Source of the DNA: Candidatus Bathyarchaeia archaeon
Lineage (GTDB): Archaea; Thermoproteota; Bathyarchaeia; Bathyarchaeales; Bathycorpusculaceae
Direction of reading: 5' to 3'
DNA: 64,000 nucleotides
Assembly (NCBI GenBank): GCA_050015395.1
Contig: JBEKBM010000016.1
Span: 11,510-75,509, forward strand
Program-made: the position numbers and the translations under genes
Notes under the pieces: model-generated
What the model was told of the DNA's origin: nothing
The model's database searches: none
What the model saw: the letters and a program-made list of their open reading frames with translations, nothing else
Shown here: positions 1 through 64,000 of the stretch, piece after piece
How positions within the stretch are numbered: position 1 is the first letter of the stretch
How the letters are laid out: each line of letters begins with the position of its first letter

Positions 1-452
1 GGCGGACACCCAGGAATGAAAAAGTCAACCTTAACAGCTTCGTGAAGTGGAAGAGCCTTAATCAAAAGTTTAGGCACATCCGTTGGGATTGCAGCGTTCA
101 AATCAGACTTTTCCTTGTATGCTCGTTCCAGCACTGCTTGATCACTGTGACGCCATGAATTTCTCAATGCGGTAACGTTTCCTGTTACGGCGCAATCACC
201 AAGTGAAATCAAAACTTTTGTTCGAGCTCTTACCTTCTGGAGCATGTGCAGTTGCTCTTCGTTTGCTATTGCGCCTTCGATGAGTGTTACGTCAACGTTT
301 TCTGGAAATTCCTTTACGTCAGCGATTGGGCTGTAAACTAACTGTATTTTCTGGGCTAAATCAATAAGTCGCTCATCTTGATCTAGGAATGACATGTGGC
401 AACCTGAGCAGCCGCTAAGCCAAACGGTGGCGACTCTAACTTTTCCGGTCAT
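1..452 (-). CDS. hoxY: NiFe hydrogenase small subunit (HoxY-type), 3' end outside window
   Basis: Manual translation from ATG at 452: [29 protein letters not shown]; ATGA overlap with hoxU stop; ...PGCPP at the window edge. Confidence 0.9.
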
Positions 453-1156
453 TTGCGGTTCCTCCTTTCCAAGATAAACTCGGCAATATCTTTACGCTTG
501 GTGTGTTCGATGGGTTCTGCTTCAATGTAGATTGCTCCTACAGGGCAAACTTTTGCGCATTTGCGGCATGAAGTGCATGAGCAAGAATTAGCCCAAGGTT
601 CATCAAGATCCATGATTACCTGAGAGTCTTTACCTCGTAGCTTAAGGTCAAGCGTGTGAACGCCTTCAATTTGATCACAGACACGAATGCATCGAGTACA
701 CAAAATGCATCTGTTGCGGTCAATAACTAAGAAGTCATGAGTTAAATCAATTTGATCATTGCTCCAGTTTCGTTCAAACATGACATGGTCAACGCCAAGC
801 TGGTTTGCCAATGCTTGCAGTTCACAGTGGTCGTTAGCTACACAGACTGAGCAGATGTGAGTTCGCTCAGCAAGAAGCATTTGCACAACCATCTTGCGGT
901 GATCTTTAAGCCTGTCTGAACTGGTTGTAATTTCCATTCCTGGTCCTACTGGTGTTGTGCAAGCAGGGAAGAGCTTTGGTGAACCGCTAATTTCAACTAG
1001 GCAGAGGCGGCAGCCGCCATACGCAGTTAAACCTTCTAGGTTGCATAATGTGGGAATTATGATGCCGTTATCTTTAGAAGCTTTCAGAATGGTGGTGCCT
1101 TCAGGAACTGAAACTTCAACGCCGTCAATTTTGAGGTTAACACTTGAAACAATCAT
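449..1156 (-). CDS. hoxU: Bidirectional hydrogenase diaphorase subunit HoxU (NuoG-like Fe-S)
   Basis: [14 protein letters not shown] 2Fe-2S motif, HxCxxCxxxxxC, two 4Fe-4S motifs. Confidence 0.9.
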
Positions 1157-1158
1157 GT

Positions 1159-2820
1159 TTATTCTTCCTCCTTAGCCTTCTTGAAGCATTTACCCGCTTC
1201 ACACTTCTTTTCAACGATATGTTTGATGTATTCATCTCTGAAGTATCGAAGAGTAGTTATAACTGGATTAGGAGCTGTTTGTCCAAGACCACAAAGGCTT
1301 GCATCTCGTATGAAAACACCAGATTTCTCAAGAGTGGCAATGTCTTCCATTTTGCCGTTCCCGGTAGTAATTTGGTCATATATTTCTTTAACTCGGGCTA
1401 AGCCTGCTCTGCAGGGAGTACATTTGCCGCATGATTCGTCTACACAGAATTCGGTGAAGAACCTTGCAGTATCAACCATACAGGATTCATCGTCAAGTAC
1501 TACAATACCGCCTGAACCCATAATTGCTCCAACTTTTGTTAATGACTCATAGTCGATTGGAGACTCAAGTAATGTTTCAGGTAGACAACCGCCTGAAGGA
1601 CCTCCTACAAGGACAGCTTTGAATTTTTTTCCGTCAGAAACGCCACCGCCGATGTCGAATACCACTTCTCTAAGCGTGATTCCCATAGGCACCTCAATTA
1701 AGCCTGGATTGTTAACTTTCCCAGTTAATGAGAAGCATTTGGTTCCACTGCATCTTGGCGTGCCAATCTTTGAGAACCATAAGCCACCGTTTTGTATGAT
1801 TAGCGGTATGTTGGCTAAGGTTTCAACGTTCTGTATAAGCGTTGGTTTCTGCCATAAACCAGAGTTTGCTGGATATGGTGGACGTGGACGAGGCATCGCT
1901 CTGCGACCTTCAACTGAGGCAAGAATAGCTGTTTCTTCTCCAGCTACGAATGCGCCTGCGCCGAACCGTAGTTCAAGGTCAAACTTGAATTGAGTCTCCA
2001 AAATATTATCACCCAGCAATGACATTGCTTTTGCTTGAGCTATAGCTTTCACTAACGTTTGAATAGCTAATGGATACTCGGACCTAATGTAAATGTAACC
2101 TTTTTCTGCTCCAACAGCATAAGCGGCAATAAGCATGCCTTCGATAATAGCGTGCGGATCAGCTTCAGCTAAGGTTCTGTTTGCGAAGACACCTGGGTCT
2201 CCTTCGTCTAAGTTGGCAACTATGTATTTTGGAGAGTTGTGTGACCTTGATACAAGAGTCCATTTTTGCCCAGTTGGGAAACCTGCGCCGCCTCGACCTC
2301 TAAGACCGCTGGTTGTAACTTCGTATATTACGCCTTGCGGCGTCATTGTTGCGAGACATTTAGCTAGGGCAGAGTAGCCGCCTGCAGAAATGTAGTCTTG
2401 AATTCTTGAAGGGTCAATTTTTCCAGCATTGCGCAAGACAAGTCGATGTTGCTTTTTGAAGTAAGCTTCATTTTTGTATAGCATTTCTTTAACTGGTAAA
2501 CCAAGAACTATGTGGTCACGGACTATTTCTCTTACTGTTTCCGGAGTAACGGCTTGGTAAAGGTAGTCTCCCGGTTCAATTAGCACTGCTGGACCGACAG
2601 AGCATGTGCCGATGCAGCCTGTTCTGGCTACTTTGCATTCTTTTTCTACGCCGAATTCTTTTACGGCATCTTCGAATGCTTTCAGTACTTTGAAAGCTCC
2701 GAAGGGAACACATCCGCTTGAACAGCAAACGTTAATGCGGTATTTGTAAGCTTTTTGGAAATCAAGTTCTTGCTCTGTTATTTTTTGAAGATCAGCTAGT
2801 TTCAGCTTTAATTCCTCCAA
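1159..2820 (-). CDS. hoxF: Diaphorase subunit HoxF (NuoF-like, FMN/NAD binding)
   Basis: SGLRGRGGAGFPTG, DEGDPG, GAGAFVAGEETA, ESCGKCTPCR. Confidence 0.92.
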   Translation of the reverse strand: MEELKLKLADLQKITEQELDFQKAYKYRINVCCSSGCVPFGAFKVLKAFEDAVKEFGVEKECKVARTGCIGTCSVGPAVLIEPGDYLYQAVTPETVREIVRDHIVLGLPVKEMLYKNEAYFKKQHRLVLRNAGKIDPSRIQDYISAGGYSALAKCLATMTPQGVIYEVTTSGLRGRGGAGFPTGQKWTLVSRSHNSPKYIVANLDEGDPGVFANRTLAEADPHAIIEGMLIAAYAVGAEKGYIYIRSEYPLAIQTLVKAIAQAKAMSLLGDNILETQFKFDLELRFGAGAFVAGEETAILASVEGRRAMPRPRPPYPANSGLWQKPTLIQNVETLANIPLIIQNGGLWFSKIGTPRCSGTKCFSLTGKVNNPGLIEVPMGITLREVVFDIGGGVSDGKKFKAVLVGGPSGGCLPETLLESPIDYESLTKVGAIMGSGGIVVLDDESCMVDTARFFTEFCVDESCGKCTPCRAGLARVKEIYDQITTGNGKMEDIATLEKSGVFIRDASLCGLGQTAPNPVITTLRYFRDEYIKHIVEKKCEAGKCFKKAKEEE

Positions 2821-3283
2821 GTACGTTTTTTATTTTTTCTATCACTATTTCTTTTGTGGCTTTACCTATAACTTCGTCATCAACCACAATGTTTGGTGCC
2901 ATAGCGCATGCACCGATGCAACGTGTGATAAGCAGGGAAAGTTTTTCGTCGGAAGTTGATCCTCCACGTTTAAGATTAAATTCTTTTTCAACTGCCTCCA
3001 TGATTTGTTCAACTTCTCTCACGTAGCAGGCAGTTCCTAAGCAACCTGTCACTATGTGTTGACCTGGTTTTTTAAGCTTGAAGAAGCTGTAGAAAGTGGT
3101 TACACCGTAAACGTGGCTCGGAGGGATGTTAAGCGACCCAGAAATATCCATAAGCAAATCCTTATCTAAATAACCGTAAATTTCTTGGGCACGATGCAGT
3201 ATTTCTAGAAGAGCACTTTCTTGAAAATTGTGCTCTTTCAAAACTTTTTCCAGCAATAAACGTCTATTATCTTGCTCAACCAA
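2792..3283 (-). CDS. hoxE: HoxE (NuoE-like 2Fe-2S subunit)
   Basis: GVTTFYSFF, CLGTACYV, RCIGACAMAP. Confidence 0.9.
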   Translation of the reverse strand: MVEQDNRRLLLEKVLKEHNFQESALLEILHRAQEIYGYLDKDLLMDISGSLNIPPSHVYGVTTFYSFFKLKKPGQHIVTGCLGTACYVREVEQIMEAVEKEFNLKRGGSTSDEKLSLLITRCIGACAMAPNIVVDDEVIGKATKEIVIEKIKNVLGGIKAETS

Positions 3284-3607
3284 ACTTTGATCCTCCTTTT
3301 AAGTTATGGGAATCATTGGTAATCGGAGGCACTACTGACAGCCCTAGTATAAAAGTGTAGAGGGTCAATTCAAACAAATCTTAACAATAACCAATAAAAC
3401 CAGCTTTTCAACAATGAACCTTTAAATCGTTAGGGATTGGAGAAAGTAGGTGTTTGCTCATTCCTTTTCTGATTTAAGACTAATTTATCGGTCCATTTGC
3501 ACATTTTCAGCAAGAAAATCGCTTACATTAAGCAAATGGAATAGACATAAAGAATGCGCATAATATCAAAAGAAAACTTTACCGATTTGTAAATAGTTAA
3601 GCGGAAG

Positions 3608-4036
3608 CTACCTTGCCTTTGGCTGTTCGTGGGCTTCACTTTTGTTTTCTTCCGAAGCTTGTGCCACCTGTATTTTTTCTGCTGCAACTTTCGGCGAAAT
3701 CTTTGGCCGGAGACATCGACTATCCATATCCATATTTTTGAGGTCTAAAACGCCTTTCACATGTGCCCGTCCACATTCCTCCATAACTTCTGGAGCGGTT
3801 TTTGCAGGCGTAGCAATTATGGCTAAATCAACAGGTTCAGGAATCTGATCGACTGTTTTGTATGTTTTAACTCCTAAAATCTCGGTTCGAATATTCACGA
3901 AGTAAACTTTGCCAACATAACCCAGTTGAGTAAAATTTTTTGCTATAGCATATCCAACTGAGCCTTCGACTTCACTGGCTCCAATGATGGCTACATTTTG
4001 AGGGTTGAAAATCTTGTCAAGGTTTAATGTAACCAT
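3608..4036 (-). pseudogene. Truncated CoA-binding N-terminus of acyl-CoA ligase/Pat paralog
   Basis: First ~95 aa align with 15190..17856 protein (VAIIGAS, DLAIIATPA, MEECG), then unrelated tail and stop. Confidence 0.75.
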
Positions 4037-4227
4037 TTCTTAATTTAACCTCTGAGTTATTGGGTCGTGTAACGGCATAAATAAGTTTGTTGTGTCTTCG
4101 TTTTTCTTTGACGAAATTCAATATTCTAAAAAGCAAAACTAATGCTTAAAGATTACATAGTTCGGATAACTTGACATTTGTGGACCGTTTTCATTTCTTT
4201 AAGTGTTAAGGTCTAGCAGAACTTCCT

Positions 4228-5211
4228 TTATTGTTCCGTCATCTTTCTTCTGAGGATTGATGACGGTAACGAGTACATGTAGAACGTTCCGATTGGATCT
4301 TTGATTTGGCTTATTAGATTCTCAACGTCTTCCTCAGAGTGATGCTCCTGTTCTCCTTCCAACCCGAGGATAGAGGCTAACGCGCTAAGCATAGCTGCGC
4401 CCTGTTCTATCGAGTTCGGACAAGGCCCGCCGCATCCTGTGCAGGGCATGTCAACGGTCAAGCACTTAGCTTCGCATCCGCCGCGAGTTGCTGGTCCCAT
4501 GCATATTATTCCCTGTTCAAGTAGGCACTTTTCTGGTTCAGGAGTCTTCTCATGAACGCGGTATATCTTCGAGATTCTTTTGTCTTCCTTTTTTCTTTGG
4601 CATTCGTCACACACAGACTTCAATGGTGCAAGCACCGAACCCTTTGGAGGCAGTGCTTTTTTCGCTACGGCTTCAACAGCGTTCACTATTAATTTAACTG
4701 GAGGCGGACAGCCGGGAATGTAGTAGTCCACATCAACAGTCTGATCTAAAGTCTTCACAGTGTCGTAGAATTCTGGAAGCTTCAAAACGCCTTCTTTCGC
4801 TTCAGTCTTGGTTTTGGGAAGCACTCTGCTTGGATTGGAGGTGGATTTGGTTTCCAAGTAGACCTTGTTGAAAATCTCTTTGCGATTATGGAGGTTTGCC
4901 AGTCCTGGTATGCCCCCCTCTTGAGCGCAGGAGCCGAATGCTACAAGCGTCTTGGACTTTCGTCTCAGGAGTTTAGCCATGTGTTCTTGTTCTTCGCTTC
5001 TGACTGAACCGTTGAAGAAGCATATGTCCATGTGTTTATCAGGCATGGCTTCGACGTCTTTGTACTTGACGTCCATGGCTACAGGCCAGAACACTATGTC
5101 CGCCATTTGCACCACATCTAATATTTTCTCGTTTAAGTCCAACACTGCTATGTCGCATCCACCGCAACCTGCAGCCCAGTAGAAGCCCAGTTTCAATTTC
5201 TCTTCATCCAT
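4228..5211 (-). CDS. mvhG: F420-non-reducing hydrogenase small subunit MvhG
   Basis: GFYWAAGCGGCD, FGSCAQEGGIPG, IPGCPP, CLLEQGIICMGPATRGGC; ATG at 5211 preferred. Confidence 0.88.
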   Translation of the reverse strand: MDEEKLKLGFYWAAGCGGCDIAVLDLNEKILDVVQMADIVFWPVAMDVKYKDVEAMPDKHMDICFFNGSVRSEEQEHMAKLLRRKSKTLVAFGSCAQEGGIPGLANLHNRKEIFNKVYLETKSTSNPSRVLPKTKTEAKEGVLKLPEFYDTVKTLDQTVDVDYYIPGCPPPVKLIVNAVEAVAKKALPPKGSVLAPLKSVCDECQRKKEDKRISKIYRVHEKTPEPEKCLLEQGIICMGPATRGGCEAKCLTVDMPCTGCGGPCPNSIEQGAAMLSALASILGLEGEQEHHSEEDVENLISQIKDPIGTFYMYSLPSSILRRKMTEQ

Positions 5212-6115
5212 CTGTTTTTCCGCCTTCACACACTTGCTTTAATATTTTTGAGCAGTCAACTCGCAATTCATTGAAGGATAGTTCATTAGGTGACATTCCC
5301 ATTGCTAGGCCCAGCAATTGAGGATAATGCAGAATTGGAATACCGTAGACTTCATTGAACATCTTTTCAATACGCTGCTGATTCGTGTCGTACATGATGT
5401 GACAGAACGGGCAGATCGTTATCATGGCTTGTGCATCTACTGCTTTGATGTGGGTCAACTTGTCCCTTGCCAACTGCAGGGCAACCTTGTCGCTCACTCC
5501 TACACTCGGGGCGCCACAGCATTCAGTTTCATCCATGTAATCCAGGCATGAGGCACCAGTCGCTTCAATCAGCTTTTTGAGTCCTGTGGGGTTTTCCGGG
5601 TCCTCGAACCCTACAATGTCTTTCGGCCTCAAAATGTGACAGCCGTTGTGCTCCGCAACCTTGACGTTCGATAGAGGTTTGATCACTGAGCGTTTTATTT
5701 TTTCCAGGCCGATATCCTCGATTAGCACTTGTATAAGATGCTTCGGGCTCACTGTCCCCTTGAACTCTAAATTTGCTTCCTTCAAATTACTGTTTATTTC
5801 GTCACGCAGAGACTTATCCTGTTTCAGCATACTTTTGACCTTTTTCAAAGTTCCTGCGCAACCTGGGCACAGTGCCAAAATATCCAAACCTTGCTGCTCT
5901 GCCAAAGACAAATTGCGTGCTGCCAAGATGAGCATTGTTTCATGGCTGACGGGGTCTAATGGAAGACCGCAGCAATTGAACTCTGGCATCTCGATAAGTT
6001 CAACGCCTAGTTTTCCTAGAATTTTCCGAGCCGAAATCTCATACGCGGATACGCGATAGGGAATTGCGCATCCAAGAAACAGGAGATACCTATGTTCGCC
6101 CATCTTACTCACCAT
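5204..6115 (-). CDS. hdrB: Heterodisulfide reductase subunit B
   Basis: Two CCG domains (FNCCG, ECCG), CPGC, CPFC, LHYPQLLGLA. Confidence 0.92.
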   Translation of the reverse strand: MVSKMGEHRYLLFLGCAIPYRVSAYEISARKILGKLGVELIEMPEFNCCGLPLDPVSHETMLILAARNLSLAEQQGLDILALCPGCAGTLKKVKSMLKQDKSLRDEINSNLKEANLEFKGTVSPKHLIQVLIEDIGLEKIKRSVIKPLSNVKVAEHNGCHILRPKDIVGFEDPENPTGLKKLIEATGASCLDYMDETECCGAPSVGVSDKVALQLARDKLTHIKAVDAQAMITICPFCHIMYDTNQQRIEKMFNEVYGIPILHYPQLLGLAMGMSPNELSFNELRVDCSKILKQVCEGGKTDG

Positions 6116-6620
6116 TCTTCTCGACGAGTTTCAGAAAGTGCACCCTTTGCAGAGTCTTCCTGATGCTTTCAGGATTGCCTTTAGGCAAAGGAGGAAGCCC
6201 CAGAATCTCGCGTTTCTTCTGCCTCAACTCCGGAATTTTGTATGCATAACCAGATTCCAGAACGCTTGCGCATTGGTCCTTGAATACCTGAGGCATGCAA
6301 CCCTCTTGAGCCGCAAGATTTCTCAAGACACGAATGACACTTGCTACTTCAACGTCCTGAGGGCATCGGTCTGAGCACGTGAAGCATGCCGCGCAGAGCC
6401 ATAAGGTGTCACTATGCAATACTCTTTCTCTTAGGCCAAGCTGGGTCATTCGAATTATCTGTCTGGGTCTGTAAGTGTCACTGAACCTTGCGATGGGGCA
6501 ATCTGACGTGCATGTTCCACATTGGAAACAGCGCATCAGCTTTTCACCACCCTGTATCTTTGAGATTTCATGTTTGAATTTAGGGTCAATTTCCGACTGT
6601 TTTATCGTTTCTGTTGTCAA
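6105..6620 (-). CDS. hdrC: Heterodisulfide reductase subunit C
   Basis: [12 protein letters not shown] and [14 protein letters not shown]. Confidence 0.92.
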
Positions 6621-7054
6621 GTTTTTACCTCCTTAATCGTTAACGGGTTTGGTCCCAATTCCTTGATCTCTCTTACCATGTCACGGACTACGGCTGCGAA
6701 TTTGTCTCCTTCGCTTGCGGAGATCCACTCCAACCTGACGCGTTTATTCTCGATACCGAACTCTTGTAGGACTTTTTTCAGAAGGGTTATCCTCCGTTTA
6801 GCTTTGAAATTTCCGTTGATGTAGTGGCAGTCTGAGGGCAAATGGCAACCTGCAATGAGCACGCCGTCGGCACCATCTTTGAAAGCTTTTAGGATAAAGG
6901 CTGGGTCAATTCTGCCACTGCACATTACTCGAATAATTATAATGTTCGGCGGATACTGGATCCTACTCACACCGGCTAGATCCGCGCCTGCATAGCTACA
7001 CCAGTTGCAGAGAAAACCGATTATCTTGGGTTCAAAACCGTCGAAGGCAGTCAT
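6617..7054 (-). CDS. mvhD: MvhD 2Fe-2S subunit
   Basis: [34 protein letters not shown]. Confidence 0.93.
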
Positions 7055-10000
7055 CGGTCTTCCTCCAGCAATGCAGCGTCAATCTGTGCAAGAATTTCTT
7101 CGTTCGTGAAGTGCCCTAATGTAATGGCTTTGGTTGGACAGGCTGTGCCGCAGGAACCACACCCTTTGCATAATGCTTCTAACACGTGCGCAACGGGCTT
7201 GCCGTTCTTAATTTGAATTTCAACCGCTCCATAGGGGCACAGATGCTCGCAAACTCTGCAGCCACTGCATAAATCTTCGACCACACTTGCAATGGATCCT
7301 TCCGTCTCAAGTGTTTTCTTCGAAAGCACCGTCGTGGCCCTGGCCGCAGCTGCACATGCCTGAGCAATGCTCTCGTCTAAGTACTTTGGTGAGTGCGCCA
7401 TACCACAGAGGAAGATTCCGTCCGTGGCAAAATCAACGGGTCTGAGCTTCATGTGCGCTTCCAAGAAGAAACCATCCTTTGTTAGGGGCACCTTCAGCAT
7501 CTCTGCCAGGTGCTTGTTTCCGGGATTTGGGACCGTCGCTGCGCTTAAAACCACTAGGTCAGGTTCTAGTTCAACTTCCTGCCTTAAGACTGGTTCCCAG
7601 AAGACAGTCCTGAGCTTTCCGTTGTCTATTGTGATGCGTGGTTTTCTTTCCTCGTCGAAACTTATGAAAAGAGTGCCTTTCGCCGCCGACTCGCGGTAGA
7701 AGTCTTCTTTAAAACCGTAAGTTCTCATGTCCTTGTAAAGAATGTAGACCTCCGCTTCCGGGTCTGTTTCTTTGATTTTGAGAGCGTTTTTTGTGGCTTG
7801 TCCGCAGCATATTCGTGCGCAATTCGGTTTTTCCTTGTTTCTTGCTCCAACGCACTGGATCATCACTACGCTTTTGGCCTTGAATTGACCTTTGGCGAGG
7901 GTTTTTTCCAGTTCGTGCTGCGTTATTATCCTCGGGTCTTCACCGTAGAGGTATTCTGTAGGCGTGTATTCCATGGCCCCTGTGGCTACGATAATTATTC
8001 CGTGTTCAAGTTCCTTCAGCATGTTTGGCTGCTTTATCTTGGACTTGAAGTTGCCTACGAACCCGTAGACGTCTAAGACCTCTGCCTCTGTGTAAATGTG
8101 AATGTTTTCGTTTTTCTTAACCTGCTCGATCAGGGCGTGGAGTTTCTTTTGGGGATCAGTCTTCTCCCCCAGCAGGTAATAGATGTTGCGCAGGTGACCG
8201 CCCAACTCCGGCTCCTTCTCGACAAGGTGTACTTCAAACCCTTGCTTGGCGAGCTCTAAGGCTGCAGTCATTCCTGAAACCCCGCCGCCTATGACTAAGC
8301 CAACTTGAGTGACGTTTATGAGTGGCTTCTTCAAAGGTTTCAAAAGCTTGGCCTTAGCGGTAATCGAACGCACGAGGTCCTTGGCTTTCTTGGTTGCTTC
8401 TTTCGGTTGGTGCATGTGGACCCAGCTGCATTGGTCGCGGATGTTCGTCATTTCAAACAAGTACGGATTCAATCCAGCTTCCTGCACCGTTTCCTTGAAT
8501 AGTGGCTCATGGGTTCGCGGAGTGCACGACGCCACAACCACACGGTTAAGCTTGTTCTGCACAATCTTTTCTTTGATGAGTTTCTGTGTGTCCTGCGAAC
8601 ATGTGTAAACGTTCGCTTCTGCATAAACAACATTGGGCAAAGTCTTGGCGTACTCCACAACCTCGGGAACATTCACCACTCCGTCAATGTTGATCCCGCA
8701 GTGGCAAATGAAGACGCCGATTCGAGGTGGCTCTTGAAGGACATCTCTTTCCGGTGGGTAGCTTCGCGCTGTAACTTGAGTTCCTCTGGCGCTAGCTATT
8801 ATGCTCATAGCTTTGGCTGCAGCTCCGCTTGCTTGCGCTACGCTCTCTGGGATGTCTTTAGGCGCGGAAAAAGCTCCGCAAACGAATATGCCTGGTTTTG
8901 ACGTGCTCATCGGGGCGAACGTTTGAGTTTCGCAAAAATTATATTGGTTAAGCTCAATTCCCAGAACGTCTGCGAGTTTTTCTATATTTTTCGGAGGCAG
9001 CATACCTATGGACAGGACTACCATGTCGAACTCTTCGTTCACGGGCGTTTCATCTTTGACGTAGTGAACAAAAAGATTACCAGTGGCTGGGTCCTCGGTG
9101 ACTGAACCCACGCGTGAACGCATAAATCTTATGCCATACTCTTCTTCAGCACGGTTGCGATATTCGTCAAATTCCTTTCCATACGAACGCATGTCCATGT
9201 AAAAAATTGATGCCGCGAGCGGCGTGGGCGTGTGCTCCTTTGCTATCACCGCTTCTTTGATCCCATACATGCAACAAGCTGCAGAACAATATTTGTTTCC
9301 AACCTTATAATCCCTTGAACCCACACACTGAACGAACGCAACTCTTTTCGGTATTTCACCGTCTGAGGGCCGCAAGACAAGCCCGCCGTAAGGTCCAGAA
9401 GCACTCAATATACGTTCGAATTCGATGCTGTTAACCACGTTTGGGTAGCGTCCGTACCCATATTCAGTTTTGAGCCTTGCATCGAAAGGTTCGAAGCCCG
9501 GCGCGAGTATTATTGAGCCAACCCTCAGTTTGACTTGGCTGTCTTTCTGGTCATACTGAATTGCACCAGCCTTACAGACTTCCTCGCAAGTTCCGCATCC
9601 GATGCATTTTTCGCGGTCGATCAGGTACTTCAGCGGTACAGCCTGCGGATATTCAACGTAAACCGCGCCTTTCTGTCCGAGCCCTTCATTGAAAGAATCA
9701 ACCGCTTCAATAGGACACTTCTGGGCGCACAGACCGCATCCGTTACACTTTTCCTCGATTATGAAACGGCTCTTTCGTTGAAGCCCAACTTCAAAGTTCC
9801 CGGCTTGGCCACTCAAATTCGCTATCTCAGCGTTCGTCAGGATTGTGATGTTTGGGTGTCTTCCGGTAGCCACAAGCTTGGGCGAAAGAATACACATTGA
9901 GCAATCATTTGTAGGAAATGTCTTGTCAAGCTGTGCCATCACACCGCCGATGCTGGGTCCTTTATCTATAAGGTATACCCTGAACCCTGAATCAGCTAGG

Positions 10001-10071
10001 TCAAGTGAAGCCTGAATGCCCGCAACGCCGCCGCCAACAACCATTACTGCGCCGATTTTCTTGTCAACCAT
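7051..10071 (-). CDS. hdrA: Long HdrA-like flavoprotein (two FAD domains, 1006 aa)
   Basis: [43 protein letters not shown], ferredoxin motifs. Confidence 0.9.
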
Positions 10072-10077
10072 CTGTTA

Positions 10078-10851
10078 TTAAGCCTCCAAAGCCTTGTAGA
10101 AAGGCGTGGTCCCTTCAATGTGATCAACCGTGATCATGTTTCTTCTCCGCATTGCAACAATATGCTTGAGAACATCGGTCGGCTTCAGTTCGGTGGCCGC
10201 TGCCAGAGCCTTGATCGGCAACGAGTTGTTCCTCGTTAAAACATGAATTTTGTGACGCAGGAATTCGGCTTCAACTGCCTCGTCGAGAAGGTCCTCAAAT
10301 TCCTCTTGAAGGACTCTTTCACCATAGACATTGCTTTTTTCAGTTAACTCCCTTTCCTTGCCAACTAGAACCCTTAGCCTGAAACCTGCAGCAGCGTCTA
10401 TTGCAGCCGCAAGATTCTCAATCATCTTCGGGTCTGGTTTAGTTCCAGATAAGGGAGATTGACCCAGCTTCCTTATTCGTTCCGTAAATTGCGTCACTAC
10501 TTGGGCGAATCTTTGGCCTTCCGATGCTGAAACCCATTCGAGTTCTAACCTTTCTGAACCCAAACCGCTCAGCGCCAACAGTTTTTTGAGCAGTTTAATT
10601 TTTTTCTCTTCATAAAGATTTCCTTCCGAGTAGTGGCAGTCGCCGGGGTGGCATCCTAAGACAAGGACTCCGTCGGCGCCTCGGGCGAAAACTTGTAGAG
10701 GGATCACCGGGTCTATTCGTCCGCTACACATGACTCTTACCACTCGAATGTTAGAGGGATACTGAATTCTGCTTACACCAGCTAGGTCCGCGCCTGCATA
10801 ACTGCACCAGTTACAAAGAAAACCGATTATCTTGGGTTCGAATTCTACTAC
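10078..10851 (-). CDS. mvhD: MvhD-like protein with C-terminal helical/wHTH-like extension; no canonical start codon
   Basis: Frame extends upstream of the called ORF: [48 protein letters not shown]; in-frame TAG at 10864-10866. Confidence 0.8.
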   Translation of the reverse strand, partial: VVEFEPKIIGFLCNWCSYAGADLAGVSRIQYPSNIRVVRVMCSGRIDPVIPLQVFARGADGVLVLGCHPGDCHYSEGNLYEEKKIKLLKKLLALSGLGSERLELEWVSASEGQRFAQVVTQFTERIRKLGQSPLSGTKPDPKMIENLAAAIDAAAGFRLRVLVGKERELTEKSNVYGERVLQEEFEDLLDEAVEAEFLRHKIHVLTRNNSLPIKALAAATELKPTDVLKHIVAMRRRNMITVDHIEGTTPFYKALEA

Positions 10852-10852
10852 T

Positions 10853-12553
10853 TTAAGACCCCCCTATCGCAGACGTTGCTTCAGCGATAATTTGAGCGTC
10901 GCTGAAGTGCCGCATGTCAATGGCTTTTTCAGGGCAACTTGCGGAACACACTCCACAGCCCTTGCATAAAACATCGTTTACCCTTGCAACTCCATGTTCA
11001 TCCTTTCTTATGGCGCTGTACGGGCACAGCTTGACGCATGTGCCACATCCGGTGCATCTGGTCTCGTCAACACGAGCCGTTATTGCTTCGGTCCTAACCT
11101 TCCCTAGTGCCATAGGGATGCCTGCTCTCGATGCAGCAGCGTAGGCTTGAATGATGCTTTCGGGGACCGTTTTGGGTCCATGTGCGGTTCCACATAAGAA
11201 AATGCCATCTGTCGCGAAATCGACTGGTCTGAGTTTAACGTGTGCTTCCAAGAAGAAGCCGTCTGCCCCTAACGGAACCTTCAGGAGCTTTGAAAGTTCG
11301 GTCGCTTCTTCCGATTTAACGAGCGGGGTAGATAACACTATGAGGTCGGGATCGAGCTCGAGTGTGTAGTTGACCGAGATGTCATGCACCTTAACTGAGA
11401 GTTTGCCGTTTGCGAGTGAACGCACCTCGGGTGGACTGGCATCGTCGTATCTTATGAATTGCACGAAGTTATGCCTAGCCTTCTCATATTGCTCTTCGAA
11501 GTCTTTGCCGTACGCTTGCATGTCTCTGTACAGTATTGAAACTTCCGAGTCTGGAAGCATTTCCTTGATTATCATGGCGTTTTTAAGTGCCATGGTGCAA
11601 CATATTCTGGAGCAGTAGTTTCGTCCACCCACTTTCCCTTCTCTCGCACCGACGCATTGAATCATAAGTATGTTCTTTGGCTTCCCAAGTTTTTCTTCTT
11701 TCATGAGTTTTTCAAGCTCAAGTTGGGTTATAACGTTCCTGTTTTCGCCGTAGCAGTACATTCCGTTGGGCTTAAAAACGTCGGCTCCTGTGGCAACCAC
11801 TATCGTGCCAAACTTGAGCTTTTCTTCGGTCCCATTGTTGTTGAGGGTTACTTCGAAGTTTCCGATGAAACCATCGACACGCTTCACAGTAGAAGACGTA
11901 TAGATTTTGATGTTTGGGTTTGAGCGCGCGGACTGGATGTACTTGCCAAGAACTTCTGAACTCAGCTTATCGCTGGGATACAGCCTGTATAGTTCGCATA
12001 GTTTCCCGCCGAGCTCTTTGTTTTTCTCTACCAGGCTCACATTAAAGCCTTGGTTGGCAAGGCTGATGGCCGCCGTCATTCCTGAAACTCCACCACCGAT
12101 GACGAGTGCTGAAGGTTGAACCTCAATCTCAGGTTCCGTCTGAGGTTCGAGCAGTGCAGCCTTGGCGATAGCCATCTTGACAGTCTCTTTGGCTTTCTCT
12201 GTGGCTTTTTCGGGCTCTCTGGCATGCACCCAGCTACATTGTTCACGAATGTTTGCCATGTGAAACAGGTACTTATTCAGGTTTGCTTCTTCGCATGCAG
12301 CCCTAAAAAGTGGCTCGTGTGTTCTGGGAGTACATGAAGCCACCACTACTCTGTCAAGGTCATATTTCCCGATGGCCTCTTTAATCTTGTACAGTCCTTC
12401 AGATGAGCATGTGTAAAGATTGCCTTCGGCATAGGCAACATTAGGCTGAGTTCTTGCGTACTCTACGACTGCGGGCACGCTTACGACGCCGCCTATGTTG
12501 ACACCACAGTGGCACACGAAGACGCCGATCCGCGGCTTATGTTTGTCGCTCAC
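10853..12553 (-). CDS. hdrA: HdrA-like protein, C-terminal half
   Basis: [36 protein letters not shown]; colinear with second half of the 1006-aa protein. Confidence 0.88.
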   Translation of the reverse strand: MSDKHKPRIGVFVCHCGVNIGGVVSVPAVVEYARTQPNVAYAEGNLYTCSSEGLYKIKEAIGKYDLDRVVVASCTPRTHEPLFRAACEEANLNKYLFHMANIREQCSWVHAREPEKATEKAKETVKMAIAKAALLEPQTEPEIEVQPSALVIGGGVSGMTAAISLANQGFNVSLVEKNKELGGKLCELYRLYPSDKLSSEVLGKYIQSARSNPNIKIYTSSTVKRVDGFIGNFEVTLNNNGTEEKLKFGTIVVATGADVFKPNGMYCYGENRNVITQLELEKLMKEEKLGKPKNILMIQCVGAREGKVGGRNYCSRICCTMALKNAMIIKEMLPDSEVSILYRDMQAYGKDFEEQYEKARHNFVQFIRYDDASPPEVRSLANGKLSVKVHDISVNYTLELDPDLIVLSTPLVKSEEATELSKLLKVPLGADGFFLEAHVKLRPVDFATDGIFLCGTAHGPKTVPESIIQAYAAASRAGIPMALGKVRTEAITARVDETRCTGCGTCVKLCPYSAIRKDEHGVARVNDVLCKGCGVCSASCPEKAIDMRHFSDAQIIAEATSAIGGS

Positions 12554-13866
12554 TGTTTCCGCCCCTTTGCCGTCAACGCGATGGTCTCTGCCGCTCTGGC
12601 AGCCGCTCCGCTGGCTTGGGCCACGCTCTCAGGGATGTCTTTGGGACTTTGGCAGTATCCGCAAATGTAAATCCCCGCGGAAGTTGTGTCCATGGGTGCC
12701 GTGAGCAGGTCCTTGGCTTTGAAGAAACTAGCCTCATCAAGTTCTATTCCCATTTCTTCAGCGAGCCTCTTGTTTTCTGTCTTCGGGATCAAAGCGGGGC
12801 ATAGCACGACGAGGTCGGCATCAAGCTTTTTCATTTCGCTATTCTTTGTGTCCTCGTAGTGGATCTGCAAATTCTTTGTAGCCTGGTCTTCAGCTATACC
12901 GCCTGGATGCGCTTTGATGTATTTCACGCCGTATTCTTCTCTTGCCCTGTCGACAAATTCCTGGAAGCCTTTCCCCACAGCTCTCATGTCAATATACATG
13001 ATGTAAGTTTGAGTTTGCGGAGAGTGCTCTTTCACGAGAATTGCCTCTTTAGTGGCATAAACGCAGCATACTGAAGAACAGAAAGGGAATCTGCCGTGCA
13101 GGTTTCTTGAACCCACACACTGAACGAAAACGACGCTCCTAGGTTCTTTTCCGTCTGAGGGACGGACAAGATGCCCTCCAGTTGGGCCGGATGCACATAT
13201 TATCCTCTCGAACTCCATGGAGGTAAGCACATTTTGGAATCTGCCGTAGCCGTACTCGCCGATAGCCGAGGGATCAAAAATGTCAAAGCCTGTGGCCAAG
13301 ATTATTGAAGCTACATTCAAGTCTATTTCTTCAGGTTTTTGATTGTAGTCAATAGCATTCGACGGGCAGACCTTCTGGCAGACACCGCAAATTTTTCTCG
13401 AAAAGTAAAGACAATGTTCTGCATCTATTGTGGCGACGAGAGGAACCGCTTGCTTAAACGGCATATAAATAGCTTTCCTCTTTCCCAATCCCATGTCAAA
13501 CTCGTTCGGAACCTTAACTGGACACTTCTCCATGCAAGTGCCGCATCCTGTGCATTTGGAGAATTCTACGTAGCGAGGCTTTCGAAGGATTTTCACAGTG
13601 AAATTTCCATCTTCACCTTCAACATGCTGGACTTCTGAGTATGTAAGTAGGCTGATGTTCGAGTGTCTGAGACACTCTATCATCTTTGGAGCAAGTATAC
13701 AAATGGAACAGTCCAAAGTTGGAAAGGTTTTGTCAAGCTGTGCCATGCGTCCGCCTATGCTGGGAGTCTTTTCAATAAGATAGACTTTCGTGCCTCGATT
13801 CGCCAAGTCCAATGATGCCTGAATGCCCGCAATTCCACCTCCGACAACCAGAACTGACTTGGACAT
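12550..13866 (-). CDS. hdrA: HdrA-like protein, N-terminal half
   Basis: [37 protein letters not shown]. Confidence 0.88.
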   Translation of the reverse strand: MSKSVLVVGGGIAGIQASLDLANRGTKVYLIEKTPSIGGRMAQLDKTFPTLDCSICILAPKMIECLRHSNISLLTYSEVQHVEGEDGNFTVKILRKPRYVEFSKCTGCGTCMEKCPVKVPNEFDMGLGKRKAIYMPFKQAVPLVATIDAEHCLYFSRKICGVCQKVCPSNAIDYNQKPEEIDLNVASIILATGFDIFDPSAIGEYGYGRFQNVLTSMEFERIICASGPTGGHLVRPSDGKEPRSVVFVQCVGSRNLHGRFPFCSSVCCVYATKEAILVKEHSPQTQTYIMYIDMRAVGKGFQEFVDRAREEYGVKYIKAHPGGIAEDQATKNLQIHYEDTKNSEMKKLDADLVVLCPALIPKTENKRLAEEMGIELDEASFFKAKDLLTAPMDTTSAGIYICGYCQSPKDIPESVAQASGAAARAAETIALTAKGRKQ

Positions 13867-14051
13867 GAGTTAGGCCCACTTATCTGTGATGGGTAAACGC
13901 GTATATTGTCTAAGGCTAAATATCTTGTGGTTACTAACTTGTTTTTGGGATGTTAAGTGCCATCGACTAATTCCAAAGTTTCTTTCCGTATATGAAAATG
14001 GTGTGCGAAAAATTAATAAATCCAGCAGACAACACATAAAACGGTGTTCAA

Positions 14052-14291
14052 ATGCCAGTGGCATATGTGCTGGCGAAAATAGAAGCCGGCCAAGACAAGC
14101 AGGCGCTTGAGACAATAAGGGAAATGGTTGGAGTCACGTCGATCACTTTGACCTATGGCATATACGACCTGCACGTCGAAGTCAAGTTTGACACAATGGA
14201 AGAACTTGACGAATTCATTTTCGACAAAATACGCAAAGTTAGCGGAATTAAAGAAACGGTGACCTTAGTGGTTCCATCCAAGGGGGTGTGA
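14052..14291 (+). CDS. Stand-alone Lrp/AsnC ligand-binding (RAM) domain protein
   Basis: AYVLAK..TYGIYDLHVEV..IRKVSGIKETVTLVV pattern. Confidence 0.85.
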   Translation: MPVAYVLAKIEAGQDKQALETIREMVGVTSITLTYGIYDLHVEVKFDTMEELDEFIFDKIRKVSGIKETVTLVVPSKGV

Positions 14292-14292
14292 A

Positions 14293-14616
14293 ATGTCTAT
14301 AATAAGCTGCCGGGAAATACACTTCAACCAATGTACCAGTCCAGGTCAAGTCGACGATTTAATCGACAACGTCAAGCAAATAATTGAAGAAATGAAACTC
14401 CCCGCAACCTACAACGTGAAGGTTTTTAAAAACATATTTTCCTGCTGCGGCACAGGAGGCCTTGACTTAATCTTAGAAGTCGTCGGACCAGACGAGGAAA
14501 CACTGAAAGCTATCGACCTGAGAGCCACATCCAGAGTCCTCGAATTCTGCGAGAAACAAGGCTACGGCATGGGCTGCTATCACTCCCTCGGAAAATTTGA
14601 ATCAATAGAAAAATAG
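14293..14616 (+). CDS. Cys-rich hypothetical protein
   Basis: 107 aa, GGGGTG SD, coupled to Lrp gene, SCCG motif. Confidence 0.65.
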   Translation: MSIISCREIHFNQCTSPGQVDDLIDNVKQIIEEMKLPATYNVKVFKNIFSCCGTGGLDLILEVVGPDEETLKAIDLRATSRVLEFCEKQGYGMGCYHSLGKFESIEK

Positions 14617-14791
14617 CACAGATCACTCTGAAGCCGCTTCTTCTTCAAACGCTTACCAAAGAATCTATTAACGAGAAGCGCGCCAGCCCGTTCAGACCAT
14701 GTGAAAAATGAAATTGGAGTGGAATCAAGTTTGTTGTTTCTTTGCGTAAGACCGTTCACTTAGCGCTTTGTTATCGTTCTCTTACTCTTTT

Positions 14792-15090
14792 TCACGCCCT
14801 AACCGACGATATGAGTGCTCCCACACCAAGCATAGTGATAGCCCTTCTCATGTTGTAAGCCAGCATGGTGAATCCGACCTCTCCAGTAGTCTTCCTTAAC
14901 CCTTTCAGCAACAGATAGCCCTGATTAAAAGCCCTTTTCACCGTGCCGAAAGGATGCTTCACTATACTTTTTCTGGCTTTGAGCTTCCACGGCTCAAGCC
15001 TCATCCTCAGCTTCATCTCCTCCACCACCTCCGCATGTTCCCACTGCTACATCGTCCCTCCTCTCTTATACCGCATACACTTCGTCAAAA
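14792..15090 (-). mobile_element. IS1182-family transposase C-terminal remnant
   Basis: RKSIVKHPFGTVKR...LLKGLRKTTGEVGFTMLAYNMRR; in-frame stop upstream; left boundary approximate. Confidence 0.75.
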
Positions 15091-15189
15091 AGAAACAGTA
15101 AAAGGAATTACAATGATTCCTGAGGGCAGAGAAATCTTTCTTTGCATAACCATTTAGATAAACCTGCAACTGGCGCCGGCATAATAAAT

Positions 15190-17856
15190 TTAGGACACGT
15201 CGAGGGACATTATTAAGGTATCATCGTCGACCTGTTCAGCCTTGAATCCTATCCCATTACACAGGTTCAGCATCTTGTAGTTGTTAGCCATCACATAACC
15301 GTATATTTTCTCCAGATGCTTATCCTTCGCGATTTCGATAAGGGAACCCATGAACTTGAGGCCTAGCCCAAATCCTTGCCATTGATCACCAATTAAAACA
15401 GCGTACTCACCGCTTTTTCCATCAGGGTCTATGATTAATCTTGCAACACCAATTATTCGCCTGCTATCTGGAAGCTCCGCTACTATAGCAATTTCTCTAT
15501 CATAATCCAAATTACAGTATCTGGTCAACATTTCATGAGAAAGCTCCTTTATAATTTCAAAAAATCGGAAACGCATTGTTTCAGCAGAAAGCGATTTGAA
15601 AAGCTCGTTGAATCGACCTTCATCTTCAGGTTTTATCGGCCGAAGCCGCACAAGGGTTTCATTTTTCATTTTCCAATCGGAGACATATTTACTTGGGTAA
15701 GGAGCGATAACAAGGTGTTCATGAAAACCAATTTCCTGCGTTATACGTTTAATGTCTAGGATAATGCGTGCATCAACTGCAACAGCGCTATTTTTATCCA
15801 CAATTAAAGGGTTTATGTCAATCTCTTTGATTTCAGGAAAATCAGTTACAAGTTGAGAAAACTTTACCAAGATTTCCTCGATAAGCTTGACATTTAGGGG
15901 AAGTCCCAATAAAGCTGCATTCTTGTAGATAACCGTGTCCTCTATTAGCCTTCTTGCAAGCACCTGATTTAAAGGCGGGAAACCTATGCTTACATCCTTG
16001 ACTAATTCGGCATCAGTTCCACCCTTGCCAAAAATGATCACAGAGCCGAACTGAGGGTCTTTTTTAGAGCCGACAAGCAACTCGCAGCCTCTCTTGCGGA
16101 CCATAGGCTGGATTGCTACACCTTGAAACTCGGCATTATCACCAAAGTTTTGTATCTTTTTAGTTAGTTCATCAAAGTACGCTTGAACTTCCAACGTGGA
16201 GCATACGTTCAAGATGACGCCTGCGATTTTGGATTTATGTGTAATCTGGGGAGACAAAGCTTTCATAACCACTGGGAACCCGATTTTGGAAGCTAAATCT
16301 TCAGCTTCACCAGGCGTATTTGCAAATAGGGTCTTGATAGTCGGGATTTGATAAGCCTCTAAAAACCGAAGAGACTCAGATAAACCAAGAACATGCTGCC
16401 CTCGACAGTAGGCTTGCTCTAAAATAGACTTGAGAGCCGCTGAATTTGTTGGCTCTACGGAAAGTTGTTCAGGTGTTTGGTAAAGAAGCTCCAAGCCTTG
16501 AGTATACCGGTACATGTACATAAATGTTGAAACAGCTTGTTCGGGCGTTGGAAAAGTTGGAATGCCGTGTCTTTGTAGAAATCTTCGCGCTTTTCGGCAT
16601 CTGGAATCTTCACCCATTAAACATGTGAGTATGGGTTTTTTTGTTTGCTTTGCTAATTCTGTCACTGTTTTTGCTATAGCGAAAGGGTCAGCCGCTGTTT
16701 GAGGTGCATAGATTAGTAGAAAACCATTGCTATTTTGATCTTTCAGGCAAAGTGCCATAACATCTTTGAACCTTGCCGGTGTAGCTTCCTCGAAAATATC
16801 GATAGGGTTTGCAGTAGTACAGTAGGGAGGCAGAACATTCTTTAAGGCTTGCATTGTTTCCTGACTTAGCTGCGATAGTTTTCCACCCTTAGCGATAAGT
16901 TGGTCTGTAGCCATTATACCGGGACCACCAGCGTTAGTAATGATTGCCAAGTCAGGTCCCGTAGGATTTTGCTGCATTGCCAATGCTTCTGCACAGTTAA
17001 ATAAATCAAATATGGTTTCTACTCTGACTACTCCAGCACGCCTAAACGCCGAGTCATAAACAGCATCCTCTCCACCCAAAGAACCGCTGTGAGAAAGAGT
17101 CGGGATAATACTTTCCTGAAAGCGCCCAGCTTTGACAACTACTATAGGCTTGGTTCTGGCAAAGCCTCGTGCCGCGCTCATGAATTTCCTTGCGTTTTGT
17201 ATCGACTCAACATATAAAACGATGCTTTTAGTTTGTGCATCGGCTCCAAAGTAATCTATTAAATCGCCAAAATCCACATCAAGCATTGACCCCGTGGACA
17301 CCACAACGCTGAATCCAACTTGAGCTTCTGATGCCCAATCTAGTGCTGAAGCACACAAAGCAGCGCTTTGGGAGATAAAGGCGATTTTTCCAGAACTTGC
17401 TCTGTCATTTGCAAATGTAGCGTAAAGGTTTATTTTCGGTCTAATTACCCCGAAACTGTTGGGACCTATAATCCGCATACCATATTTCCTTTGGCAACGA
17501 AGGATTCGCTTTTCAATAAGAATGCCTTCTTCACCGACTTCTCTGAAACCGGCAGAACATATTATAATTCCAGAAACTCCAGCCTCACCGCATTCTTCAA
17601 CGATCTGTGGCACAGTATGTGCTGGTGTGGCAATTATGGCTAGATCGATTGTCCGAGGGATTTTACTAATGCTTGGATAAGCAGTTATTCCCTGAACCGT
17701 CTCCCTAAACGCGTTTACAGGGAAGACTGCACCGTTATAACCTACTCCTATTAGATTCCTTAAAATTTTTGCGCCTATGGAACCTTCCCTTTCACTGGCA
17801 CCGATTATTGCTATCCGTTTAGGATCGAATATTTTGTTAAGTTTTTCGATGCCCAG
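15190..17856 (-). CDS. Pat-type acetate-CoA ligase-like / GNAT acetyltransferase fusion
   Basis: CoA-binding N-term, ISQSAA, ITNAGGPG, ATP-grasp (HKS, EIDINPL), C-terminal GNAT (WQGFGLG); probable CTG start at 17856 after GGTGG. Confidence 0.88.
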   Translation of the reverse strand: MGIEKLNKIFDPKRIAIIGASEREGSIGAKILRNLIGVGYNGAVFPVNAFRETVQGITAYPSISKIPRTIDLAIIATPAHTVPQIVEECGEAGVSGIIICSAGFREVGEEGILIEKRILRCQRKYGMRIIGPNSFGVIRPKINLYATFANDRASSGKIAFISQSAALCASALDWASEAQVGFSVVVSTGSMLDVDFGDLIDYFGADAQTKSIVLYVESIQNARKFMSAARGFARTKPIVVVKAGRFQESIIPTLSHSGSLGGEDAVYDSAFRRAGVVRVETIFDLFNCAEALAMQQNPTGPDLAIITNAGGPGIMATDQLIAKGGKLSQLSQETMQALKNVLPPYCTTANPIDIFEEATPARFKDVMALCLKDQNSNGFLLIYAPQTAADPFAIAKTVTELAKQTKKPILTCLMGEDSRCRKARRFLQRHGIPTFPTPEQAVSTFMYMYRYTQGLELLYQTPEQLSVEPTNSAALKSILEQAYCRGQHVLGLSESLRFLEAYQIPTIKTLFANTPGEAEDLASKIGFPVVMKALSPQITHKSKIAGVILNVCSTLEVQAYFDELTKKIQNFGDNAEFQGVAIQPMVRKRGCELLVGSKKDPQFGSVIIFGKGGTDAELVKDVSIGFPPLNQVLARRLIEDTVIYKNAALLGLPLNVKLIEEILVKFSQLVTDFPEIKEIDINPLIVDKNSAVAVDARIILDIKRITQEIGFHEHLVIAPYPSKYVSDWKMKNETLVRLRPIKPEDEGRFNELFKSLSAETMRFRFFEIIKELSHEMLTRYCNLDYDREIAIVAELPDSRRIIGVARLIIDPDGKSGEYAVLIGDQWQGFGLGLKFMGSLIEIAKDKHLEKIYGYVMANNYKMLNLCNGIGFKAEQVDDDTLIMSLDVS

Positions 17857-17889
17857 TTTTAACCACCACTTGAGAAAGCAGCTACCCAC

Positions 17890-18354
17890 TTGTATATGGC
17901 TACAAGTCGTTTTAAAACTTGTCAGTTTCCACCGAAATTTACAGACCTGTTAAGGAAGAGGAATATAAAAGATAAGGGAACTAAGGAGAAGGTTTACCAG
18001 ATTTTTCCTGCGCTAAAAAAGAAGGAAAAGCGCTATCTCAAACGCTCAAGCGGCGGCGAACAGCAAATGCTTGTTATTTGCCGAAGTTTAATGTCTAATC
18101 CTCAACTGTCAACTGTTAATTCTAGACGAGACTTCATTGGGTTGGCACCAATCATCGTGGAAAAAGTGTTAGATACTATACGCACAATTAACGAGGAAAG
18201 CGCAACCGTCTTGCTGGTTGAGCAGAACGTTCACGATTCATTGAATGCGGCTGATATGGGCTATGCTATAGAGGAATGAAAAATCGTTTTAGAAGGAAAG
18301 AGTAGGTAACTTTTATCTAATAGTCCTATAAAAGAAGTGTATCTAGGCCTTTGA
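17890..18354 (+). pseudogene. livF: LivF-type ABC ATPase remnant
   Basis: SGGEQQML, LLVEQNV; continues through two in-frame stops as KIVLEGKSR*LLSNSPIKEVYLGL; no Walker A. Confidence 0.8.
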
Positions 18355-18372
18355 AAAGACGAGGAAACAAAA

Positions 18373-19692
18373 ATGGTAGAGGGCAAATACTGGAACGAAA
18401 AAATCGAAACCATGCCTGCTGAAGAACTAAAGGCATATCAACTTAAAAAATTAAGGGAACAGGTAAAACGTTGCTACGAGAACAGTGTTTTTTATAAGAA
18501 AAAATTTGACCGCGTAGGGTTGAAACCTGAAAACATAAGCTCACTAGATGACCTTCAGAAAATTCCTTTCACGGTAAAGAACGATTTACGCGATAACTAC
18601 CCGTTTGGCATGGTTGCCGCTAAATCTGACGAAATAGTGGAGATTCATGCTTCAAGTGGTACAACTGGAAACCCAATAATCGGCGCTTATACAAAGAATG
18701 ACATGGATGTTTGGCAAGAATTAATGGCAAGATCCATCTATACGGCAGGTGGAAGACGCCAAGATGTTATACACATAGCTTATGGGTATGGTTTATTCAC
18801 TGGCGGATTAGGTTTTCATTATGGTGCTCAAAAGGTTGGAGCCAAAATTGTTCCTGCAAGCGGCGGAATGACACAGCGCCAAATAAAGCTCATGAAGGAT
18901 CTGGGCGTCACAATTTTAGCCTGCACTCCAAGTTTCGCAGTTTACCTTGCTGAAACCATGGCTCAAGAAGGCGTTAACCCAAGAAAAGACCTCAAGCTTA
19001 CAACTGGAATGTTTGGTGCTGAACCATGGTCAGATAAGCTTAGGGAAAGAATCGAGAAAGATCTGGGAATTGAAGCTTTTGATGTTTATGGGTTAACAGA
19101 ACTTTGCGGTCCAGGCGTCGCCGTCGAATGCTCGGAACATAAGGGATTGCACGTTTGGGAAGACCACTTTATTGTGGAAACAATTGACCCTGACACAGGC
19201 GAGGTTTTGCCCGCTGGAGAAGAAGGCGAACTAGTCTTCACGACGCTTACTAAAACAGGCTTGCCAATGCTCAGGTACAGGACACGAGACATCTCCAAAA
19301 TTGAAACAGAAAAATGTGAATGCGGACGCACACACGCCAGAATGATGCGTGTTCATGGAAGATCAGATGACATGCTGATTGTACGTGGAGTAAACGTTTT
19401 CCCCTCACAAATAGAGTATGCAGTAATGTGCTTCTCAGAATTAGCCACCCAGTACCTGATAGTTCTTGACAGGCCCGGAGCTTTGGACACGTTTTTGGTT
19501 AAGGTTGAATTGTTGGAGCAGGCTGCTAAAAACCTGCAACTAGACAAAAATGCGTTAAAGAACAGTATTCAGCAGAGAATTCACATTGTTACCGGGTTAA
19601 CGGCTGATGTTGAAATCGTTAAGCCAGGCGAGCTTCCGAGAACAGAGGGAAAAGCAAAGAGAGTTTTGGACTTGCGCAATGGCAAAATGTAA
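18373..19692 (+). CDS. paaK: Phenylacetate-CoA ligase family protein
   Basis: HASSGTTG, YGYGLFTGGLG, GAEPWS, YGLTE, GRSDDMLIVRGVNVFPSQIE. Confidence 0.92.
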   Translation: MVEGKYWNEKIETMPAEELKAYQLKKLREQVKRCYENSVFYKKKFDRVGLKPENISSLDDLQKIPFTVKNDLRDNYPFGMVAAKSDEIVEIHASSGTTGNPIIGAYTKNDMDVWQELMARSIYTAGGRRQDVIHIAYGYGLFTGGLGFHYGAQKVGAKIVPASGGMTQRQIKLMKDLGVTILACTPSFAVYLAETMAQEGVNPRKDLKLTTGMFGAEPWSDKLRERIEKDLGIEAFDVYGLTELCGPGVAVECSEHKGLHVWEDHFIVETIDPDTGEVLPAGEEGELVFTTLTKTGLPMLRYRTRDISKIETEKCECGRTHARMMRVHGRSDDMLIVRGVNVFPSQIEYAVMCFSELATQYLIVLDRPGALDTFLVKVELLEQAAKNLQLDKNALKNSIQQRIHIVTGLTADVEIVKPGELPRTEGKAKRVLDLRNGKM

Positions 19693-19725
19693 AGGACTAA
19701 ACATATGACTTCCAATTGCCTTAGG

Positions 19726-19814
19726 TTTGTGTGTGTGCACAAGCCTACCCCCGGGTCTACTAGATGCTTCTAATATGCTTCAAATATGATTCAACATAGT
19801 TCAACATAGACTGA
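19726..19814 (+). repeat. Imperfect direct repeat, copy 1 (copy 2 at 20969-21056)
   Basis: TTTGTGTGTG..AGCCTACCCC..GTCTACTA.ATGC..CTAATA.GCT.CAA.TATGATTCAACATAG shared. Confidence 0.85.
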
Positions 19815-19833
19815 AACCGAATGGTTTATTTTT

Positions 19834-19869
19834 TACTACAGTGTCTGTAGTACTACAGGGTGTGTAGTA
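19834..19869 (+). promoter_or_regulatory. Two overlapping palindromic operators before ATPase start
   Basis: TACTACAG-N3-CTGTAGTA and TACTACAG-N3-GTGTAGTA, 17-bp period, between T-rich TATA-like box and ATG. Confidence 0.65.
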
Positions 19870-19870
19870 A

Positions 19871-20947
19871 ATGTTGTTTGACTTAACCCCAAAAGAGTCG
19901 CCAGAAGCTCTTTTTGGAAGAGAAAAAGAAATTGCCGAACTTGTGCGCTTCATCGAAGCAGGAAGGTGGGTAACTGTGCTTGGACCAAGAATGGTGGGAA
20001 AAACCAGCCTCATAAAAGCAACCCGTGCCTGCCTCGACCGCCAAACCGTTTACGTCAACTTATGGGGTGCAACTGGCGTTCAGGGGCTTCTCAATGCGTT
20101 AGTGCAGAGTGTTAACTCCTCCATGAGTCTGTCTCAAAAAATCAAAGAGGCAGCCTCAAGAATAGAAGGATTAACGGTTGGTCCCAGTGGTTTATCAGTT
20201 ACCATGCCTCGGAAGCCATTGACTACGCTTTGGAATCTGCTTGATGTTTTGGGTAGGCAAGATGAGAACTTGGTCATTGAACTAGATGAAGTGCAGGAAT
20301 TGTCCTATGTTTCTGGTCAGTTACTTAAGGTTCTTGCAAACATATTCAATACGCATCCTCGTGTCGTTTTTGTGTTTACTGGGTCAATGTTCGGTCTTAT
20401 TCGGACGTTGCTTAATCCAGAATCTTCTAGGAGTCCAATGTATGGTCGTCCGCCTGCGGAGCTTTATCTGCAGAGATTTGACAAAACTCAGGTTGCAGAG
20501 TTCCTCAAACAAGGCTTCAAAGAGTATAACATGAAACCGCCTAGCAACCTGATAAGTCAAGAGGTTGAGTCGAAACTGGGCGGCACACCTGGCTGGCTTA
20601 CTTTGTACGGGAACAACATTGCGGTTGGCAAACTTTCTCCTGAAGAAGCATTGCACAAAACAGTCGAACAGGGTCTTAGGGTTGTGAGAGAGGAGCTTGA
20701 GCATTTTCTTGAAATTAGAGACAGAAAACTTTACGTTACGGCTCTATCCGCAATGACTAATCCTGCCCGATGGAGCGATATTAAAGCCAGCGTCGAGGCG
20801 AGAAAGGGAACTCCCGTTTCTGACTCTACAATCCAAGGTGTATTGAAAAGCTTGGAGGACGGACTGCTTATAGACCACAAAGACAAGGTTTACCAAATAG
20901 CTGACCCAATGCTGAGAACATTATTGCTGAGCGGTCCAGCGACTTAG
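19871..20947 (+). CDS. Archaeal AAA ATPase with C-terminal wHTH
   Basis: FGREKE, Walker A GPRMVGKTS, Walker B IELDEVQ, TGS, GGTPGWL. Confidence 0.88.
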   Translation: MLFDLTPKESPEALFGREKEIAELVRFIEAGRWVTVLGPRMVGKTSLIKATRACLDRQTVYVNLWGATGVQGLLNALVQSVNSSMSLSQKIKEAASRIEGLTVGPSGLSVTMPRKPLTTLWNLLDVLGRQDENLVIELDEVQELSYVSGQLLKVLANIFNTHPRVVFVFTGSMFGLIRTLLNPESSRSPMYGRPPAELYLQRFDKTQVAEFLKQGFKEYNMKPPSNLISQEVESKLGGTPGWLTLYGNNIAVGKLSPEEALHKTVEQGLRVVREELEHFLEIRDRKLYVTALSAMTNPARWSDIKASVEARKGTPVSDSTIQGVLKSLEDGLLIDHKDKVYQIADPMLRTLLLSGPAT

Positions 20948-20968
20948 GCTAAACCCTTATGCAACTGA

Positions 20969-21056
20969 TTTGTGTGTGCGCTACAGCCTACCCCTAGTCT
21001 ACTATATGCGCCTAATAGGCTCCAACTATGATTCAACATAGGTGCGCATAGAATTG
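20969..21056 (+). repeat. Imperfect direct repeat, copy 2
   Basis: Aligns with 19726-19814. Confidence 0.85.
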
Positions 21057-21079
21057 AGGTGCGCACTTTTGCATGCAGA

Positions 21080-21193
21080 ATGGTGCTTTTTCATGTACAA
21101 GAAGAAGCTTTACAGAAACAAAACAATACGATATACGAAAAGAGCAATGATAAAATAACTGTGGTTACAGTCTACTGGACAAGGAGACCTTGA
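21080..21193 (+). pseudogene. DUF4258-like toxin remnant
   Basis: IYEKSNDKITVVTVYW C-terminus, TGATG-coupled to DUF2283 gene; N-terminal part missing or frameshifted. Confidence 0.55.
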
Positions 21194-21417
21194 TGTTTAT
21201 GGTGCGTGTGGAATACGATGAAAAAGCCGACGCCATGTACATCTGGCTCAGAAAAGCCAAGTACGACATAAGCGAAGAACTTTCAGAAAACGTGATTATT
21301 GACCTTGACAAGAAAGGGCGCATCATCGGCATCGAAGTCCTAGACGCATCCAAAAACATGGGAAAAGAGCTCGTAACCAAAATCTTGAGCACTGAAAAAA
21401 TAGCCACGATAGCATAA
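21190..21417 (+). CDS. DUF2283 family protein
   Basis: YDEKADAMYI..IIDLDKKGRIIGIEVLDAS. Confidence 0.9.
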   Translation: MMFMVRVEYDEKADAMYIWLRKAKYDISEELSENVIIDLDKKGRIIGIEVLDASKNMGKELVTKILSTEKIATIA

Positions 21418-21611
21418 ACAATCTTCCTTAAAATGTGGCAATCAGCTATTCTTCTGCATAACCTACCTTCTTCATTATTTTTAGAACCAAACAAAGAAAA
21501 CTTCAGGATTCGTAGTTTTTTCTTCCATATGGAAGTAATTCTTTCCAGTCAACAACCTACATAAACCTTATAGGGTTTTACCCAATTGCCTGGCCACATG
21601 CAGCAAAAGAG

Positions 21612-21815
21612 GTGAAAGCCATCAGAGAACTTACCCCACTTAAACAAGCTATAAGGGAACTGGCAGCGCTTGGAGAAGAAGAACACGAAGGGTCACTCAT
21701 AGACCTCGCCGTACTGCTATCAGCAATCATCCGAACATACGAACACAAAGGCATCCATTACACACTACAAAAATACGCCCCAGAACTAATCAAAACCAAA
21801 CCTGACGAGCCTTGA
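21612..21815 (+). CDS. Hypothetical protein
   Basis: 67-aa ORF, protein-like composition only. Confidence 0.4.
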   Translation: MKAIRELTPLKQAIRELAALGEEEHEGSLIDLAVLLSAIIRTYEHKGIHYTLQKYAPELIKTKPDEP

Positions 21816-21869
21816 ACACTGCAAGAAGGCAAATAGCAGATTAATAAGATTAGATTTATAGCAGAGATT

Positions 21870-22337
21870 TTGGAAAAAGGAATTATGGCTAAGCCGCCTA
21901 AATCCAGTCGAGCAATAGATGACCCAGAGTGGGTCGAATGGGCAAGAACCAAAACGGAAAAGAACCTTGCAATGATGCCTGAACTAAAGCCGCTGCAAGA
22001 CAGACTCTTGTCCCTTGGTGGTGATTGGGTAGCGCTTGAACCTGAGCCCGATCTCGACTCCCTCTTGGACAAAGGGCGGCTCATTAAAGGCAGGGTTATT
22101 CTCAAACGAATATCGCCTCACAATTGCCACAAGAACTGTTGCGAATTATGGGAAAAGAATCCAAAAACCTGCAGAATCGCAACAGGATGGGCTCTTAGTA
22201 GCGACGGCATTTGGCGACAGCACACGTGGCTACTCAAAGGCAAAGCCATTATCGAAACAACTGAGCCCAGGACTCTGTATTACGGGATTGTACTCGGAGA
22301 TAAAGAAGCCATCAATTTCTGGTGGCAGAATCAATAA
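21870..22337 (+). CDS. Hypothetical protein with possible Cys-His catalytic motif
   Basis: NCHKNCCELW..TGWALSSDGIWRQHTW..IIETT..YYG. Confidence 0.7.
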   Translation: MEKGIMAKPPKSSRAIDDPEWVEWARTKTEKNLAMMPELKPLQDRLLSLGGDWVALEPEPDLDSLLDKGRLIKGRVILKRISPHNCHKNCCELWEKNPKTCRIATGWALSSDGIWRQHTWLLKGKAIIETTEPRTLYYGIVLGDKEAINFWWQNQ

Positions 22338-22461
22338 CCGCAAATGATCTTATTTGGTTGGTCTTCAGGCAGAAATTTCCATGGAGACAAACAAAAACGC
22401 TTACCATCTCTTGTTGATAGCTTAAATAATGTTCCCAAGACGCCAAAAACAAAAATGAATT

Positions 22462-23004
22462 CTATAAATTCCGCCTTTTCATTTTTCTCTTAAAAGCTCT
22501 AATTTCGCCATCTGATTTAATTTTTCCTTCCTTAATGAGTGTCTCACACTGTTTCCTGAGTGTTTCGTCTGAAAAATCCATTAATTCTCGATATTTTGAC
22601 CAGTTAATGCAATCATCTAATTCGCTTACGCTTTTGTACTTTTTAAAAAATCTAAAAATATATCGCAATTCAGACTCTGAAATTCCGAGGTCTCGCTGGA
22701 GAGCTTCAATATAATTCACTAGCACTATACCGAGATTCTTTGAATTTGAATTCAGAAAAGTACTTATTTCCTGTGCCAATAGCCATCGTAGTTTTGCATT
22801 CGGTCTTCCTTCATGAGTCTTAGTTTTGGCGATAATACTTTTACAGTGCGTCAAAAGTAAAAGGTACTGTTTTTCAACGTTAGCTAAACGATTCTTTATG
22901 TCAGGGGTTGAAAGTACTCCCTCGAGGAAGGCGATTGCACCTAATCTAGATACCCCATCTGGGTCTGTAATTTTTCGTATTTCTATGGGAATTTGGCTTG
23001 TCAT
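22462..23004 (-). CDS. DUF1016 N-terminal (YhcG-N)-like helical protein
   Basis: W..AQEI..LQRDLGISESELRYIFRFFKKY..INWSKYRELM resembles YhcG-N pattern. Confidence 0.6.
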   Translation of the reverse strand: MTSQIPIEIRKITDPDGVSRLGAIAFLEGVLSTPDIKNRLANVEKQYLLLLTHCKSIIAKTKTHEGRPNAKLRWLLAQEISTFLNSNSKNLGIVLVNYIEALQRDLGISESELRYIFRFFKKYKSVSELDDCINWSKYRELMDFSDETLRKQCETLIKEGKIKSDGEIRAFKRKMKRRNL

Positions 23005-23017
23005 AATATCTTTCTTC

Positions 23018-24553
23018 TTAAACAGTACTCCATCTTAAATAGAATTCTCTCAGTTTCACAAGAGTTTCATTGAAATTTTGAGGAGGGTTATATTCCAGCA
23101 AAGTAAAAAATACGCAACGTAAAATATGTTGACTCTCTGCAGCATGGCCTATTACCGAACACTTGGTAAAGATGGGGTTACCTGTATTCACCACTATCGC
23201 CTCAGAAGTTAACCATGATTCCTTGGGATTTTTAGGATCTTCTTTCAAATTTATCGCAATTCCATGCCGAACTTGGCGAATCACAGGAATGCCATTTTTA
23301 GAGCCATTTTCTGATTCCACCAAACCTTTACCGTTTTCTGGTCCTATTACTTCGACCCCATTACCTGTGCCTTCACTCCCTGCTGTTCCCTCGGTTGGTT
23401 GTGAGCCGGGAACTTCCTCCGCTTTCATGCATCCCGCTGGCGATTCAACCAATGTTGTTCTATGCTGAGTTTTTAGAAAAGGATTGAAGCCAATAAAACA
23501 GGGGTCTTTAAGCAACTTGTTGATGTCACTTTCTAAACTCTTACAGATCGATTCGAGTTTAGGGTCTGTTTCAGTTGTCGGTTTATCTTCCAATGCATCG
23601 ATACTTTCTAGCCAGTCACCAAATATGTCATACGCTTTTTGCCTGAATGATCCCCAAAGACGAACGTTAGTTTGATAGCGAAAATCACATTTATTTGTAG
23701 TGAGCAAGGAAGATAAGCCATCTGCAAGTATTTGTCCAGTTATTCTTTTTCGAAGAGCCGGCTTGACAAGATAGTCAAAATCGAACCATTGTGTGGCTTT
23801 TATTTGCTTGCCAAATACAACTATTTCAAGACCTTGTTTTTCTGTTAAATCGTTTTTAGCTAGCTCGAAATAGCATTTAAATTCCATTTTTCCAATTTTG
23901 AAGATTTTAGGGGAAACAGTCTCCTTGCTAAACCCAGTCTTCCAGGGACTTATTTGTTCGCCAGAATAAGAAATAACAATATTCCTATATCTTCCGAGAA
24001 GAATGGCGTTATAGTATGTCTGAATTGTGTGAATAATCCGTTCCTTGCTCAACATCAAAGCGTCTTCTTTATTTAGCCTAACTTCAAATAGAGTTCCGGT
24101 ATGAGTTAAGCTCTTTTTGTTAATATAAGTCCATTTAGGTGCGTTACTTATTACTGTAATCTGACTTGAGCCATGGAAATCTTTAGACTTAGTCTCCGTG
24201 ACAATACTTTCTCCTGCCGCTAAGAAAATTAGATATAACTTCGAGCCAACTCCTGCAAAGCCTATTCCTTCACCCTTTGATTTTGATGAAATCGACAACG
24301 CATGATAGTTTTCTTCAAAAACACTCCTGCTCATTCCTTCCCCGTTATCTACAACTCTAAAGATTTTTCGACCTTTATCATCTGAGAATACACAAATATC
24401 TATCCGACTGGCTGCTGCGTCAAGAGAATTTGCGATAGCCTCAAGAACGAGAATTTCCGCAGCAGAATACGGATACATCTCAACAAAATTCTGAATGACT
24501 TTTAAAACATCAACTTTTAAGTCCGACCAGCCGCTCATCCGCAACACCCCCAA
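23018..24553 (-). CDS. MORC-like GHKL ATPase
   Basis: EAIANSLDA, DNGEGM, SKSKGEGIGFAGVGSK, TGT; S5-like region TTNKCDF. Confidence 0.82.
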   Translation of the reverse strand: MGVLRMSGWSDLKVDVLKVIQNFVEMYPYSAAEILVLEAIANSLDAAASRIDICVFSDDKGRKIFRVVDNGEGMSRSVFEENYHALSISSKSKGEGIGFAGVGSKLYLIFLAAGESIVTETKSKDFHGSSQITVISNAPKWTYINKKSLTHTGTLFEVRLNKEDALMLSKERIIHTIQTYYNAILLGRYRNIVISYSGEQISPWKTGFSKETVSPKIFKIGKMEFKCYFELAKNDLTEKQGLEIVVFGKQIKATQWFDFDYLVKPALRKRITGQILADGLSSLLTTNKCDFRYQTNVRLWGSFRQKAYDIFGDWLESIDALEDKPTTETDPKLESICKSLESDINKLLKDPCFIGFNPFLKTQHRTTLVESPAGCMKAEEVPGSQPTEGTAGSEGTGNGVEVIGPENGKGLVESENGSKNGIPVIRQVRHGIAINLKEDPKNPKESWLTSEAIVVNTGNPIFTKCSVIGHAAESQHILRCVFFTLLEYNPPQNFNETLVKLREFYLRWSTV

Positions 24554-24694
24554 ACGATACTGCTATCATTTATAACTATCATTCTTCAAAATCTTTCGGT
24601 TTATAAAGCATTATCCACTAACTTGCTAGACTTGTTTTAATACATCTAAAATTAAGATTAAATTTATAGCCGAGGATATACGATAACATAACTG

Positions 24695-25849
24695 ATGGCT
24701 ATGGTTACAAAGGTGCTCAAAAGAAAAGAAGTTGAATTAGGGTTTGTTTATATACCTGTCAAAAACAGAGCGGAACTTATGGGAGACACATCAGCACCGT
24801 TTGATACTAAACTAAACGATTCCCCAGCAAAAGTCGATAAAAAAGGAAGAATCTGGTCTGAGTATCTTAAAAACCGCTATACGACAGGAACAGAAGTGGA
24901 TTTAAGCAAAAATGCTTACGGCTTCCAAATTGTAATGAATAAACAAAAAACAGAGAACCCAAACGAGAAGGAAATGAAGTGTCTAAATTTAGACACAGTT
25001 TACTTAGGTGATTGTGCAGAAATACTGAAAACTTTCCCCGACGGGTCAATTGGCCTCATAGTAACTTCGCCCCCATATGCATATAACAGAAAATCAACCT
25101 ATGGCGGCGTTCCAATAAGGAAGTATGTAAATTGGTTTCTTCCCATTTCCCTTGAACTTAAACGAGTGCTGAGTCCAACAGGCTCTTTTATTCTGAACAT
25201 CAAAGAACGCGCTATTAACAGTGAGCGACAAACTTACGTAATTGAGCTTATTCTTGAAATGAAAAAGCAAGGTTGGCTTTGGACTGAAGAGTATATTTGG
25301 CATAAAAAGAACTGTTACCCTGGCAAATGGAATAACCGCTTTCGGGATGCATGGGAACGTTGTCTTCAATTCAATAAGCAAAAGCAGTTCAAGATGTTCC
25401 AGAAAGAAGTTATGGTGCCAATGGGAAAGTGGAAAGATAAAAGGCTGTCAAGACTGAGCGAAATCGACAAAGTAAGAGATGTCTCTAAAGTCGGTAGCGG
25501 TTTTGGGAAGAATGTTTCAAACTGGCTTGGGAAAGACCTAGCATATCCAACAAATGTATTACATTTAGCAACCGAGTGCTCAAATCAACAACATAGTGCC
25601 GCCTTCCCAGTAGACTTGCCTAAGTGGTTTATTAAATTATTTACAGAACAGGGAGATGTTGTTCTTGACCCTTTCATAGGCTCAGGCACAACAGCCATTG
25701 CAGCACTTGAGTTGGGAAGACATTTTGTCGGTATAGAAAAAATGGATCAGTATCACAAATTGGCCATAGAACGAATCGCTAATTTTCACGAAAAAAATGG
25801 TCATCAAATAGAACTATTAAAGGAAGAAGAAAAAATTGGCAACACTTAA
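24695..25849 (+). CDS. N4/N6 DNA methyltransferase (beta class) with extra N-terminal domain
   Basis: TSPPY, HSAAFP, VLDPFIGSGTT. Confidence 0.92.
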   Translation: MAMVTKVLKRKEVELGFVYIPVKNRAELMGDTSAPFDTKLNDSPAKVDKKGRIWSEYLKNRYTTGTEVDLSKNAYGFQIVMNKQKTENPNEKEMKCLNLDTVYLGDCAEILKTFPDGSIGLIVTSPPYAYNRKSTYGGVPIRKYVNWFLPISLELKRVLSPTGSFILNIKERAINSERQTYVIELILEMKKQGWLWTEEYIWHKKNCYPGKWNNRFRDAWERCLQFNKQKQFKMFQKEVMVPMGKWKDKRLSRLSEIDKVRDVSKVGSGFGKNVSNWLGKDLAYPTNVLHLATECSNQQHSAAFPVDLPKWFIKLFTEQGDVVLDPFIGSGTTAIAALELGRHFVGIEKMDQYHKLAIERIANFHEKNGHQIELLKEEEKIGNT

Positions 25850-26609
25850 CCCAGAAAAACTTGAATCATTAATCAAGCAATGCCTAAATGACTTTCATGA
25901 AAGACGAATTAAGACTCTTGAGAAATTAAACCTTAGAAGAGTCCTGAAGAGAAAAAACCCCTATCTATTTAGGGCATTAGGAACAGAGCAAGCAGCAGAG
26001 ATTGTGAAGAAAATTCTAGAAGCATATGTTAGTTCTTCTGACGAAACAATATTCGGAGACGCATATTTTGAGCAAATAGCTCGTAATCTTCCAAACATCC
26101 AAGTGTCAGATGGCAAAGGCTGCGACTTAATTCTAAATGAAGAAAAAGTTATTCATGCTTATGCGCTCAAATCCGGTCCAAATCCATTTAATTCAAGTGC
26201 CAAAGAAAAACAACATAACGAGTTCATGGAACTAAAGAGTCGTCTTATGAAACTGCAAAAGCAATTTGATCCGGTACTTGCTTACGCTTACGGCCGAAAA
26301 AACAAACTATCAAGCGGAAAATACATATACCGTGAAAGTTCAGGGCAAGAGTTTTGGAAAGAAATTACGGGTGATGAAAACTTCTATCTCAAACTAATTA
26401 CTTTGATGAAGGACGAACCGCTAAAGAGAATAGACCAATATCAACATGATTGGGATGCAACCGTAAACAAATTTACGAAAGAGTTTATGGAAGATTTTTG
26501 TCTTGCTGATGGCCACATAAATTGGGAAAAACTAACTCAGTTTGTCAGCGCTAGTGAAACCTTAAAGCTTCCAAAACGCAAGAAAACGAAGGAACCAAAA
26601 ATCTATTAA
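25836..26609 (+). CDS. Type II restriction endonuclease, EcoO109I/PmeII-like
   Basis: LKRKNPYLFRA, SSDETIFGDAYFE, GCDL, LKSGPN, GQEFW; overlaps MTase. Confidence 0.8.
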   Translation: MATLNPEKLESLIKQCLNDFHERRIKTLEKLNLRRVLKRKNPYLFRALGTEQAAEIVKKILEAYVSSSDETIFGDAYFEQIARNLPNIQVSDGKGCDLILNEEKVIHAYALKSGPNPFNSSAKEKQHNEFMELKSRLMKLQKQFDPVLAYAYGRKNKLSSGKYIYRESSGQEFWKEITGDENFYLKLITLMKDEPLKRIDQYQHDWDATVNKFTKEFMEDFCLADGHINWEKLTQFVSASETLKLPKRKKTKEPKIY

Positions 26610-26628
26610 ATAACTCAACCGCGCTAGC

Positions 26629-26720
26629 TAGTAACTTTTATTTGGTAGGTTTTTATGTGTTGATGTAAAACTGAAAATGCATATGCCTCGATAGCTCAGC
26701 CCAGTAGGCCGTTGCCTTGT
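26629..26720 (+). repeat. Degenerate copy of tRNA-Thr promoter and 5' half
   Basis: Matches 27531-27628; GCCTCGATAGCTCAGCCCAGTAG identical; similarity ends at anticodon TGT. Confidence 0.88.
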
Positions 26721-26812
26721 GGGCGTTAAATTGACAATTTAGTTTAAACAAGTTTTATCAGAATAATCAACAGTAATATCGATCGATAGATAGAGGTGGA
26801 GAGGAGGAAGTT

Positions 26813-27142
26813 ATGGTGAAGGTTCTTTCTTGTAGGAGTCATTTGGATTGTAATCGGGAGTGTTGGTGGTTTAATCTTATTAGCCCTGAAAATTGGCTGG
26901 AAAGAGAGCCTTTTTTAACTTTAATTTTAAATGGCAAGGATGCTAATGAGAGGGTTGGCTCAATTATTATACCGCTGAATGGTGAGTGGCGTGAGCGTAT
27001 TCTTAAGGCGCCATCTGGTTCTTTAAAGGGAATGAAGGCCATAAAGGCGCATGTGTACAAGGTGAGGCAAAGCGGTGAATATTGGATTTATTTTGGGAAA
27101 GTAAGCGACGGAGTTTACCCTGTTAAGCTCCAAGAAGAGTAA
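26813..27142 (+). CDS. Hypothetical protein
   Basis: 109 aa, GAGGAGG SD. Confidence 0.65.
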   Translation: MVKVLSCRSHLDCNRECWWFNLISPENWLEREPFLTLILNGKDANERVGSIIIPLNGEWRERILKAPSGSLKGMKAIKAHVYKVRQSGEYWIYFGKVSDGVYPVKLQEE

Positions 27143-27157
27143 CATACGCAAGGGAAT

Positions 27158-27382
27158 TTATTTTTTATGTTCGGCTATATATTTCTCAATCCAAACCCAA
27201 TCAGGATTTCCATGATTGAAAAAAGTTGAGAAGTTGTCCTTTAACCATTCGTAATAATCATCTTCGGTAAACTGGCAGAATGCTTCCACGAGTTCCTTCT
27301 TCTTAATAGATTTAGGAATCGGCGAATCGGTTTCCTTTAGCCCTTCCATAACAAATTCTTCCACTACTTTTCTGTCTAACAA
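27158..27382 (-). CDS. Hypothetical protein
   Basis: 74 aa, AGGAGG SD, EDDYYEWLKDNF. Confidence 0.65.
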   Translation of the reverse strand: MLDRKVVEEFVMEGLKETDSPIPKSIKKKELVEAFCQFTEDDYYEWLKDNFSTFFNHGNPDWVWIEKYIAEHKK

Positions 27383-27591
27383 GAGCGTTTCCTCCTAAAG
27401 CCTCTTATAACTTGCATCTTCTATGGGCTCCGGTCTCCGGATGAATGCGTTCTTAATAAACTTGACGTCAGCGCGTTGTCCTGAATTATCGAGCTAACAA
27501 AGCCTATAAGAGAAAAGTAAAAGCATTGGGTAGTAACTTTTATTTGGGTAAGGTTTTATGTGTTGGTGTAATCTGGGCGTCTTTGGTGGGT

Positions 27592-27668
27592 GCCTCGATA
27601 GCTCAGCCCAGTAGAGCGGCTGCCTTGTAAGCAGCAGGCCGCGGGAGCAAGGCCCGCCCGAGGCTCCA
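27592..27668 (+). tRNA. tRNA-Thr(UGU) with atypical D and T loops
   Basis: Cloverleaf: GCTC/GAGC, GCTGC-CTTGTAA-GCAGC, GCGGG-AGCAAGG-CCCGC, encoded CCA. Confidence 0.85.
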
Positions 27669-27675
27669 CAAGAAT

Positions 27676-27912
27676 TTAAACTTCAGGTGCGGGCTCGTCT
27701 TTGGCTGCCTTTGGATCCTTGCCCGTTAACTTGTATTTGCGCCCTTGTGTTTCTATGATTTCGTGCTCGAAGAGTTTGCGCAATGATTTGAAAACTTTTT
27801 TGGAGGGTTCGCCTGTTTTGTCAGTTAGTTCTTGGAGGGTTAATTCTTTTCCTTCAGTCTTTAAGGTTTGATAGACTTTTTCGTCGATTTTGTTAAGTTT
27901 CACTTTGACCAC
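27676..27912 (-). CDS. Small winged-helix protein
   Basis: LTLQELTDKTG..KVFKSLRKLFEHEII. Confidence 0.7.
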   Translation of the reverse strand: MVKVKLNKIDEKVYQTLKTEGKELTLQELTDKTGEPSKKVFKSLRKLFEHEIIETQGRKYKLTGKDPKAAKDEPAPEV

Positions 27913-28069
27913 TGCCTTATGCTGTTTCTTTGTGTTATGGTACAGTTGGCTTTTTCAATTTTGCGGTATCCACCCAGAAGATGACTTGATAAGTTCACTG
28001 GCTAATTGGTGCCTTGCAATAGTCTCTGTCTTTTAATTAGAAATAAAGCAAGTATGCTTGACTCAAGAA

Positions 28070-28288
28070 TTAGATTCTGCGTTCTCTTTCCTCTCTTATC
28101 AGCAAGGTTGAATCTTTCGTTTTTCTCTTCTCGCTTCGCTTCTCAATCTCTTCAAGGGCAGTTATCAATTCCATTTGTTTGATTCTTTGCTCTAGAAAAG
28201 CTCTAACCTCTTGGCTCCAATTCGCACTGTTTTTAACCATTTTTTCTTTAAGTTCTTGAGGCATCCGTATAGTAAAGCGTGTTGACAT
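28070..28288 (-). CDS. RHH/VapB-type antitoxin, orphan
   Basis: FTIRMPQELKEKM..NWSQEVRAFLE..STLLIREERER; palindrome TAATCGT-N4-ACGATTA at 28288-28305. Confidence 0.75.
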   Translation of the reverse strand: MSTRFTIRMPQELKEKMVKNSANWSQEVRAFLEQRIKQMELITALEEIEKRSEKRKTKDSTLLIREERERRI

Positions 28289-28663
28289 AATCGTTTAGAC
28301 GATTAGCATTATTCATCCGCGAAGATTTAAAACTTTATTTTTCACCATTTGTGCACAAAAAACTCAATCAAATGTTATATCGAATTAAAGGAATAAAACC
28401 AACCTCTTAAATCTATAACGGCAACGTAGCTTTTACACTCGCGCCTTGACCGACTCCACGGCTCCATTTACCATTGCAATAAGTGCTGAACTCGCAGGTA
28501 ATGCATGAACCCTTAACTCCTAACTCACAACAACTATCTACTTCAGGCTCTCTCATCTTCCAACCCCAATCTTCGGAAAACCAAAAATCGACCTGGCAAT
28601 ATAAGCAAAATTTCAAAAAGAGAATATTTCGAATACGGTAATACCTTGCTGAAGGCTCTACTC

Positions 28664-28879
28664 TCAGTCTTTAGAGGCATCGTCCTCTTTAGCGTTAAAC
28701 GCATGTTTCTTCTCAGGCGAAACCTTCAACCCGTGATACTCATACATAATCCTTAGTGCGTCTCGGATGGCTTCGTTGCGGCTGTTGTAGACGCCTTTTT
28801 CGATTAACATGTTTAACAAGTCAAGATACCTCTTCGTGAGCCGAATTGTGATGCGTTCTCTCTTGTTGCTATCAGACAC
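28664..28879 (-). CDS. Ribbon-helix-helix regulator (CdrS/CopG-like)
   Basis: RITIRL..LIEKGVYNSRNEAIRDALR. Confidence 0.8.
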   Translation of the reverse strand: MSDSNKRERITIRLTKRYLDLLNMLIEKGVYNSRNEAIRDALRIMYEYHGLKVSPEKKHAFNAKEDDASKD

Positions 28880-29106
28880 CTTTATGTCACCATTTAGACG
28901 CTTTCTAAGCGATGTAATGCACGAAACTTGTCCATATAAGTTCTTGGCAGATAAACATTCGCCTCCTGTCTGCCAAAAATAACCTGAAAAGTCAGGGGCT
29001 TCCTGCGGGTCAAAAGCGTAAACAAAAAGCGCCTCCCCTCAGACCTATAGGGGAAACCACTATTTGGCACAGAAATCCATCAACAAAAATAGGCTAAATT
29101 GTTCGG

Positions 29107-29742
29107 CTAACCAACAACACGCTGCCCCAACAACACACGAAACCCACTTTCTCTTGCAAGAACCGTACAGTTCCCAAAGACTTCGTTGAAGAGAGCAGGC
29201 AGCGTTTTAGCGCCGATTTTAGACCGAATCACCATCTGGAACGTGGCTTTATCCGCCATGACTTTTGCGGCTTCTTTCACAATGGCTTTCACCGTCTCCA
29301 TACCTGCACTAACAGGCGGATTCGAAAGCACACAATTAAACACTAAACCTTCCACAGGCTCATACAAGTAACCAAAACGCACCTCAGCATTGACTATCTT
29401 GTTTAACTCAACATTCCTTTTTGCCAAACGCACGGCTCTCACATTCACATCCGACATAACCACGCTCAGCTTCGGGTTAAGAGCGGCTGCAACTATTCCA
29501 ACAGCACCATAACCGCAGCCAATGTCAAGAACGCAGCCTGTTTTCGGCAGAACCATCGATTCGATTAACAGCCTTGTGCCTGGATCAACCCGCCTCTTCG
29601 AAAAAACGCTTGAAGCAGTCAAAAACTCGAAGCTCTTCCCGCACAGGACGGTTCGAACTAAACCGAACCTCTCCTTTGACTTGGGCTCAGCCACAAAATA
29701 ATGGTCCGTGCTACGGTTGTCCTGATTTATGCTCGCTACCAC
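29107..29742 (-). CDS. RsmC-like small class I SAM methyltransferase
   Basis: HYF, VFSKRRVDPGTRLL, LDIGCGYG, SNPP. Confidence 0.88.
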   Translation of the reverse strand: MVASINQDNRSTDHYFVAEPKSKERFGLVRTVLCGKSFEFLTASSVFSKRRVDPGTRLLIESMVLPKTGCVLDIGCGYGAVGIVAAALNPKLSVVMSDVNVRAVRLAKRNVELNKIVNAEVRFGYLYEPVEGLVFNCVLSNPPVSAGMETVKAIVKEAAKVMADKATFQMVIRSKIGAKTLPALFNEVFGNCTVLARESGFRVLLGQRVVG

Positions 29743-30760
29743 TTTTCCAAACCTTCGGATAAGTGCCCCTAAGCATCAACACTCTCTCTAGAGCAGCAAC
29801 AGCACCATGCCTTAAACTCAACATTTCCTCAGCTGAAACAAGCGCCCTCGCCAACGCAACTGCCTCACCCTTCAACGTGAAAATAGAGAGAATCGAATCT
29901 TTCTCAATGCCGTTTGCAACCTGCAATACGCCTGGAGCAGTCAAGTTTGCACCATGACACAACGCATCAACAGCCGAGTCACGAACCACAATCTTAGGAA
30001 GCAAAAACAACGCCTCTTCCATAGGCACAATAAATTTGTGAAGGATCGCCTCATCTTTTTTCTCTTCCCACTCACCAAACCAGTACGCAACATCATGCAA
30101 AGTAACTTTTGAAGCGCTAGTTTCAGTGAATGATCCCGAGCGTGTCCTGCGCAGTTCCTGCATGTGGGCGCCGACACCTAGGATTTCGCCGATGTCAAAG
30201 CAGAGTTTGCGTATGTACGTTCCAGCCTCGCAGCCAACTTTGAAGAGAACATTACGCCCATCAGTTTCCAAATAGTCAATGTAGTAAATGCGTCTAGTTC
30301 TAAGCTGCCGCTTAACAGAAGAACGCAGGGGCGGACGCTGATAAATTTCATCCTCAAACTCCAAAAGAACCGGCTTAACCTGTTCCTCTTTAGCGTCACC
30401 GTGAAGCTTCATCACGCAAACGTATTCTTTGCCGCTGTAGAGAAACGCCTGAACAACCTTCGTAGCGTCCTCTAAGGTGATGGGTAAAACACCGGTCACT
30501 TTGGGATTTCTCTGGCTTACTGCTTAAGCCTCTAGAGTCCCGCCGTGGCCAATGTTGTTTAGGTGCATGATTTTTTTTACCCACGCGGCAACTTCGTGGC
30601 TTGTTGGACCAGCTGGCTTGTCAAGGTTTATTGTGCCGTACTGGATGTACTCTTTGGCTGGTCTTTCAGAGGGCAGGTGCCCATACTTTGGGCTGGTTGT
30701 GTCCTCTGCTTTCGTCAACAGTTCACGTTTGATTTCCCACGGGGGAATTGTTCTAGGCAT
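29711..30760 (-). CDS. cbf5: Cbf5 RNA-guided pseudouridine synthase, spliced (exons 30532-30760 and 29711-30507)
   Basis: DKPAGPTSHEV, GHGGTL[D]PKVTGVLP, CEAGTYIR, PUA domain; frame restored by removing intron. Confidence 0.93.
30508..30531 (-). other. 24-nt BHB mRNA intron in cbf5
   Basis: GGGA-CTCT-AG^A-GGCTTA(AGCAG)TAAGCC-AGAG-AA^A-TCCC forms a strict hBHBh'; contains in-frame TAA. Confidence 0.92.
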
Positions 30761-30816
30761 ATGACTGTTTTTCTCCTAACTGGTTGTAAGAAAAATAGAT
30801 ACGGGATAATTAAAGC

Positions 30817-31101
30817 TTAAACTATTGCAGTTTTAACTGCTTGAGTCATTTCTTGCAGTTTGCCTGCAGCGTCCAAAACTTGAGCTACTTCCTCGTCTGA
30901 AGCGCCACGTTTAACCTCAATCTTATCTTGAAGAGGCATAATATGGTTTATGTTGACTCGTCTCCGCTTGACTCCCGTAACCTTTTTTGGTCCTGTCACT
31001 AAAACGAAGCTTTTATCCATTACATCTATTACGACGCATTTTTTGCCGTTCTCTCGACCGACTTGTTTTACGCATATTCTGCCAATTTCTATAGCGGGCA
31101 T
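30817..31101 (-). CDS. rpl14e: 50S ribosomal protein L14e
   Basis: IEIGRICVKQVGRENGKKCVVID..TGPK..GVKRRRVNINH. Confidence 0.95.
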   Translation of the reverse strand: MPAIEIGRICVKQVGRENGKKCVVIDVMDKSFVLVTGPKKVTGVKRRRVNINHIMPLQDKIEVKRGASDEEVAQVLDAAGKLQEMTQAVKTAIV

Positions 31102-31606
31102 CCTTATTCAGTCTCCGTAAAAACAAAATACAACAACTGGCAGATATAAGCATAACATAATTTCAATCAAAAATTGAAAGGTAACCCAAAGACGATCTAT
31201 TAAATAACGCATTCAAAAAGTTTTTTCTTAAAATTAAAATTTGCCAGCTGAGCCTAAACCCCACAATAATCACCGACTTGTCGTAAGCACTTGCAAAAAG
31301 CATCTCCTTGATGTTATCTCAGACAACGCTTGGCAGCCGCTTAAGAACCCGTACAGTGCCACTGTAGAGCGTGTTCCTCAACTGGCAAATAATATTCTCT
31401 CACAAAAGAATATAATATTATGCTGGCACCTTCATGCAACAAATAAAGAAATATACTCACAAACTGTATTGAAGGAATCTGCGATGGCAGGCTTGGGTGA
31501 ACACTTCACAGCATCGTTAAGTTTTCAAGTTACTAAAGCTCACTTGCGGAACTACTGTGTATGCAAAAAACTTAAACTGTACTATGTTGTCACTTACGTT
31601 GCTGGT

Positions 31607-31726
31607 GCCGGGGTATCCGAGCCAGGTCTAAATAGGCGGCCAGATTAAGATTGCCTAAGATATGGAGGAGGACTTAAGATCCTCTGGCGCAGGCCTTCGT
31701 GGGTTCAAGTCCCACCCCCGGCACCA
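31607..31726 (+). tRNA. tRNA-Leu(UAA) with 32-nt intron at 22/23 (31632-31663)
   Basis: GCCGGGG/CCCCGGC acceptor, GAGGA-CTTAAGA-TCCTC, long variable arm, TTCAAGT T-loop; BHB-like GTCT/AGAT with TAGGC/GCCTA. Confidence 0.9.
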
Positions 31727-31846
31727 CTATGTTGAAAGTAAGGGTTTTCGAAGCTGTTTTTTCGCTTATTTAGATTAGTTTTATAAGTGTTTCGCATAAT
31801 TTAATTCAATAAGCAATTTGACAAATCTAGGAAAACAGAGAATCAA

Positions 31847-32863
31847 ATGCTAAAGTCTTTGACCATCGGCGGCAAGTATGTAATTTCGAGATTTTGGACA
31901 CATACCCCCTTCATTCTCAGTCACTCAGTGACATCAGCATGCAACTGTAGATGCAAAATATGCAACATTTGGAAGAAGAAACCAAACGCCAATGAGTTGA
32001 CCGCTCGTGAAATTTTCCGGATGTTAGACGAAGCAAAGCGATTGAATTTCGTGGCTTACGTTGCATGGGGCGGGGAGCCCTTGTTGAGACCTGACATTCT
32101 TGACATTTTGAGCCATGCTCACCGCCTAGGATTTTACACGAGCATTATCACGAATGGAACTTTACTCAAAGAGAGAGCTAAAGAAATCGCAAAGATTGTT
32201 GACTTAACCTGGGTTTCTCTCGATTATGATTCCGAATATCACAGTGAAATGCGAGGTTTTGCAGGAACATTTGAAAAAACAATAGAGGGCATCCGAGAAC
32301 TCAGGTCGGCAGGCGGAAGAGTTGCAGTAAACTGTGTGCTAAGCAAACTCAATATAGACGCTGTTGGGAAAATGGGGGAATTGGCAAAAAGGCATCAGCT
32401 TAAACTATCTTTTGACCCAATGGAAGTATTTCCGGGAAGCAACGAAGAGTACGGTTTAGCGCCTAGCCAACGTAAAAAAGTGTTCTCTGAAGTCGCTGTA
32501 CTCAAAGAAAAGGGATACCCCATTCTTAACTCATACGAATACGCGAGAAATCAGGCAAACTTAACCTACTCTTGCGCCCAACCCTTCATTTTCTTGGATG
32601 TATCCGAGGACGGAAAGATCAGACCGTTCTGGTGTCAAAGGAGCAACAAGATGCTGGGAGACCTGAGAAAGCAAAGCCTGAACGAAATAATACATTCCTC
32701 CTCTGTCAAAGATTTCGCCAAAATCTCGCAAGGATGTTGTATTTGCACACACGCCACTGCCTTTGAAACCTCGATTTTCTATTCCGCCCAACGTTTCCTT
32801 TCAAACGTCTATCGCCTGAAAAACCCCTATTTGAGATTCATCGTAGATTTTGCTCTAACGTGA
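31847..32863 (+). CDS. Radical SAM protein with twitch/SPASM-like C-terminus
   Basis: CNCRCKIC, GGEPLLR, TNG, C-terminal Cys. Confidence 0.9.
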   Translation: MLKSLTIGGKYVISRFWTHTPFILSHSVTSACNCRCKICNIWKKKPNANELTAREIFRMLDEAKRLNFVAYVAWGGEPLLRPDILDILSHAHRLGFYTSIITNGTLLKERAKEIAKIVDLTWVSLDYDSEYHSEMRGFAGTFEKTIEGIRELRSAGGRVAVNCVLSKLNIDAVGKMGELAKRHQLKLSFDPMEVFPGSNEEYGLAPSQRKKVFSEVAVLKEKGYPILNSYEYARNQANLTYSCAQPFIFLDVSEDGKIRPFWCQRSNKMLGDLRKQSLNEIIHSSSVKDFAKISQGCCICTHATAFETSIFYSAQRFLSNVYRLKNPYLRFIVDFALT

Positions 32864-33028
32864 ACAATGAAACTTGTTACCTTTTTAACGCAAAATGCCC
32901 CTTCTAAAAATGACGGTCAAACTTAATTTTTGTTTTTGGAAATATCAAAGTCATCTATTACAGTAGTGGTCGTAAAAAAGCAAATTAGGAGGAAACTGGG
33001 AAGTTGCGAATAATATCTCCACTGCGGT

Positions 33029-33064
33029 TGGGTTCAAGTCCCACCCCCGGCACCACTATGTTGA
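33029..33064 (+). repeat. att-like copy of tRNA-Leu 3' end (36 bp identical to 31700-31735)
   Basis: TGGGTTCAAGTCCCACCCCCGGCACCACTATGTTGA. Confidence 0.95.
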
Positions 33065-33379
33065 TTCTGACGGGGGTTTAAACTGAATGAACAATTCCAT
33101 AATCAAATTGCTGTGTATTTTGCTATGAGCGCCTAAATATTTTGGCTCATTTCAAGTCGCCGGATGGCATAATTCGTTCAGGACACGCAAGAGCCTCAAT
33201 TAGCGTGGTCTCAATTCCATCAGGAACTAATTCGCTTACAGTTAGTAAAACTTAAATCTGGGCAGCTACCTAAGATTATCCGTAGCAATTTGGCGACAAG
33301 CCAGAGTGTCGCAAAGGGATATTTGAGTGAAATTTATCACCTTTGTGGTAGGCTCAGCCTATTTGTCGCCAAATCAAAT

Positions 33380-33880
33380 TTATTTGTTTCTACAGATTTG
33401 GTCCTTCAGCTTTGTAAGGTTAATTATCTTAGCGCCGCAAAGCCTAAGATCCCAAGACGAGCTGTGCTCAAAACTCATAACCTCCACCAGTTTGCCTGCT
33501 TTTAACAAGTATTCAATCGCAGGAAAAATATCCTTGTCACCTGTGCCGAAGATACAGGCATCAAATCTTGCATTCACTAATCCATCAACCAGCGAGTCAG
33601 CCACAATTTGAGTGTCAATTTTCTTTTCTTCTGGTTTCGAAGAACCATACCTGTGAAGCTTGACGAGCTTGAGTGTGTAACCAAATCCGCCAATTTTCTT
33701 AAAGAAATTGATTTCTCCAAGAGAGTTTTCAGTGCTATCATAATAATTTAAATCAACTGGAGTTCTGCCACTAATCATTATTGGCTTAAGCTTGGAATAG
33801 TCTATTCTGACACCAATATCTTCCCCAGCATGAAACAGGTTGGCTCCGTCAATGTAAGCACTTACCCTTATCGGCGAAAC
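33380..33880 (-). CDS. NYN/LabA (PIN-like) domain protein; non-canonical start
   Basis: Upstream extension VSPIRVSAYIDGANLF; EKKIDTQI, GTGDKDIFP, GKLVEV. Confidence 0.85.
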   Translation of the reverse strand, partial: VSPIRVSAYIDGANLFHAGEDIGVRIDYSKLKPIMISGRTPVDLNYYDSTENSLGEINFFKKIGGFGYTLKLVKLHRYGSSKPEEKKIDTQIVADSLVDGLVNARFDACIFGTGDKDIFPAIEYLLKAGKLVEVMSFEHSSSWDLRLCGAKIINLTKLKDQICRNK

Positions 33881-34079
33881 TTTTCCTCCTCAATCTCAAT
33901 TGGTTCAAAAAATATGCGTCTTCCAGAATATAACGCTTTAAGAGAGCTATCTTTATTTGCGTTTCGAAGAACGCGCCATACGTTTCGGCAAAAGTCATTA
34001 AGGTTGTAACTTTGGGTAGAATAACAAAACTTGGAAAGAAAAAAAGAGGATTATGCGGGTGATAATCTCCACTTGGGGC

Positions 34080-34107
34080 TGGGTTCAAGTCCCACCCCCG
34101 GCACCAC
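34080..34107 (+). repeat. Third att-like copy of tRNA-Leu 3' end (28 bp)
   Basis: TGGGTTCAAGTCCCACCCCCGGCACCAC. Confidence 0.95.
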
Positions 34108-35521
34108 CCTCTTGGGAAGCACTCGGGGTTTGTGTGGCGAGAGGTTGTTTTTTGGCCTGTTTTCTGCGTGACCTTGTTTTAGAATTTTTCAAGTTATTGC
34201 GATGGTTCAAACGTAACTCATCATTTTTTACTCTTGCGTGTGGCCAGAAGAATGCGCTTGCAAAAAGCACTATGAACGAAATAAAGACCAGCATAAACAA
34301 GGTGTCATATGCCTGTCCAATAGTGGTTTTCCAAAGGAAACATTGGAAGTAATCCTTAGAGTAAGCGCCAGGGCCAGGCCAACTCCATCCCGCACCACCA
34401 GGACTAGCTTGCCACCACACTGGCCCACTTACGATGAGGTCAAGTTGCCAGAGACTGAAGAAAAGCAAACCCATAGCAGCCATTACGCCTGCAAGGTTAA
34501 TGATGGCGCTTGTCTTTACCATATTCCTCCAGAAATTTCTCATGCGCTCAGGCAATTCTCCTTTTTGTTCCATGCGACCAGTCCACTTGCCACTCAAGTA
34601 GCCCATTGTTGAAAATCGAGCGGTCTCAAATATCCCGTAAACAAAAACGCCTGTGCCCGATAGTAGCATTGCAAAGCCTGAATAATTCATTAGCGTGTTT
34701 TTTGCGTAGGAGCTAGCAAGTAGTGAACCAGTAATGATTAGCATTGAGCCGATGCCGATTGCCCATATGCTTCCCAATATAATTCTCGGTTCGGTATCAC
34801 GGCGGTTTCCGTTTAGGCTCCAGTTGCTTTTTAGGATTGTTACAGCCGTTCCTGACATGCCTAGGCTTAAGATGGCTATCCCGATTAGTAGCATTCCAAA
34901 GCCCGTATAGTTCATTATTGTTTCTTTTGCGTAACTGCCAGCTACTATAGAACCGATAACAGTAAGAACTATTCCGATGCCGACCGATAGTATGCTATAA
35001 GTTAGAAACCTTGGTCTATCTACCCTGATGCCGGCTTGTTTTCTGTTCTTATTTAAGTTGGTCTGCAGCATCCCCAACAATGTTCCGAATATGCCTAAGA
35101 CAAAAAAGCATATTCCAGTTAGCAGCATCCCGAAACCTGCGCAGTTTATTATTGTATTCTTTGCATACGTACCGCCTAGTATAGAGCCAATAATACTCAG
35201 AACCACACCGACACCGATTGCCCATATGCTTAGAAACAGCGTCTTTGGTTTGTTAACTCTAATGCTTGCTGGCTTTGCTTGGCTTAAGCGAGTTTCTACG
35301 GTTGCTGTAGCCGTTGCACACATACCAAAAACAAAAACGGCTATTCCTGCAAGCAGCATGCTAAAGCCTGTATAATTTGTTATTGTTGCTTTCGCGTAAG
35401 AACTAGATATTACAGAGCCAATAACGGCTAGAACTAAACCAATCACAATTACCTTTGTCTTGCTAGAGAGGGCTTCCTGACTTTTCTCCTTAGTTCTTGC
35501 AGGTGCACCCATTTCCCTCAC
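34085..35521 (-). CDS. Multi-pass membrane protein with four internal TM-hairpin repeats
   Basis: GS...(S/T)YAK.T..N..GF.MLL.G motif x4. Confidence 0.8.
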   Translation of the reverse strand: MREMGAPARTKEKSQEALSSKTKVIVIGLVLAVIGSVISSSYAKATITNYTGFSMLLAGIAVFVFGMCATATATVETRLSQAKPASIRVNKPKTLFLSIWAIGVGVVLSIIGSILGGTYAKNTIINCAGFGMLLTGICFFVLGIFGTLLGMLQTNLNKNRKQAGIRVDRPRFLTYSILSVGIGIVLTVIGSIVAGSYAKETIMNYTGFGMLLIGIAILSLGMSGTAVTILKSNWSLNGNRRDTEPRIILGSIWAIGIGSMLIITGSLLASSYAKNTLMNYSGFAMLLSGTGVFVYGIFETARFSTMGYLSGKWTGRMEQKGELPERMRNFWRNMVKTSAIINLAGVMAAMGLLFFSLWQLDLIVSGPVWWQASPGGAGWSWPGPGAYSKDYFQCFLWKTTIGQAYDTLFMLVFISFIVLFASAFFWPHARVKNDELRLNHRNNLKNSKTRSRRKQAKKQPLATQTPSASQEGGAGGGT

Positions 35522-35951
35522 CGTATACTCTTTTAATCGCCCACCAAGCCGATACCATTAGCTACTGTGCTTCTTGCCTATAACATTTAAGTCTGTATTC
35601 TATATTGGGACAGAACGCTTAAGGATTGATAGCAACCGCCTGGCTGCTAATTGAATAATCACTGCTTGAGATAATTAAGCAGCTTGGCCTAACTGTTCCA
35701 GATGTTGGATGGCAGTTTTTCCGGTTGAAAAGGGCTTTTGAAAACGTGCTTAAGGATAAAGCTGCTCGCTATGCCGGTTCTGAAGGCTTCGGAGACATGG
35801 AAAGCCATGAGCTTTAGGTATTCATCACGGCAAAGAGGCATTCCGCCAGGTGGATCTGACAGCGGGTCGAGTCAGGTTGCATCCTTAAAGATGTTTGAAA
35901 ATCACCGAGTGAGAGACAGAGACGGAAGGGACCTCATTTTAAATGAAGCTT

Positions 35952-36029
35952 GGGCGAGTAGCTCAGTACGGATAGAGCACCAGCCTCCTAAGTTGGGGGT
36001 CGAGGGTTCAAATCCCTCCCCGCTCGCCA
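35952..36029 (+). tRNA. tRNA-Arg(CCU)
   Basis: GCTC/GAGC, CCAGC-CTCCTAA-GTTGG, GAGGG-TTCAAAT-CCCTC, CCA; one acceptor mismatch. Confidence 0.9.
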
Positions 36030-36139
36030 CAGACAAACCCCGCCCATTTTGAGCGGGTGTTACTTGCGTTTTTTGAAAACTTTGTTGCTTCCGAAATCGC
36101 AAACCAATTTGGCTATAAACTGCTAGAGGAAGCACTTGG

Positions 36140-37069
36140 TTACTTTTTCTGTTGGTTTATTGTGCTTGTTAAGCTCGTGGTGTTTCTTTTGGGGTTGAAT
36201 GCGGCTGCTATTTCTTTGTAGTTAACGATGATTAGAGACAGCAAGGTGAAGAGGGGTATGAGAGAGTAATAGTAGAGTGGTGTATTAACGGCAGAGGAAA
36301 AAACCATGCTTATGAAGCCAGAGGCCATGCTTGGGTAAAGAAGCATTATATTTGACAAGGCCAACGCGCTGATTGCGCTTGCCGTTGCAGTTTTGAGGTT
36401 TTTGCGGTTGAACATTATGAAGAGCGGTATCGCCAACAGTCCGAATCTTGGGTCAAAAAACCCAAAGGCAAAGGCAATTCCAGACAGGTATGGTCTTCCT
36501 CGGCTGCCAAAATAGAAGCTGAGTAGAAGCAGGAAGGTGATGAAGACTTTGGCTTGTCCCTCGCCCCATTGCCAATAGTAGCTTAGGGAAAGGCCCCCTT
36601 GCGGGGAGGGGAAAGGCAGCAGCAACGCGATAACCATAACCACGAAGGTTACTGCAAGAGGCTTGCCGCTTAAGAGCTTGTAGAGCAGATACGCCATTAG
36701 GGGAAGAAGCATAAACTGGACTATGTCAAAGGCTAAGAGTGCCTGCTGATAATTCAACGAGAGAAAAGGCGAGACAACAAGCAGGAAAGAAGGCAGGTAC
36801 TTGTAGGTTTCAGGATGTGGAAGTATGACTGGTTCCCCATCATGTAAAGCTCCGAAAGTGTAAATGTGCGCTGGATTATTCCATAACCTCCAAGCGCCCA
36901 TATAATAGGCTGAGAAATCTTTCGCCAATATAGTGCCTGAAGTGTTAATGCCCGCATTGACGGCGTAAGTCTCTGGATAAGCTACGATAAAAGTATACAA
37001 ATTCAAGGCGATAAGTACAGCGATTCCTATTATGAAGACACTTTTGGTTAATGATGGTTTGAAAGTCAT
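36140..37069 (-). CDS. GT87/DUF2029-like membrane glycosyltransferase
   Basis: DFSAYY, YKYLP, GQ motif, multiple TM segments. Confidence 0.7.
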   Translation of the reverse strand: MTFKPSLTKSVFIIGIAVLIALNLYTFIVAYPETYAVNAGINTSGTILAKDFSAYYMGAWRLWNNPAHIYTFGALHDGEPVILPHPETYKYLPSFLLVVSPFLSLNYQQALLAFDIVQFMLLPLMAYLLYKLLSGKPLAVTFVVMVIALLLPFPSPQGGLSLSYYWQWGEGQAKVFITFLLLLSFYFGSRGRPYLSGIAFAFGFFDPRFGLLAIPLFIMFNRKNLKTATASAISALALSNIMLLYPSMASGFISMVFSSAVNTPLYYYSLIPLFTLLSLIIVNYKEIAAAFNPKRNTTSLTSTINQQKK

Positions 37070-37341
37070 CTTTACCCGTCAATTGATCGCAGTTTTATTC
37101 TAATACTCAAAGTACTAGAATTTTTATACTTTGGTATTGCAATTTTTTGGCTTTAAACTTATTTGAAAACAGGGTAAATAATGTAAATTTTTACCTTTTC
37201 CTTACCTATTATCTAGACCAATAGGTCGTTTCAAACTTCCTTTTAATCTAAATCTGCGTCTATTCCGTGTAAATAGACCAATCATATTCATGCAAAAATT
37301 GCCTTATTGAATATTCCCTGTCAGCGAAAAATCCTTTCCTA

Positions 37342-37363
37342 TTGTATTACAGTTGTAATACAA
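37342..37363. promoter_or_regulatory. Perfect palindrome, putative operator
   Basis: TTGTATTACA-GT-TGTAATACAA just upstream of BRE/TATA-like GAAAATGCTTTTATT. Confidence 0.65.
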
Positions 37364-37432
37364 ATGAAAATGCTTTTATTCAATCTCTTTCTTGAAGGCG
37401 TTGAATGCCCAAACTAGAGGATTGAATGATAA

Positions 37433-38020
37433 ATGAATATGCTAAAACAAAGTAAAGCTAAAAAAACCTCAATAATGGCTATGACGGCAGCACTCTACGC
37501 CGTTTTCTTCTTCCTATCTTACATGATAGCAATTCCAAGGTTCACAGTTCTCTACCTCCCAATAATCCTCTTAGGCGTATTTCCACTCTGGTTCGGGTGG
37601 AGCGGCTTAGTCGGCAGCATGATTGGCGCCTTCATAGGAGGTGTGTACGTTGAAGGCTTACCTTTTTACCTTGCTTGGGTAGAAATAACCACCGCCGTCG
37701 TCATTTACGGCTTAAACTGGCTGCTTATCCCAAAGGTAGCTGCAGAACCAAAGACAAAAAAGGGGCTCGTCATACTCTCAAGCATTTATGCCTTATCCTT
37801 ATTCGTAGGCACAAGCGTCATTCTTTGGCAATTCGCGACTGTTGGCTTAATTCCTACCGAAACTGCTTGGATTTTTCTTTTGCCTACTTTTGCTCTCAAC
37901 TTGCCAATAGTCTTGATAGCTTGTCCTGCTCTGATTAGGGCGGTGTCTCCGAAACTTAAAACTTGGGGCTTGTACTCTGGCAACTTTGCGGATTGGAGAC
38001 GCCTCAGAACCAAATCCTAA
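37433..38020 (+). CDS. QueT/ECF S-component-like membrane protein
   Basis: AMTAALYAV, PLWFGWSGLVGSMIGAFIG; about 5-6 TM. Confidence 0.6.
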   Translation: MNMLKQSKAKKTSIMAMTAALYAVFFFLSYMIAIPRFTVLYLPIILLGVFPLWFGWSGLVGSMIGAFIGGVYVEGLPFYLAWVEITTAVVIYGLNWLLIPKVAAEPKTKKGLVILSSIYALSLFVGTSVILWQFATVGLIPTETAWIFLLPTFALNLPIVLIACPALIRAVSPKLKTWGLYSGNFADWRRLRTKS

Positions 38021-38168
38021 GTATGGCATCTTTTTTATTCCTCTCTTTTACCGGCATTCGTCGGTTGACTTGAACTCTGCTGTAATAGTATCAAAAAGGT
38101 TTGCGCATGAATGATGGGCAATGCTTTTAAGTTATCGGTCACCTAAAGGCAGTTTTGAGTGCCTAAAC

Positions 38169-38684
38169 ATGAAAATAAGAATAATAAAATTAACCCCTGA
38201 ATTACTCATCGCGTTGTTGCAGGGAAAAGCATCCTCTTTGGCTTCCAATTTGCCCAGCGATACTGAACTATTAGACTTAAAACTTGATTTGTTTTCCAAG
38301 CAAGTGCTCGCGATAGTTAGAAGCGACAGTTTTGAGGACATTGCCGAATCCTTTCCAATTCCAGAATTCAACCTAACAAACACTGGAGAACCTAGAATTG
38401 CACCAAAGCCGATTGGGACCGTTAAACTAGAATCTAAGCCTGACCTTAAGCCTGCAAATGTAAAGTTAATTCAACCAAGCAAAACCTCATCCAAAATGGA
38501 AAATGAATTTAGCCCAGAGCAGCGCAAACTGCTCAGTTTTACAGTTAAGGGAGATTGCGTTGTGGTAAAGCCAGTTCAATTTTTAAAGGCTGAATGGGAA
38601 GATATCAATGAGGTTGTCCGAAGTTTGGGCGGTAAATGGGTGAAAGGTGACATTATCAGCTACTGGGAAATCCCAGCGCAATAG
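38169..38684 (+). CDS. Hypothetical protein
   Basis: ATG 38169; two-domain look, C-term VRSLGGKWV..YWEIP. Confidence 0.7.
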   Translation: MKIRIIKLTPELLIALLQGKASSLASNLPSDTELLDLKLDLFSKQVLAIVRSDSFEDIAESFPIPEFNLTNTGEPRIAPKPIGTVKLESKPDLKPANVKLIQPSKTSSKMENEFSPEQRKLLSFTVKGDCVVVKPVQFLKAEWEDINEVVRSLGGKWVKGDIISYWEIPAQ

Positions 38685-38762
38685 GGTTGATGGTCTGCTT
38701 TGAGTAAGAAACGAAAATCCTTTAAACAAGATGTGCCTATTCAGAATAAGAGTGGTGTTAAG

Positions 38763-39380
38763 ATGGAAAAAACTGATAAACCTCTAACTAGAGACGCACT
38801 AATCTCTATGCAAGTCGTAGACGCAAAAGGACGATTGGTAGGAAAAGTTAAAGATATCGCTTTCGCCGTTGGAAAGACGGGCATTTCCTTGTCAGTGGAG
38901 AATGAGGCTGGAGAAACCCAACACATCCCTTGGGAAGATGTTCAAGGAGCATCAGACTTCATACTTTTAAAAGCAGTTCCACAAAGCACTTATCAACCAC
39001 AACAGCAGCAGCAACCCGTTCAAACTAGTTCTCTTAGTGAGGAAGAAAAGGTTTTTGGGCCTTATGAACAGCAGCAGCAACCCGTTCAAACTGTAGTTAA
39101 GGAACAGTCAACTCAACCACTTTGCCCAACATGCAATCAACCTCTCACATGGATTCCACAATACAAAAGATGGTACTGCTACAACGACAAAAAATACGTT
39201 TCAGTGGGTAAGAAAAAGTTTTTGGGCTTTATGAACCGCAGCAGCAGCAGCAGCAACAACGTTCAAACTGTAGTTAAGGAACAGTCAACTCAACCACTTT
39301 GCCCAACATGCAATCAACCTCTCACATGGATTCCACAATACAAAAGATGGTACTGCTACAACGACAAAAAATACGTCTAA
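38763..39380 (+). CDS. PRC-barrel protein with duplicated C-terminal zinc-ribbon-like motif
   Basis: VVDAKGRLVGKVKDI..IPWEDV..DFILLK; CPTC..WYC twice. Confidence 0.8.
   Translation: MEKTDKPLTRDALISMQVVDAKGRLVGKVKDIAFAVGKTGISLSVENEAGETQHIPWEDVQGASDFILLKAVPQSTYQPQQQQQPVQTSSLSEEEKVFGPYEQQQQPVQTVVKEQSTQPLCPTCNQPLTWIPQYKRWYCYNDKKYVSVGKKKFLGFMNRSSSSSNNVQTVVKEQSTQPLCPTCNQPLTWIPQYKRWYCYNDKKYV
39083..39376 (+). repeat. Perfect 117-bp direct repeat (39083-39199, 39260-39376)
   Basis: CGTTCAAACTGTAG...AAAATACGT identical. Confidence 0.93.
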
Positions 39381-39420
39381 ACAGCATAAACTATCTTAAA
39401 ACATTTTTAATTTTTAATTT

Positions 39421-40053
39421 TTACGCCGTTCCATTTAACAAGGACTTTTCCAATATTGTGATTGTTCCGTTTTTTCCAAGACGGAGTTGCCTTTCAGCCT
39501 TAAACATAGCCACGTGCGCATTCTTCACTTCTATACAGTTACCCACTGAAACGGCGTTTACCTGTTGGTCCCAAAGGCAAAGCATTATTTTTCCTGTTTC
39601 ATCACCTATCCATGCGTTAGAAACAAGGGCGTTGTCTCTAAATTGAGTATGAACCTTGGATGGCTCAGAAGTTTCCAGCACTTTGGCAATTACATTGACC
39701 TTTTTCATGCCTACTCGTAGATTCTCTATCTTCATATGTGGAGGGACCGGGTTTTGCTTTGCGATCTCTTTTCGGACTCTGCTTGTATCCATCCAATTAT
39801 CGAATGAAACATCCTTTTGTGAGAGAGTTTCTTCGGGAACCCTGAATTGCGCAATTACTTTACTATTTTTAGTTATTAGGAAGATGGCTTCGTTGTTAAC
39901 ACTTCCACGGTATTCAACCGTTAAGTCTTCGCATGCTGATTTCCCGTGTTCTTTTGCCTGAATTAAAGCCTGAAACAGTTCGGTGGGATAAACGCCATGC
40001 TGTGCTGAAATGAAAGCAAGCTGATCTTCTAATGTTGGCTTTTTTGATTTCAT
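39421..40053 (-). CDS. OB-fold ssDNA-binding protein (SSB/RPA-like) with N-terminal extension
   Basis: KIENLRVGMKKVNV..IGDETGKIMLCLWD..IEVKNAHV..LRLGKNG. Confidence 0.82.
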   Translation of the reverse strand: MKSKKPTLEDQLAFISAQHGVYPTELFQALIQAKEHGKSACEDLTVEYRGSVNNEAIFLITKNSKVIAQFRVPEETLSQKDVSFDNWMDTSRVRKEIAKQNPVPPHMKIENLRVGMKKVNVIAKVLETSEPSKVHTQFRDNALVSNAWIGDETGKIMLCLWDQQVNAVSVGNCIEVKNAHVAMFKAERQLRLGKNGTITILEKSLLNGTA

Positions 40054-40318
40054 ACTTAATTTTTTCCTCTTTATAGCGAATTATCTTGAAGAAAGCAAAT
40101 GTTAGGTTTCAAAATTTACTTTTTCTTGATTAATTCTGACAGTTTATTATTAATATCGTGTTAACTATAAAGGCTTAGCTATAAAAAAACGGAATTTTCA
40201 GGGTAATTTGTATGATTTGCCTTGATGCGCTATGGGTTTGTTTTTTGTCCAAAAAGGAAAAAGACTAGTACTTTACAATATATCTATGTAAACAAGCTGT
40301 TTTGAGGCTTAACGGTTT

Positions 40319-41206
40319 TTGGTGAAAAATGTGATGGAGGATCTAAGAGAATTAACTAAAGTCAAACTAAGCAATTTGGATAAAATCTTTTACCCAGAAG
40401 TTAATGTTAGCAAAGGACAAGTTATCGAGTACTACATTAAAATGGCGCCGAAAATGCTACCGATTATGACTGATAGACCGTTAGTTCTAACCAGATACCC
40501 TGATGGCGTTAATGGCGAAAACTTCAGTTTTTTTGAAAAAGACGCTCCACAAGGTACGCCCGAATGGATTAAAATAAAAACAATTTACTCCCCAACGTCC
40601 CAACGAGACGTCCACTATATCGTTTGCAACAACTTGGATACGCTTATTTGGCTTGCAAACTTGGCAGCATTAGAAATCCACATGCCCTTCTCCAAGATTA
40701 ACGCTCTGGATAAGCCTGATTTACTATTTTTTGATATTGACCCTGAACCACCAGCAACGTTAAGTGATGCCGCAGAGGTTGCGCTTTTGCTTAAAGACAA
40801 GTTGCTAGATTTAGGACTTACACCTTTCATTAAGACTTCAGGCAAAAAAGGTCTTCATGTCATAATTCCAATAGTTCCAGAGCATACTTTTGAAGAAGCA
40901 AGGGCTTTTGTGCATAAAATCGGAATCGACTTAGCCAAGGAAAGTGACATTGTTGTTTCCGAATTCAAGGATACAAAGAAGCCAGGAAAGGTTTTCGCCG
41001 ATTACCTCCAGAATTCGCCGATGCGAACAATGGTGGTTCCTTACAGCTTAAGGCCGACGCCTCAAGCCTCTGTTTCGACACCTTTAGAGTGGACTGAAAT
41101 AAAGAAAGGCATAAACCCCTCCGGCTTCAATATTTTTAGTGTAGTTGAGCGGAAACTTGATCCGTGGAAAAATATTTTTGAAAAAAGAGTTAAACTGGAG
41201 ATTTAA
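40319..41206 (+). CDS. LigD polymerase domain (NHEJ PrimPol)
   Basis: LSNLDKIFYP, RYPDG, FDIDP, KTSGKKGLH, DYLQN, PYSLR. Confidence 0.92.
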   Translation: MVKNVMEDLRELTKVKLSNLDKIFYPEVNVSKGQVIEYYIKMAPKMLPIMTDRPLVLTRYPDGVNGENFSFFEKDAPQGTPEWIKIKTIYSPTSQRDVHYIVCNNLDTLIWLANLAALEIHMPFSKINALDKPDLLFFDIDPEPPATLSDAAEVALLLKDKLLDLGLTPFIKTSGKKGLHVIIPIVPEHTFEEARAFVHKIGIDLAKESDIVVSEFKDTKKPGKVFADYLQNSPMRTMVVPYSLRPTPQASVSTPLEWTEIKKGINPSGFNIFSVVERKLDPWKNIFEKRVKLEI

Positions 41207-41208
41207 TT

Positions 41209-42033
41209 ATGACTCAGGAAGATTTAGAAAAAAAGCAAAGTGAAAAAGTTGGTGCGGCTGCTCCGAGAAGGTCAATTTGGTCGGGGAGTATCACAATTGG
41301 TTTAGTGAATGTCCCTGTTAAATTGTATTCCATGATTTATGACAAGGGAATAAATTTCCATTTCTTGCATAAAGTTGACGGTCAACCTTTAAAATACGTT
41401 AAAATGTGCACTAAGGACGACAAGATTGTACCTTGGAGCGAGGTCATCCGAGGCTATGAGGTAGCTAAAAACGAGTATATAGCATTTGATAAGAAAGAGT
41501 TAGATGCTGCAAAACCTGAGTCTGACAGCCGTATACGGATTAGCAAGTTTGTCGATTACTTCTCGGTTGACCCAATTTACTTTGATAAGACTTACGCTTT
41601 GATGCCCCAAAAAAACAAGGAAGCTTACACTTTACTTTTGAGGGCGCTTGAAAGAAAAAACAAAGCTGGCGCTGCACGAATAACCTTGAGAACGAAAGAG
41701 TATCCTGCGTTGTTGCATACGTATAGAGGCGCGCTTGTTTTAACAACATTACGTTATGCTTACGATATTGTTGACCCGCAGGATTTTGAAGAGGTCAAAA
41801 AGTTAAAGGAGCCCGATAAAGCTGAGTTAGATATGGCTATAAAAATAGTGAGTGACCTTTCAGGCGACTTTGATATTACTGAATTCGAAGACACTTACAT
41901 GAAAAGGGTTGAAGAACTTATAGCGCAAAAGCTGAAAGGCGAAAAAATCCAAATCGAGAAGCCGCCAGAAGTGGAAGCTAAAGGTCTCATGGTTGCGCTG
42001 CGAGAAACTCTCAAGCAGTTGGAACAGAAATGA
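41209..42033 (+). CDS. ku: Ku protein
   Basis: RSIWSGSITIGLVNVPVKLY, RGYE, DPIYFDKTY, FEDTY. Confidence 0.93.
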   Translation: MTQEDLEKKQSEKVGAAAPRRSIWSGSITIGLVNVPVKLYSMIYDKGINFHFLHKVDGQPLKYVKMCTKDDKIVPWSEVIRGYEVAKNEYIAFDKKELDAAKPESDSRIRISKFVDYFSVDPIYFDKTYALMPQKNKEAYTLLLRALERKNKAGAARITLRTKEYPALLHTYRGALVLTTLRYAYDIVDPQDFEEVKKLKEPDKAELDMAIKIVSDLSGDFDITEFEDTYMKRVEELIAQKLKGEKIQIEKPPEVEAKGLMVALRETLKQLEQK

Positions 42034-43457
42034 GCCGCCATATTTACAAGCCTATGCTTGCAAAGGTTGCCCCCAACCCTTTCTCGGATAAAGACTGGAT
42101 TTTTGAGATTAAATGGGATGGCTTCAGGGCCATAGCCTATATCGATGAAGAGCTTAGCATAAAAAGTCGCAATGAAAATGAATTAAAACACAACTTTCCG
42201 GAACTGGCTGAGCTAACACGGTTAGCTAATGGCTTAGTTGTTGACGGTGAAATCGTTGTGATGAGAGAAGGCAAGCCTGGCTTCCAAACCCTGCTGGAGC
42301 GTGGTCAAGCTGTTTCAGCTGGCGTGATTCAAAGGCAAGCCAAACGGGCGCCAGTTACATACATTGTTTTTGATGTTTTAGAGAAGGATGACAAACCGCT
42401 CATTAAGCTGCCGTTAATGGAGCGCAAAAAGATTTTGAAGGACTCATTGAGGGAAGGCTCATATGTGCTCCTGTCCGATTTTATTGAGGAGAAAGGAGAA
42501 GCCTACTACCAACTAGTCTTAGAGAAGGGTTTAGAAGGAGTGGTGGCGAAAAAGAAAGATAGTCTCTATGAAGAAGGATTGCGAACTGGGAGTTGGTTGA
42601 AAATTAAAAAACTGAAAACTTGTGACTGCGTAATTTTCGGTTACACAAAAGGAGAGCAATCTAGGGAAAAAACGTTTGGCGCCTTAATTTTAGGACTTTA
42701 CGATAAGGACGGCAGACCAGTTTACGTTGGCAAAGTCGGGACAGGTTTTACTGAAGAAACTCTTGGAGTTTTAAGTGACAAATTTGAAAAATTAAAAACG
42801 GAGCTTGCCCTTTTCAAGCCTGGATTTGGTGATGGGGTAACTTGGCTTGAGCCCAAGTTGGTTTGTGAAGTTGCTTATCAAGTGGTAACGCGGGATATGA
42901 GGTTAAGAATGCCACGTTTTAAAAGTTTAAGAGAGGACAAGTCACCAGCCGAATGTACACTTGACCAACTAATTGAAAACAAAAAAACGGGCACGGCCGA
43001 CGGCGATAGGCTTTCGGAATATGTGTCGAAACGCAATTTCGGACAGACTCCTGAACCTGCGGGCGGAGAGAAAAAGGAGGAGAAACTTATTTTTGTGATC
43101 CAAGAACACCACGCAAGAAGATTGCACTATGACCTGAGACTAGAAAGTGGTGGTGTCTTGAAAAGCTGGGCTGTTCCGAAAGGGATGCCTGAGTCTGCTG
43201 GTGAGCGGCGTTTGGCGGTGGAAACGGAGGATCATCCCTTTGAATACGCAAGTTTTGAGGGCACGATTCCTGTGGGGCAATATGGGGCTGGGACTGTTAA
43301 AATCTGGGATAAAGGTAGTTACGAAACTAAGGTTTGGGAGAATGATAAAATTGAGTTTACGCTTAAGGGTCAAAGGCTTAAAGGACGGTATATTCTTGTG
43401 CGGTTAAAGAAGGCTAAAGACGATAAGTCTTGGTTGCTGCTAAAGGGTAAAGAGTAG
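42030..43457 (+). CDS. ligD: LigD ATP-dependent ligase fused to C-terminal 3'-phosphoesterase
   Basis: PMLA, EIKWDGFR, DGE, EGVVAK, GKVGTGF; then FVIQEHHARRLHYDLRLE, SWAVPKG, EDHP, YGAG. Confidence 0.92.
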   Translation: MSRHIYKPMLAKVAPNPFSDKDWIFEIKWDGFRAIAYIDEELSIKSRNENELKHNFPELAELTRLANGLVVDGEIVVMREGKPGFQTLLERGQAVSAGVIQRQAKRAPVTYIVFDVLEKDDKPLIKLPLMERKKILKDSLREGSYVLLSDFIEEKGEAYYQLVLEKGLEGVVAKKKDSLYEEGLRTGSWLKIKKLKTCDCVIFGYTKGEQSREKTFGALILGLYDKDGRPVYVGKVGTGFTEETLGVLSDKFEKLKTELALFKPGFGDGVTWLEPKLVCEVAYQVVTRDMRLRMPRFKSLREDKSPAECTLDQLIENKKTGTADGDRLSEYVSKRNFGQTPEPAGGEKKEEKLIFVIQEHHARRLHYDLRLESGGVLKSWAVPKGMPESAGERRLAVETEDHPFEYASFEGTIPVGQYGAGTVKIWDKGSYETKVWENDKIEFTLKGQRLKGRYILVRLKKAKDDKSWLLLKGKE

Positions 43458-43938
43458 CATGCAAACTTTCATTTAGTTTTTTTTATCTGGAGTGTCGCTT
43501 TTGGATGTAATGGCAGTTGGCTGCGTTAGTGGAGGTTTTCCTGACCTGACCTAGGTGTTGTGAAGGGCAGAGTGTTGTTTGATTTGCGTGGGAGAGGAAG
43601 TTTGTAATGTTGAAGAATGGTTTTGCACAATAATAGGTGTTTTAGGCTTTATTGTGCAGTTCAGACCTAAAATTTTCATGGTGATTTAAATAGGAAGGGT
43701 AATGCGGGGTTTTACGGTGGTCCTATTTTTTTAGATAATAAAGGGTAAAGATGCAACAATGGAGCTTGCTTGAGGATATTTTTGTTTCTAGGAAAGCTGT
43801 AGTAATTGTCGGGAGCAATCTGCCTGGTGATGCCCTAAACAAGCAGGTTGAATGGAATGAAGAGCTAAATAAGCGTGCAGAAAGATTACCTGAAGAGATA
43901 ACGGTGATGAAAAATAGTAGGGCTAAGAAGGTGGTAAA

Positions 43939-44256
43939 ATGAAGAAGGAAGAAACGGTTGCTGCAAGGTTGCCTGAAGCATTAGTATCGGATTTAAAGAA
44001 GATAGAGGGCGTGGAACAAATAGACCGTTCAACAGTGCTGAGAAAGCTGCTTAACAAGGCTGTAAGGGAATGGAAGAAAGAGTATGCAGCAAAGCTTTAC
44101 GCTGAGGGCTCAATAACTTTGGAAAAGGCTGCCATGGATGCTGGTGCGTCTGTGAGAGAGATGATGGAATACTTAAAGCAAAAAAAAGTGCCCTCTCAGT
44201 ATGATACAGAAGACTTAGATGAAGATATGAAGAACTTCTATAAGAGAATGGCCTGA
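43939..44256 (+). CDS. UPF0175-family antitoxin-like protein, orphan
   Basis: DRSTVLRKLL..LYAEGSITLEKAA..LKQKKVP..DLDED. Confidence 0.8.
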   Translation: MKKEETVAARLPEALVSDLKKIEGVEQIDRSTVLRKLLNKAVREWKKEYAAKLYAEGSITLEKAAMDAGASVREMMEYLKQKKVPSQYDTEDLDEDMKNFYKRMA

Positions 44257-44700
44257 AAAACATGAAGAATCAACGAGAAATGAAGACTTACAAAAAGCAG
44301 TTACTGTTGGCGGAAGCGTTGCTGGTGGAAAGGAGAAAAGAACAAAAGTTAAAGGCACCTTAGGCAAGATAGAGGTTGATGGGGAAGGGGACATACGGCT
44401 GTGGGCAGACAGAATAAAGCCTTATCTAAGCAAGCAAATGAACGTTTTCGGCTACTTCGGCAAAAATTCTTAGGTTATCCTCCTTCGGATGTAACTTCAA
44501 GGAAGATAAAGCCTTGTTGATTTTTTGTGTTTTTTGGATAGATATAATAACATGTTTGAATGAAAAGTAAGAAAAATAGTCAGTGACGTTAGAGGGGCTT
44601 GAGCGTTGGGTAATGTGCTGTATGTTGGCGCTTTCACCAATAAATTGTTAAGATTATTTTTTGGCGGTAACCTATGCCGCTTAAGCATGCGGGGTGTGTA

Positions 44701-46248
44701 ATGGGTAGTTTCTTTGGTAAGTTCTTGTCTTCTTTGAGAAAGAATGTTTGGGCGCTTGCGGCTTTCATTATTCCTTTGGCGATAAGAAGTGTGCCTGAGT
44801 TTTTATCGTGGCCTTACCCGCTTGGGTTGGATACGCTTAACGTTGTGCCGCAAATCCAGAGCGGTTGGGTGTTTTCTTTGGGTCCAGTTGGTTTTCTGCA
44901 TACGACTGGAATGTTTTATGTGTTTGCGGGTTTGCTTTACTGGTTGACTGGTAATGTTGTTTTTGTGTTGAAGTTTTTTGGGCCTGTGCTTTTGGCTGTG
45001 CTTTGTGGTATGTTGTTTCTTTATGCAAGAAAGGGATTGGGCTGGGGTAATGCGAAGTCTTTGCTTGTTTCTGTTTTGGCGGCTACTTATTTTGTGTCTT
45101 TGCGGGATTCGTGGGATCTTTACAGGCAGACGCTGGGGCTTATTTTTTTGGTGGCTGCGCTTATTTCTTTGAAGTCTTTTGGTTCGCCGCGTAAATATTA
45201 TGTTGCGGGCGTGTTTATGGTTTTAACTGTTTTGAGTCAGCAGCTTGCTGCGGTTATTTTGCTTTTTGTTATTTTGGTTGAGGCTGCTCGGTTGCTGGTT
45301 AAAAAATCAGTAAGAGAGTCTGTTTATTTGGTGGGTTCGGCTGTTTTGGCTGGTGCGGTTTTCTTGTTCCAAAGGGTTTCCTTGTCGACAAGCAGCTTTG
45401 GCGCTTTCAGCGTTCCCACCAGTTATGTGGCTTCGGGTCCTTCGGTTTCTTTGGGTTTGTTTATGGCTGGGCTGCTGGTTTATTGTTATGTCCTTATTTT
45501 GCCTTTGGTGCTGGTTGGTTTGGTTGGTTTTAAAGCTTCAGCTATGCATTATTGGGCGGTGCTTTGTGTGGGTATAGTGGTTTTGGAGATGATAAATCCT
45601 AATTTGCCTTTTTATTTTTGGAATCGATGGGTGTATTTGCTTGTGTATCCGCTGTTGTTTTTTGCGGTTCATGGGTTGGATAACCTTTGGAAGTTCTGGT
45701 CCAGTCATAGGGGCAAAATTAGGCGTTTTGTTCCCAAGGTTTTTGCAATAACGTATTTAGTCTTGCTTTTGACGCTGTCTGGGTGTTATTTGGCTGTGGG
45801 TCCGGAGAATCAGATTGCGTTTTTCTCTAAAGATAATTCGTATTTGGCGTTTATTCCGTCTTCTATGCTTCAGAACACGTTGCCTATTAGTGATAATCCG
45901 TCTTTGGTTAATTGTTTTGATTGGATAAACAATAATACTTCTGCTGATTCTGTGGTGGTGATTCATTATGCGTTGGATGATTTGGCTGATATTTACGTTA
46001 AAGGCAGGTTAATAGTTCCTGTTAATCACGGTCCTTCTATGTGGGGTTATCTTCAGAATGAAAGTGCACTTGCAGATGGTATGGTTAATGATGCGAGGGT
46101 TGCTTTAAACAATGGTCATAGCGCTGCTTATACTGTTTGGTGGGTAAGTGGCGAAGGTTGGTATGGGATCCCATCTTTGCCATCAAGCTTCCAAGAGGTT
46201 TACAGATCAGGAAGCATGGCAGTGTATTCATACAACTTAAGTGATTGA
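44701..46248 (+). CDS. Multi-pass membrane protein, GT-C-like
   Basis: PLGLDT first-loop motif, about 12 TM, soluble C-terminal domain. Confidence 0.65.
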   Translation: MGSFFGKFLSSLRKNVWALAAFIIPLAIRSVPEFLSWPYPLGLDTLNVVPQIQSGWVFSLGPVGFLHTTGMFYVFAGLLYWLTGNVVFVLKFFGPVLLAVLCGMLFLYARKGLGWGNAKSLLVSVLAATYFVSLRDSWDLYRQTLGLIFLVAALISLKSFGSPRKYYVAGVFMVLTVLSQQLAAVILLFVILVEAARLLVKKSVRESVYLVGSAVLAGAVFLFQRVSLSTSSFGAFSVPTSYVASGPSVSLGLFMAGLLVYCYVLILPLVLVGLVGFKASAMHYWAVLCVGIVVLEMINPNLPFYFWNRWVYLLVYPLLFFAVHGLDNLWKFWSSHRGKIRRFVPKVFAITYLVLLLTLSGCYLAVGPENQIAFFSKDNSYLAFIPSSMLQNTLPISDNPSLVNCFDWINNNTSADSVVVIHYALDDLADIYVKGRLIVPVNHGPSMWGYLQNESALADGMVNDARVALNNGHSAAYTVWWVSGEGWYGIPSLPSSFQEVYRSGSMAVYSYNLSD

Positions 46249-46389
46249 GAATCCTTGTGTTTTTTGCTTGGTTTTCTATTTTGCGCGCCCTTACTACTAA
46301 GCTTGAAAAGATTTTTTATACGAAAAGCTTTTAATGTTAAACTAGCGAGTAATGGTTCTATTGCCTATGAGCATGGAGAGGAATGGGAA

Positions 46390-46839
46390 ATGGCGAAAGT
46401 AACAGCGCATATTTTTTACTTTAAAGAAAAACTTTGCGGGCGTCCCGACCCAAGGGCGACGGCAGCAGAAAAGAATCAAGATTTACTTTCTGTTGAAAAA
46501 CTTTTCAAGATTAAAAAATTTGCTTTGCGTCGTGGCGTCTGGTTTAAAGCCTTAAACCGAATTGAAAGGGGCGTCTTGGATCTCACCATGAAGTACGTTG
46601 ACAACGTTAAAAGTACAAAGCTGGCCAAAGTGTTGACGGCCATAATACAAAAGCTGAAGCAGGCAACGGAAAGCATGGTTGACAGGTTGATGAGGACTGT
46701 AGGCATCGCTTTAGCTCAAAAGTCAAGTAGTATAGCGGTAGGTTGGGGTAACGTTTCTGCTAAAAGCTGGGCATCTGATTTGCCGTTTGCAGCTTTCTTG
46801 GCTGTAATGCATACAAGTAGTGACTTTAGGCAACATTGA
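46390..46839 (+). CDS. Conserved basic hypothetical protein
   Basis: ALRRGVWFKALNRIERG..AVGWGN..A..W; start uncertain. Confidence 0.7.
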   Translation: MAKVTAHIFYFKEKLCGRPDPRATAAEKNQDLLSVEKLFKIKKFALRRGVWFKALNRIERGVLDLTMKYVDNVKSTKLAKVLTAIIQKLKQATESMVDRLMRTVGIALAQKSSSIAVGWGNVSAKSWASDLPFAAFLAVMHTSSDFRQH

Positions 46840-46848
46840 AGCGGTTAA

Positions 46849-47802
46849 GTGTTAATGCGTAAATCTTTGAAAGTTTTGGTTACTGGTGGGGCTGGCTTTA
46901 TTGGCAGCTATTTAGTTGATCGATTAGTTAAAGATGGCTATGAAATTAGAGTTATTGACGATTTATCTACTGGTAGACTTGATAACATTCAAAATCATTT
47001 GAATGCTGGCAAGATTGATTTTATTAGAGGCGATGTTCGCGATGCTTCGCTTGTTAGAAAGACCGTTGATGGTGTTGATGTGGTTGTTCATTTAGCTGCT
47101 GTGACGAGTGTGCCTTTTTCGGTTGAGAATCCTGATTTAACTTTTGATGTTAACCTGTTGGGTACGTTGAATTTAATTCGTGCGTGTGCTCAAGAGGGTG
47201 TTGGTAGGTTTGTGTTTGTTTCTAGTTGTGCAGTTTGTGGTGAGCCTGAGTTTTTGCCTGTGAAGGAAGAGCATCGGGCTGATCCGATTTCGCCTTATGC
47301 TGAGTCTAAGCTTATAGCTGAGAGTTACTGCTTGGGTTTTCAGGAGCGGCAGCTTTTAGGGTCGGTTGTTTTGCGTTTCTTTAATGTTTATGGTCCAAGG
47401 CAGGGCATGAATGATTATAGTGGAGTAATAACGCGTTTTGTTGACAGTGTAAGACGAAAGGAGCCGTTGGTGATTTATGGTGATGGTTCACAAACACGGG
47501 ATTTTGTTAGTGTCTATGATATTGTTGAAGCAGTTTTAGCTTCCATGAAAAGCAGTAATGCTGAGGGCGAAGTTTTTAATGTTGGTTCTGGTAAGCCCAC
47601 TTCTATTGGTGCGTTGGCTAAGACGGTTTTAGAGTTGGCTGGCGTGGACTTGGAGATTCGTTATGAAAAGCCCAGAGCTGGCGACATCAAGGATAGTTAT
47701 GCGGATATTTCTAAGGCTAAACGGCTGCTGGGTTATGAGCCGCGGGTTTGTTTGCGGGATGGTTTGCGAGTGTTGCTTGAAGAAAAATTGGCAGTTAGCT
47801 AA
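46849..47802 (+). CDS. NDP-sugar epimerase (GalE-like)
   Basis: TGGAGFIG, YAESK, FFNVYGP. Confidence 0.9.
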   Translation: MLMRKSLKVLVTGGAGFIGSYLVDRLVKDGYEIRVIDDLSTGRLDNIQNHLNAGKIDFIRGDVRDASLVRKTVDGVDVVVHLAAVTSVPFSVENPDLTFDVNLLGTLNLIRACAQEGVGRFVFVSSCAVCGEPEFLPVKEEHRADPISPYAESKLIAESYCLGFQERQLLGSVVLRFFNVYGPRQGMNDYSGVITRFVDSVRRKEPLVIYGDGSQTRDFVSVYDIVEAVLASMKSSNAEGEVFNVGSGKPTSIGALAKTVLELAGVDLEIRYEKPRAGDIKDSYADISKAKRLLGYEPRVCLRDGLRVLLEEKLAVS

Positions 47803-47867
47803 ATGGTTGAAATTAAAGATACAAAGAAATTATTAGATAGGTTAGCAGTTAATGGAAGCAATTTGCT
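47803..47867 (+). repeat. Degenerate copy of the first 22 codons of the GT2 gene at 50313
   Basis: MVEIKDTKKLLDRLAVNGSNLL vs MVELEDTRKLLGRLAVNGNNLL. Confidence 0.88.
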
Positions 47868-47951
47868 AGCGCGCGCTAAAGTACTGATTAAAAAAGGCGT
47901 CAGGAAACTTTTTAAGCGTAGTACTTTAACCATTTATGTAGGGCAATCAGC

Positions 47952-48182
47952 ATGCAGAACGTTGTGAAGGTTACTAGGAAAGGGCAAACTACTATCCCAG
48001 CGGAGATTAGGCAAAAACTGGGAATAAATGAGGGTGATGACCTCTTAGTTGAAGCTACTGACCAAGGGCAAGTAGTTTTTAGCCCGTTTCGCAGACTGGA
48101 GGATTGTGCAGGTATTTATTCAAAATATGGCAAGCCTGAGGAAATGAAAAAAGAGATTGAAAAGGTTCGAGAGGAGTACTAG
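47952..48182 (+). CDS. AbrB/MazE-type antitoxin (VapB)
   Basis: KVTRKGQTTIPAEIRQKLGINEGD. Confidence 0.9.
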   Translation: MQNVVKVTRKGQTTIPAEIRQKLGINEGDDLLVEATDQGQVVFSPFRRLEDCAGIYSKYGKPEEMKKEIEKVREEY

Positions 48183-48183
48183 C

Positions 48184-48582
48184 GTGAGAGAGGTTGTGGA
48201 TACCAGATTCCTCATGGAGTATTTTTATTCAGATGAAGCTGATGTAAAGCAAAGAGCGTCAAGGAAAATTAAGGAACTTGTTTTGCACAAAGAAGGCATA
48301 CTTCCAACGATAGTCATTGGTGAAACCATCCAGAATGTTTGCCAAAACATCGGAAAAGATGAAGCAGAAATTTGCTTTGCGCGGCTTATGAAAAGTGCGC
48401 TTAAGATTGAAGACTTAACTGCTGAAATAGCCAAGCAGGCGGGGTTTCTAAAAAGTAAACACCGAGATATCCCGATCGGTGACTGTATAATTGCCGCCAC
48501 AGCAATAGCAAACCGGGCAGGAATAGTCTCTGACGACCCGCATTTCGACGGAATACCGGAAACAAAAAGAACTTGGATATAG
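48184..48582 (+). CDS. vapC: PIN-domain toxin (VapC)
   Basis: VVDT, PTIVIGE, DCIIAATA, SDDPHF; GTG start after antitoxin stop. Confidence 0.88.
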   Translation: MREVVDTRFLMEYFYSDEADVKQRASRKIKELVLHKEGILPTIVIGETIQNVCQNIGKDEAEICFARLMKSALKIEDLTAEIAKQAGFLKSKHRDIPIGDCIIAATAIANRAGIVSDDPHFDGIPETKRTWI

Positions 48583-48604
48583 CGCTAAGGGAAAGAGCGT
48601 TAGG

Positions 48605-48820
48605 TTGGATAGGATAATGATAGACCCAGAAGTTCTGTCTGAGAAACCAGTTATTAAAGGAACCCGCATTCCTGTTTATCTTATCATCGAACTTTTAGCT
48701 AGGGGCATGACGGAAAAAGAAATACTAAGGCAATATCCCACTCTAAGGAAAGAAGACATCAAAGCTGCGCTCCTTTATGCTTCTAATTGCATAGAGAATG
48801 AAGAAACAATAGTGATCTGA
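48605..48820 (+). CDS. DUF433 family protein
   Basis: IDPEV..KPVIKGTRIPV..YPTL..EDIKAALLYA. Confidence 0.92.
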   Translation: MDRIMIDPEVLSEKPVIKGTRIPVYLIIELLARGMTEKEILRQYPTLRKEDIKAALLYASNCIENEETIVI

Positions 48821-48991
48821 GAGCTGCAACTTTTGATCAAGATGATAGTGGCGCGCTAAGAAGCGGTTGCATGAAGTTGGCGGTTGCGTGTTTTTTGAAT
48901 TTGTTAAATTTTTATAAGCGAGTAGATTATCGGGATACTATGAGATGTTTAGTGTCGTCCTTTGTAAGATTTTTGTTTGGTGTTTAGGTGT

Positions 48992-49291
48992 ATGGCTGGA
49001 AGAACTTTGGATGAAATAAGAGAGGAGCTTCAACTGTTAAAGCCTACGCTTAAGAAACGGTTTAAAGTGGAGTTTTTGGAGATTTTTGGGTCATACATTC
49101 GTGGTGAACAAACAGAAAAGAGTGATGTTGATGTGCTCGTTACTTTTAGGGCGCCTTATAGCTTGTGGGAGCTTATAGATGCTGAGAGGTTTCTGAGACG
49201 GAAGCTTCACGTGAAAGTTGATTTAGTGCCGAAGGATAGCGTAAAATCAGCGTTGAAAGATCGAATCTTGAGTGAAGCTGTAGCGGTATGA
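48992..49291 (+). CDS. Minimal nucleotidyltransferase (MNT)
   Basis: FGSYIRGEQTEKSDVDVLV, KVDLV. Confidence 0.9.
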   Translation: MAGRTLDEIREELQLLKPTLKKRFKVEFLEIFGSYIRGEQTEKSDVDVLVTFRAPYSLWELIDAERFLRRKLHVKVDLVPKDSVKSALKDRILSEAVAV

Positions 49292-49313
49292 AAGGTACGT
49301 TGGTTTTACGTGT

Positions 49314-49589
49314 TTGAGGATTAGGTGGAGCAGTCATGTCGAAGATAAGATTGCGAAGGAACTTTCCAAGTTAGGGGTTACCAAGGATTTGCTGGAGGAA
49401 ATAGTGAAAGTACCTGATGAGGTTTTGTATGATTCTGTTAGCGGGCGGTATGTTGCTTCAAAGTTGAAGTGTAATGTTGCGGTTATTTATGAGCGGGATG
49501 TTGAGGATATGTTTATTATAACCGCAATCTATAGCAGTAAGCTTGATGATGTTATCCTTAGAAGGAAGCGTTCGGGGAGATGGATTTGA
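49314..49589 (+). CDS. DUF4258-like toxin
   Basis: IRWSSHV..PD..VIYE..IITAIY; overlaps DUF2283 gene. Confidence 0.7.
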   Translation: MRIRWSSHVEDKIAKELSKLGVTKDLLEEIVKVPDEVLYDSVSGRYVASKLKCNVAVIYERDVEDMFIITAIYSSKLDDVILRRKRSGRWI

Positions 49590-49819
49590 TTATAAAGTAC
49601 GATTCTGCTGCTGATGTTTTCGTCGTTAAAGTTCGGGAGGGCGCGTTGGTTAATGAAGAGTTGCTTGATAGCGATGTTGTCTTGGGTTACGACCGAAAAG
49701 GCAAAGTTGTTTCTGTGGAGATACTTGACGCGTCCAAAAAGGGGCTCCTCTCCGCATTCCTAGAGCTGGCGAAGTCGAATAAGGATACAGCTAAGCTTCT
49801 GCTTTCCAAGATATATTGA
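49580..49819 (+). CDS. DUF2283 family protein
   Basis: YDSAADV..YDRKGKVVSVEILDAS. Confidence 0.88.
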   Translation: MDLIIKYDSAADVFVVKVREGALVNEELLDSDVVLGYDRKGKVVSVEILDASKKGLLSAFLELAKSNKDTAKLLLSKIY

Positions 49820-49869
49820 AATGAACTTTATGCATTTGAGTTTTGCATATGCCCAGGCGCTTTAAGTGT

Positions 49870-50169
49870 ATGGTTGCAAGAACTCTGGATGAAATAAGAG
49901 AGGAGCTTCAACTGTTAAAGCCTACGCTTAAGAAACGGTTTAAAGTGGAGACTATAGACATCTTTGGTTCTTATGCGCGCGGTGCACAGGGTGAAGAGAG
50001 CGACATTGATATTTTAGTGACTTATTCGCAGATGGTGAGTTTTTTCACAGTGTATGATCTTAAAAACTATTTGCAACGAAAACTCCGCGTTAAAGTTGAC
50101 GTTATTTCGAAGAAATTTCTTAATCCTTACATTAAGGATCGAGTACTGCGGGAAGCCGTACCAGTATGA
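49870..50169 (+). CDS. Minimal nucleotidyltransferase (MNT)
   Basis: FGSYARG..SDIDILV, KVDVI. Confidence 0.9.
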   Translation: MVARTLDEIREELQLLKPTLKKRFKVETIDIFGSYARGAQGEESDIDILVTYSQMVSFFTVYDLKNYLQRKLRVKVDVISKKFLNPYIKDRVLREAVPV

Positions 50170-50312
50170 GCATGTTCGATGTATTAAGAGCTTCCAATAC
50201 TTTTTTCCTAACCAGAAAATTGCCTGTGCCTACACAAAGTTTGCTTTGCAGACGCTGCCTAAAACCTTGGGAATTTCATAATCTTCCGAACTTTTTTTGA
50301 GGGCACGTAGCT

Positions 50313-51275
50313 TTGGTTGAACTTGAAGATACTCGGAAATTATTAGGTAGGTTAGCGGTTAATGGAAACAATCTGCTTGTGGTTGCTGGTATTCCAGCTT
50401 ACAATGAAGAGAAGACCATTGCCCGGGTTGTCTTGGGGGCTCAGAACCATGCGCACATTGTTGTTGTCTGTGACGACGGTTCATCTGATTTAACTGGTGA
50501 AATTGCTGAGCGGCTTGGCGCAGTGGTTGTTCGTCATGAGCGAAATCTTGGTTATGGTGCTGCTTTGCAGAGTTTGTTTAAGCGGGCGCGCGAATTAAAA
50601 GCCGATGTACTAGTTACTTTAGATGGAGATGGACAGCATGATCCTGCTGAGATTCCACGGCTAGTAAAGCCCATTGAAGACGGCGTTGCAGAGGTTGTTT
50701 TTGGCAGTAGATTCATGGATAAAAATGGGTCTGTCGAGATGCCTGCGTATAGGCAGTTTGGTGTGAAGGTTATCACAAAGTTAAGTAATGGCTCGGGTAA
50801 AAACGGCGTGAGCGACGCTCAAAGCGGCTTTAGAGCCTACAGCAAACTTGCCATGGAGCAGCTGGGAGCCATTTCTGAGAACGGTATGAGTGCCAGCATC
50901 GAAATTCTCCGAGCAGTCCATAAAAGTGGCTTAAAAGTCTGCGAGGTTCCTATCTCCTGCAAATATGGCGACAACGTAGGCGCGGAAACTTCGACTAAGC
51001 ATCCGCTTGCACATGGAATATCTCTCATAATGTCTATTGTCAGACTTGTAGTCGAAGACCGACCCCTAATCTTTCTCGGAATACCTGGCATAATATCTTT
51101 AGCTGCGGGTACTTTGTTTGGCGTTTGGATGATGGACCTATACGTGGCTGAGGGTCGAATAGTCACTAATGTTGCTTTGGCATCTATAGGCTTCTTGCTA
51201 CTAGGCTGCTTCATGGTCTCGACAGCTATAACATTATATGCAATAACTCGGTTATCAAGTAAAGTTAAACATTAA
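50313..51275 (+). CDS. GT2 glycosyltransferase (DPM1-like)
   Basis: IPAYNEE, DDGSSD, DGDGQHDP, DAQSGFRAY, 2 C-terminal TM. Confidence 0.92.
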   Translation: MVELEDTRKLLGRLAVNGNNLLVVAGIPAYNEEKTIARVVLGAQNHAHIVVVCDDGSSDLTGEIAERLGAVVVRHERNLGYGAALQSLFKRARELKADVLVTLDGDGQHDPAEIPRLVKPIEDGVAEVVFGSRFMDKNGSVEMPAYRQFGVKVITKLSNGSGKNGVSDAQSGFRAYSKLAMEQLGAISENGMSASIEILRAVHKSGLKVCEVPISCKYGDNVGAETSTKHPLAHGISLIMSIVRLVVEDRPLIFLGIPGIISLAAGTLFGVWMMDLYVAEGRIVTNVALASIGFLLLGCFMVSTAITLYAITRLSSKVKH

Positions 51276-51296
51276 ATGAGTAAACGAGGTTTAACC

Positions 51297-52223
51297 ATGA
51301 GCAAAAAAGTGTTAGTCACAGGCGGATTGGGCTTCATTGGCTCAAATCTAGTTCGAGAGCTAAAAAACCGTGGATATGAAACGTGGACTTGCGACCTAAT
51401 GCATTCTTGGCAACCAAACTATGTTCGCTGTGACGTGAGCAAATTCAGCCAAGTTGAGCGATTGTTTACGGAGAACGATTTTGATTACGTATATCATGCT
51501 GCAGCAGAGTATGGCAGATGGAACGGCGAAGACTACTACGAAAATCTCTGGCAAACAAACGCTGTAGGCACCAAAAATATTCTCCGAGTTCAGGAGAAGA
51601 AGAAGTTCCGAATGATATTCTTTGGGAGCGCCGAAGTGTACGGCGACTACGACGGCGTTATGCGGGAAGACGTAATGGACACTATTCCGATTAAGCAGAT
51701 GAATGACTATGCCATATCCAAGTGGGTCAACGAAATGCAGATACTCAACTCCGCCGCGATGTTCCAGACAGAATCGGTTCGCGTCAGACTGTTCAACGTT
51801 TACGGTGTCGGAGAGCACTACACGCCCTACCGTGGCTGGATACCCAAATTCATCTACAAAGCAATGAACGACGAATCCTACACCGTTTACTTAGGACACA
51901 AACGCACGCTCGAATATGTCGAAGACCTCTGTAGAACCCTTGCCAACATAACCAGCAACTTCAAGCCAGGCGAAATCTACAACCTTGGCGGAGACACACA
52001 GTACGACATCAAGTACGTCTCTGACCAAATTTTGAAGAACCTGAACAAAGATGACTCCAAAGTTAGCTACAAAGAAGCTGAACCCTTCACCACAAAAATC
52101 AAAACCCCCGATGCATCGAAAGCGAAAAGAGACTTGGATTTCAAATTGACGATTTCCGCTGAAGAAGGCATCCGAAGAACAGTTGCATGGTTCAAGGAAC
52201 TTTACGGCAAACAAGAAGCTTAA
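51297..52223 (+). CDS. NDP-sugar epimerase/dehydratase
   Basis: TGGLGFIG, YAISK. Confidence 0.9.
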   Translation: MSKKVLVTGGLGFIGSNLVRELKNRGYETWTCDLMHSWQPNYVRCDVSKFSQVERLFTENDFDYVYHAAAEYGRWNGEDYYENLWQTNAVGTKNILRVQEKKKFRMIFFGSAEVYGDYDGVMREDVMDTIPIKQMNDYAISKWVNEMQILNSAAMFQTESVRVRLFNVYGVGEHYTPYRGWIPKFIYKAMNDESYTVYLGHKRTLEYVEDLCRTLANITSNFKPGEIYNLGGDTQYDIKYVSDQILKNLNKDDSKVSYKEAEPFTTKIKTPDASKAKRDLDFKLTISAEEGIRRTVAWFKELYGKQEA

Positions 52224-52239
52224 CAAGGAGAATGACCGC

Positions 52240-53244
52240 GTGAAGAAAGAAGTTTATGGCGCGTTTGATGGCAAAACGGTGCTTGTGACGGGTGGCGCAG
52301 GAGCAATCGGGTCAAACCTCGTCAAAACCCTAAGCCAACTGGAAACAAAGAAAATCATTATCTTGGATGATCTATCCTCATCTTATGAGTGGAACATTCC
52401 TGTAAATTCTAAGGTTGCTTTCATCAAAGGCAGCGTTCTTGACGATGAAAAGCTCAAGTGGGCGTTCAAAGAAAAGCCCCAAATAGTTTACCATCTGGCA
52501 GCGCATTTCGCGAACCAGAATTCAGTGGACAACCCCGAAACGGACCTGATGGTTAACGGGATGGGCACGTTGAAGGTTCTTGAGTACGCTAACCTCGTCG
52601 GCGTTGAGCGCTTCATTTATGGCTCTTCCGGTTGCGGAATATACGGTGCAGACTCAAAAATGCCCTTCGAAGAACATGATATATCAATGAAGCTCTACAC
52701 GCCTTATCAAGTCACAAAGATGCTTGGCGAGCTATACACCAACTATTTCTACAACCTGTATCGTCTCCCAATCGTGAATGCAAGGTTCTTCAATTCATAT
52801 GGTCCAGGTGAAGTTCCAGGGAAATACCGAAATGTCATACCCAACTTCTTCTATTGGTCCATTAATAAGCAGCCATTACCAATCACTGGAACAGGCGATG
52901 AAACAAGAGACTTTACTTATGTTGGAGACATAGTGAATGGGTTGTTGGCCATGGCTCATTATCAGAATGCTGTAGGTGAAGCTTTCAATCTGGCAACAGG
53001 TCGAGAAATCAGAATAGGCGACCTCGCCCAGTGGATAATTGAGATAACTGGTAATGAAGCTGGAGTAGTGTTTAAAGAGCAGAGAGATTGGGATAAAAAG
53101 AATAGACTCTTGGCTTCAATTGAAAAGGCAAAGCGCGTTCTTGGATATGAACCAAACATGGATTTCAAAAAAGGTCTAAAGCACGTCCATACTTGGTTCA
53201 AAGAAAATTGGCAAAACATTACGGATTCACAATCGTTCAATTAA
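52240..53244 (+). CDS. NDP-sugar epimerase/dehydratase
   Basis: TGGAGAIG, YQVTK, FFNSYGP; start uncertain. Confidence 0.9.
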   Translation: MKKEVYGAFDGKTVLVTGGAGAIGSNLVKTLSQLETKKIIILDDLSSSYEWNIPVNSKVAFIKGSVLDDEKLKWAFKEKPQIVYHLAAHFANQNSVDNPETDLMVNGMGTLKVLEYANLVGVERFIYGSSGCGIYGADSKMPFEEHDISMKLYTPYQVTKMLGELYTNYFYNLYRLPIVNARFFNSYGPGEVPGKYRNVIPNFFYWSINKQPLPITGTGDETRDFTYVGDIVNGLLAMAHYQNAVGEAFNLATGREIRIGDLAQWIIEITGNEAGVVFKEQRDWDKKNRLLASIEKAKRVLGYEPNMDFKKGLKHVHTWFKENWQNITDSQSFN

Positions 53245-53283
53245 CATGATATACCTAACTGTTACATTTGTGGGTCCTGCATC

Positions 53284-54501
53284 GTGAGAGTTCTAGTGGT
53301 AGCTCAATATTTCCCGCCCGATATGGGTGGCGGTGCCACAAGAGCTTACAACATGGCAAAGGGGCTCTCACTTGCAGGTTGTGATGTAACAGTAGTTACT
53401 GCTTTTCCTCATTATCCTACTGGAAACATACCAACCAAATATCGTAGAAAATTGTTGGCTATCGAAAACGAAGGGAAGTTAAGAGTAATACGGACATTTG
53501 TTCCCCCGGTAGCGTCAGAAGGGTTTACCAAGAGGTTTTTTCTATTTACATCTTTTGTGTTTTCTTCTTTATCCGCATTGCCGATAGTTCGTAAAGTTGA
53601 CGTGGTATATGCTTCGAATCCGAACATAATTGCCATGATTCCAAGTTTAATGTATAAACTGGTTAACAACTGTCCCGTGGTTCAAAATATAGATGATCTT
53701 TGGCCTGAAGCCCTTTACGATTTAGGCATGAACAGCAAGTCTCTACCGGCAAAATTGGGTGAATTAGTAGCCAAAGTAACATATAGATTTGCTTCAGCTA
53801 TTACACCAATCAGTCCTGCGTATGTCAAGGTATTAACTCAAAAATATAATGTGAAACCAAGCAAAGTTAGTGTAGTGCCAGCTGGCGTTGACTTGGCAAT
53901 GTTCTCTTGTAAGAGAACTACTGGATCAAAAAATGGTAAGTTCAGAGTTTTGTATATTGGTGCCTTCTCTCCAGCATACGATTTTGGCCAGATATTCCGA
54001 GCGGCGAAGCTGTTGGCTAATTCTGAAGGGATAGAGTTTGTTATCCAAGGTGGGGGCGAACTTGCTTCGGCTCTAAAATCCAAAATTGGAGAGACAAAAT
54101 CAAATAATGTTAAAGTGATTGAAAAAATTGTTAGTCGCCAAGAAGTTGTAAAAGAACTCTATGAAGCTGATGCACTGCTTCTTCCTTTAAACGGTATTGG
54201 CTCTATAGAAATGGGCATATCTTCTAAGCTCTACGAGTATCAGGCCGCAGGCAAGCCTATAATATGTTGTTCAAGTGGTCAGCCTGCTCGTTACGTTTCA
54301 GAAACCAAGTCTGGAATTATTGTTGGACCCGGAGATCACGAGGCGTTGGCAAAAGCGACGATCGAGTTGAAGGAGAATCCAAGCCTGGCTCGGATGATGG
54401 GTGAGAACGGAAGAAAATACGTGGAAACTGAAGCATCCATCGAGACCGTAGGATTACAGATGAAAGAGATCTTCGAAACGCTGTTAGAGAGAAGAGCATA
54501 G
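53284..54501 (+). CDS. GT4 glycosyltransferase (WbuB-like)
   Basis: YFPPDMGG, FPHYP, DLWPE, KLYEYQAAGKP. Confidence 0.9.
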   Translation: MRVLVVAQYFPPDMGGGATRAYNMAKGLSLAGCDVTVVTAFPHYPTGNIPTKYRRKLLAIENEGKLRVIRTFVPPVASEGFTKRFFLFTSFVFSSLSALPIVRKVDVVYASNPNIIAMIPSLMYKLVNNCPVVQNIDDLWPEALYDLGMNSKSLPAKLGELVAKVTYRFASAITPISPAYVKVLTQKYNVKPSKVSVVPAGVDLAMFSCKRTTGSKNGKFRVLYIGAFSPAYDFGQIFRAAKLLANSEGIEFVIQGGGELASALKSKIGETKSNNVKVIEKIVSRQEVVKELYEADALLLPLNGIGSIEMGISSKLYEYQAAGKPIICCSSGQPARYVSETKSGIIVGPGDHEALAKATIELKENPSLARMMGENGRKYVETEASIETVGLQMKEIFETLLERRA

Positions 54502-54505
54502 AAAC

Positions 54506-55693
54506 GTGAGAATTTTATTCGTGACTCCGTACTTCTATCCGGCTGAAGCTTTTGGTGGTCCTGTTAAGGTTGCGTTTGATGTTGGAAGAGAATTGGTGAG
54601 GCGTGGTCATGAGGTTGTTGTGTTTACTTCTGATGCTAAGGATTTGGAGAATAGGCTTGATGTAGAACGTGATGAAATTGAGGGGATGCAAGTTTACTAT
54701 TTCAGAAATTTGTTTATGTCTCTCGTTAAGTGGTCTAAGCTTTTCATAACGCCTGACTTGCCTAAGAAGATGATGTCAGATTTAAAATCGTTTGATATTG
54801 TTCATGTCCATGAGTATACTACTTATCAGAACATTGTTGTTCATCATTTTGCCAAGAAGTTCGGGGTTCCATATGTTCTTCAGGCGCATGGTTCTCTACC
54901 TAAGATAGGCAGGCAAGCTAGAAAATGGATTTATGATGCTTTCTTTGGTTCTACGTTGTTAAGAGACGCTTCGAAGGTTATTGCTCTTAGTGAGATTGAA
55001 GCTGAGCAGTATAAATGCGCTGGTGTGCCTGCAGAGAAGATTGCTATAGTGCCTAATGGAATCGACTTGACGGAATATTCTGATTTGCCGCCTAAAGGGT
55101 CCTTCAAGAAAAAGTTTGGCTTAGAAAAGAACGAGAAAATAGTGCTATACTTGGGCAGGATACATGAAATAAAAGGGATTGACATTCTCGTTAGAGCTTT
55201 TGCGAATATCCTTCATAAGTTGGACGATGTCAGGCTTGTGATTGTTGGTCCTGACGATGGTTATCTTGGTGAAATTGAAGCTTTGATTAAGGCTTTAAAG
55301 ATTGAGAATAAAGTGCTAATTTCAGGTCCATTGTATGGTAAAGATAAACTAGAGGCCTATGTTGATGCTGACGTTTACGTGCTGTCTTCGATTTATGAAA
55401 TTTTCGGGATAAGTCTGCTTGAAGCTTATGCTTGCTCAACTCCGGTAATTGCGTCGTCTGTTGGCGGTCTTAAAGATCTGGTCATTAATGGAGAAACAGG
55501 TTTCTTGGTTGAGCCTGGATCAATAGTGGAATTATCTCGTTCCATAGTTTTCATGATAGATAACTCTGCCAGCGCGAAACGAATGGGCATGAAAGGCAGA
55601 GAATTTGTTAAGAACTTCAGTGCGTGGACAGTTATCAATAGACTTGAGTGTTTATACGATGAGATTGCCTCAAAAACGCCTTGCAAAAACTAG
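54506..55693 (+). CDS. GT4 glycosyltransferase
   Basis: PNGID, LGRIHEIKG, EIFGISLLEA. Confidence 0.92.
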   Translation: MRILFVTPYFYPAEAFGGPVKVAFDVGRELVRRGHEVVVFTSDAKDLENRLDVERDEIEGMQVYYFRNLFMSLVKWSKLFITPDLPKKMMSDLKSFDIVHVHEYTTYQNIVVHHFAKKFGVPYVLQAHGSLPKIGRQARKWIYDAFFGSTLLRDASKVIALSEIEAEQYKCAGVPAEKIAIVPNGIDLTEYSDLPPKGSFKKKFGLEKNEKIVLYLGRIHEIKGIDILVRAFANILHKLDDVRLVIVGPDDGYLGEIEALIKALKIENKVLISGPLYGKDKLEAYVDADVYVLSSIYEIFGISLLEAYACSTPVIASSVGGLKDLVINGETGFLVEPGSIVELSRSIVFMIDNSASAKRMGMKGREFVKNFSAWTVINRLECLYDEIASKTPCKN

Positions 55694-55780
55694 AAATTAC
55701 GTCAAGAAATCTGTAGCAAGGCAGACTCAATGTGACCGCTTTCGCTATTTTATGAAACCCAAAAACTGGGACTCAAATTA

Positions 55781-56938
55781 TTGAAAGTAGTTCACGTTAC
55801 ATTTAACTTTCCGCCTGAGATGGGTGGAATAGGCAGATACGTACAAAACCTTTCAGACTATCTCGTTAAGAAAAATATTGAAGTAGCTGTAGTTACGCTG
55901 GCCACAAGATTGCACTATTCGTGTTCAGAGCCGAAGGCAATTCAAGTATTCCGCGTTAAGGCTTTTCGGCTTCCTCTGTCTGATCCAATCCCAATTAACC
56001 TGTTTAGTGTGCTTCGAGTCTTGACAAAAACGCGAAATCCCAAAATTTTACATCTGCATGGTCATCTTACTTTTTTTTGTTTATTCAGCGCTTTTTTTTG
56101 CAGGGTTCTCCGAATTCCTTATGTGGTTACTCATCATGGAGAGGGTTTGGAATCTGGATCGTTGAGTAAAATAAATGGAATTATAAGGCATAATATGATT
56201 GCCAAGTATGTTTTAAGGAATGCAAAACTGATTATCAGTGTAACGGAAAATGAAGTTGAAATCATGATTAAGAAATACGGGCTTTCTGCTGACAAGATTA
56301 CAGTAATACACAATGGAGTTAACTCAAAACAGTTTGGTCTATCATCCGCAAGTCACGCTATTCCAGAAGAATGGTCGAATAAGAGGGTTATTCTTAGCGG
56401 AGGAATTTTGGGCAGGGTGAAAGGATTCGAATATCTCATACGTGCCGTGAGTTTGGTTGTTAAAGAGTACCGGGATGCTCGTCTAATAATAACAGGTGAC
56501 GGGCCAGATAGAGCCAGACTACAAAGTATTTCTGATTCACTGGGAATGGGGGAATTTGTCAAGTTTTTAGGGCGGATAGAACCTGACCTTCTTCCATCAA
56601 TCTATGATTCATCTTTTATGTATGTTTTGCCCTCGCTGTACGATGCCTGTCCCACAACTGTACTGGAAGCAATGGCTTCAAGGAAGCCAGTAGTTGTTAC
56701 TTCTAATGGGGGTCAAAGAGAATTAGTTATTAATGGTGTAAACGGGTTTGTTGTCCCACCTGCCAACATAAAGGCATTGGCTGAAGCAATCTTGACTTTG
56801 TTGTCACATGAAGTTCTGGCAACCGAGATGGGATCTCAAGGAAGGAAAATGGTTGAAGAGAACTATGATTGGGATAGAATAGGCCAGAAAATACTTCAAA
56901 CCTATTCTAATCTGCAAAAGGATGAATGTCTAAAATGA
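55781..56938 (+). CDS. GT4 glycosyltransferase
   Basis: HNGV, KGFEYLI, DACPTTVLEAMAS. Confidence 0.92.
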   Translation: MKVVHVTFNFPPEMGGIGRYVQNLSDYLVKKNIEVAVVTLATRLHYSCSEPKAIQVFRVKAFRLPLSDPIPINLFSVLRVLTKTRNPKILHLHGHLTFFCLFSAFFCRVLRIPYVVTHHGEGLESGSLSKINGIIRHNMIAKYVLRNAKLIISVTENEVEIMIKKYGLSADKITVIHNGVNSKQFGLSSASHAIPEEWSNKRVILSGGILGRVKGFEYLIRAVSLVVKEYRDARLIITGDGPDRARLQSISDSLGMGEFVKFLGRIEPDLLPSIYDSSFMYVLPSLYDACPTTVLEAMASRKPVVVTSNGGQRELVINGVNGFVVPPANIKALAEAILTLLSHEVLATEMGSQGRKMVEENYDWDRIGQKILQTYSNLQKDECLK

Positions 56939-57026
56939 AAGGACCTTGCTTATGTATATGGAGATCCCATAAACAATTATTGTAGTCGGGGTAAACACAA
57001 CAACTGCCCAAAAGATTGTTGATTCA

Positions 57027-58244
57027 ATGAAGGCGTTAGAGTTGGATTTCAGGCTATCAAGGGAAGAATACGCAAATGCCCTCCTTAAGAAAATCGGACT
57101 TAAATCCCTCAATTCCCTGTTTGAACTAATAAATCCTCGGGACATAAAGTGTCTTCTTTTAACTGGTAGTCTCGCAAACGGTGAAGGCACGGTTATTAAA
57201 TATGGATCGCCATTAATTGCTAGCGATTTTGATTTTGTGGTTTATCTAAACCCGTTCTATTACCTCAAGAATAAGCGAAATTTTGGCACGCTATCTCAGC
57301 AAGTTTCTACACTTCTCAAACAGAAAGGAATCGGCACGCATGTAGCCTTTTTACCAGCAACAATACCTTTTAACAGAAATCTTGGTTTTGCTGTTTCAAA
57401 TATTTATGAATACGAAAACGCTGTTGCCAGCCGATGTTTGTTCGGGAAAAAACCACTGTTCAACGAATCTGTGAAACCGACAAAGAAAGATGCTCTAGAA
57501 CTAACATTTACAGTTGTTGGGGAATTGCTTTTCGCGGATGTGCCGAAGCTTTCCCAGGTCGAACAAACCTATGTTTATGCAAAAAGGTCGTTGACTTTGT
57601 TAAACTCTTTACTGATTTCACGGGGGTTTTTCTCTGCCACTTATCAAGAAAGAATCGAAATCGCAAAAGAACATGCCGGAGACACCTGTTTGGACTCGAA
57701 TGAAATTAAGGTTTTAGAATTTTTTACTGAATACAAGTTATCAGGTTCCCTCTCGCAGCTCCTTTCTTCGCTAGGTTATAGCGACCTATATGATCTCATT
57801 CAGTTTCAGAAGGGCTTTTTGTTTATGATTCTATTAAGAACTTTATGCTTTGAGCTCACCTGTTATAATGAGACAAAGAGCGCCCGAAAACGAATCAGTT
57901 CCACACAAGAAATGACTAATCAGCTACCAAAATTGTTGGGCGAATATTACAATAGTTCTGAGACATCATTGCTTTCAAGAGCGTATGGAACGATGTTCTA
58001 TGTTATGTGGTCATTGACAGGAAATAACGATAGAAAAAACCTATTTGCAACGTTCCTTTTTCATAACAAATCACCAAAATTAATTCTTAATATTCTAATA
58101 ACCCTAATACTGATAGGAAATGGCGAGATCGTATCGAGTTTTTTGGAGGAAGTCTTTCCTTGGTTAGCATTCAGTAGTGAAATCAACATTATTGAGAAAA
58201 TGGCACATCTGTGGCAAATCGCTCAGGAAAGCATAAAACTTTAA
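57027..58244 (+). CDS. Pol-beta-superfamily nucleotidyltransferase-like protein with helical C-terminus
   Basis: LLLTGSLANGEG..ASDFDFVV. Confidence 0.7.
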   Translation: MKALELDFRLSREEYANALLKKIGLKSLNSLFELINPRDIKCLLLTGSLANGEGTVIKYGSPLIASDFDFVVYLNPFYYLKNKRNFGTLSQQVSTLLKQKGIGTHVAFLPATIPFNRNLGFAVSNIYEYENAVASRCLFGKKPLFNESVKPTKKDALELTFTVVGELLFADVPKLSQVEQTYVYAKRSLTLLNSLLISRGFFSATYQERIEIAKEHAGDTCLDSNEIKVLEFFTEYKLSGSLSQLLSSLGYSDLYDLIQFQKGFLFMILLRTLCFELTCYNETKSARKRISSTQEMTNQLPKLLGEYYNSSETSLLSRAYGTMFYVMWSLTGNNDRKNLFATFLFHNKSPKLILNILITLILIGNGEIVSSFLEEVFPWLAFSSEINIIEKMAHLWQIAQESIKL

Positions 58245-58297
58245 TTTCATCTTCAAGAAAAGTATTGTTCGGGTTATCTTGCGGTGAGGACTAAAAA

Positions 58298-59461
58298 TTG
58301 AAGAACTTAAAAGTTTTCTTTTACATTGACGCCTTAGACTCAAGTATTCTTACTTCCACACACATGCCTTTTCTGTATAATATTGCAGCGAAACATTCAC
58401 GTTGGGACTTACACAATGTCTTAGGTTATTCTTTTGCAATACAAGCATGTATGCTTAGCGGCAAATATCCGGAGGAAAACAATCATTGGATGCCTTATTT
58501 CTACTCTCCTGAGTCTTCGCCGACCCTTTTCAAATTGCTTAACAAAATTGGAATTCTTTTTCCAATAGATAAGCAACCTTCGCTTCGCTTCATCATTGAA
58601 GGGCAATGCAGAAAGTTGTTGCTTAACAAAGGCGTGCATATAAATAATGTTCCTCTAGGGATAGTCAACAAAATCTCTTTGTACCCCTATTATTATATGT
58701 GCGAGTTGCCATTTTTTGATGAACTTAGTATTACATTTGACAGAAATGATTCGAAGTTAACATATATAGGTCCGCCTTTCATTAGAAAGCATTTCTACAG
58801 TATTTTGCTTGAACATGTTAAGGCATCCCAAAGGGACAATGAAACTGTATTTGTGTATGATGACGCTCTTGACGGCCTCGGTCACAAATTTGGACCGACA
58901 TCGCAAGAGTATCTTTTGTATGCGAGGTCTTTAGACAGGGTTCTAAATAGCGTGTACCGGCAGCTAAGAGCAACTTATGGGGATCGTTTAACATTTCTAG
59001 TCTTTTCTGATCATGGGCAATCTCAACTAAAAGGCAGTTTTGATATTATTTCACAGATAGAAGCTTACGATTTACATTTCGCAAAAGACTATATCTGCTT
59101 TGTTGATGCAACAATGGCTATGTTTTGGGTTACAGATAAGGCTGTAAGAGAAAAAATCACTAGTGCATTGTCTTCATTAAAATTTGGAACATTGCTTTCT
59201 AATTCGCAGAGGAAAAAATATAACTTGCAATTTAGAAATGAAAAAATGTATGGCGACTTAATATACGTCATGAATCCCGGCTGGTCACTTTTTCCGAATT
59301 TTTTTTCGCCTTTTCATCCAATGAAAGGTTTACATGGATACCTGCCAGAGGAACCTGTACAAAACGCGTTCCTTATTTCAGACACAGCTATAGATCATGA
59401 TATCTTTCACATAAAGGACATAAAAGATGTCTTAATAGGGCTATCGCGTGATTTCCATTAA
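58298..59461 (+). CDS. Alkaline phosphatase superfamily (NPP-like) protein
   Basis: YIDAL, GYS, LDGLGHKFGP, FSDHGQ, KGLHGY. Confidence 0.85.
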   Translation: MKNLKVFFYIDALDSSILTSTHMPFLYNIAAKHSRWDLHNVLGYSFAIQACMLSGKYPEENNHWMPYFYSPESSPTLFKLLNKIGILFPIDKQPSLRFIIEGQCRKLLLNKGVHINNVPLGIVNKISLYPYYYMCELPFFDELSITFDRNDSKLTYIGPPFIRKHFYSILLEHVKASQRDNETVFVYDDALDGLGHKFGPTSQEYLLYARSLDRVLNSVYRQLRATYGDRLTFLVFSDHGQSQLKGSFDIISQIEAYDLHFAKDYICFVDATMAMFWVTDKAVREKITSALSSLKFGTLLSNSQRKKYNLQFRNEKMYGDLIYVMNPGWSLFPNFFSPFHPMKGLHGYLPEEPVQNAFLISDTAIDHDIFHIKDIKDVLIGLSRDFH

Positions 59462-59519
59462 ATTGAAATTAATAAAGTCTATAAGAAATAATCGCTTAGC
59501 TAATGTAGGGTGAGTAGAA

Positions 59520-60230
59520 ATTTCAACTGCTTATAGTGAAAGTGCAGCAGTATGTTATGATCAGAAACGTTTTACAACTGAAGATGGCAAACTTTTTGAT
59601 AAGTTGGAAAAGGACAGATTAAATGAAGCAATACATGTTGTGCCAAAAGAGTGCGAAGTATTGGAAGTAGGCGCTGGGACAGGTCGATTCTCTTTACACC
59701 TGGAAAAGCTAGGGTATAAAACATATATTTCGGATTTATCCAAGCCTATGATAACGATTTGTAAGGATAAATTCAATTCAAAACAATCGCAATTTATTGG
59801 GTTAGTTTGTTCTTCAACCCATTTACCTTTTCGACCGGAGACATTCGGTTTTGTTTTTTCAATTCGTGTGCTGAATCAACTTTCTTCTCCTCAGGCAGCA
59901 TTGCAAACAATTCGCGAAATGATACGCGTTTGTAGAAAAGACGGGCATGTACTCATAGAATTTGTAAATGAATCTGGATTATCATACCTTGGAAGACGGC
60001 GCACAACTTTTTTATCTGTGAATGGTGTCAAAAACTTGGTTCGCCAGATGGACAAGGTAACTATCGAGAACAATTGGGGTATCTTGTTTTTCTCCCAATC
60101 AGTACTTAAGCGAATACCGGCAAAGGTTGCACCTATATTTATCGAAATAGACAAGAAATTTTGTACTGTTTTAAAATTCCACGCAACACGCTGCTACATA
60201 TTACTTAAAAAAAGCGCTTTCGTTCAATAA
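59520..60230 (+). CDS. Class I SAM-dependent methyltransferase; probable ATT start
   Basis: VLEVGAGTGRF, DLS..M, LPF; upstream in-frame YDQKRF..GKLFD. Confidence 0.85.
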   Translation: MSTAYSESAAVCYDQKRFTTEDGKLFDKLEKDRLNEAIHVVPKECEVLEVGAGTGRFSLHLEKLGYKTYISDLSKPMITICKDKFNSKQSQFIGLVCSSTHLPFRPETFGFVFSIRVLNQLSSPQAALQTIREMIRVCRKDGHVLIEFVNESGLSYLGRRRTTFLSVNGVKNLVRQMDKVTIENNWGILFFSQSVLKRIPAKVAPIFIEIDKKFCTVLKFHATRCYILLKKSAFVQ

Positions 60231-60248
60231 AAACTGGACTAATAAACC

Positions 60249-61373
60249 ATGAAAATAGGTCTGTTTGTTCTCGGTGCTCAATATAGACCCAAATTTTTTG
60301 ATGTAGTTTCAGGGCATGTTCAGGTTGCATTAAAAACAGCGGAAATTTTGCAGAGAAATGGACATGAAGTAACCATCATAACAAATGAAGCGCCAAGTAA
60401 TTGCAACGTTCCTCCGATCATATCATTAGATAAGATTAAGGTTAACAAAGTTGCAAATATTCAAAATAATTCACTAAAATTCACTGTCCCAATTCATTTC
60501 TTAAGCCTTAGGAAATTAATTTGTCAAAGTCATTTCGATTCTCTGCATTTCTTTGGAGCAAATAGCACAGCTTATTTGTTATCATCAATAAAAGCATCTA
60601 ATGTAAAAATAAAATCATTGATGACATTTACTAATTATAATCAACCACGCAATAGAATTCAAAGACTTGTTGAGAGAAATTTGTTCAGTCGTATAGATCA
60701 AAATATCGCGTTAACAGAGTATACACAACGAAATATGATGAAGGATGGTTTTAAAGTCGAGATAACTTTCCCTGGAGTTTTAAAGAAATACGATTTTGAC
60801 CCGTTTAAAAACATCTTTCGGAAAGAAAAAGACGCTGTTTTGTTTTGGCGTTCTGCAACATTAGAAAATGGTCTAGACGTTTGTATCGAGGTTTTCAAAA
60901 GATTGAGCGACGAGTATGAATCGACGGAGTTTATTTTTGCGATTCGTTCAACTAATAAATTCGGGAAAGAATTAGTGAACGTGACTACCAATCACAAAAA
61001 CATAAAGCTTTATCTTCACCCATACAAGGAAAGATCTTTTTCGGATCTAATGAGTTCGGCATCTTGCGTTTTATTGCCGTTTCGCGAACTTTCAATAAAT
61101 CCGCAGTTTGCTGTTTTGGAAACTTTGTTAAGTGGAATACCGCTAGTAACTACAGATGTGGAATCTAACAAGGAGCTTGTTTCTGACCAATCGCTAATCA
61201 ATTTTGTAAAGCCTTCCGATATTCAACAAACTTATCATGCAGTAAAATCACTGCTCGAAAGTAAGACTGAAGCACAAAAAAGAGCTGAGAAGGCTAAATT
61301 ACAGGTAGCCAGAAAGTGGAACTGGTCGTCATATGAGCATAGATTGGTCGATATTTATGAAAGACTTTTTTGA
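60249..61373 (+). CDS. Divergent GT4-fold glycosyltransferase
   Basis: GHEVTII, VLETLLSGIPLVTT, W.W C-terminus. Confidence 0.75.
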   Translation: MKIGLFVLGAQYRPKFFDVVSGHVQVALKTAEILQRNGHEVTIITNEAPSNCNVPPIISLDKIKVNKVANIQNNSLKFTVPIHFLSLRKLICQSHFDSLHFFGANSTAYLLSSIKASNVKIKSLMTFTNYNQPRNRIQRLVERNLFSRIDQNIALTEYTQRNMMKDGFKVEITFPGVLKKYDFDPFKNIFRKEKDAVLFWRSATLENGLDVCIEVFKRLSDEYESTEFIFAIRSTNKFGKELVNVTTNHKNIKLYLHPYKERSFSDLMSSASCVLLPFRELSINPQFAVLETLLSGIPLVTTDVESNKELVSDQSLINFVKPSDIQQTYHAVKSLLESKTEAQKRAEKAKLQVARKWNWSSYEHRLVDIYERLF

Positions 61374-62511
61374 AAAAATTCAGTTTAGATTAAAATTAGA
61401 GAAAATAATGATGCATAGATCGCAGATATTTCCAATAATCATCCTGCTATCTTTAACTGTCATCACTCGCCTTTTATTAATAACAATTGTTCCCAATGTT
61501 TATAATATTGACGCTTATACATACATTTACAAAGCAACTGGTTTAGCTCTAACTGGAAAAATTAATTTAGCTATAGGCATCCCATTTGAGGTTTTTTTAG
61601 GAATTTTTATTAAAATAGGGTTTACTTTTGGTATCGATGCAATTACGGCTTCTAGAATTTGTATGTTGCTTATATCTTGTTTACTCGTTTCTATTCTATA
61701 TCTTCTAGGCGTTAAGCTATCCGGTAGACTCTTTGGTTTTTCTGCGGCTTTACTTATGATTTTTGAGCCGTACTTTATTTCTTACTCGATAGTCCCTTAT
61801 ACAGATGTTTTTGCTGTCACATTGGCATTATGTGCTATTTATTTTGCCTTGTCAAATAATTGGCATCGGTATATTTTAGTTCCAATTTTTTTCTATCTAA
61901 CAGTGGCGACCAGAGCTGAATTCTATCCATCTTTAGTTATTCCAATTTTGTTCCTTTATTTTTATAAACTAGGGAAAATCAATTCAAAAAAGACTATATT
62001 GTTAGGCATGCTTGCTTTGGTTATTTACATTCTTCCCGCTTTATGGATATATCCAAGGGCAGTTTTGGGCAGGTTTAGCATATTTCAACGATTCTCTTTA
62101 TTCTTAAAACCGGACTCTTTAAAAATTACTTTATATGATTCATTTGGTCAATTTAATCAACCTATCTTGAACATTATCATCTTTTTTTTAATCACTGCTG
62201 GCATTTGCTTAGCACTTGTAAACTTATTTAAACCCAAAATTAGCACTCAAAGAACTGGAGAACGACTTAAAATTTCTCGCAAAAATTTTATCAAGTCAGA
62301 AGGACTAATTTTAGGGCTTTCGCTTGGACTATTTTTTATACTACACGTTATTGTTTTGACAGTCTATGGATTTGGCTACGAAGTTATCGGCAATACGGTA
62401 CAGATAGCATCGACATTGCCAGAAAGATACTTAATTCTTCCAAGCTTGTTACTTATTTATCCCTTGGTCTATCCTCTAACATTTATTATTAAAAAAATTT
62501 ATAGGAAGTAA
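61333..62511 (+). CDS. GT-C (PMT/ArnT-like) membrane glycosyltransferase
   Basis: DAYTY, TD, TRAE, ERYL; about 10 TM; start uncertain. Confidence 0.7.
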   Translation: MSIDWSIFMKDFFEKIQFRLKLEKIMMHRSQIFPIIILLSLTVITRLLLITIVPNVYNIDAYTYIYKATGLALTGKINLAIGIPFEVFLGIFIKIGFTFGIDAITASRICMLLISCLLVSILYLLGVKLSGRLFGFSAALLMIFEPYFISYSIVPYTDVFAVTLALCAIYFALSNNWHRYILVPIFFYLTVATRAEFYPSLVIPILFLYFYKLGKINSKKTILLGMLALVIYILPALWIYPRAVLGRFSIFQRFSLFLKPDSLKITLYDSFGQFNQPILNIIIFFLITAGICLALVNLFKPKISTQRTGERLKISRKNFIKSEGLILGLSLGLFFILHVIVLTVYGFGYEVIGNTVQIASTLPERYLILPSLLLIYPLVYPLTFIIKKIYRK

Positions 62512-62520
62512 TAAGTAAAA

Positions 62521-63522
62521 ATGCATGCTAAAATAAAAATTGCAAAAATATCGAAAAAAATGATAAGTTTGATCATCGTTTTTGTTCTTCTTTCTGCAAT
62601 TTATACCTTTTACTGTACTTCTATGTGGCAAAATGCAGTTACGTATTCAAAAGATTCAGGCGCGGCCGCAGTTGCACGTGCCGATGTTGGCAAATTTTTG
62701 TCAGAAAATCTTCATAATAACGAGACCGCTATTGTAGCCATACCTAATGTTTACTATGTTTTGTACCCTGATCTGAGAGGAAAATTGGTTGATTACGCTT
62801 CTATATGGAATTTAGCAGGTGTGGAGATCGGTCAGCGTGCGAATCAAGAGGACGTTCTAAAAGTAAGAAATTATTTTATTAACTTTCTTAAGGCGAATCA
62901 GAATGTAAAATATGCTGTCAATGATCCAGGGAATCCGTATTCTGCTTTTCTCTTTAACGCCGCAAATTACGACGAACTCATATCTATTCTTAATGAAGTC
63001 AAAAACTATACTTACACATTGAGTACTGGTTGGTCTAGCAAGTTAACGATCTATCAGAGAGCGCAATATCATTTATCGTTTAACATTAATTTTTCGTCTA
63101 TTCAGACAAATTATTCTGTAGCGCCTTCTGACACTTCAGTTCAATTCTTTAATAATAGTATTTCAATTGAAAAAGAAACTTCAAAAGTAGGCTTCTATAT
63201 TCCGATTAGCGATACAGCGATTGATACCTCAAAGAGTAACCTCTTATCAGTAGAAATGAAGTCAAGTTGTCAAAACTCACAATTTACATTTGTCTTTTAT
63301 TATGACAAAAACAAAGACGGCTCTTTCAGTGGTTATGGCGTTGATTATGCAAAAAGCATAGTGCTAAATCAGACAAAGCTGGGATTGACTGCTGGCTCAT
63401 TGTGCAATCTATATCTTCCTATTCCAAGTTCAGATTATAAAGTTGTTCAAATAGCGATAATAATTGCCGGTGATCAAAATGGAACAATTAATCTATCTAA
63501 TTTGCAGGTATTTGAAAGTTAA
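62521..63522 (+). CDS. Membrane-anchored extracellular protein
   Basis: N-terminal TM, Ser/Asn-rich beta-like C-terminus, DKNKDG loop. Confidence 0.7.
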   Translation: MHAKIKIAKISKKMISLIIVFVLLSAIYTFYCTSMWQNAVTYSKDSGAAAVARADVGKFLSENLHNNETAIVAIPNVYYVLYPDLRGKLVDYASIWNLAGVEIGQRANQEDVLKVRNYFINFLKANQNVKYAVNDPGNPYSAFLFNAANYDELISILNEVKNYTYTLSTGWSSKLTIYQRAQYHLSFNINFSSIQTNYSVAPSDTSVQFFNNSISIEKETSKVGFYIPISDTAIDTSKSNLLSVEMKSSCQNSQFTFVFYYDKNKDGSFSGYGVDYAKSIVLNQTKLGLTAGSLCNLYLPIPSSDYKVVQIAIIIAGDQNGTINLSNLQVFES

Positions 63523-63567
63523 GACCTTATGTTTAATTATGCTTCTTAATCTTTTTAGTGGTGTTAA

Positions 63568-63972
63568 ATGAGTAATCAGTTGAGATTAAATTTTCCAATG
63601 GCACAATTTGATTGTGAGGATGCTCCAATAAGGAATATTGCAAAGAAATCGCTTGATTTTTTGATAGAAAACGTCGGGGTTGACAATATCCAATCCGTAC
63701 TTCTCACAGGCAGTCTAGCAAATGGTGAAGGTACCGTTATCAAATCTGATAATTCTTTGCTCGAAAGCGATTTTGATATTGAAGTTTACTTAAATTTTTT
63801 TAAATTCATCAAGCTTAAAAATCATATTTTGAATATTTCGGATCAAATCTCAAAAAAGCTTGAGAGAGGTGGAGTTAACACTCATGTACTTTTTCTTCCT
63901 ACGCGCCAGTCCGTTGCTAAATTATTTGGATTGACATTTTCTTGCTTTATCAATTTGTATTCGATTGAATAA
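63568..63972 (+). CDS. Second nucleotidyltransferase-like paralog, short or truncated
   Basis: VLLTGSLANGEGTVIK..SDFDIEV; aligns to N-terminal third of 57027..58244. Confidence 0.6.
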   Translation: MSNQLRLNFPMAQFDCEDAPIRNIAKKSLDFLIENVGVDNIQSVLLTGSLANGEGTVIKSDNSLLESDFDIEVYLNFFKFIKLKNHILNISDQISKKLERGGVNTHVLFLPTRQSVAKLFGLTFSCFINLYSIE

Positions 63973-64000
63973 ACAGTCTAGTATGGAGAAGAATGAGGGT

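Follow-up and report, generated by a model that had tools for sequence, protein, structure and literature searches.

The 64,000-nucleotide window analyzed here, from a Candidatus Bathyarchaeia archaeon of peat, contains a tRNA-Leu gene whose 3' end is repeated downstream, delimiting two short units that each carry a single gene. The question raised by this arrangement is whether the units are minimal gene cassettes that are moved by a recombinase acting in trans and collected at the tRNA as on an integron platform, or what is left of larger elements that integrated at the same gene. Our analysis indicates that the locus is very likely an ordinary tRNA-Leu(UAA) integration hotspot at which at least three elements were stacked and then decayed by internal deletion. 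The two units, E1 with a radical-SAM gene and E2 with an NYN nuclease gene (Table 1), fit best with CIME-like remnants that tandem accretion left behind.

Table 1. Features of the tRNA-Leu(UAA) locus, in window coordinates
Feature	Position	Strand	Basis
tRNA-Leu(UAA) gene, CCA encoded	31607..31726	+	ARAGORN after in-script removal of candidate intron
att copy 1 (attL): T-arm, acceptor, CCA and first 9 nt of left arm	31700..31735	+	
Left (P') arm of E1; distal GGGTGAT/GGCGAT motif missing	31728..31765	+	Left-arm alignment (22 arms)
E1 cargo: radical SAM/SPASM protein, 338 aa, intact	31847..32863	+	Pfam PF04055 4.8e-23
Right (P) arm of E1, the "leader" of the initial annotation: purine-rich run, then imperfect palindrome directly upstream of core	32985..33028	+	Alignment of 20 right arms
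att copy 2, E1/E2 junction	33029..33064	+	
Left arm of E2, ~45 nt match to left-arm consensus; GGCGATG motif degraded	33057..33100	+	
E2 cargo: NYN-domain nuclease frame, 163 aa stop-to-stop	33380..33871	-	Pfam PF01936 7.5e-12; PADLOC NYN 1.4e-08
Right (P) arm of E2; class shared with the right arm of the intact G072 element (14.6 kb)	34030..34079	+	
att copy 3, attR of the stack	34080..34107	+	
Older third left arm, a vestige fused to the 3' end of the neighboring membrane-protein ORF	34108..34150	+	Aligns with left-arm consensus

The unspliced tRNA gene was missed by both ARAGORN and Rfam, and removal of a candidate non-canonical intron of ~32-36 nt in the D-arm region (about 31632-31663, with boundaries that are our own reading) led ARAGORN to return tRNA-Leu(taa). 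This gene is kept in 38 of the 61 relatives searched. The initial annotation had described three tRNA 3'-end copies that delimit units of ~1.3 kb (radical SAM) and ~1.05 kb (NYN). These copies were confirmed, as the window has exactly three occurrences of a 28-mer from the tRNA 3' end (at 31700, 33029 and 34080), with none expected from 100 shuffles. Copies 1 and 2 are identical across 36 nt, while copy 3 matches over 28 nt and is 89% identical over 36, giving unit lengths of 1329 bp for E1 and 1051 bp for E2. Both inserts lie between direct repeats of the tRNA 3' end, and at attL the tRNA has been rebuilt. Among viral contigs the 26-nt core had no exact match, a result from which we draw nothing about viruses.

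Split tRNAs exist in archaea, and the repeats could in principle be alternative 3' halves of such a gene or an artefact of assembly. Logan contigs do break at the repeats, so the order of E1 and E2 rests on the original assembly. We nevertheless regard this explanation as scarcely credible: 24 runs from 22 studies contain 79-98% of the words sampled from the 3.2-kb stretch, and contigs of public runs bridge the att junctions, extending from att copy 1 into E1 and from att copy 2 through E2 and att copy 3 into the flank. The copies also cover the T-arm to the CCA only and are accompanied by element arms, and split or alternative tRNA halves were rejected once the full tRNA had been recovered at copy 1 and the arms had been matched to element arms. 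Among the joints listed for the contigs of four runs, which drop rare variants, none matched an empty site or the excision of either unit. One joint present in all four (33044 to 34241, with 55 other letters between) is no excision product and represents the G089-like arrangement of a co-occurring relative.

The sequences that adjoin the att copies identify the family to which the units belong. The initial annotation had proposed an attP arm common to both units, and our alignments of left and right arms bear this out on both sides of the insertions. The left arm of E1 is homologous to the stretch between att and the integrase stop codon in intact elements, and the alignment of 20 right arms likewise took in arms of intact integrase-bearing elements. 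A strict leader-plus-core pattern matched only 3 of 120 genus genomes and was too narrow for this purpose, so arm alignments of the fetched loci were used instead. The flank beyond att copy 3, which is also found in G004, corresponds to a vestigial left arm, from which it follows that at least three generations of elements were stacked at this tRNA. The right-arm motif also lies beside 3' fragments of other host tRNAs (C3:64676, C13:797, C25:47642 and C42:4029) and therefore belongs to the element family and not to tRNA-Leu.

These alignments also clarify the "leader" upstream of the two downstream att copies. The leaders are indeed alike, although the resemblance is clear only over ~30-45 bp beside the core and does not extend to the ~90 bp first described. 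The SD-like run and the start codon reading into att are likewise present (TTG at 33004 and ATG at 34053), but the frames in which they reach the core differ. In 12 arms the start-like codon stands 29, 30 or 31 nt away from the core, and in one of them the frame is interrupted by a stop, which together argue that the leader is not a conserved translation start. Sequence comparison identifies the leader as the right (P) arm of the element and not as the start of a gene, and its palindrome is probably a binding site, as yet putative, for the recombinase or an accessory protein.

In another reading, the leaders would be the int(N) exons of an SSV-type ("suicidal") integrase that was split on integration, with int(C) since deleted. 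A different integrase family is truly split at the same tRNA in three relatives (G015, G029 and G129), where a 312-313-aa frame leaves the tRNA 3' end and a short MEN(K/Q) frame enters attR, and the TTG frame of E1 enters the core in the frame of this split family. The arms in the window, however, are unlike the right arm of the split elements and match those of elements whose integrase is intact and encoded on the other strand. The ATG of E2 enters the core in another frame, the variable spacing and the stop-containing copy also weigh against an exon, and no trace of int(C) was detected in E1 or E2 or after att copies 1 and 2. Among the arms examined, none has a leader ATG that opens a full-length integrase frame through the core. 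We therefore consider an SSV-type origin of the leaders very improbable.

The initial annotation had further stated that no recombinase is encoded in the window and that the units are att-flanked and free of integrase, and both statements stand. The contig that carries the window (C16) has no PF00589 or PF00239 match; in the host genome PF00589 matches lie only on C4, C7, C8, C12 and C34, and PF00239 has no match anywhere. A profile built from 10 integrases and searched against the six frames of positions 31601-34300 found nothing in E1 or E2 (best E 0.63), and it is this lack of an integrase gene or a recognizable remnant of one inside the units that leads us to call them remnants. The cognate enzyme in intact elements is a tyrosine recombinase of about 430-450 aa with an N-terminal zinc ribbon, matching PF00589 at 2.1e-13 and encoded on the opposite strand directly beside attL. 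Of 120 genus genomes, 110 contain the family, and many of its full-length copies adjoin tRNA-Leu. The integrase search of the host contigs returned fragments only: all host copies of the cognate integrase are broken or partial (best E 4.8e-26), and an intact one is absent from the host genome.

Comparison with relatives also argues for decay. The locus has the order Cbf5, L14e, tRNA-Leu, a variable stretch of 0.76-14 kb, membrane protein, tRNA-Arg and GT87, and occupancy of the site varies, with different 0.76-14 kb inserts at the syntenic position; the att core was matched in 104 of 120 genus genomes. Intact elements at tRNA-Leu span 5.5-36 kb, with the integrase beside attL and the same two arms as E1 and E2. 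These include the 14.6-kb G072 element, with a 385-aa integrase frame and a right arm of the E2 class, along with elements of 13.1 kb in G101, about 36 kb in G016 and 5.5 kb in G001. Other att copies are adjoined by integrase stumps of graded length (307, 150, 120, 97, 63, 52, 39, 31 and 22 aa). A 2456-bp unit in G003 retains a 97-aa stump, while units of 771 bp in G026 and 767 bp in G089, which are two other species, have the same ends and 90% identity over the distal 680 bp but no stump; by these alignments they are one element lineage at two stages of erosion. The proposal of a family of minimal cassettes on an integron-like platform is not supported by this comparison. Large elements with an integrase and arms of the same kind occupy this tRNA in relatives, and together with the graded stumps and the G003 lineage they amount to what the initial annotation had named as its refutation.

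Units without an integrase are frequent in these arrays. Across 41 inter-att intervals, an integrase of at least 300 aa is present in 5, a partial one in about 6 and none in about 30, proportions that are not unbiased because the inspected relatives were chosen for having hits. The 41 were kept from 49 listed, and the 8 dropped comprised four that start at an unrelated match upstream and run to the tRNA, two weakly matching, armless ones in L059, one in L105 ending at a 3-mismatch non-att match, and the window interval that ends at tRNA-Arg. The abundance of small integrase-less units in the genus and the recognizable arms on both sides of E1 and E2 speak against decay, and would also fit non-autonomous elements.

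This leaves an alternative in which E1 and E2 are functional non-autonomous cassettes moved in trans by the integrase of a co-resident or incoming element, with the tRNA as platform. The history of E1 offers an argument for it. Relative to the copy in G089, E1 has a dS of 0.148, compared with 0.45-0.72 for four flanking genes, and its right non-coding part is 96.4% identical where the flanks are 78-85%. This far closer relationship implies that the integrase-less unit or its parent moved between lineages recently, an exchange between species that simple vertical decay would not explain. In addition, a number of small units are found again in 3-4 species, the genus is rich in the cognate integrase family, and the same peat samples contain strains whose arrays differ. 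The boundaries of E1 point the other way: the distance from the left arm to the shared E1 sequence is 39 nt in one of the two genomes and about 430 nt in the other, which is better explained by independent deletions than by transfer of an att-bounded unit. Many of the recurring small units are, moreover, sub-blocks of larger ones, E1 and E2 have a lost or degraded distal left-arm motif, the interior of E2 has no DNA match elsewhere in the 120 genus genomes, and the host lacks an intact cognate integrase. On balance, we judge mobilization of E1 and E2 in trans to be unlikely.

The two cargo genes differ in condition. The radical-SAM gene of E1 has a dN/dS of 0.23 against the G089 copy and is still under purifying selection; its product scores 144 bits against TIGR03961, under the cut-off of that model. 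The NYN frame of E2 has no ATG, GTG or TTG ahead of the domain, with the first ATG at 33778 lying within it, and the N-termini of nine metagenome homologues place an ATA in E2 where these proteins start with ATG or GTG. The NYN homologues in metagenome contigs are 60-71% identical; no att or integrase was found near them, on contigs that are mostly short. A parent element that combines an integrase with the E1 radical-SAM or the E2 NYN gene was sought and not found.

In the accretion and decay model that we favor, elements of one family would integrate at tRNA-Leu(UAA) through site-specific recombination. Because their attP includes a tRNA 3' end, every integration would rebuild the tRNA and leave a displaced copy behind. 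Repeated integration would have piled up at least three elements, from which internal deletions then removed the integrase and most cargo. E1 would have been left with both arms and its radical-SAM gene, E2 with both arms and an NYN gene lacking a canonical start, and the third element worn down to its left-arm vestige. The order of these integrations and deletions is our reconstruction; the palindrome would serve as a protein-binding site, and E1 and E2 would now be immobile unless an incoming relative brought an integrase.

This model places the locus close to the CIMEs and ICESt1-type islands of streptococci, for which excerpts of PMC5704250 give the CIME definition and a three-step accretion model. 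As in those islands, integration and transfer genes are lost, attL and attR are kept, and the units are stacked at a tRNA 3' end. E1 and E2 differ in residing in an archaeon, in measuring 1.05-1.33 kb with one gene each, and in having no conjugation context; cis-mobilization is putative here. Portions of PMC8371274 and PMC6563490 describe, for archaea, both integration in tandem and the loss of the integrase once an element has integrated.

Archaeal elements whose tyrosine recombinase stays intact on integration at a tRNA belong to the class commonly called pNOB8-type. Our family resembles them in an attP with a tRNA 3' fragment and an unsplit integrase adjoining att, and differs in its N-terminal zinc ribbon and conserved palindromic P-arm motif. 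We did not find these two features described; excerpts of one review (PMC8371274) mention neither Bathyarchaeota nor zinc. The second integrase family at tRNA-Leu, in the three relatives noted above, is split in the SSV-type manner outlined in parts of PMC7253208, whereas the window units have other arms, an unconserved frame and no int(C). Integrons share with the locus an array of short gene-bearing units with recombination sites between them. The E1/E2 array, by contrast, has no platform integrase, attI or Pc and starts at a tRNA gene, and its recombination sites consist of tRNA 3' ends flanked by element arms instead of attC hairpins. Integron cassettes are usually promoterless and share one orientation, whereas E1 has its own upstream region and the two cargo genes lie on opposite strands; with genes facing opposite ways and neither attI nor a resident integrase, the locus does not resemble an integron.

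On this reading, the locus provides a clear archaeal case of accretion and decay at a tRNA hotspot, in a host class that is uncultured and ecologically abundant and whose mobile elements are little described. For an integrase family that is very widespread in Bathyarchaeia, it provides the attP anatomy (core, P-arm palindrome and P' arm). It also supplies a marker for recognizing such elements at other tRNAs, and offers an erosion series that illustrates the stranding of single cargo genes in the chromosome. A new mechanism would be at hand only if trans-mobilization of such tiny units were real; otherwise the locus reflects known accretion and decay. We attach only a small probability to the broader idea that Bathyarchaeia keep a population of miniature integrase-less elements (0.6-1.5 kb), in which a conserved palindromic P arm and a short P' arm enclose one gene, and that these are moved in trans by the abundant zinc-ribbon tyrosine recombinases of larger elements. 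Were this so, tRNA genes would be open-ended stacks of exchangeable single-gene units, and the recent exchange of E1 between two species would be an example.

Some smaller observations complete the description. The GC contents of E1 (0.413) and E2 (0.401) fall inside the spread of the window. A radical-SAM gene in the intact G072 element was considered as kin of the E1 gene and rejected as unrelated. Radical-SAM homologues of 53-58% identity occur in other Bathyarchaeia or Methanomethylicota; one, at L114, adjoins a tRNA-Pro and an integrase C-terminal stump, and another, at L113, lies beside an integrase-like fragment, placements that are suggestive only.

At the tRNA-Leu(UAA) gene, integrative elements are probably stacked one behind another and in decay, which would make this a locus of an ordinary kind. 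The initial annotation rightly identified the repeated tRNA 3' end: an exact 28-nt terminal string occurs at three sites in the window (att1 to att3), with none expected by chance (100 shuffles), and att1 and att2 are identical across 36 nt. These copies delimit two units, E1 with a radical SAM gene and E2 with an NYN gene, and att1 is the genuine 3' end of tRNA-Leu(UAA), which was missed by ARAGORN and Rfam because it carries an intron of ~32-36 nt in the D-arm region; ARAGORN gives tRNA-Leu(taa) after the candidate intron is cut out in script. The host genome (G000; 42 contigs, 2.59 Mb) is 98.9% complete, and the stretch is present in 24 peat or wetland sequencing runs from 22 studies. The reported absence of a recombinase gene also holds, in that a domain search found no tyrosine or serine recombinase domain on the window's contig, C16.

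Coordinates of features in the window, elsewhere in the host genome (G000, contigs C) and in one relative
Feature	Position	Strand	Remarks
cbf5	29711-30760	-	interrupted by an in-frame stop
cbf5 insert site	30500-30530
tRNA-Leu(UAA)	31607-31726
att1, att2, att3	31700, 33029, 34080		spacing 1329 bp (E1), 1051 bp (E2)
E1 cargo, radical SAM/SPASM ORF		+	338 aa
E2 cargo, NYN frame		-	163 aa
Membrane-protein ORF	34085-35521	-	478 aa
Element/tRNA-derived end of this ORF	34085-34216		final ~35 codons and stop
Second stack	C3:84625-87830	-	partial tRNA copies at ~C3:85900 and 84625
Orphan junction	C9:81448-81678
Arm (purine-rich run and palindrome) directly upstream of tRNA 3' fragment	C3:64676		core tRNA-Leu(TAG)-like, 1.5 kb from that tRNA gene
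Same	C13:797
Same	C25:47642		fragment of tRNA-Arg(CCT)
Same	C42:4029
Same arm, no tRNA fragment	C20:37960, C26:30650
Genes of intact element, relative G072 (locus L101)	190-14382

The tRNA-Leu(UAA) site is an integration hotspot. The gene is kept in 38 of 61 relatives searched and the att core, the shared tRNA-derived part, is matched in 104 of the 120 genus genomes; within the syntenic order Cbf5, L14e, tRNA-Leu, then membrane protein, tRNA-Arg and GT87, the gap between tRNA-Leu and membrane protein holds differing inserts of 0.76 to 14 kb edged by extra tRNA 3'-end copies, and several contigs from relatives terminate at this tRNA. Two tyrosine-recombinase families occur at the site. Family 1 (430-450 aa; PF00589, 2.1e-13; a weak N-terminal zinc-ribbon match; XerA-like in NCBIfam at 2.4e-16, below cut-off) lies directly after attL on the opposite strand, with 70-250 bp between its stop codon and the core. 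Of the 120 genus genomes, 110 contain it, often as several full-length copies each, many of them adjoining att matches (G016, G108, G110, G091, G101, G072, G063, G090). Family 2 (PF00589, 1.5e-14) is split in the SSV manner: in G015, G029 and G129 a 312-313-aa frame emerges straight from the tRNA 3' end, and a short MEN(K/Q)-initial frame enters the far att copy. At these loci (L054, L063 and L091, respectively), which come from mesophilic peat-type Bathyarchaeia, integration of the element has divided its own integrase, and the whole element in G129 is just 2.5 kb. The intact 14.6-kb element of G072 encodes an integrase, a 606-aa unknown protein, an AAA ATPase, a beta-CASP-like metallo-beta-lactamase RNase, an N6/N4 DNA methylase and a radical-SAM protein unrelated to that of E1; the 10 ORFs scanned included no recognisable capsid or conjugation gene.

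Alignment of 22 left arms (element sequence after the core) and 20 right arms (before it) bore out the proposal that both units share attP-arm sequence, as E1 and E2 align at both ends with integrase-bearing elements. Left arms accompanying an intact family 1 integrase conserve 40-45 nt after the core, in which a TATGTTGAAAA-like run is followed by a CCGGGGGTTT-like run and then by GGCGATG or GGGTGAT as the last motif. In the window, a match to this stretch follows att1 and also att2, the final motif being gone in E1 and degraded in E2. The flank after att3 matches it too and hence represents a third left arm, an older one. Right arms have a run rich in purines together with an imperfect palindrome, 10-15 nt before the core, that is either GGTGATATCTCC-like or GGCGATATCGCC-like; the right end of the intact G072 element is of the E2 class, and the other class marks the ends of elements in G101 (13.1 kb), G016 (~36 kb) and G001 (5.5 kb). 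Left and right motif types appear to be matched within units of G072, G110, G101, G016 and G013, a by-eye reading of few units. At other places in the host genome the same right-arm motif adjoins 3' fragments of different tRNAs, and it is therefore a property of the element family, not of tRNA-Leu, providing a portable signature for locating the family's ends. The start codon that the initial annotation saw reading from this "leader" into the att does not open a conserved frame: across 12 arms the start-like codon lies mostly 30 nt from the core (29 in three, 31 in E2), one of the 12 has an in-frame stop, and the E1 and E2 frames reach the core in different frames. We take the leader to be a DNA site and not an ORF.

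Erosion of integrase-bearing elements is seen in stages among the relatives. Family 1 stumps of 307, 150, 120, 97, 63, 52, 39, 31 and 22 aa lie beside att copies, always representing the C-terminal end, the part nearest the core. Among 41 inter-att intervals kept from 49 listed (8 dropped), an integrase of at least 300 aa is present in 5, a partial one in ~6 and none in ~30, proportions that are indicative only because loci were chosen for having matches. One element lineage is caught at two stages, as a 2456-bp unit with a 97-aa stump in G003 and as stumpless units of 771 bp in G026 and 767 bp in G089 that share its left arm and its right end (90% identity across the distal 680 bp; G026 and G089 97.9% identical). 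Other small units recur in 3-4 species, some as sub-blocks of larger units with faded inner att copies. No integrase trace turned up when all frames of 31601-34300 were searched with a profile of 10 intact integrases (best E 0.63), and family 1 persists in the host genome only as broken or partial copies, on C8 (with stops), C12 (121 aa), C11 (39 aa) and C9 (45 aa, adjoining an orphan att). This C9 junction, with no tRNA near it, consists of a right-arm palindrome, a tRNA-Leu(CAG/TAG)-type core and a left arm, followed by the C-terminal stump with stops. Tandem integration and post-integration integrase loss are described for archaeal elements in sections of two publications (PMC8371274; PMC6563490). 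The window's units closely fit the bacterial concept of the cis-mobilisable element (CIME), which has lost integration and transfer genes and kept attL and attR. The initial annotation spotted a real and tidy locus, but its integron-like platform falls away, as every integron-defining feature tested fails here.

A single further species, G089, also has E1 (93% identity over 1271 bp); there it lies directly before the membrane-protein gene with a decayed att and no E2. Identity is 94.5% in the gene and 96.4% in the right non-coding part, against 78-85% in the flanks, and the radical-SAM gene has a dS of 0.148 versus 0.45-0.72 for four flanking genes, so that E1 became common to both lineages well after their split. 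At the left edge, 39 nt separate the repeat from shared sequence in the window, whereas ~430 unrelated bp do so in G089. All four of the peat or wetland runs considered contain the G089-like form as a contig together with the E1+E2 form. The likeliest explanation is that related integrase-bearing elements with the radical-SAM gene next to the right arm would have entered both lineages, each then losing the left part independently; alternatively, E1 may have been mobilised in trans or exchanged by homologous recombination over the conserved att and tRNA flanks. That the small units in general are mini-elements mobilised in trans seems unlikely, and we retain it as a minority reading mainly because of the dS found for E1 and because small units with arms are so numerous in the genus.

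The E1 radical-SAM gene is intact (dN/dS 0.23 against the G089 copy), among protein families its product is closest to a general one (TIGR03961, 144 bits; cut-off 306), and PADLOC viperin-like matches are confined to the radical-SAM core. The E2 NYN frame is without a canonical start, having ATA where nine metagenome homologues show ATG, GTG or an upstream start, and the gene may be dead or oddly initiated.

Downstream, the membrane-protein ORF extends across the remnant left arm to a stop codon within att3, so that its end is mobile-element and tRNA-derived sequence. In cbf5, ~24 nt located precisely where the conserved GTLD motif is encoded form a helix-bulge-helix-like hairpin when folded (-28.5 kcal/mol, z -4.1); by our reading, cutting them out would give back GHGGTLDPKVTG. 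A cbf5 pre-mRNA intron is known from Crenarchaeota, and the insert is presumably of this kind. The second stack in the host genome begins with a tRNA-Leu(UAA)-like copy that has the same intron type and an unpaired 5' acceptor strand, followed by two more partial tRNA copies; its units, of ~1.8 and 1.3 kb, carry a 420-aa unknown protein, a pair resembling HEPN and nucleotidyltransferase, and a wHTH-like protein, all named by eye from translations.
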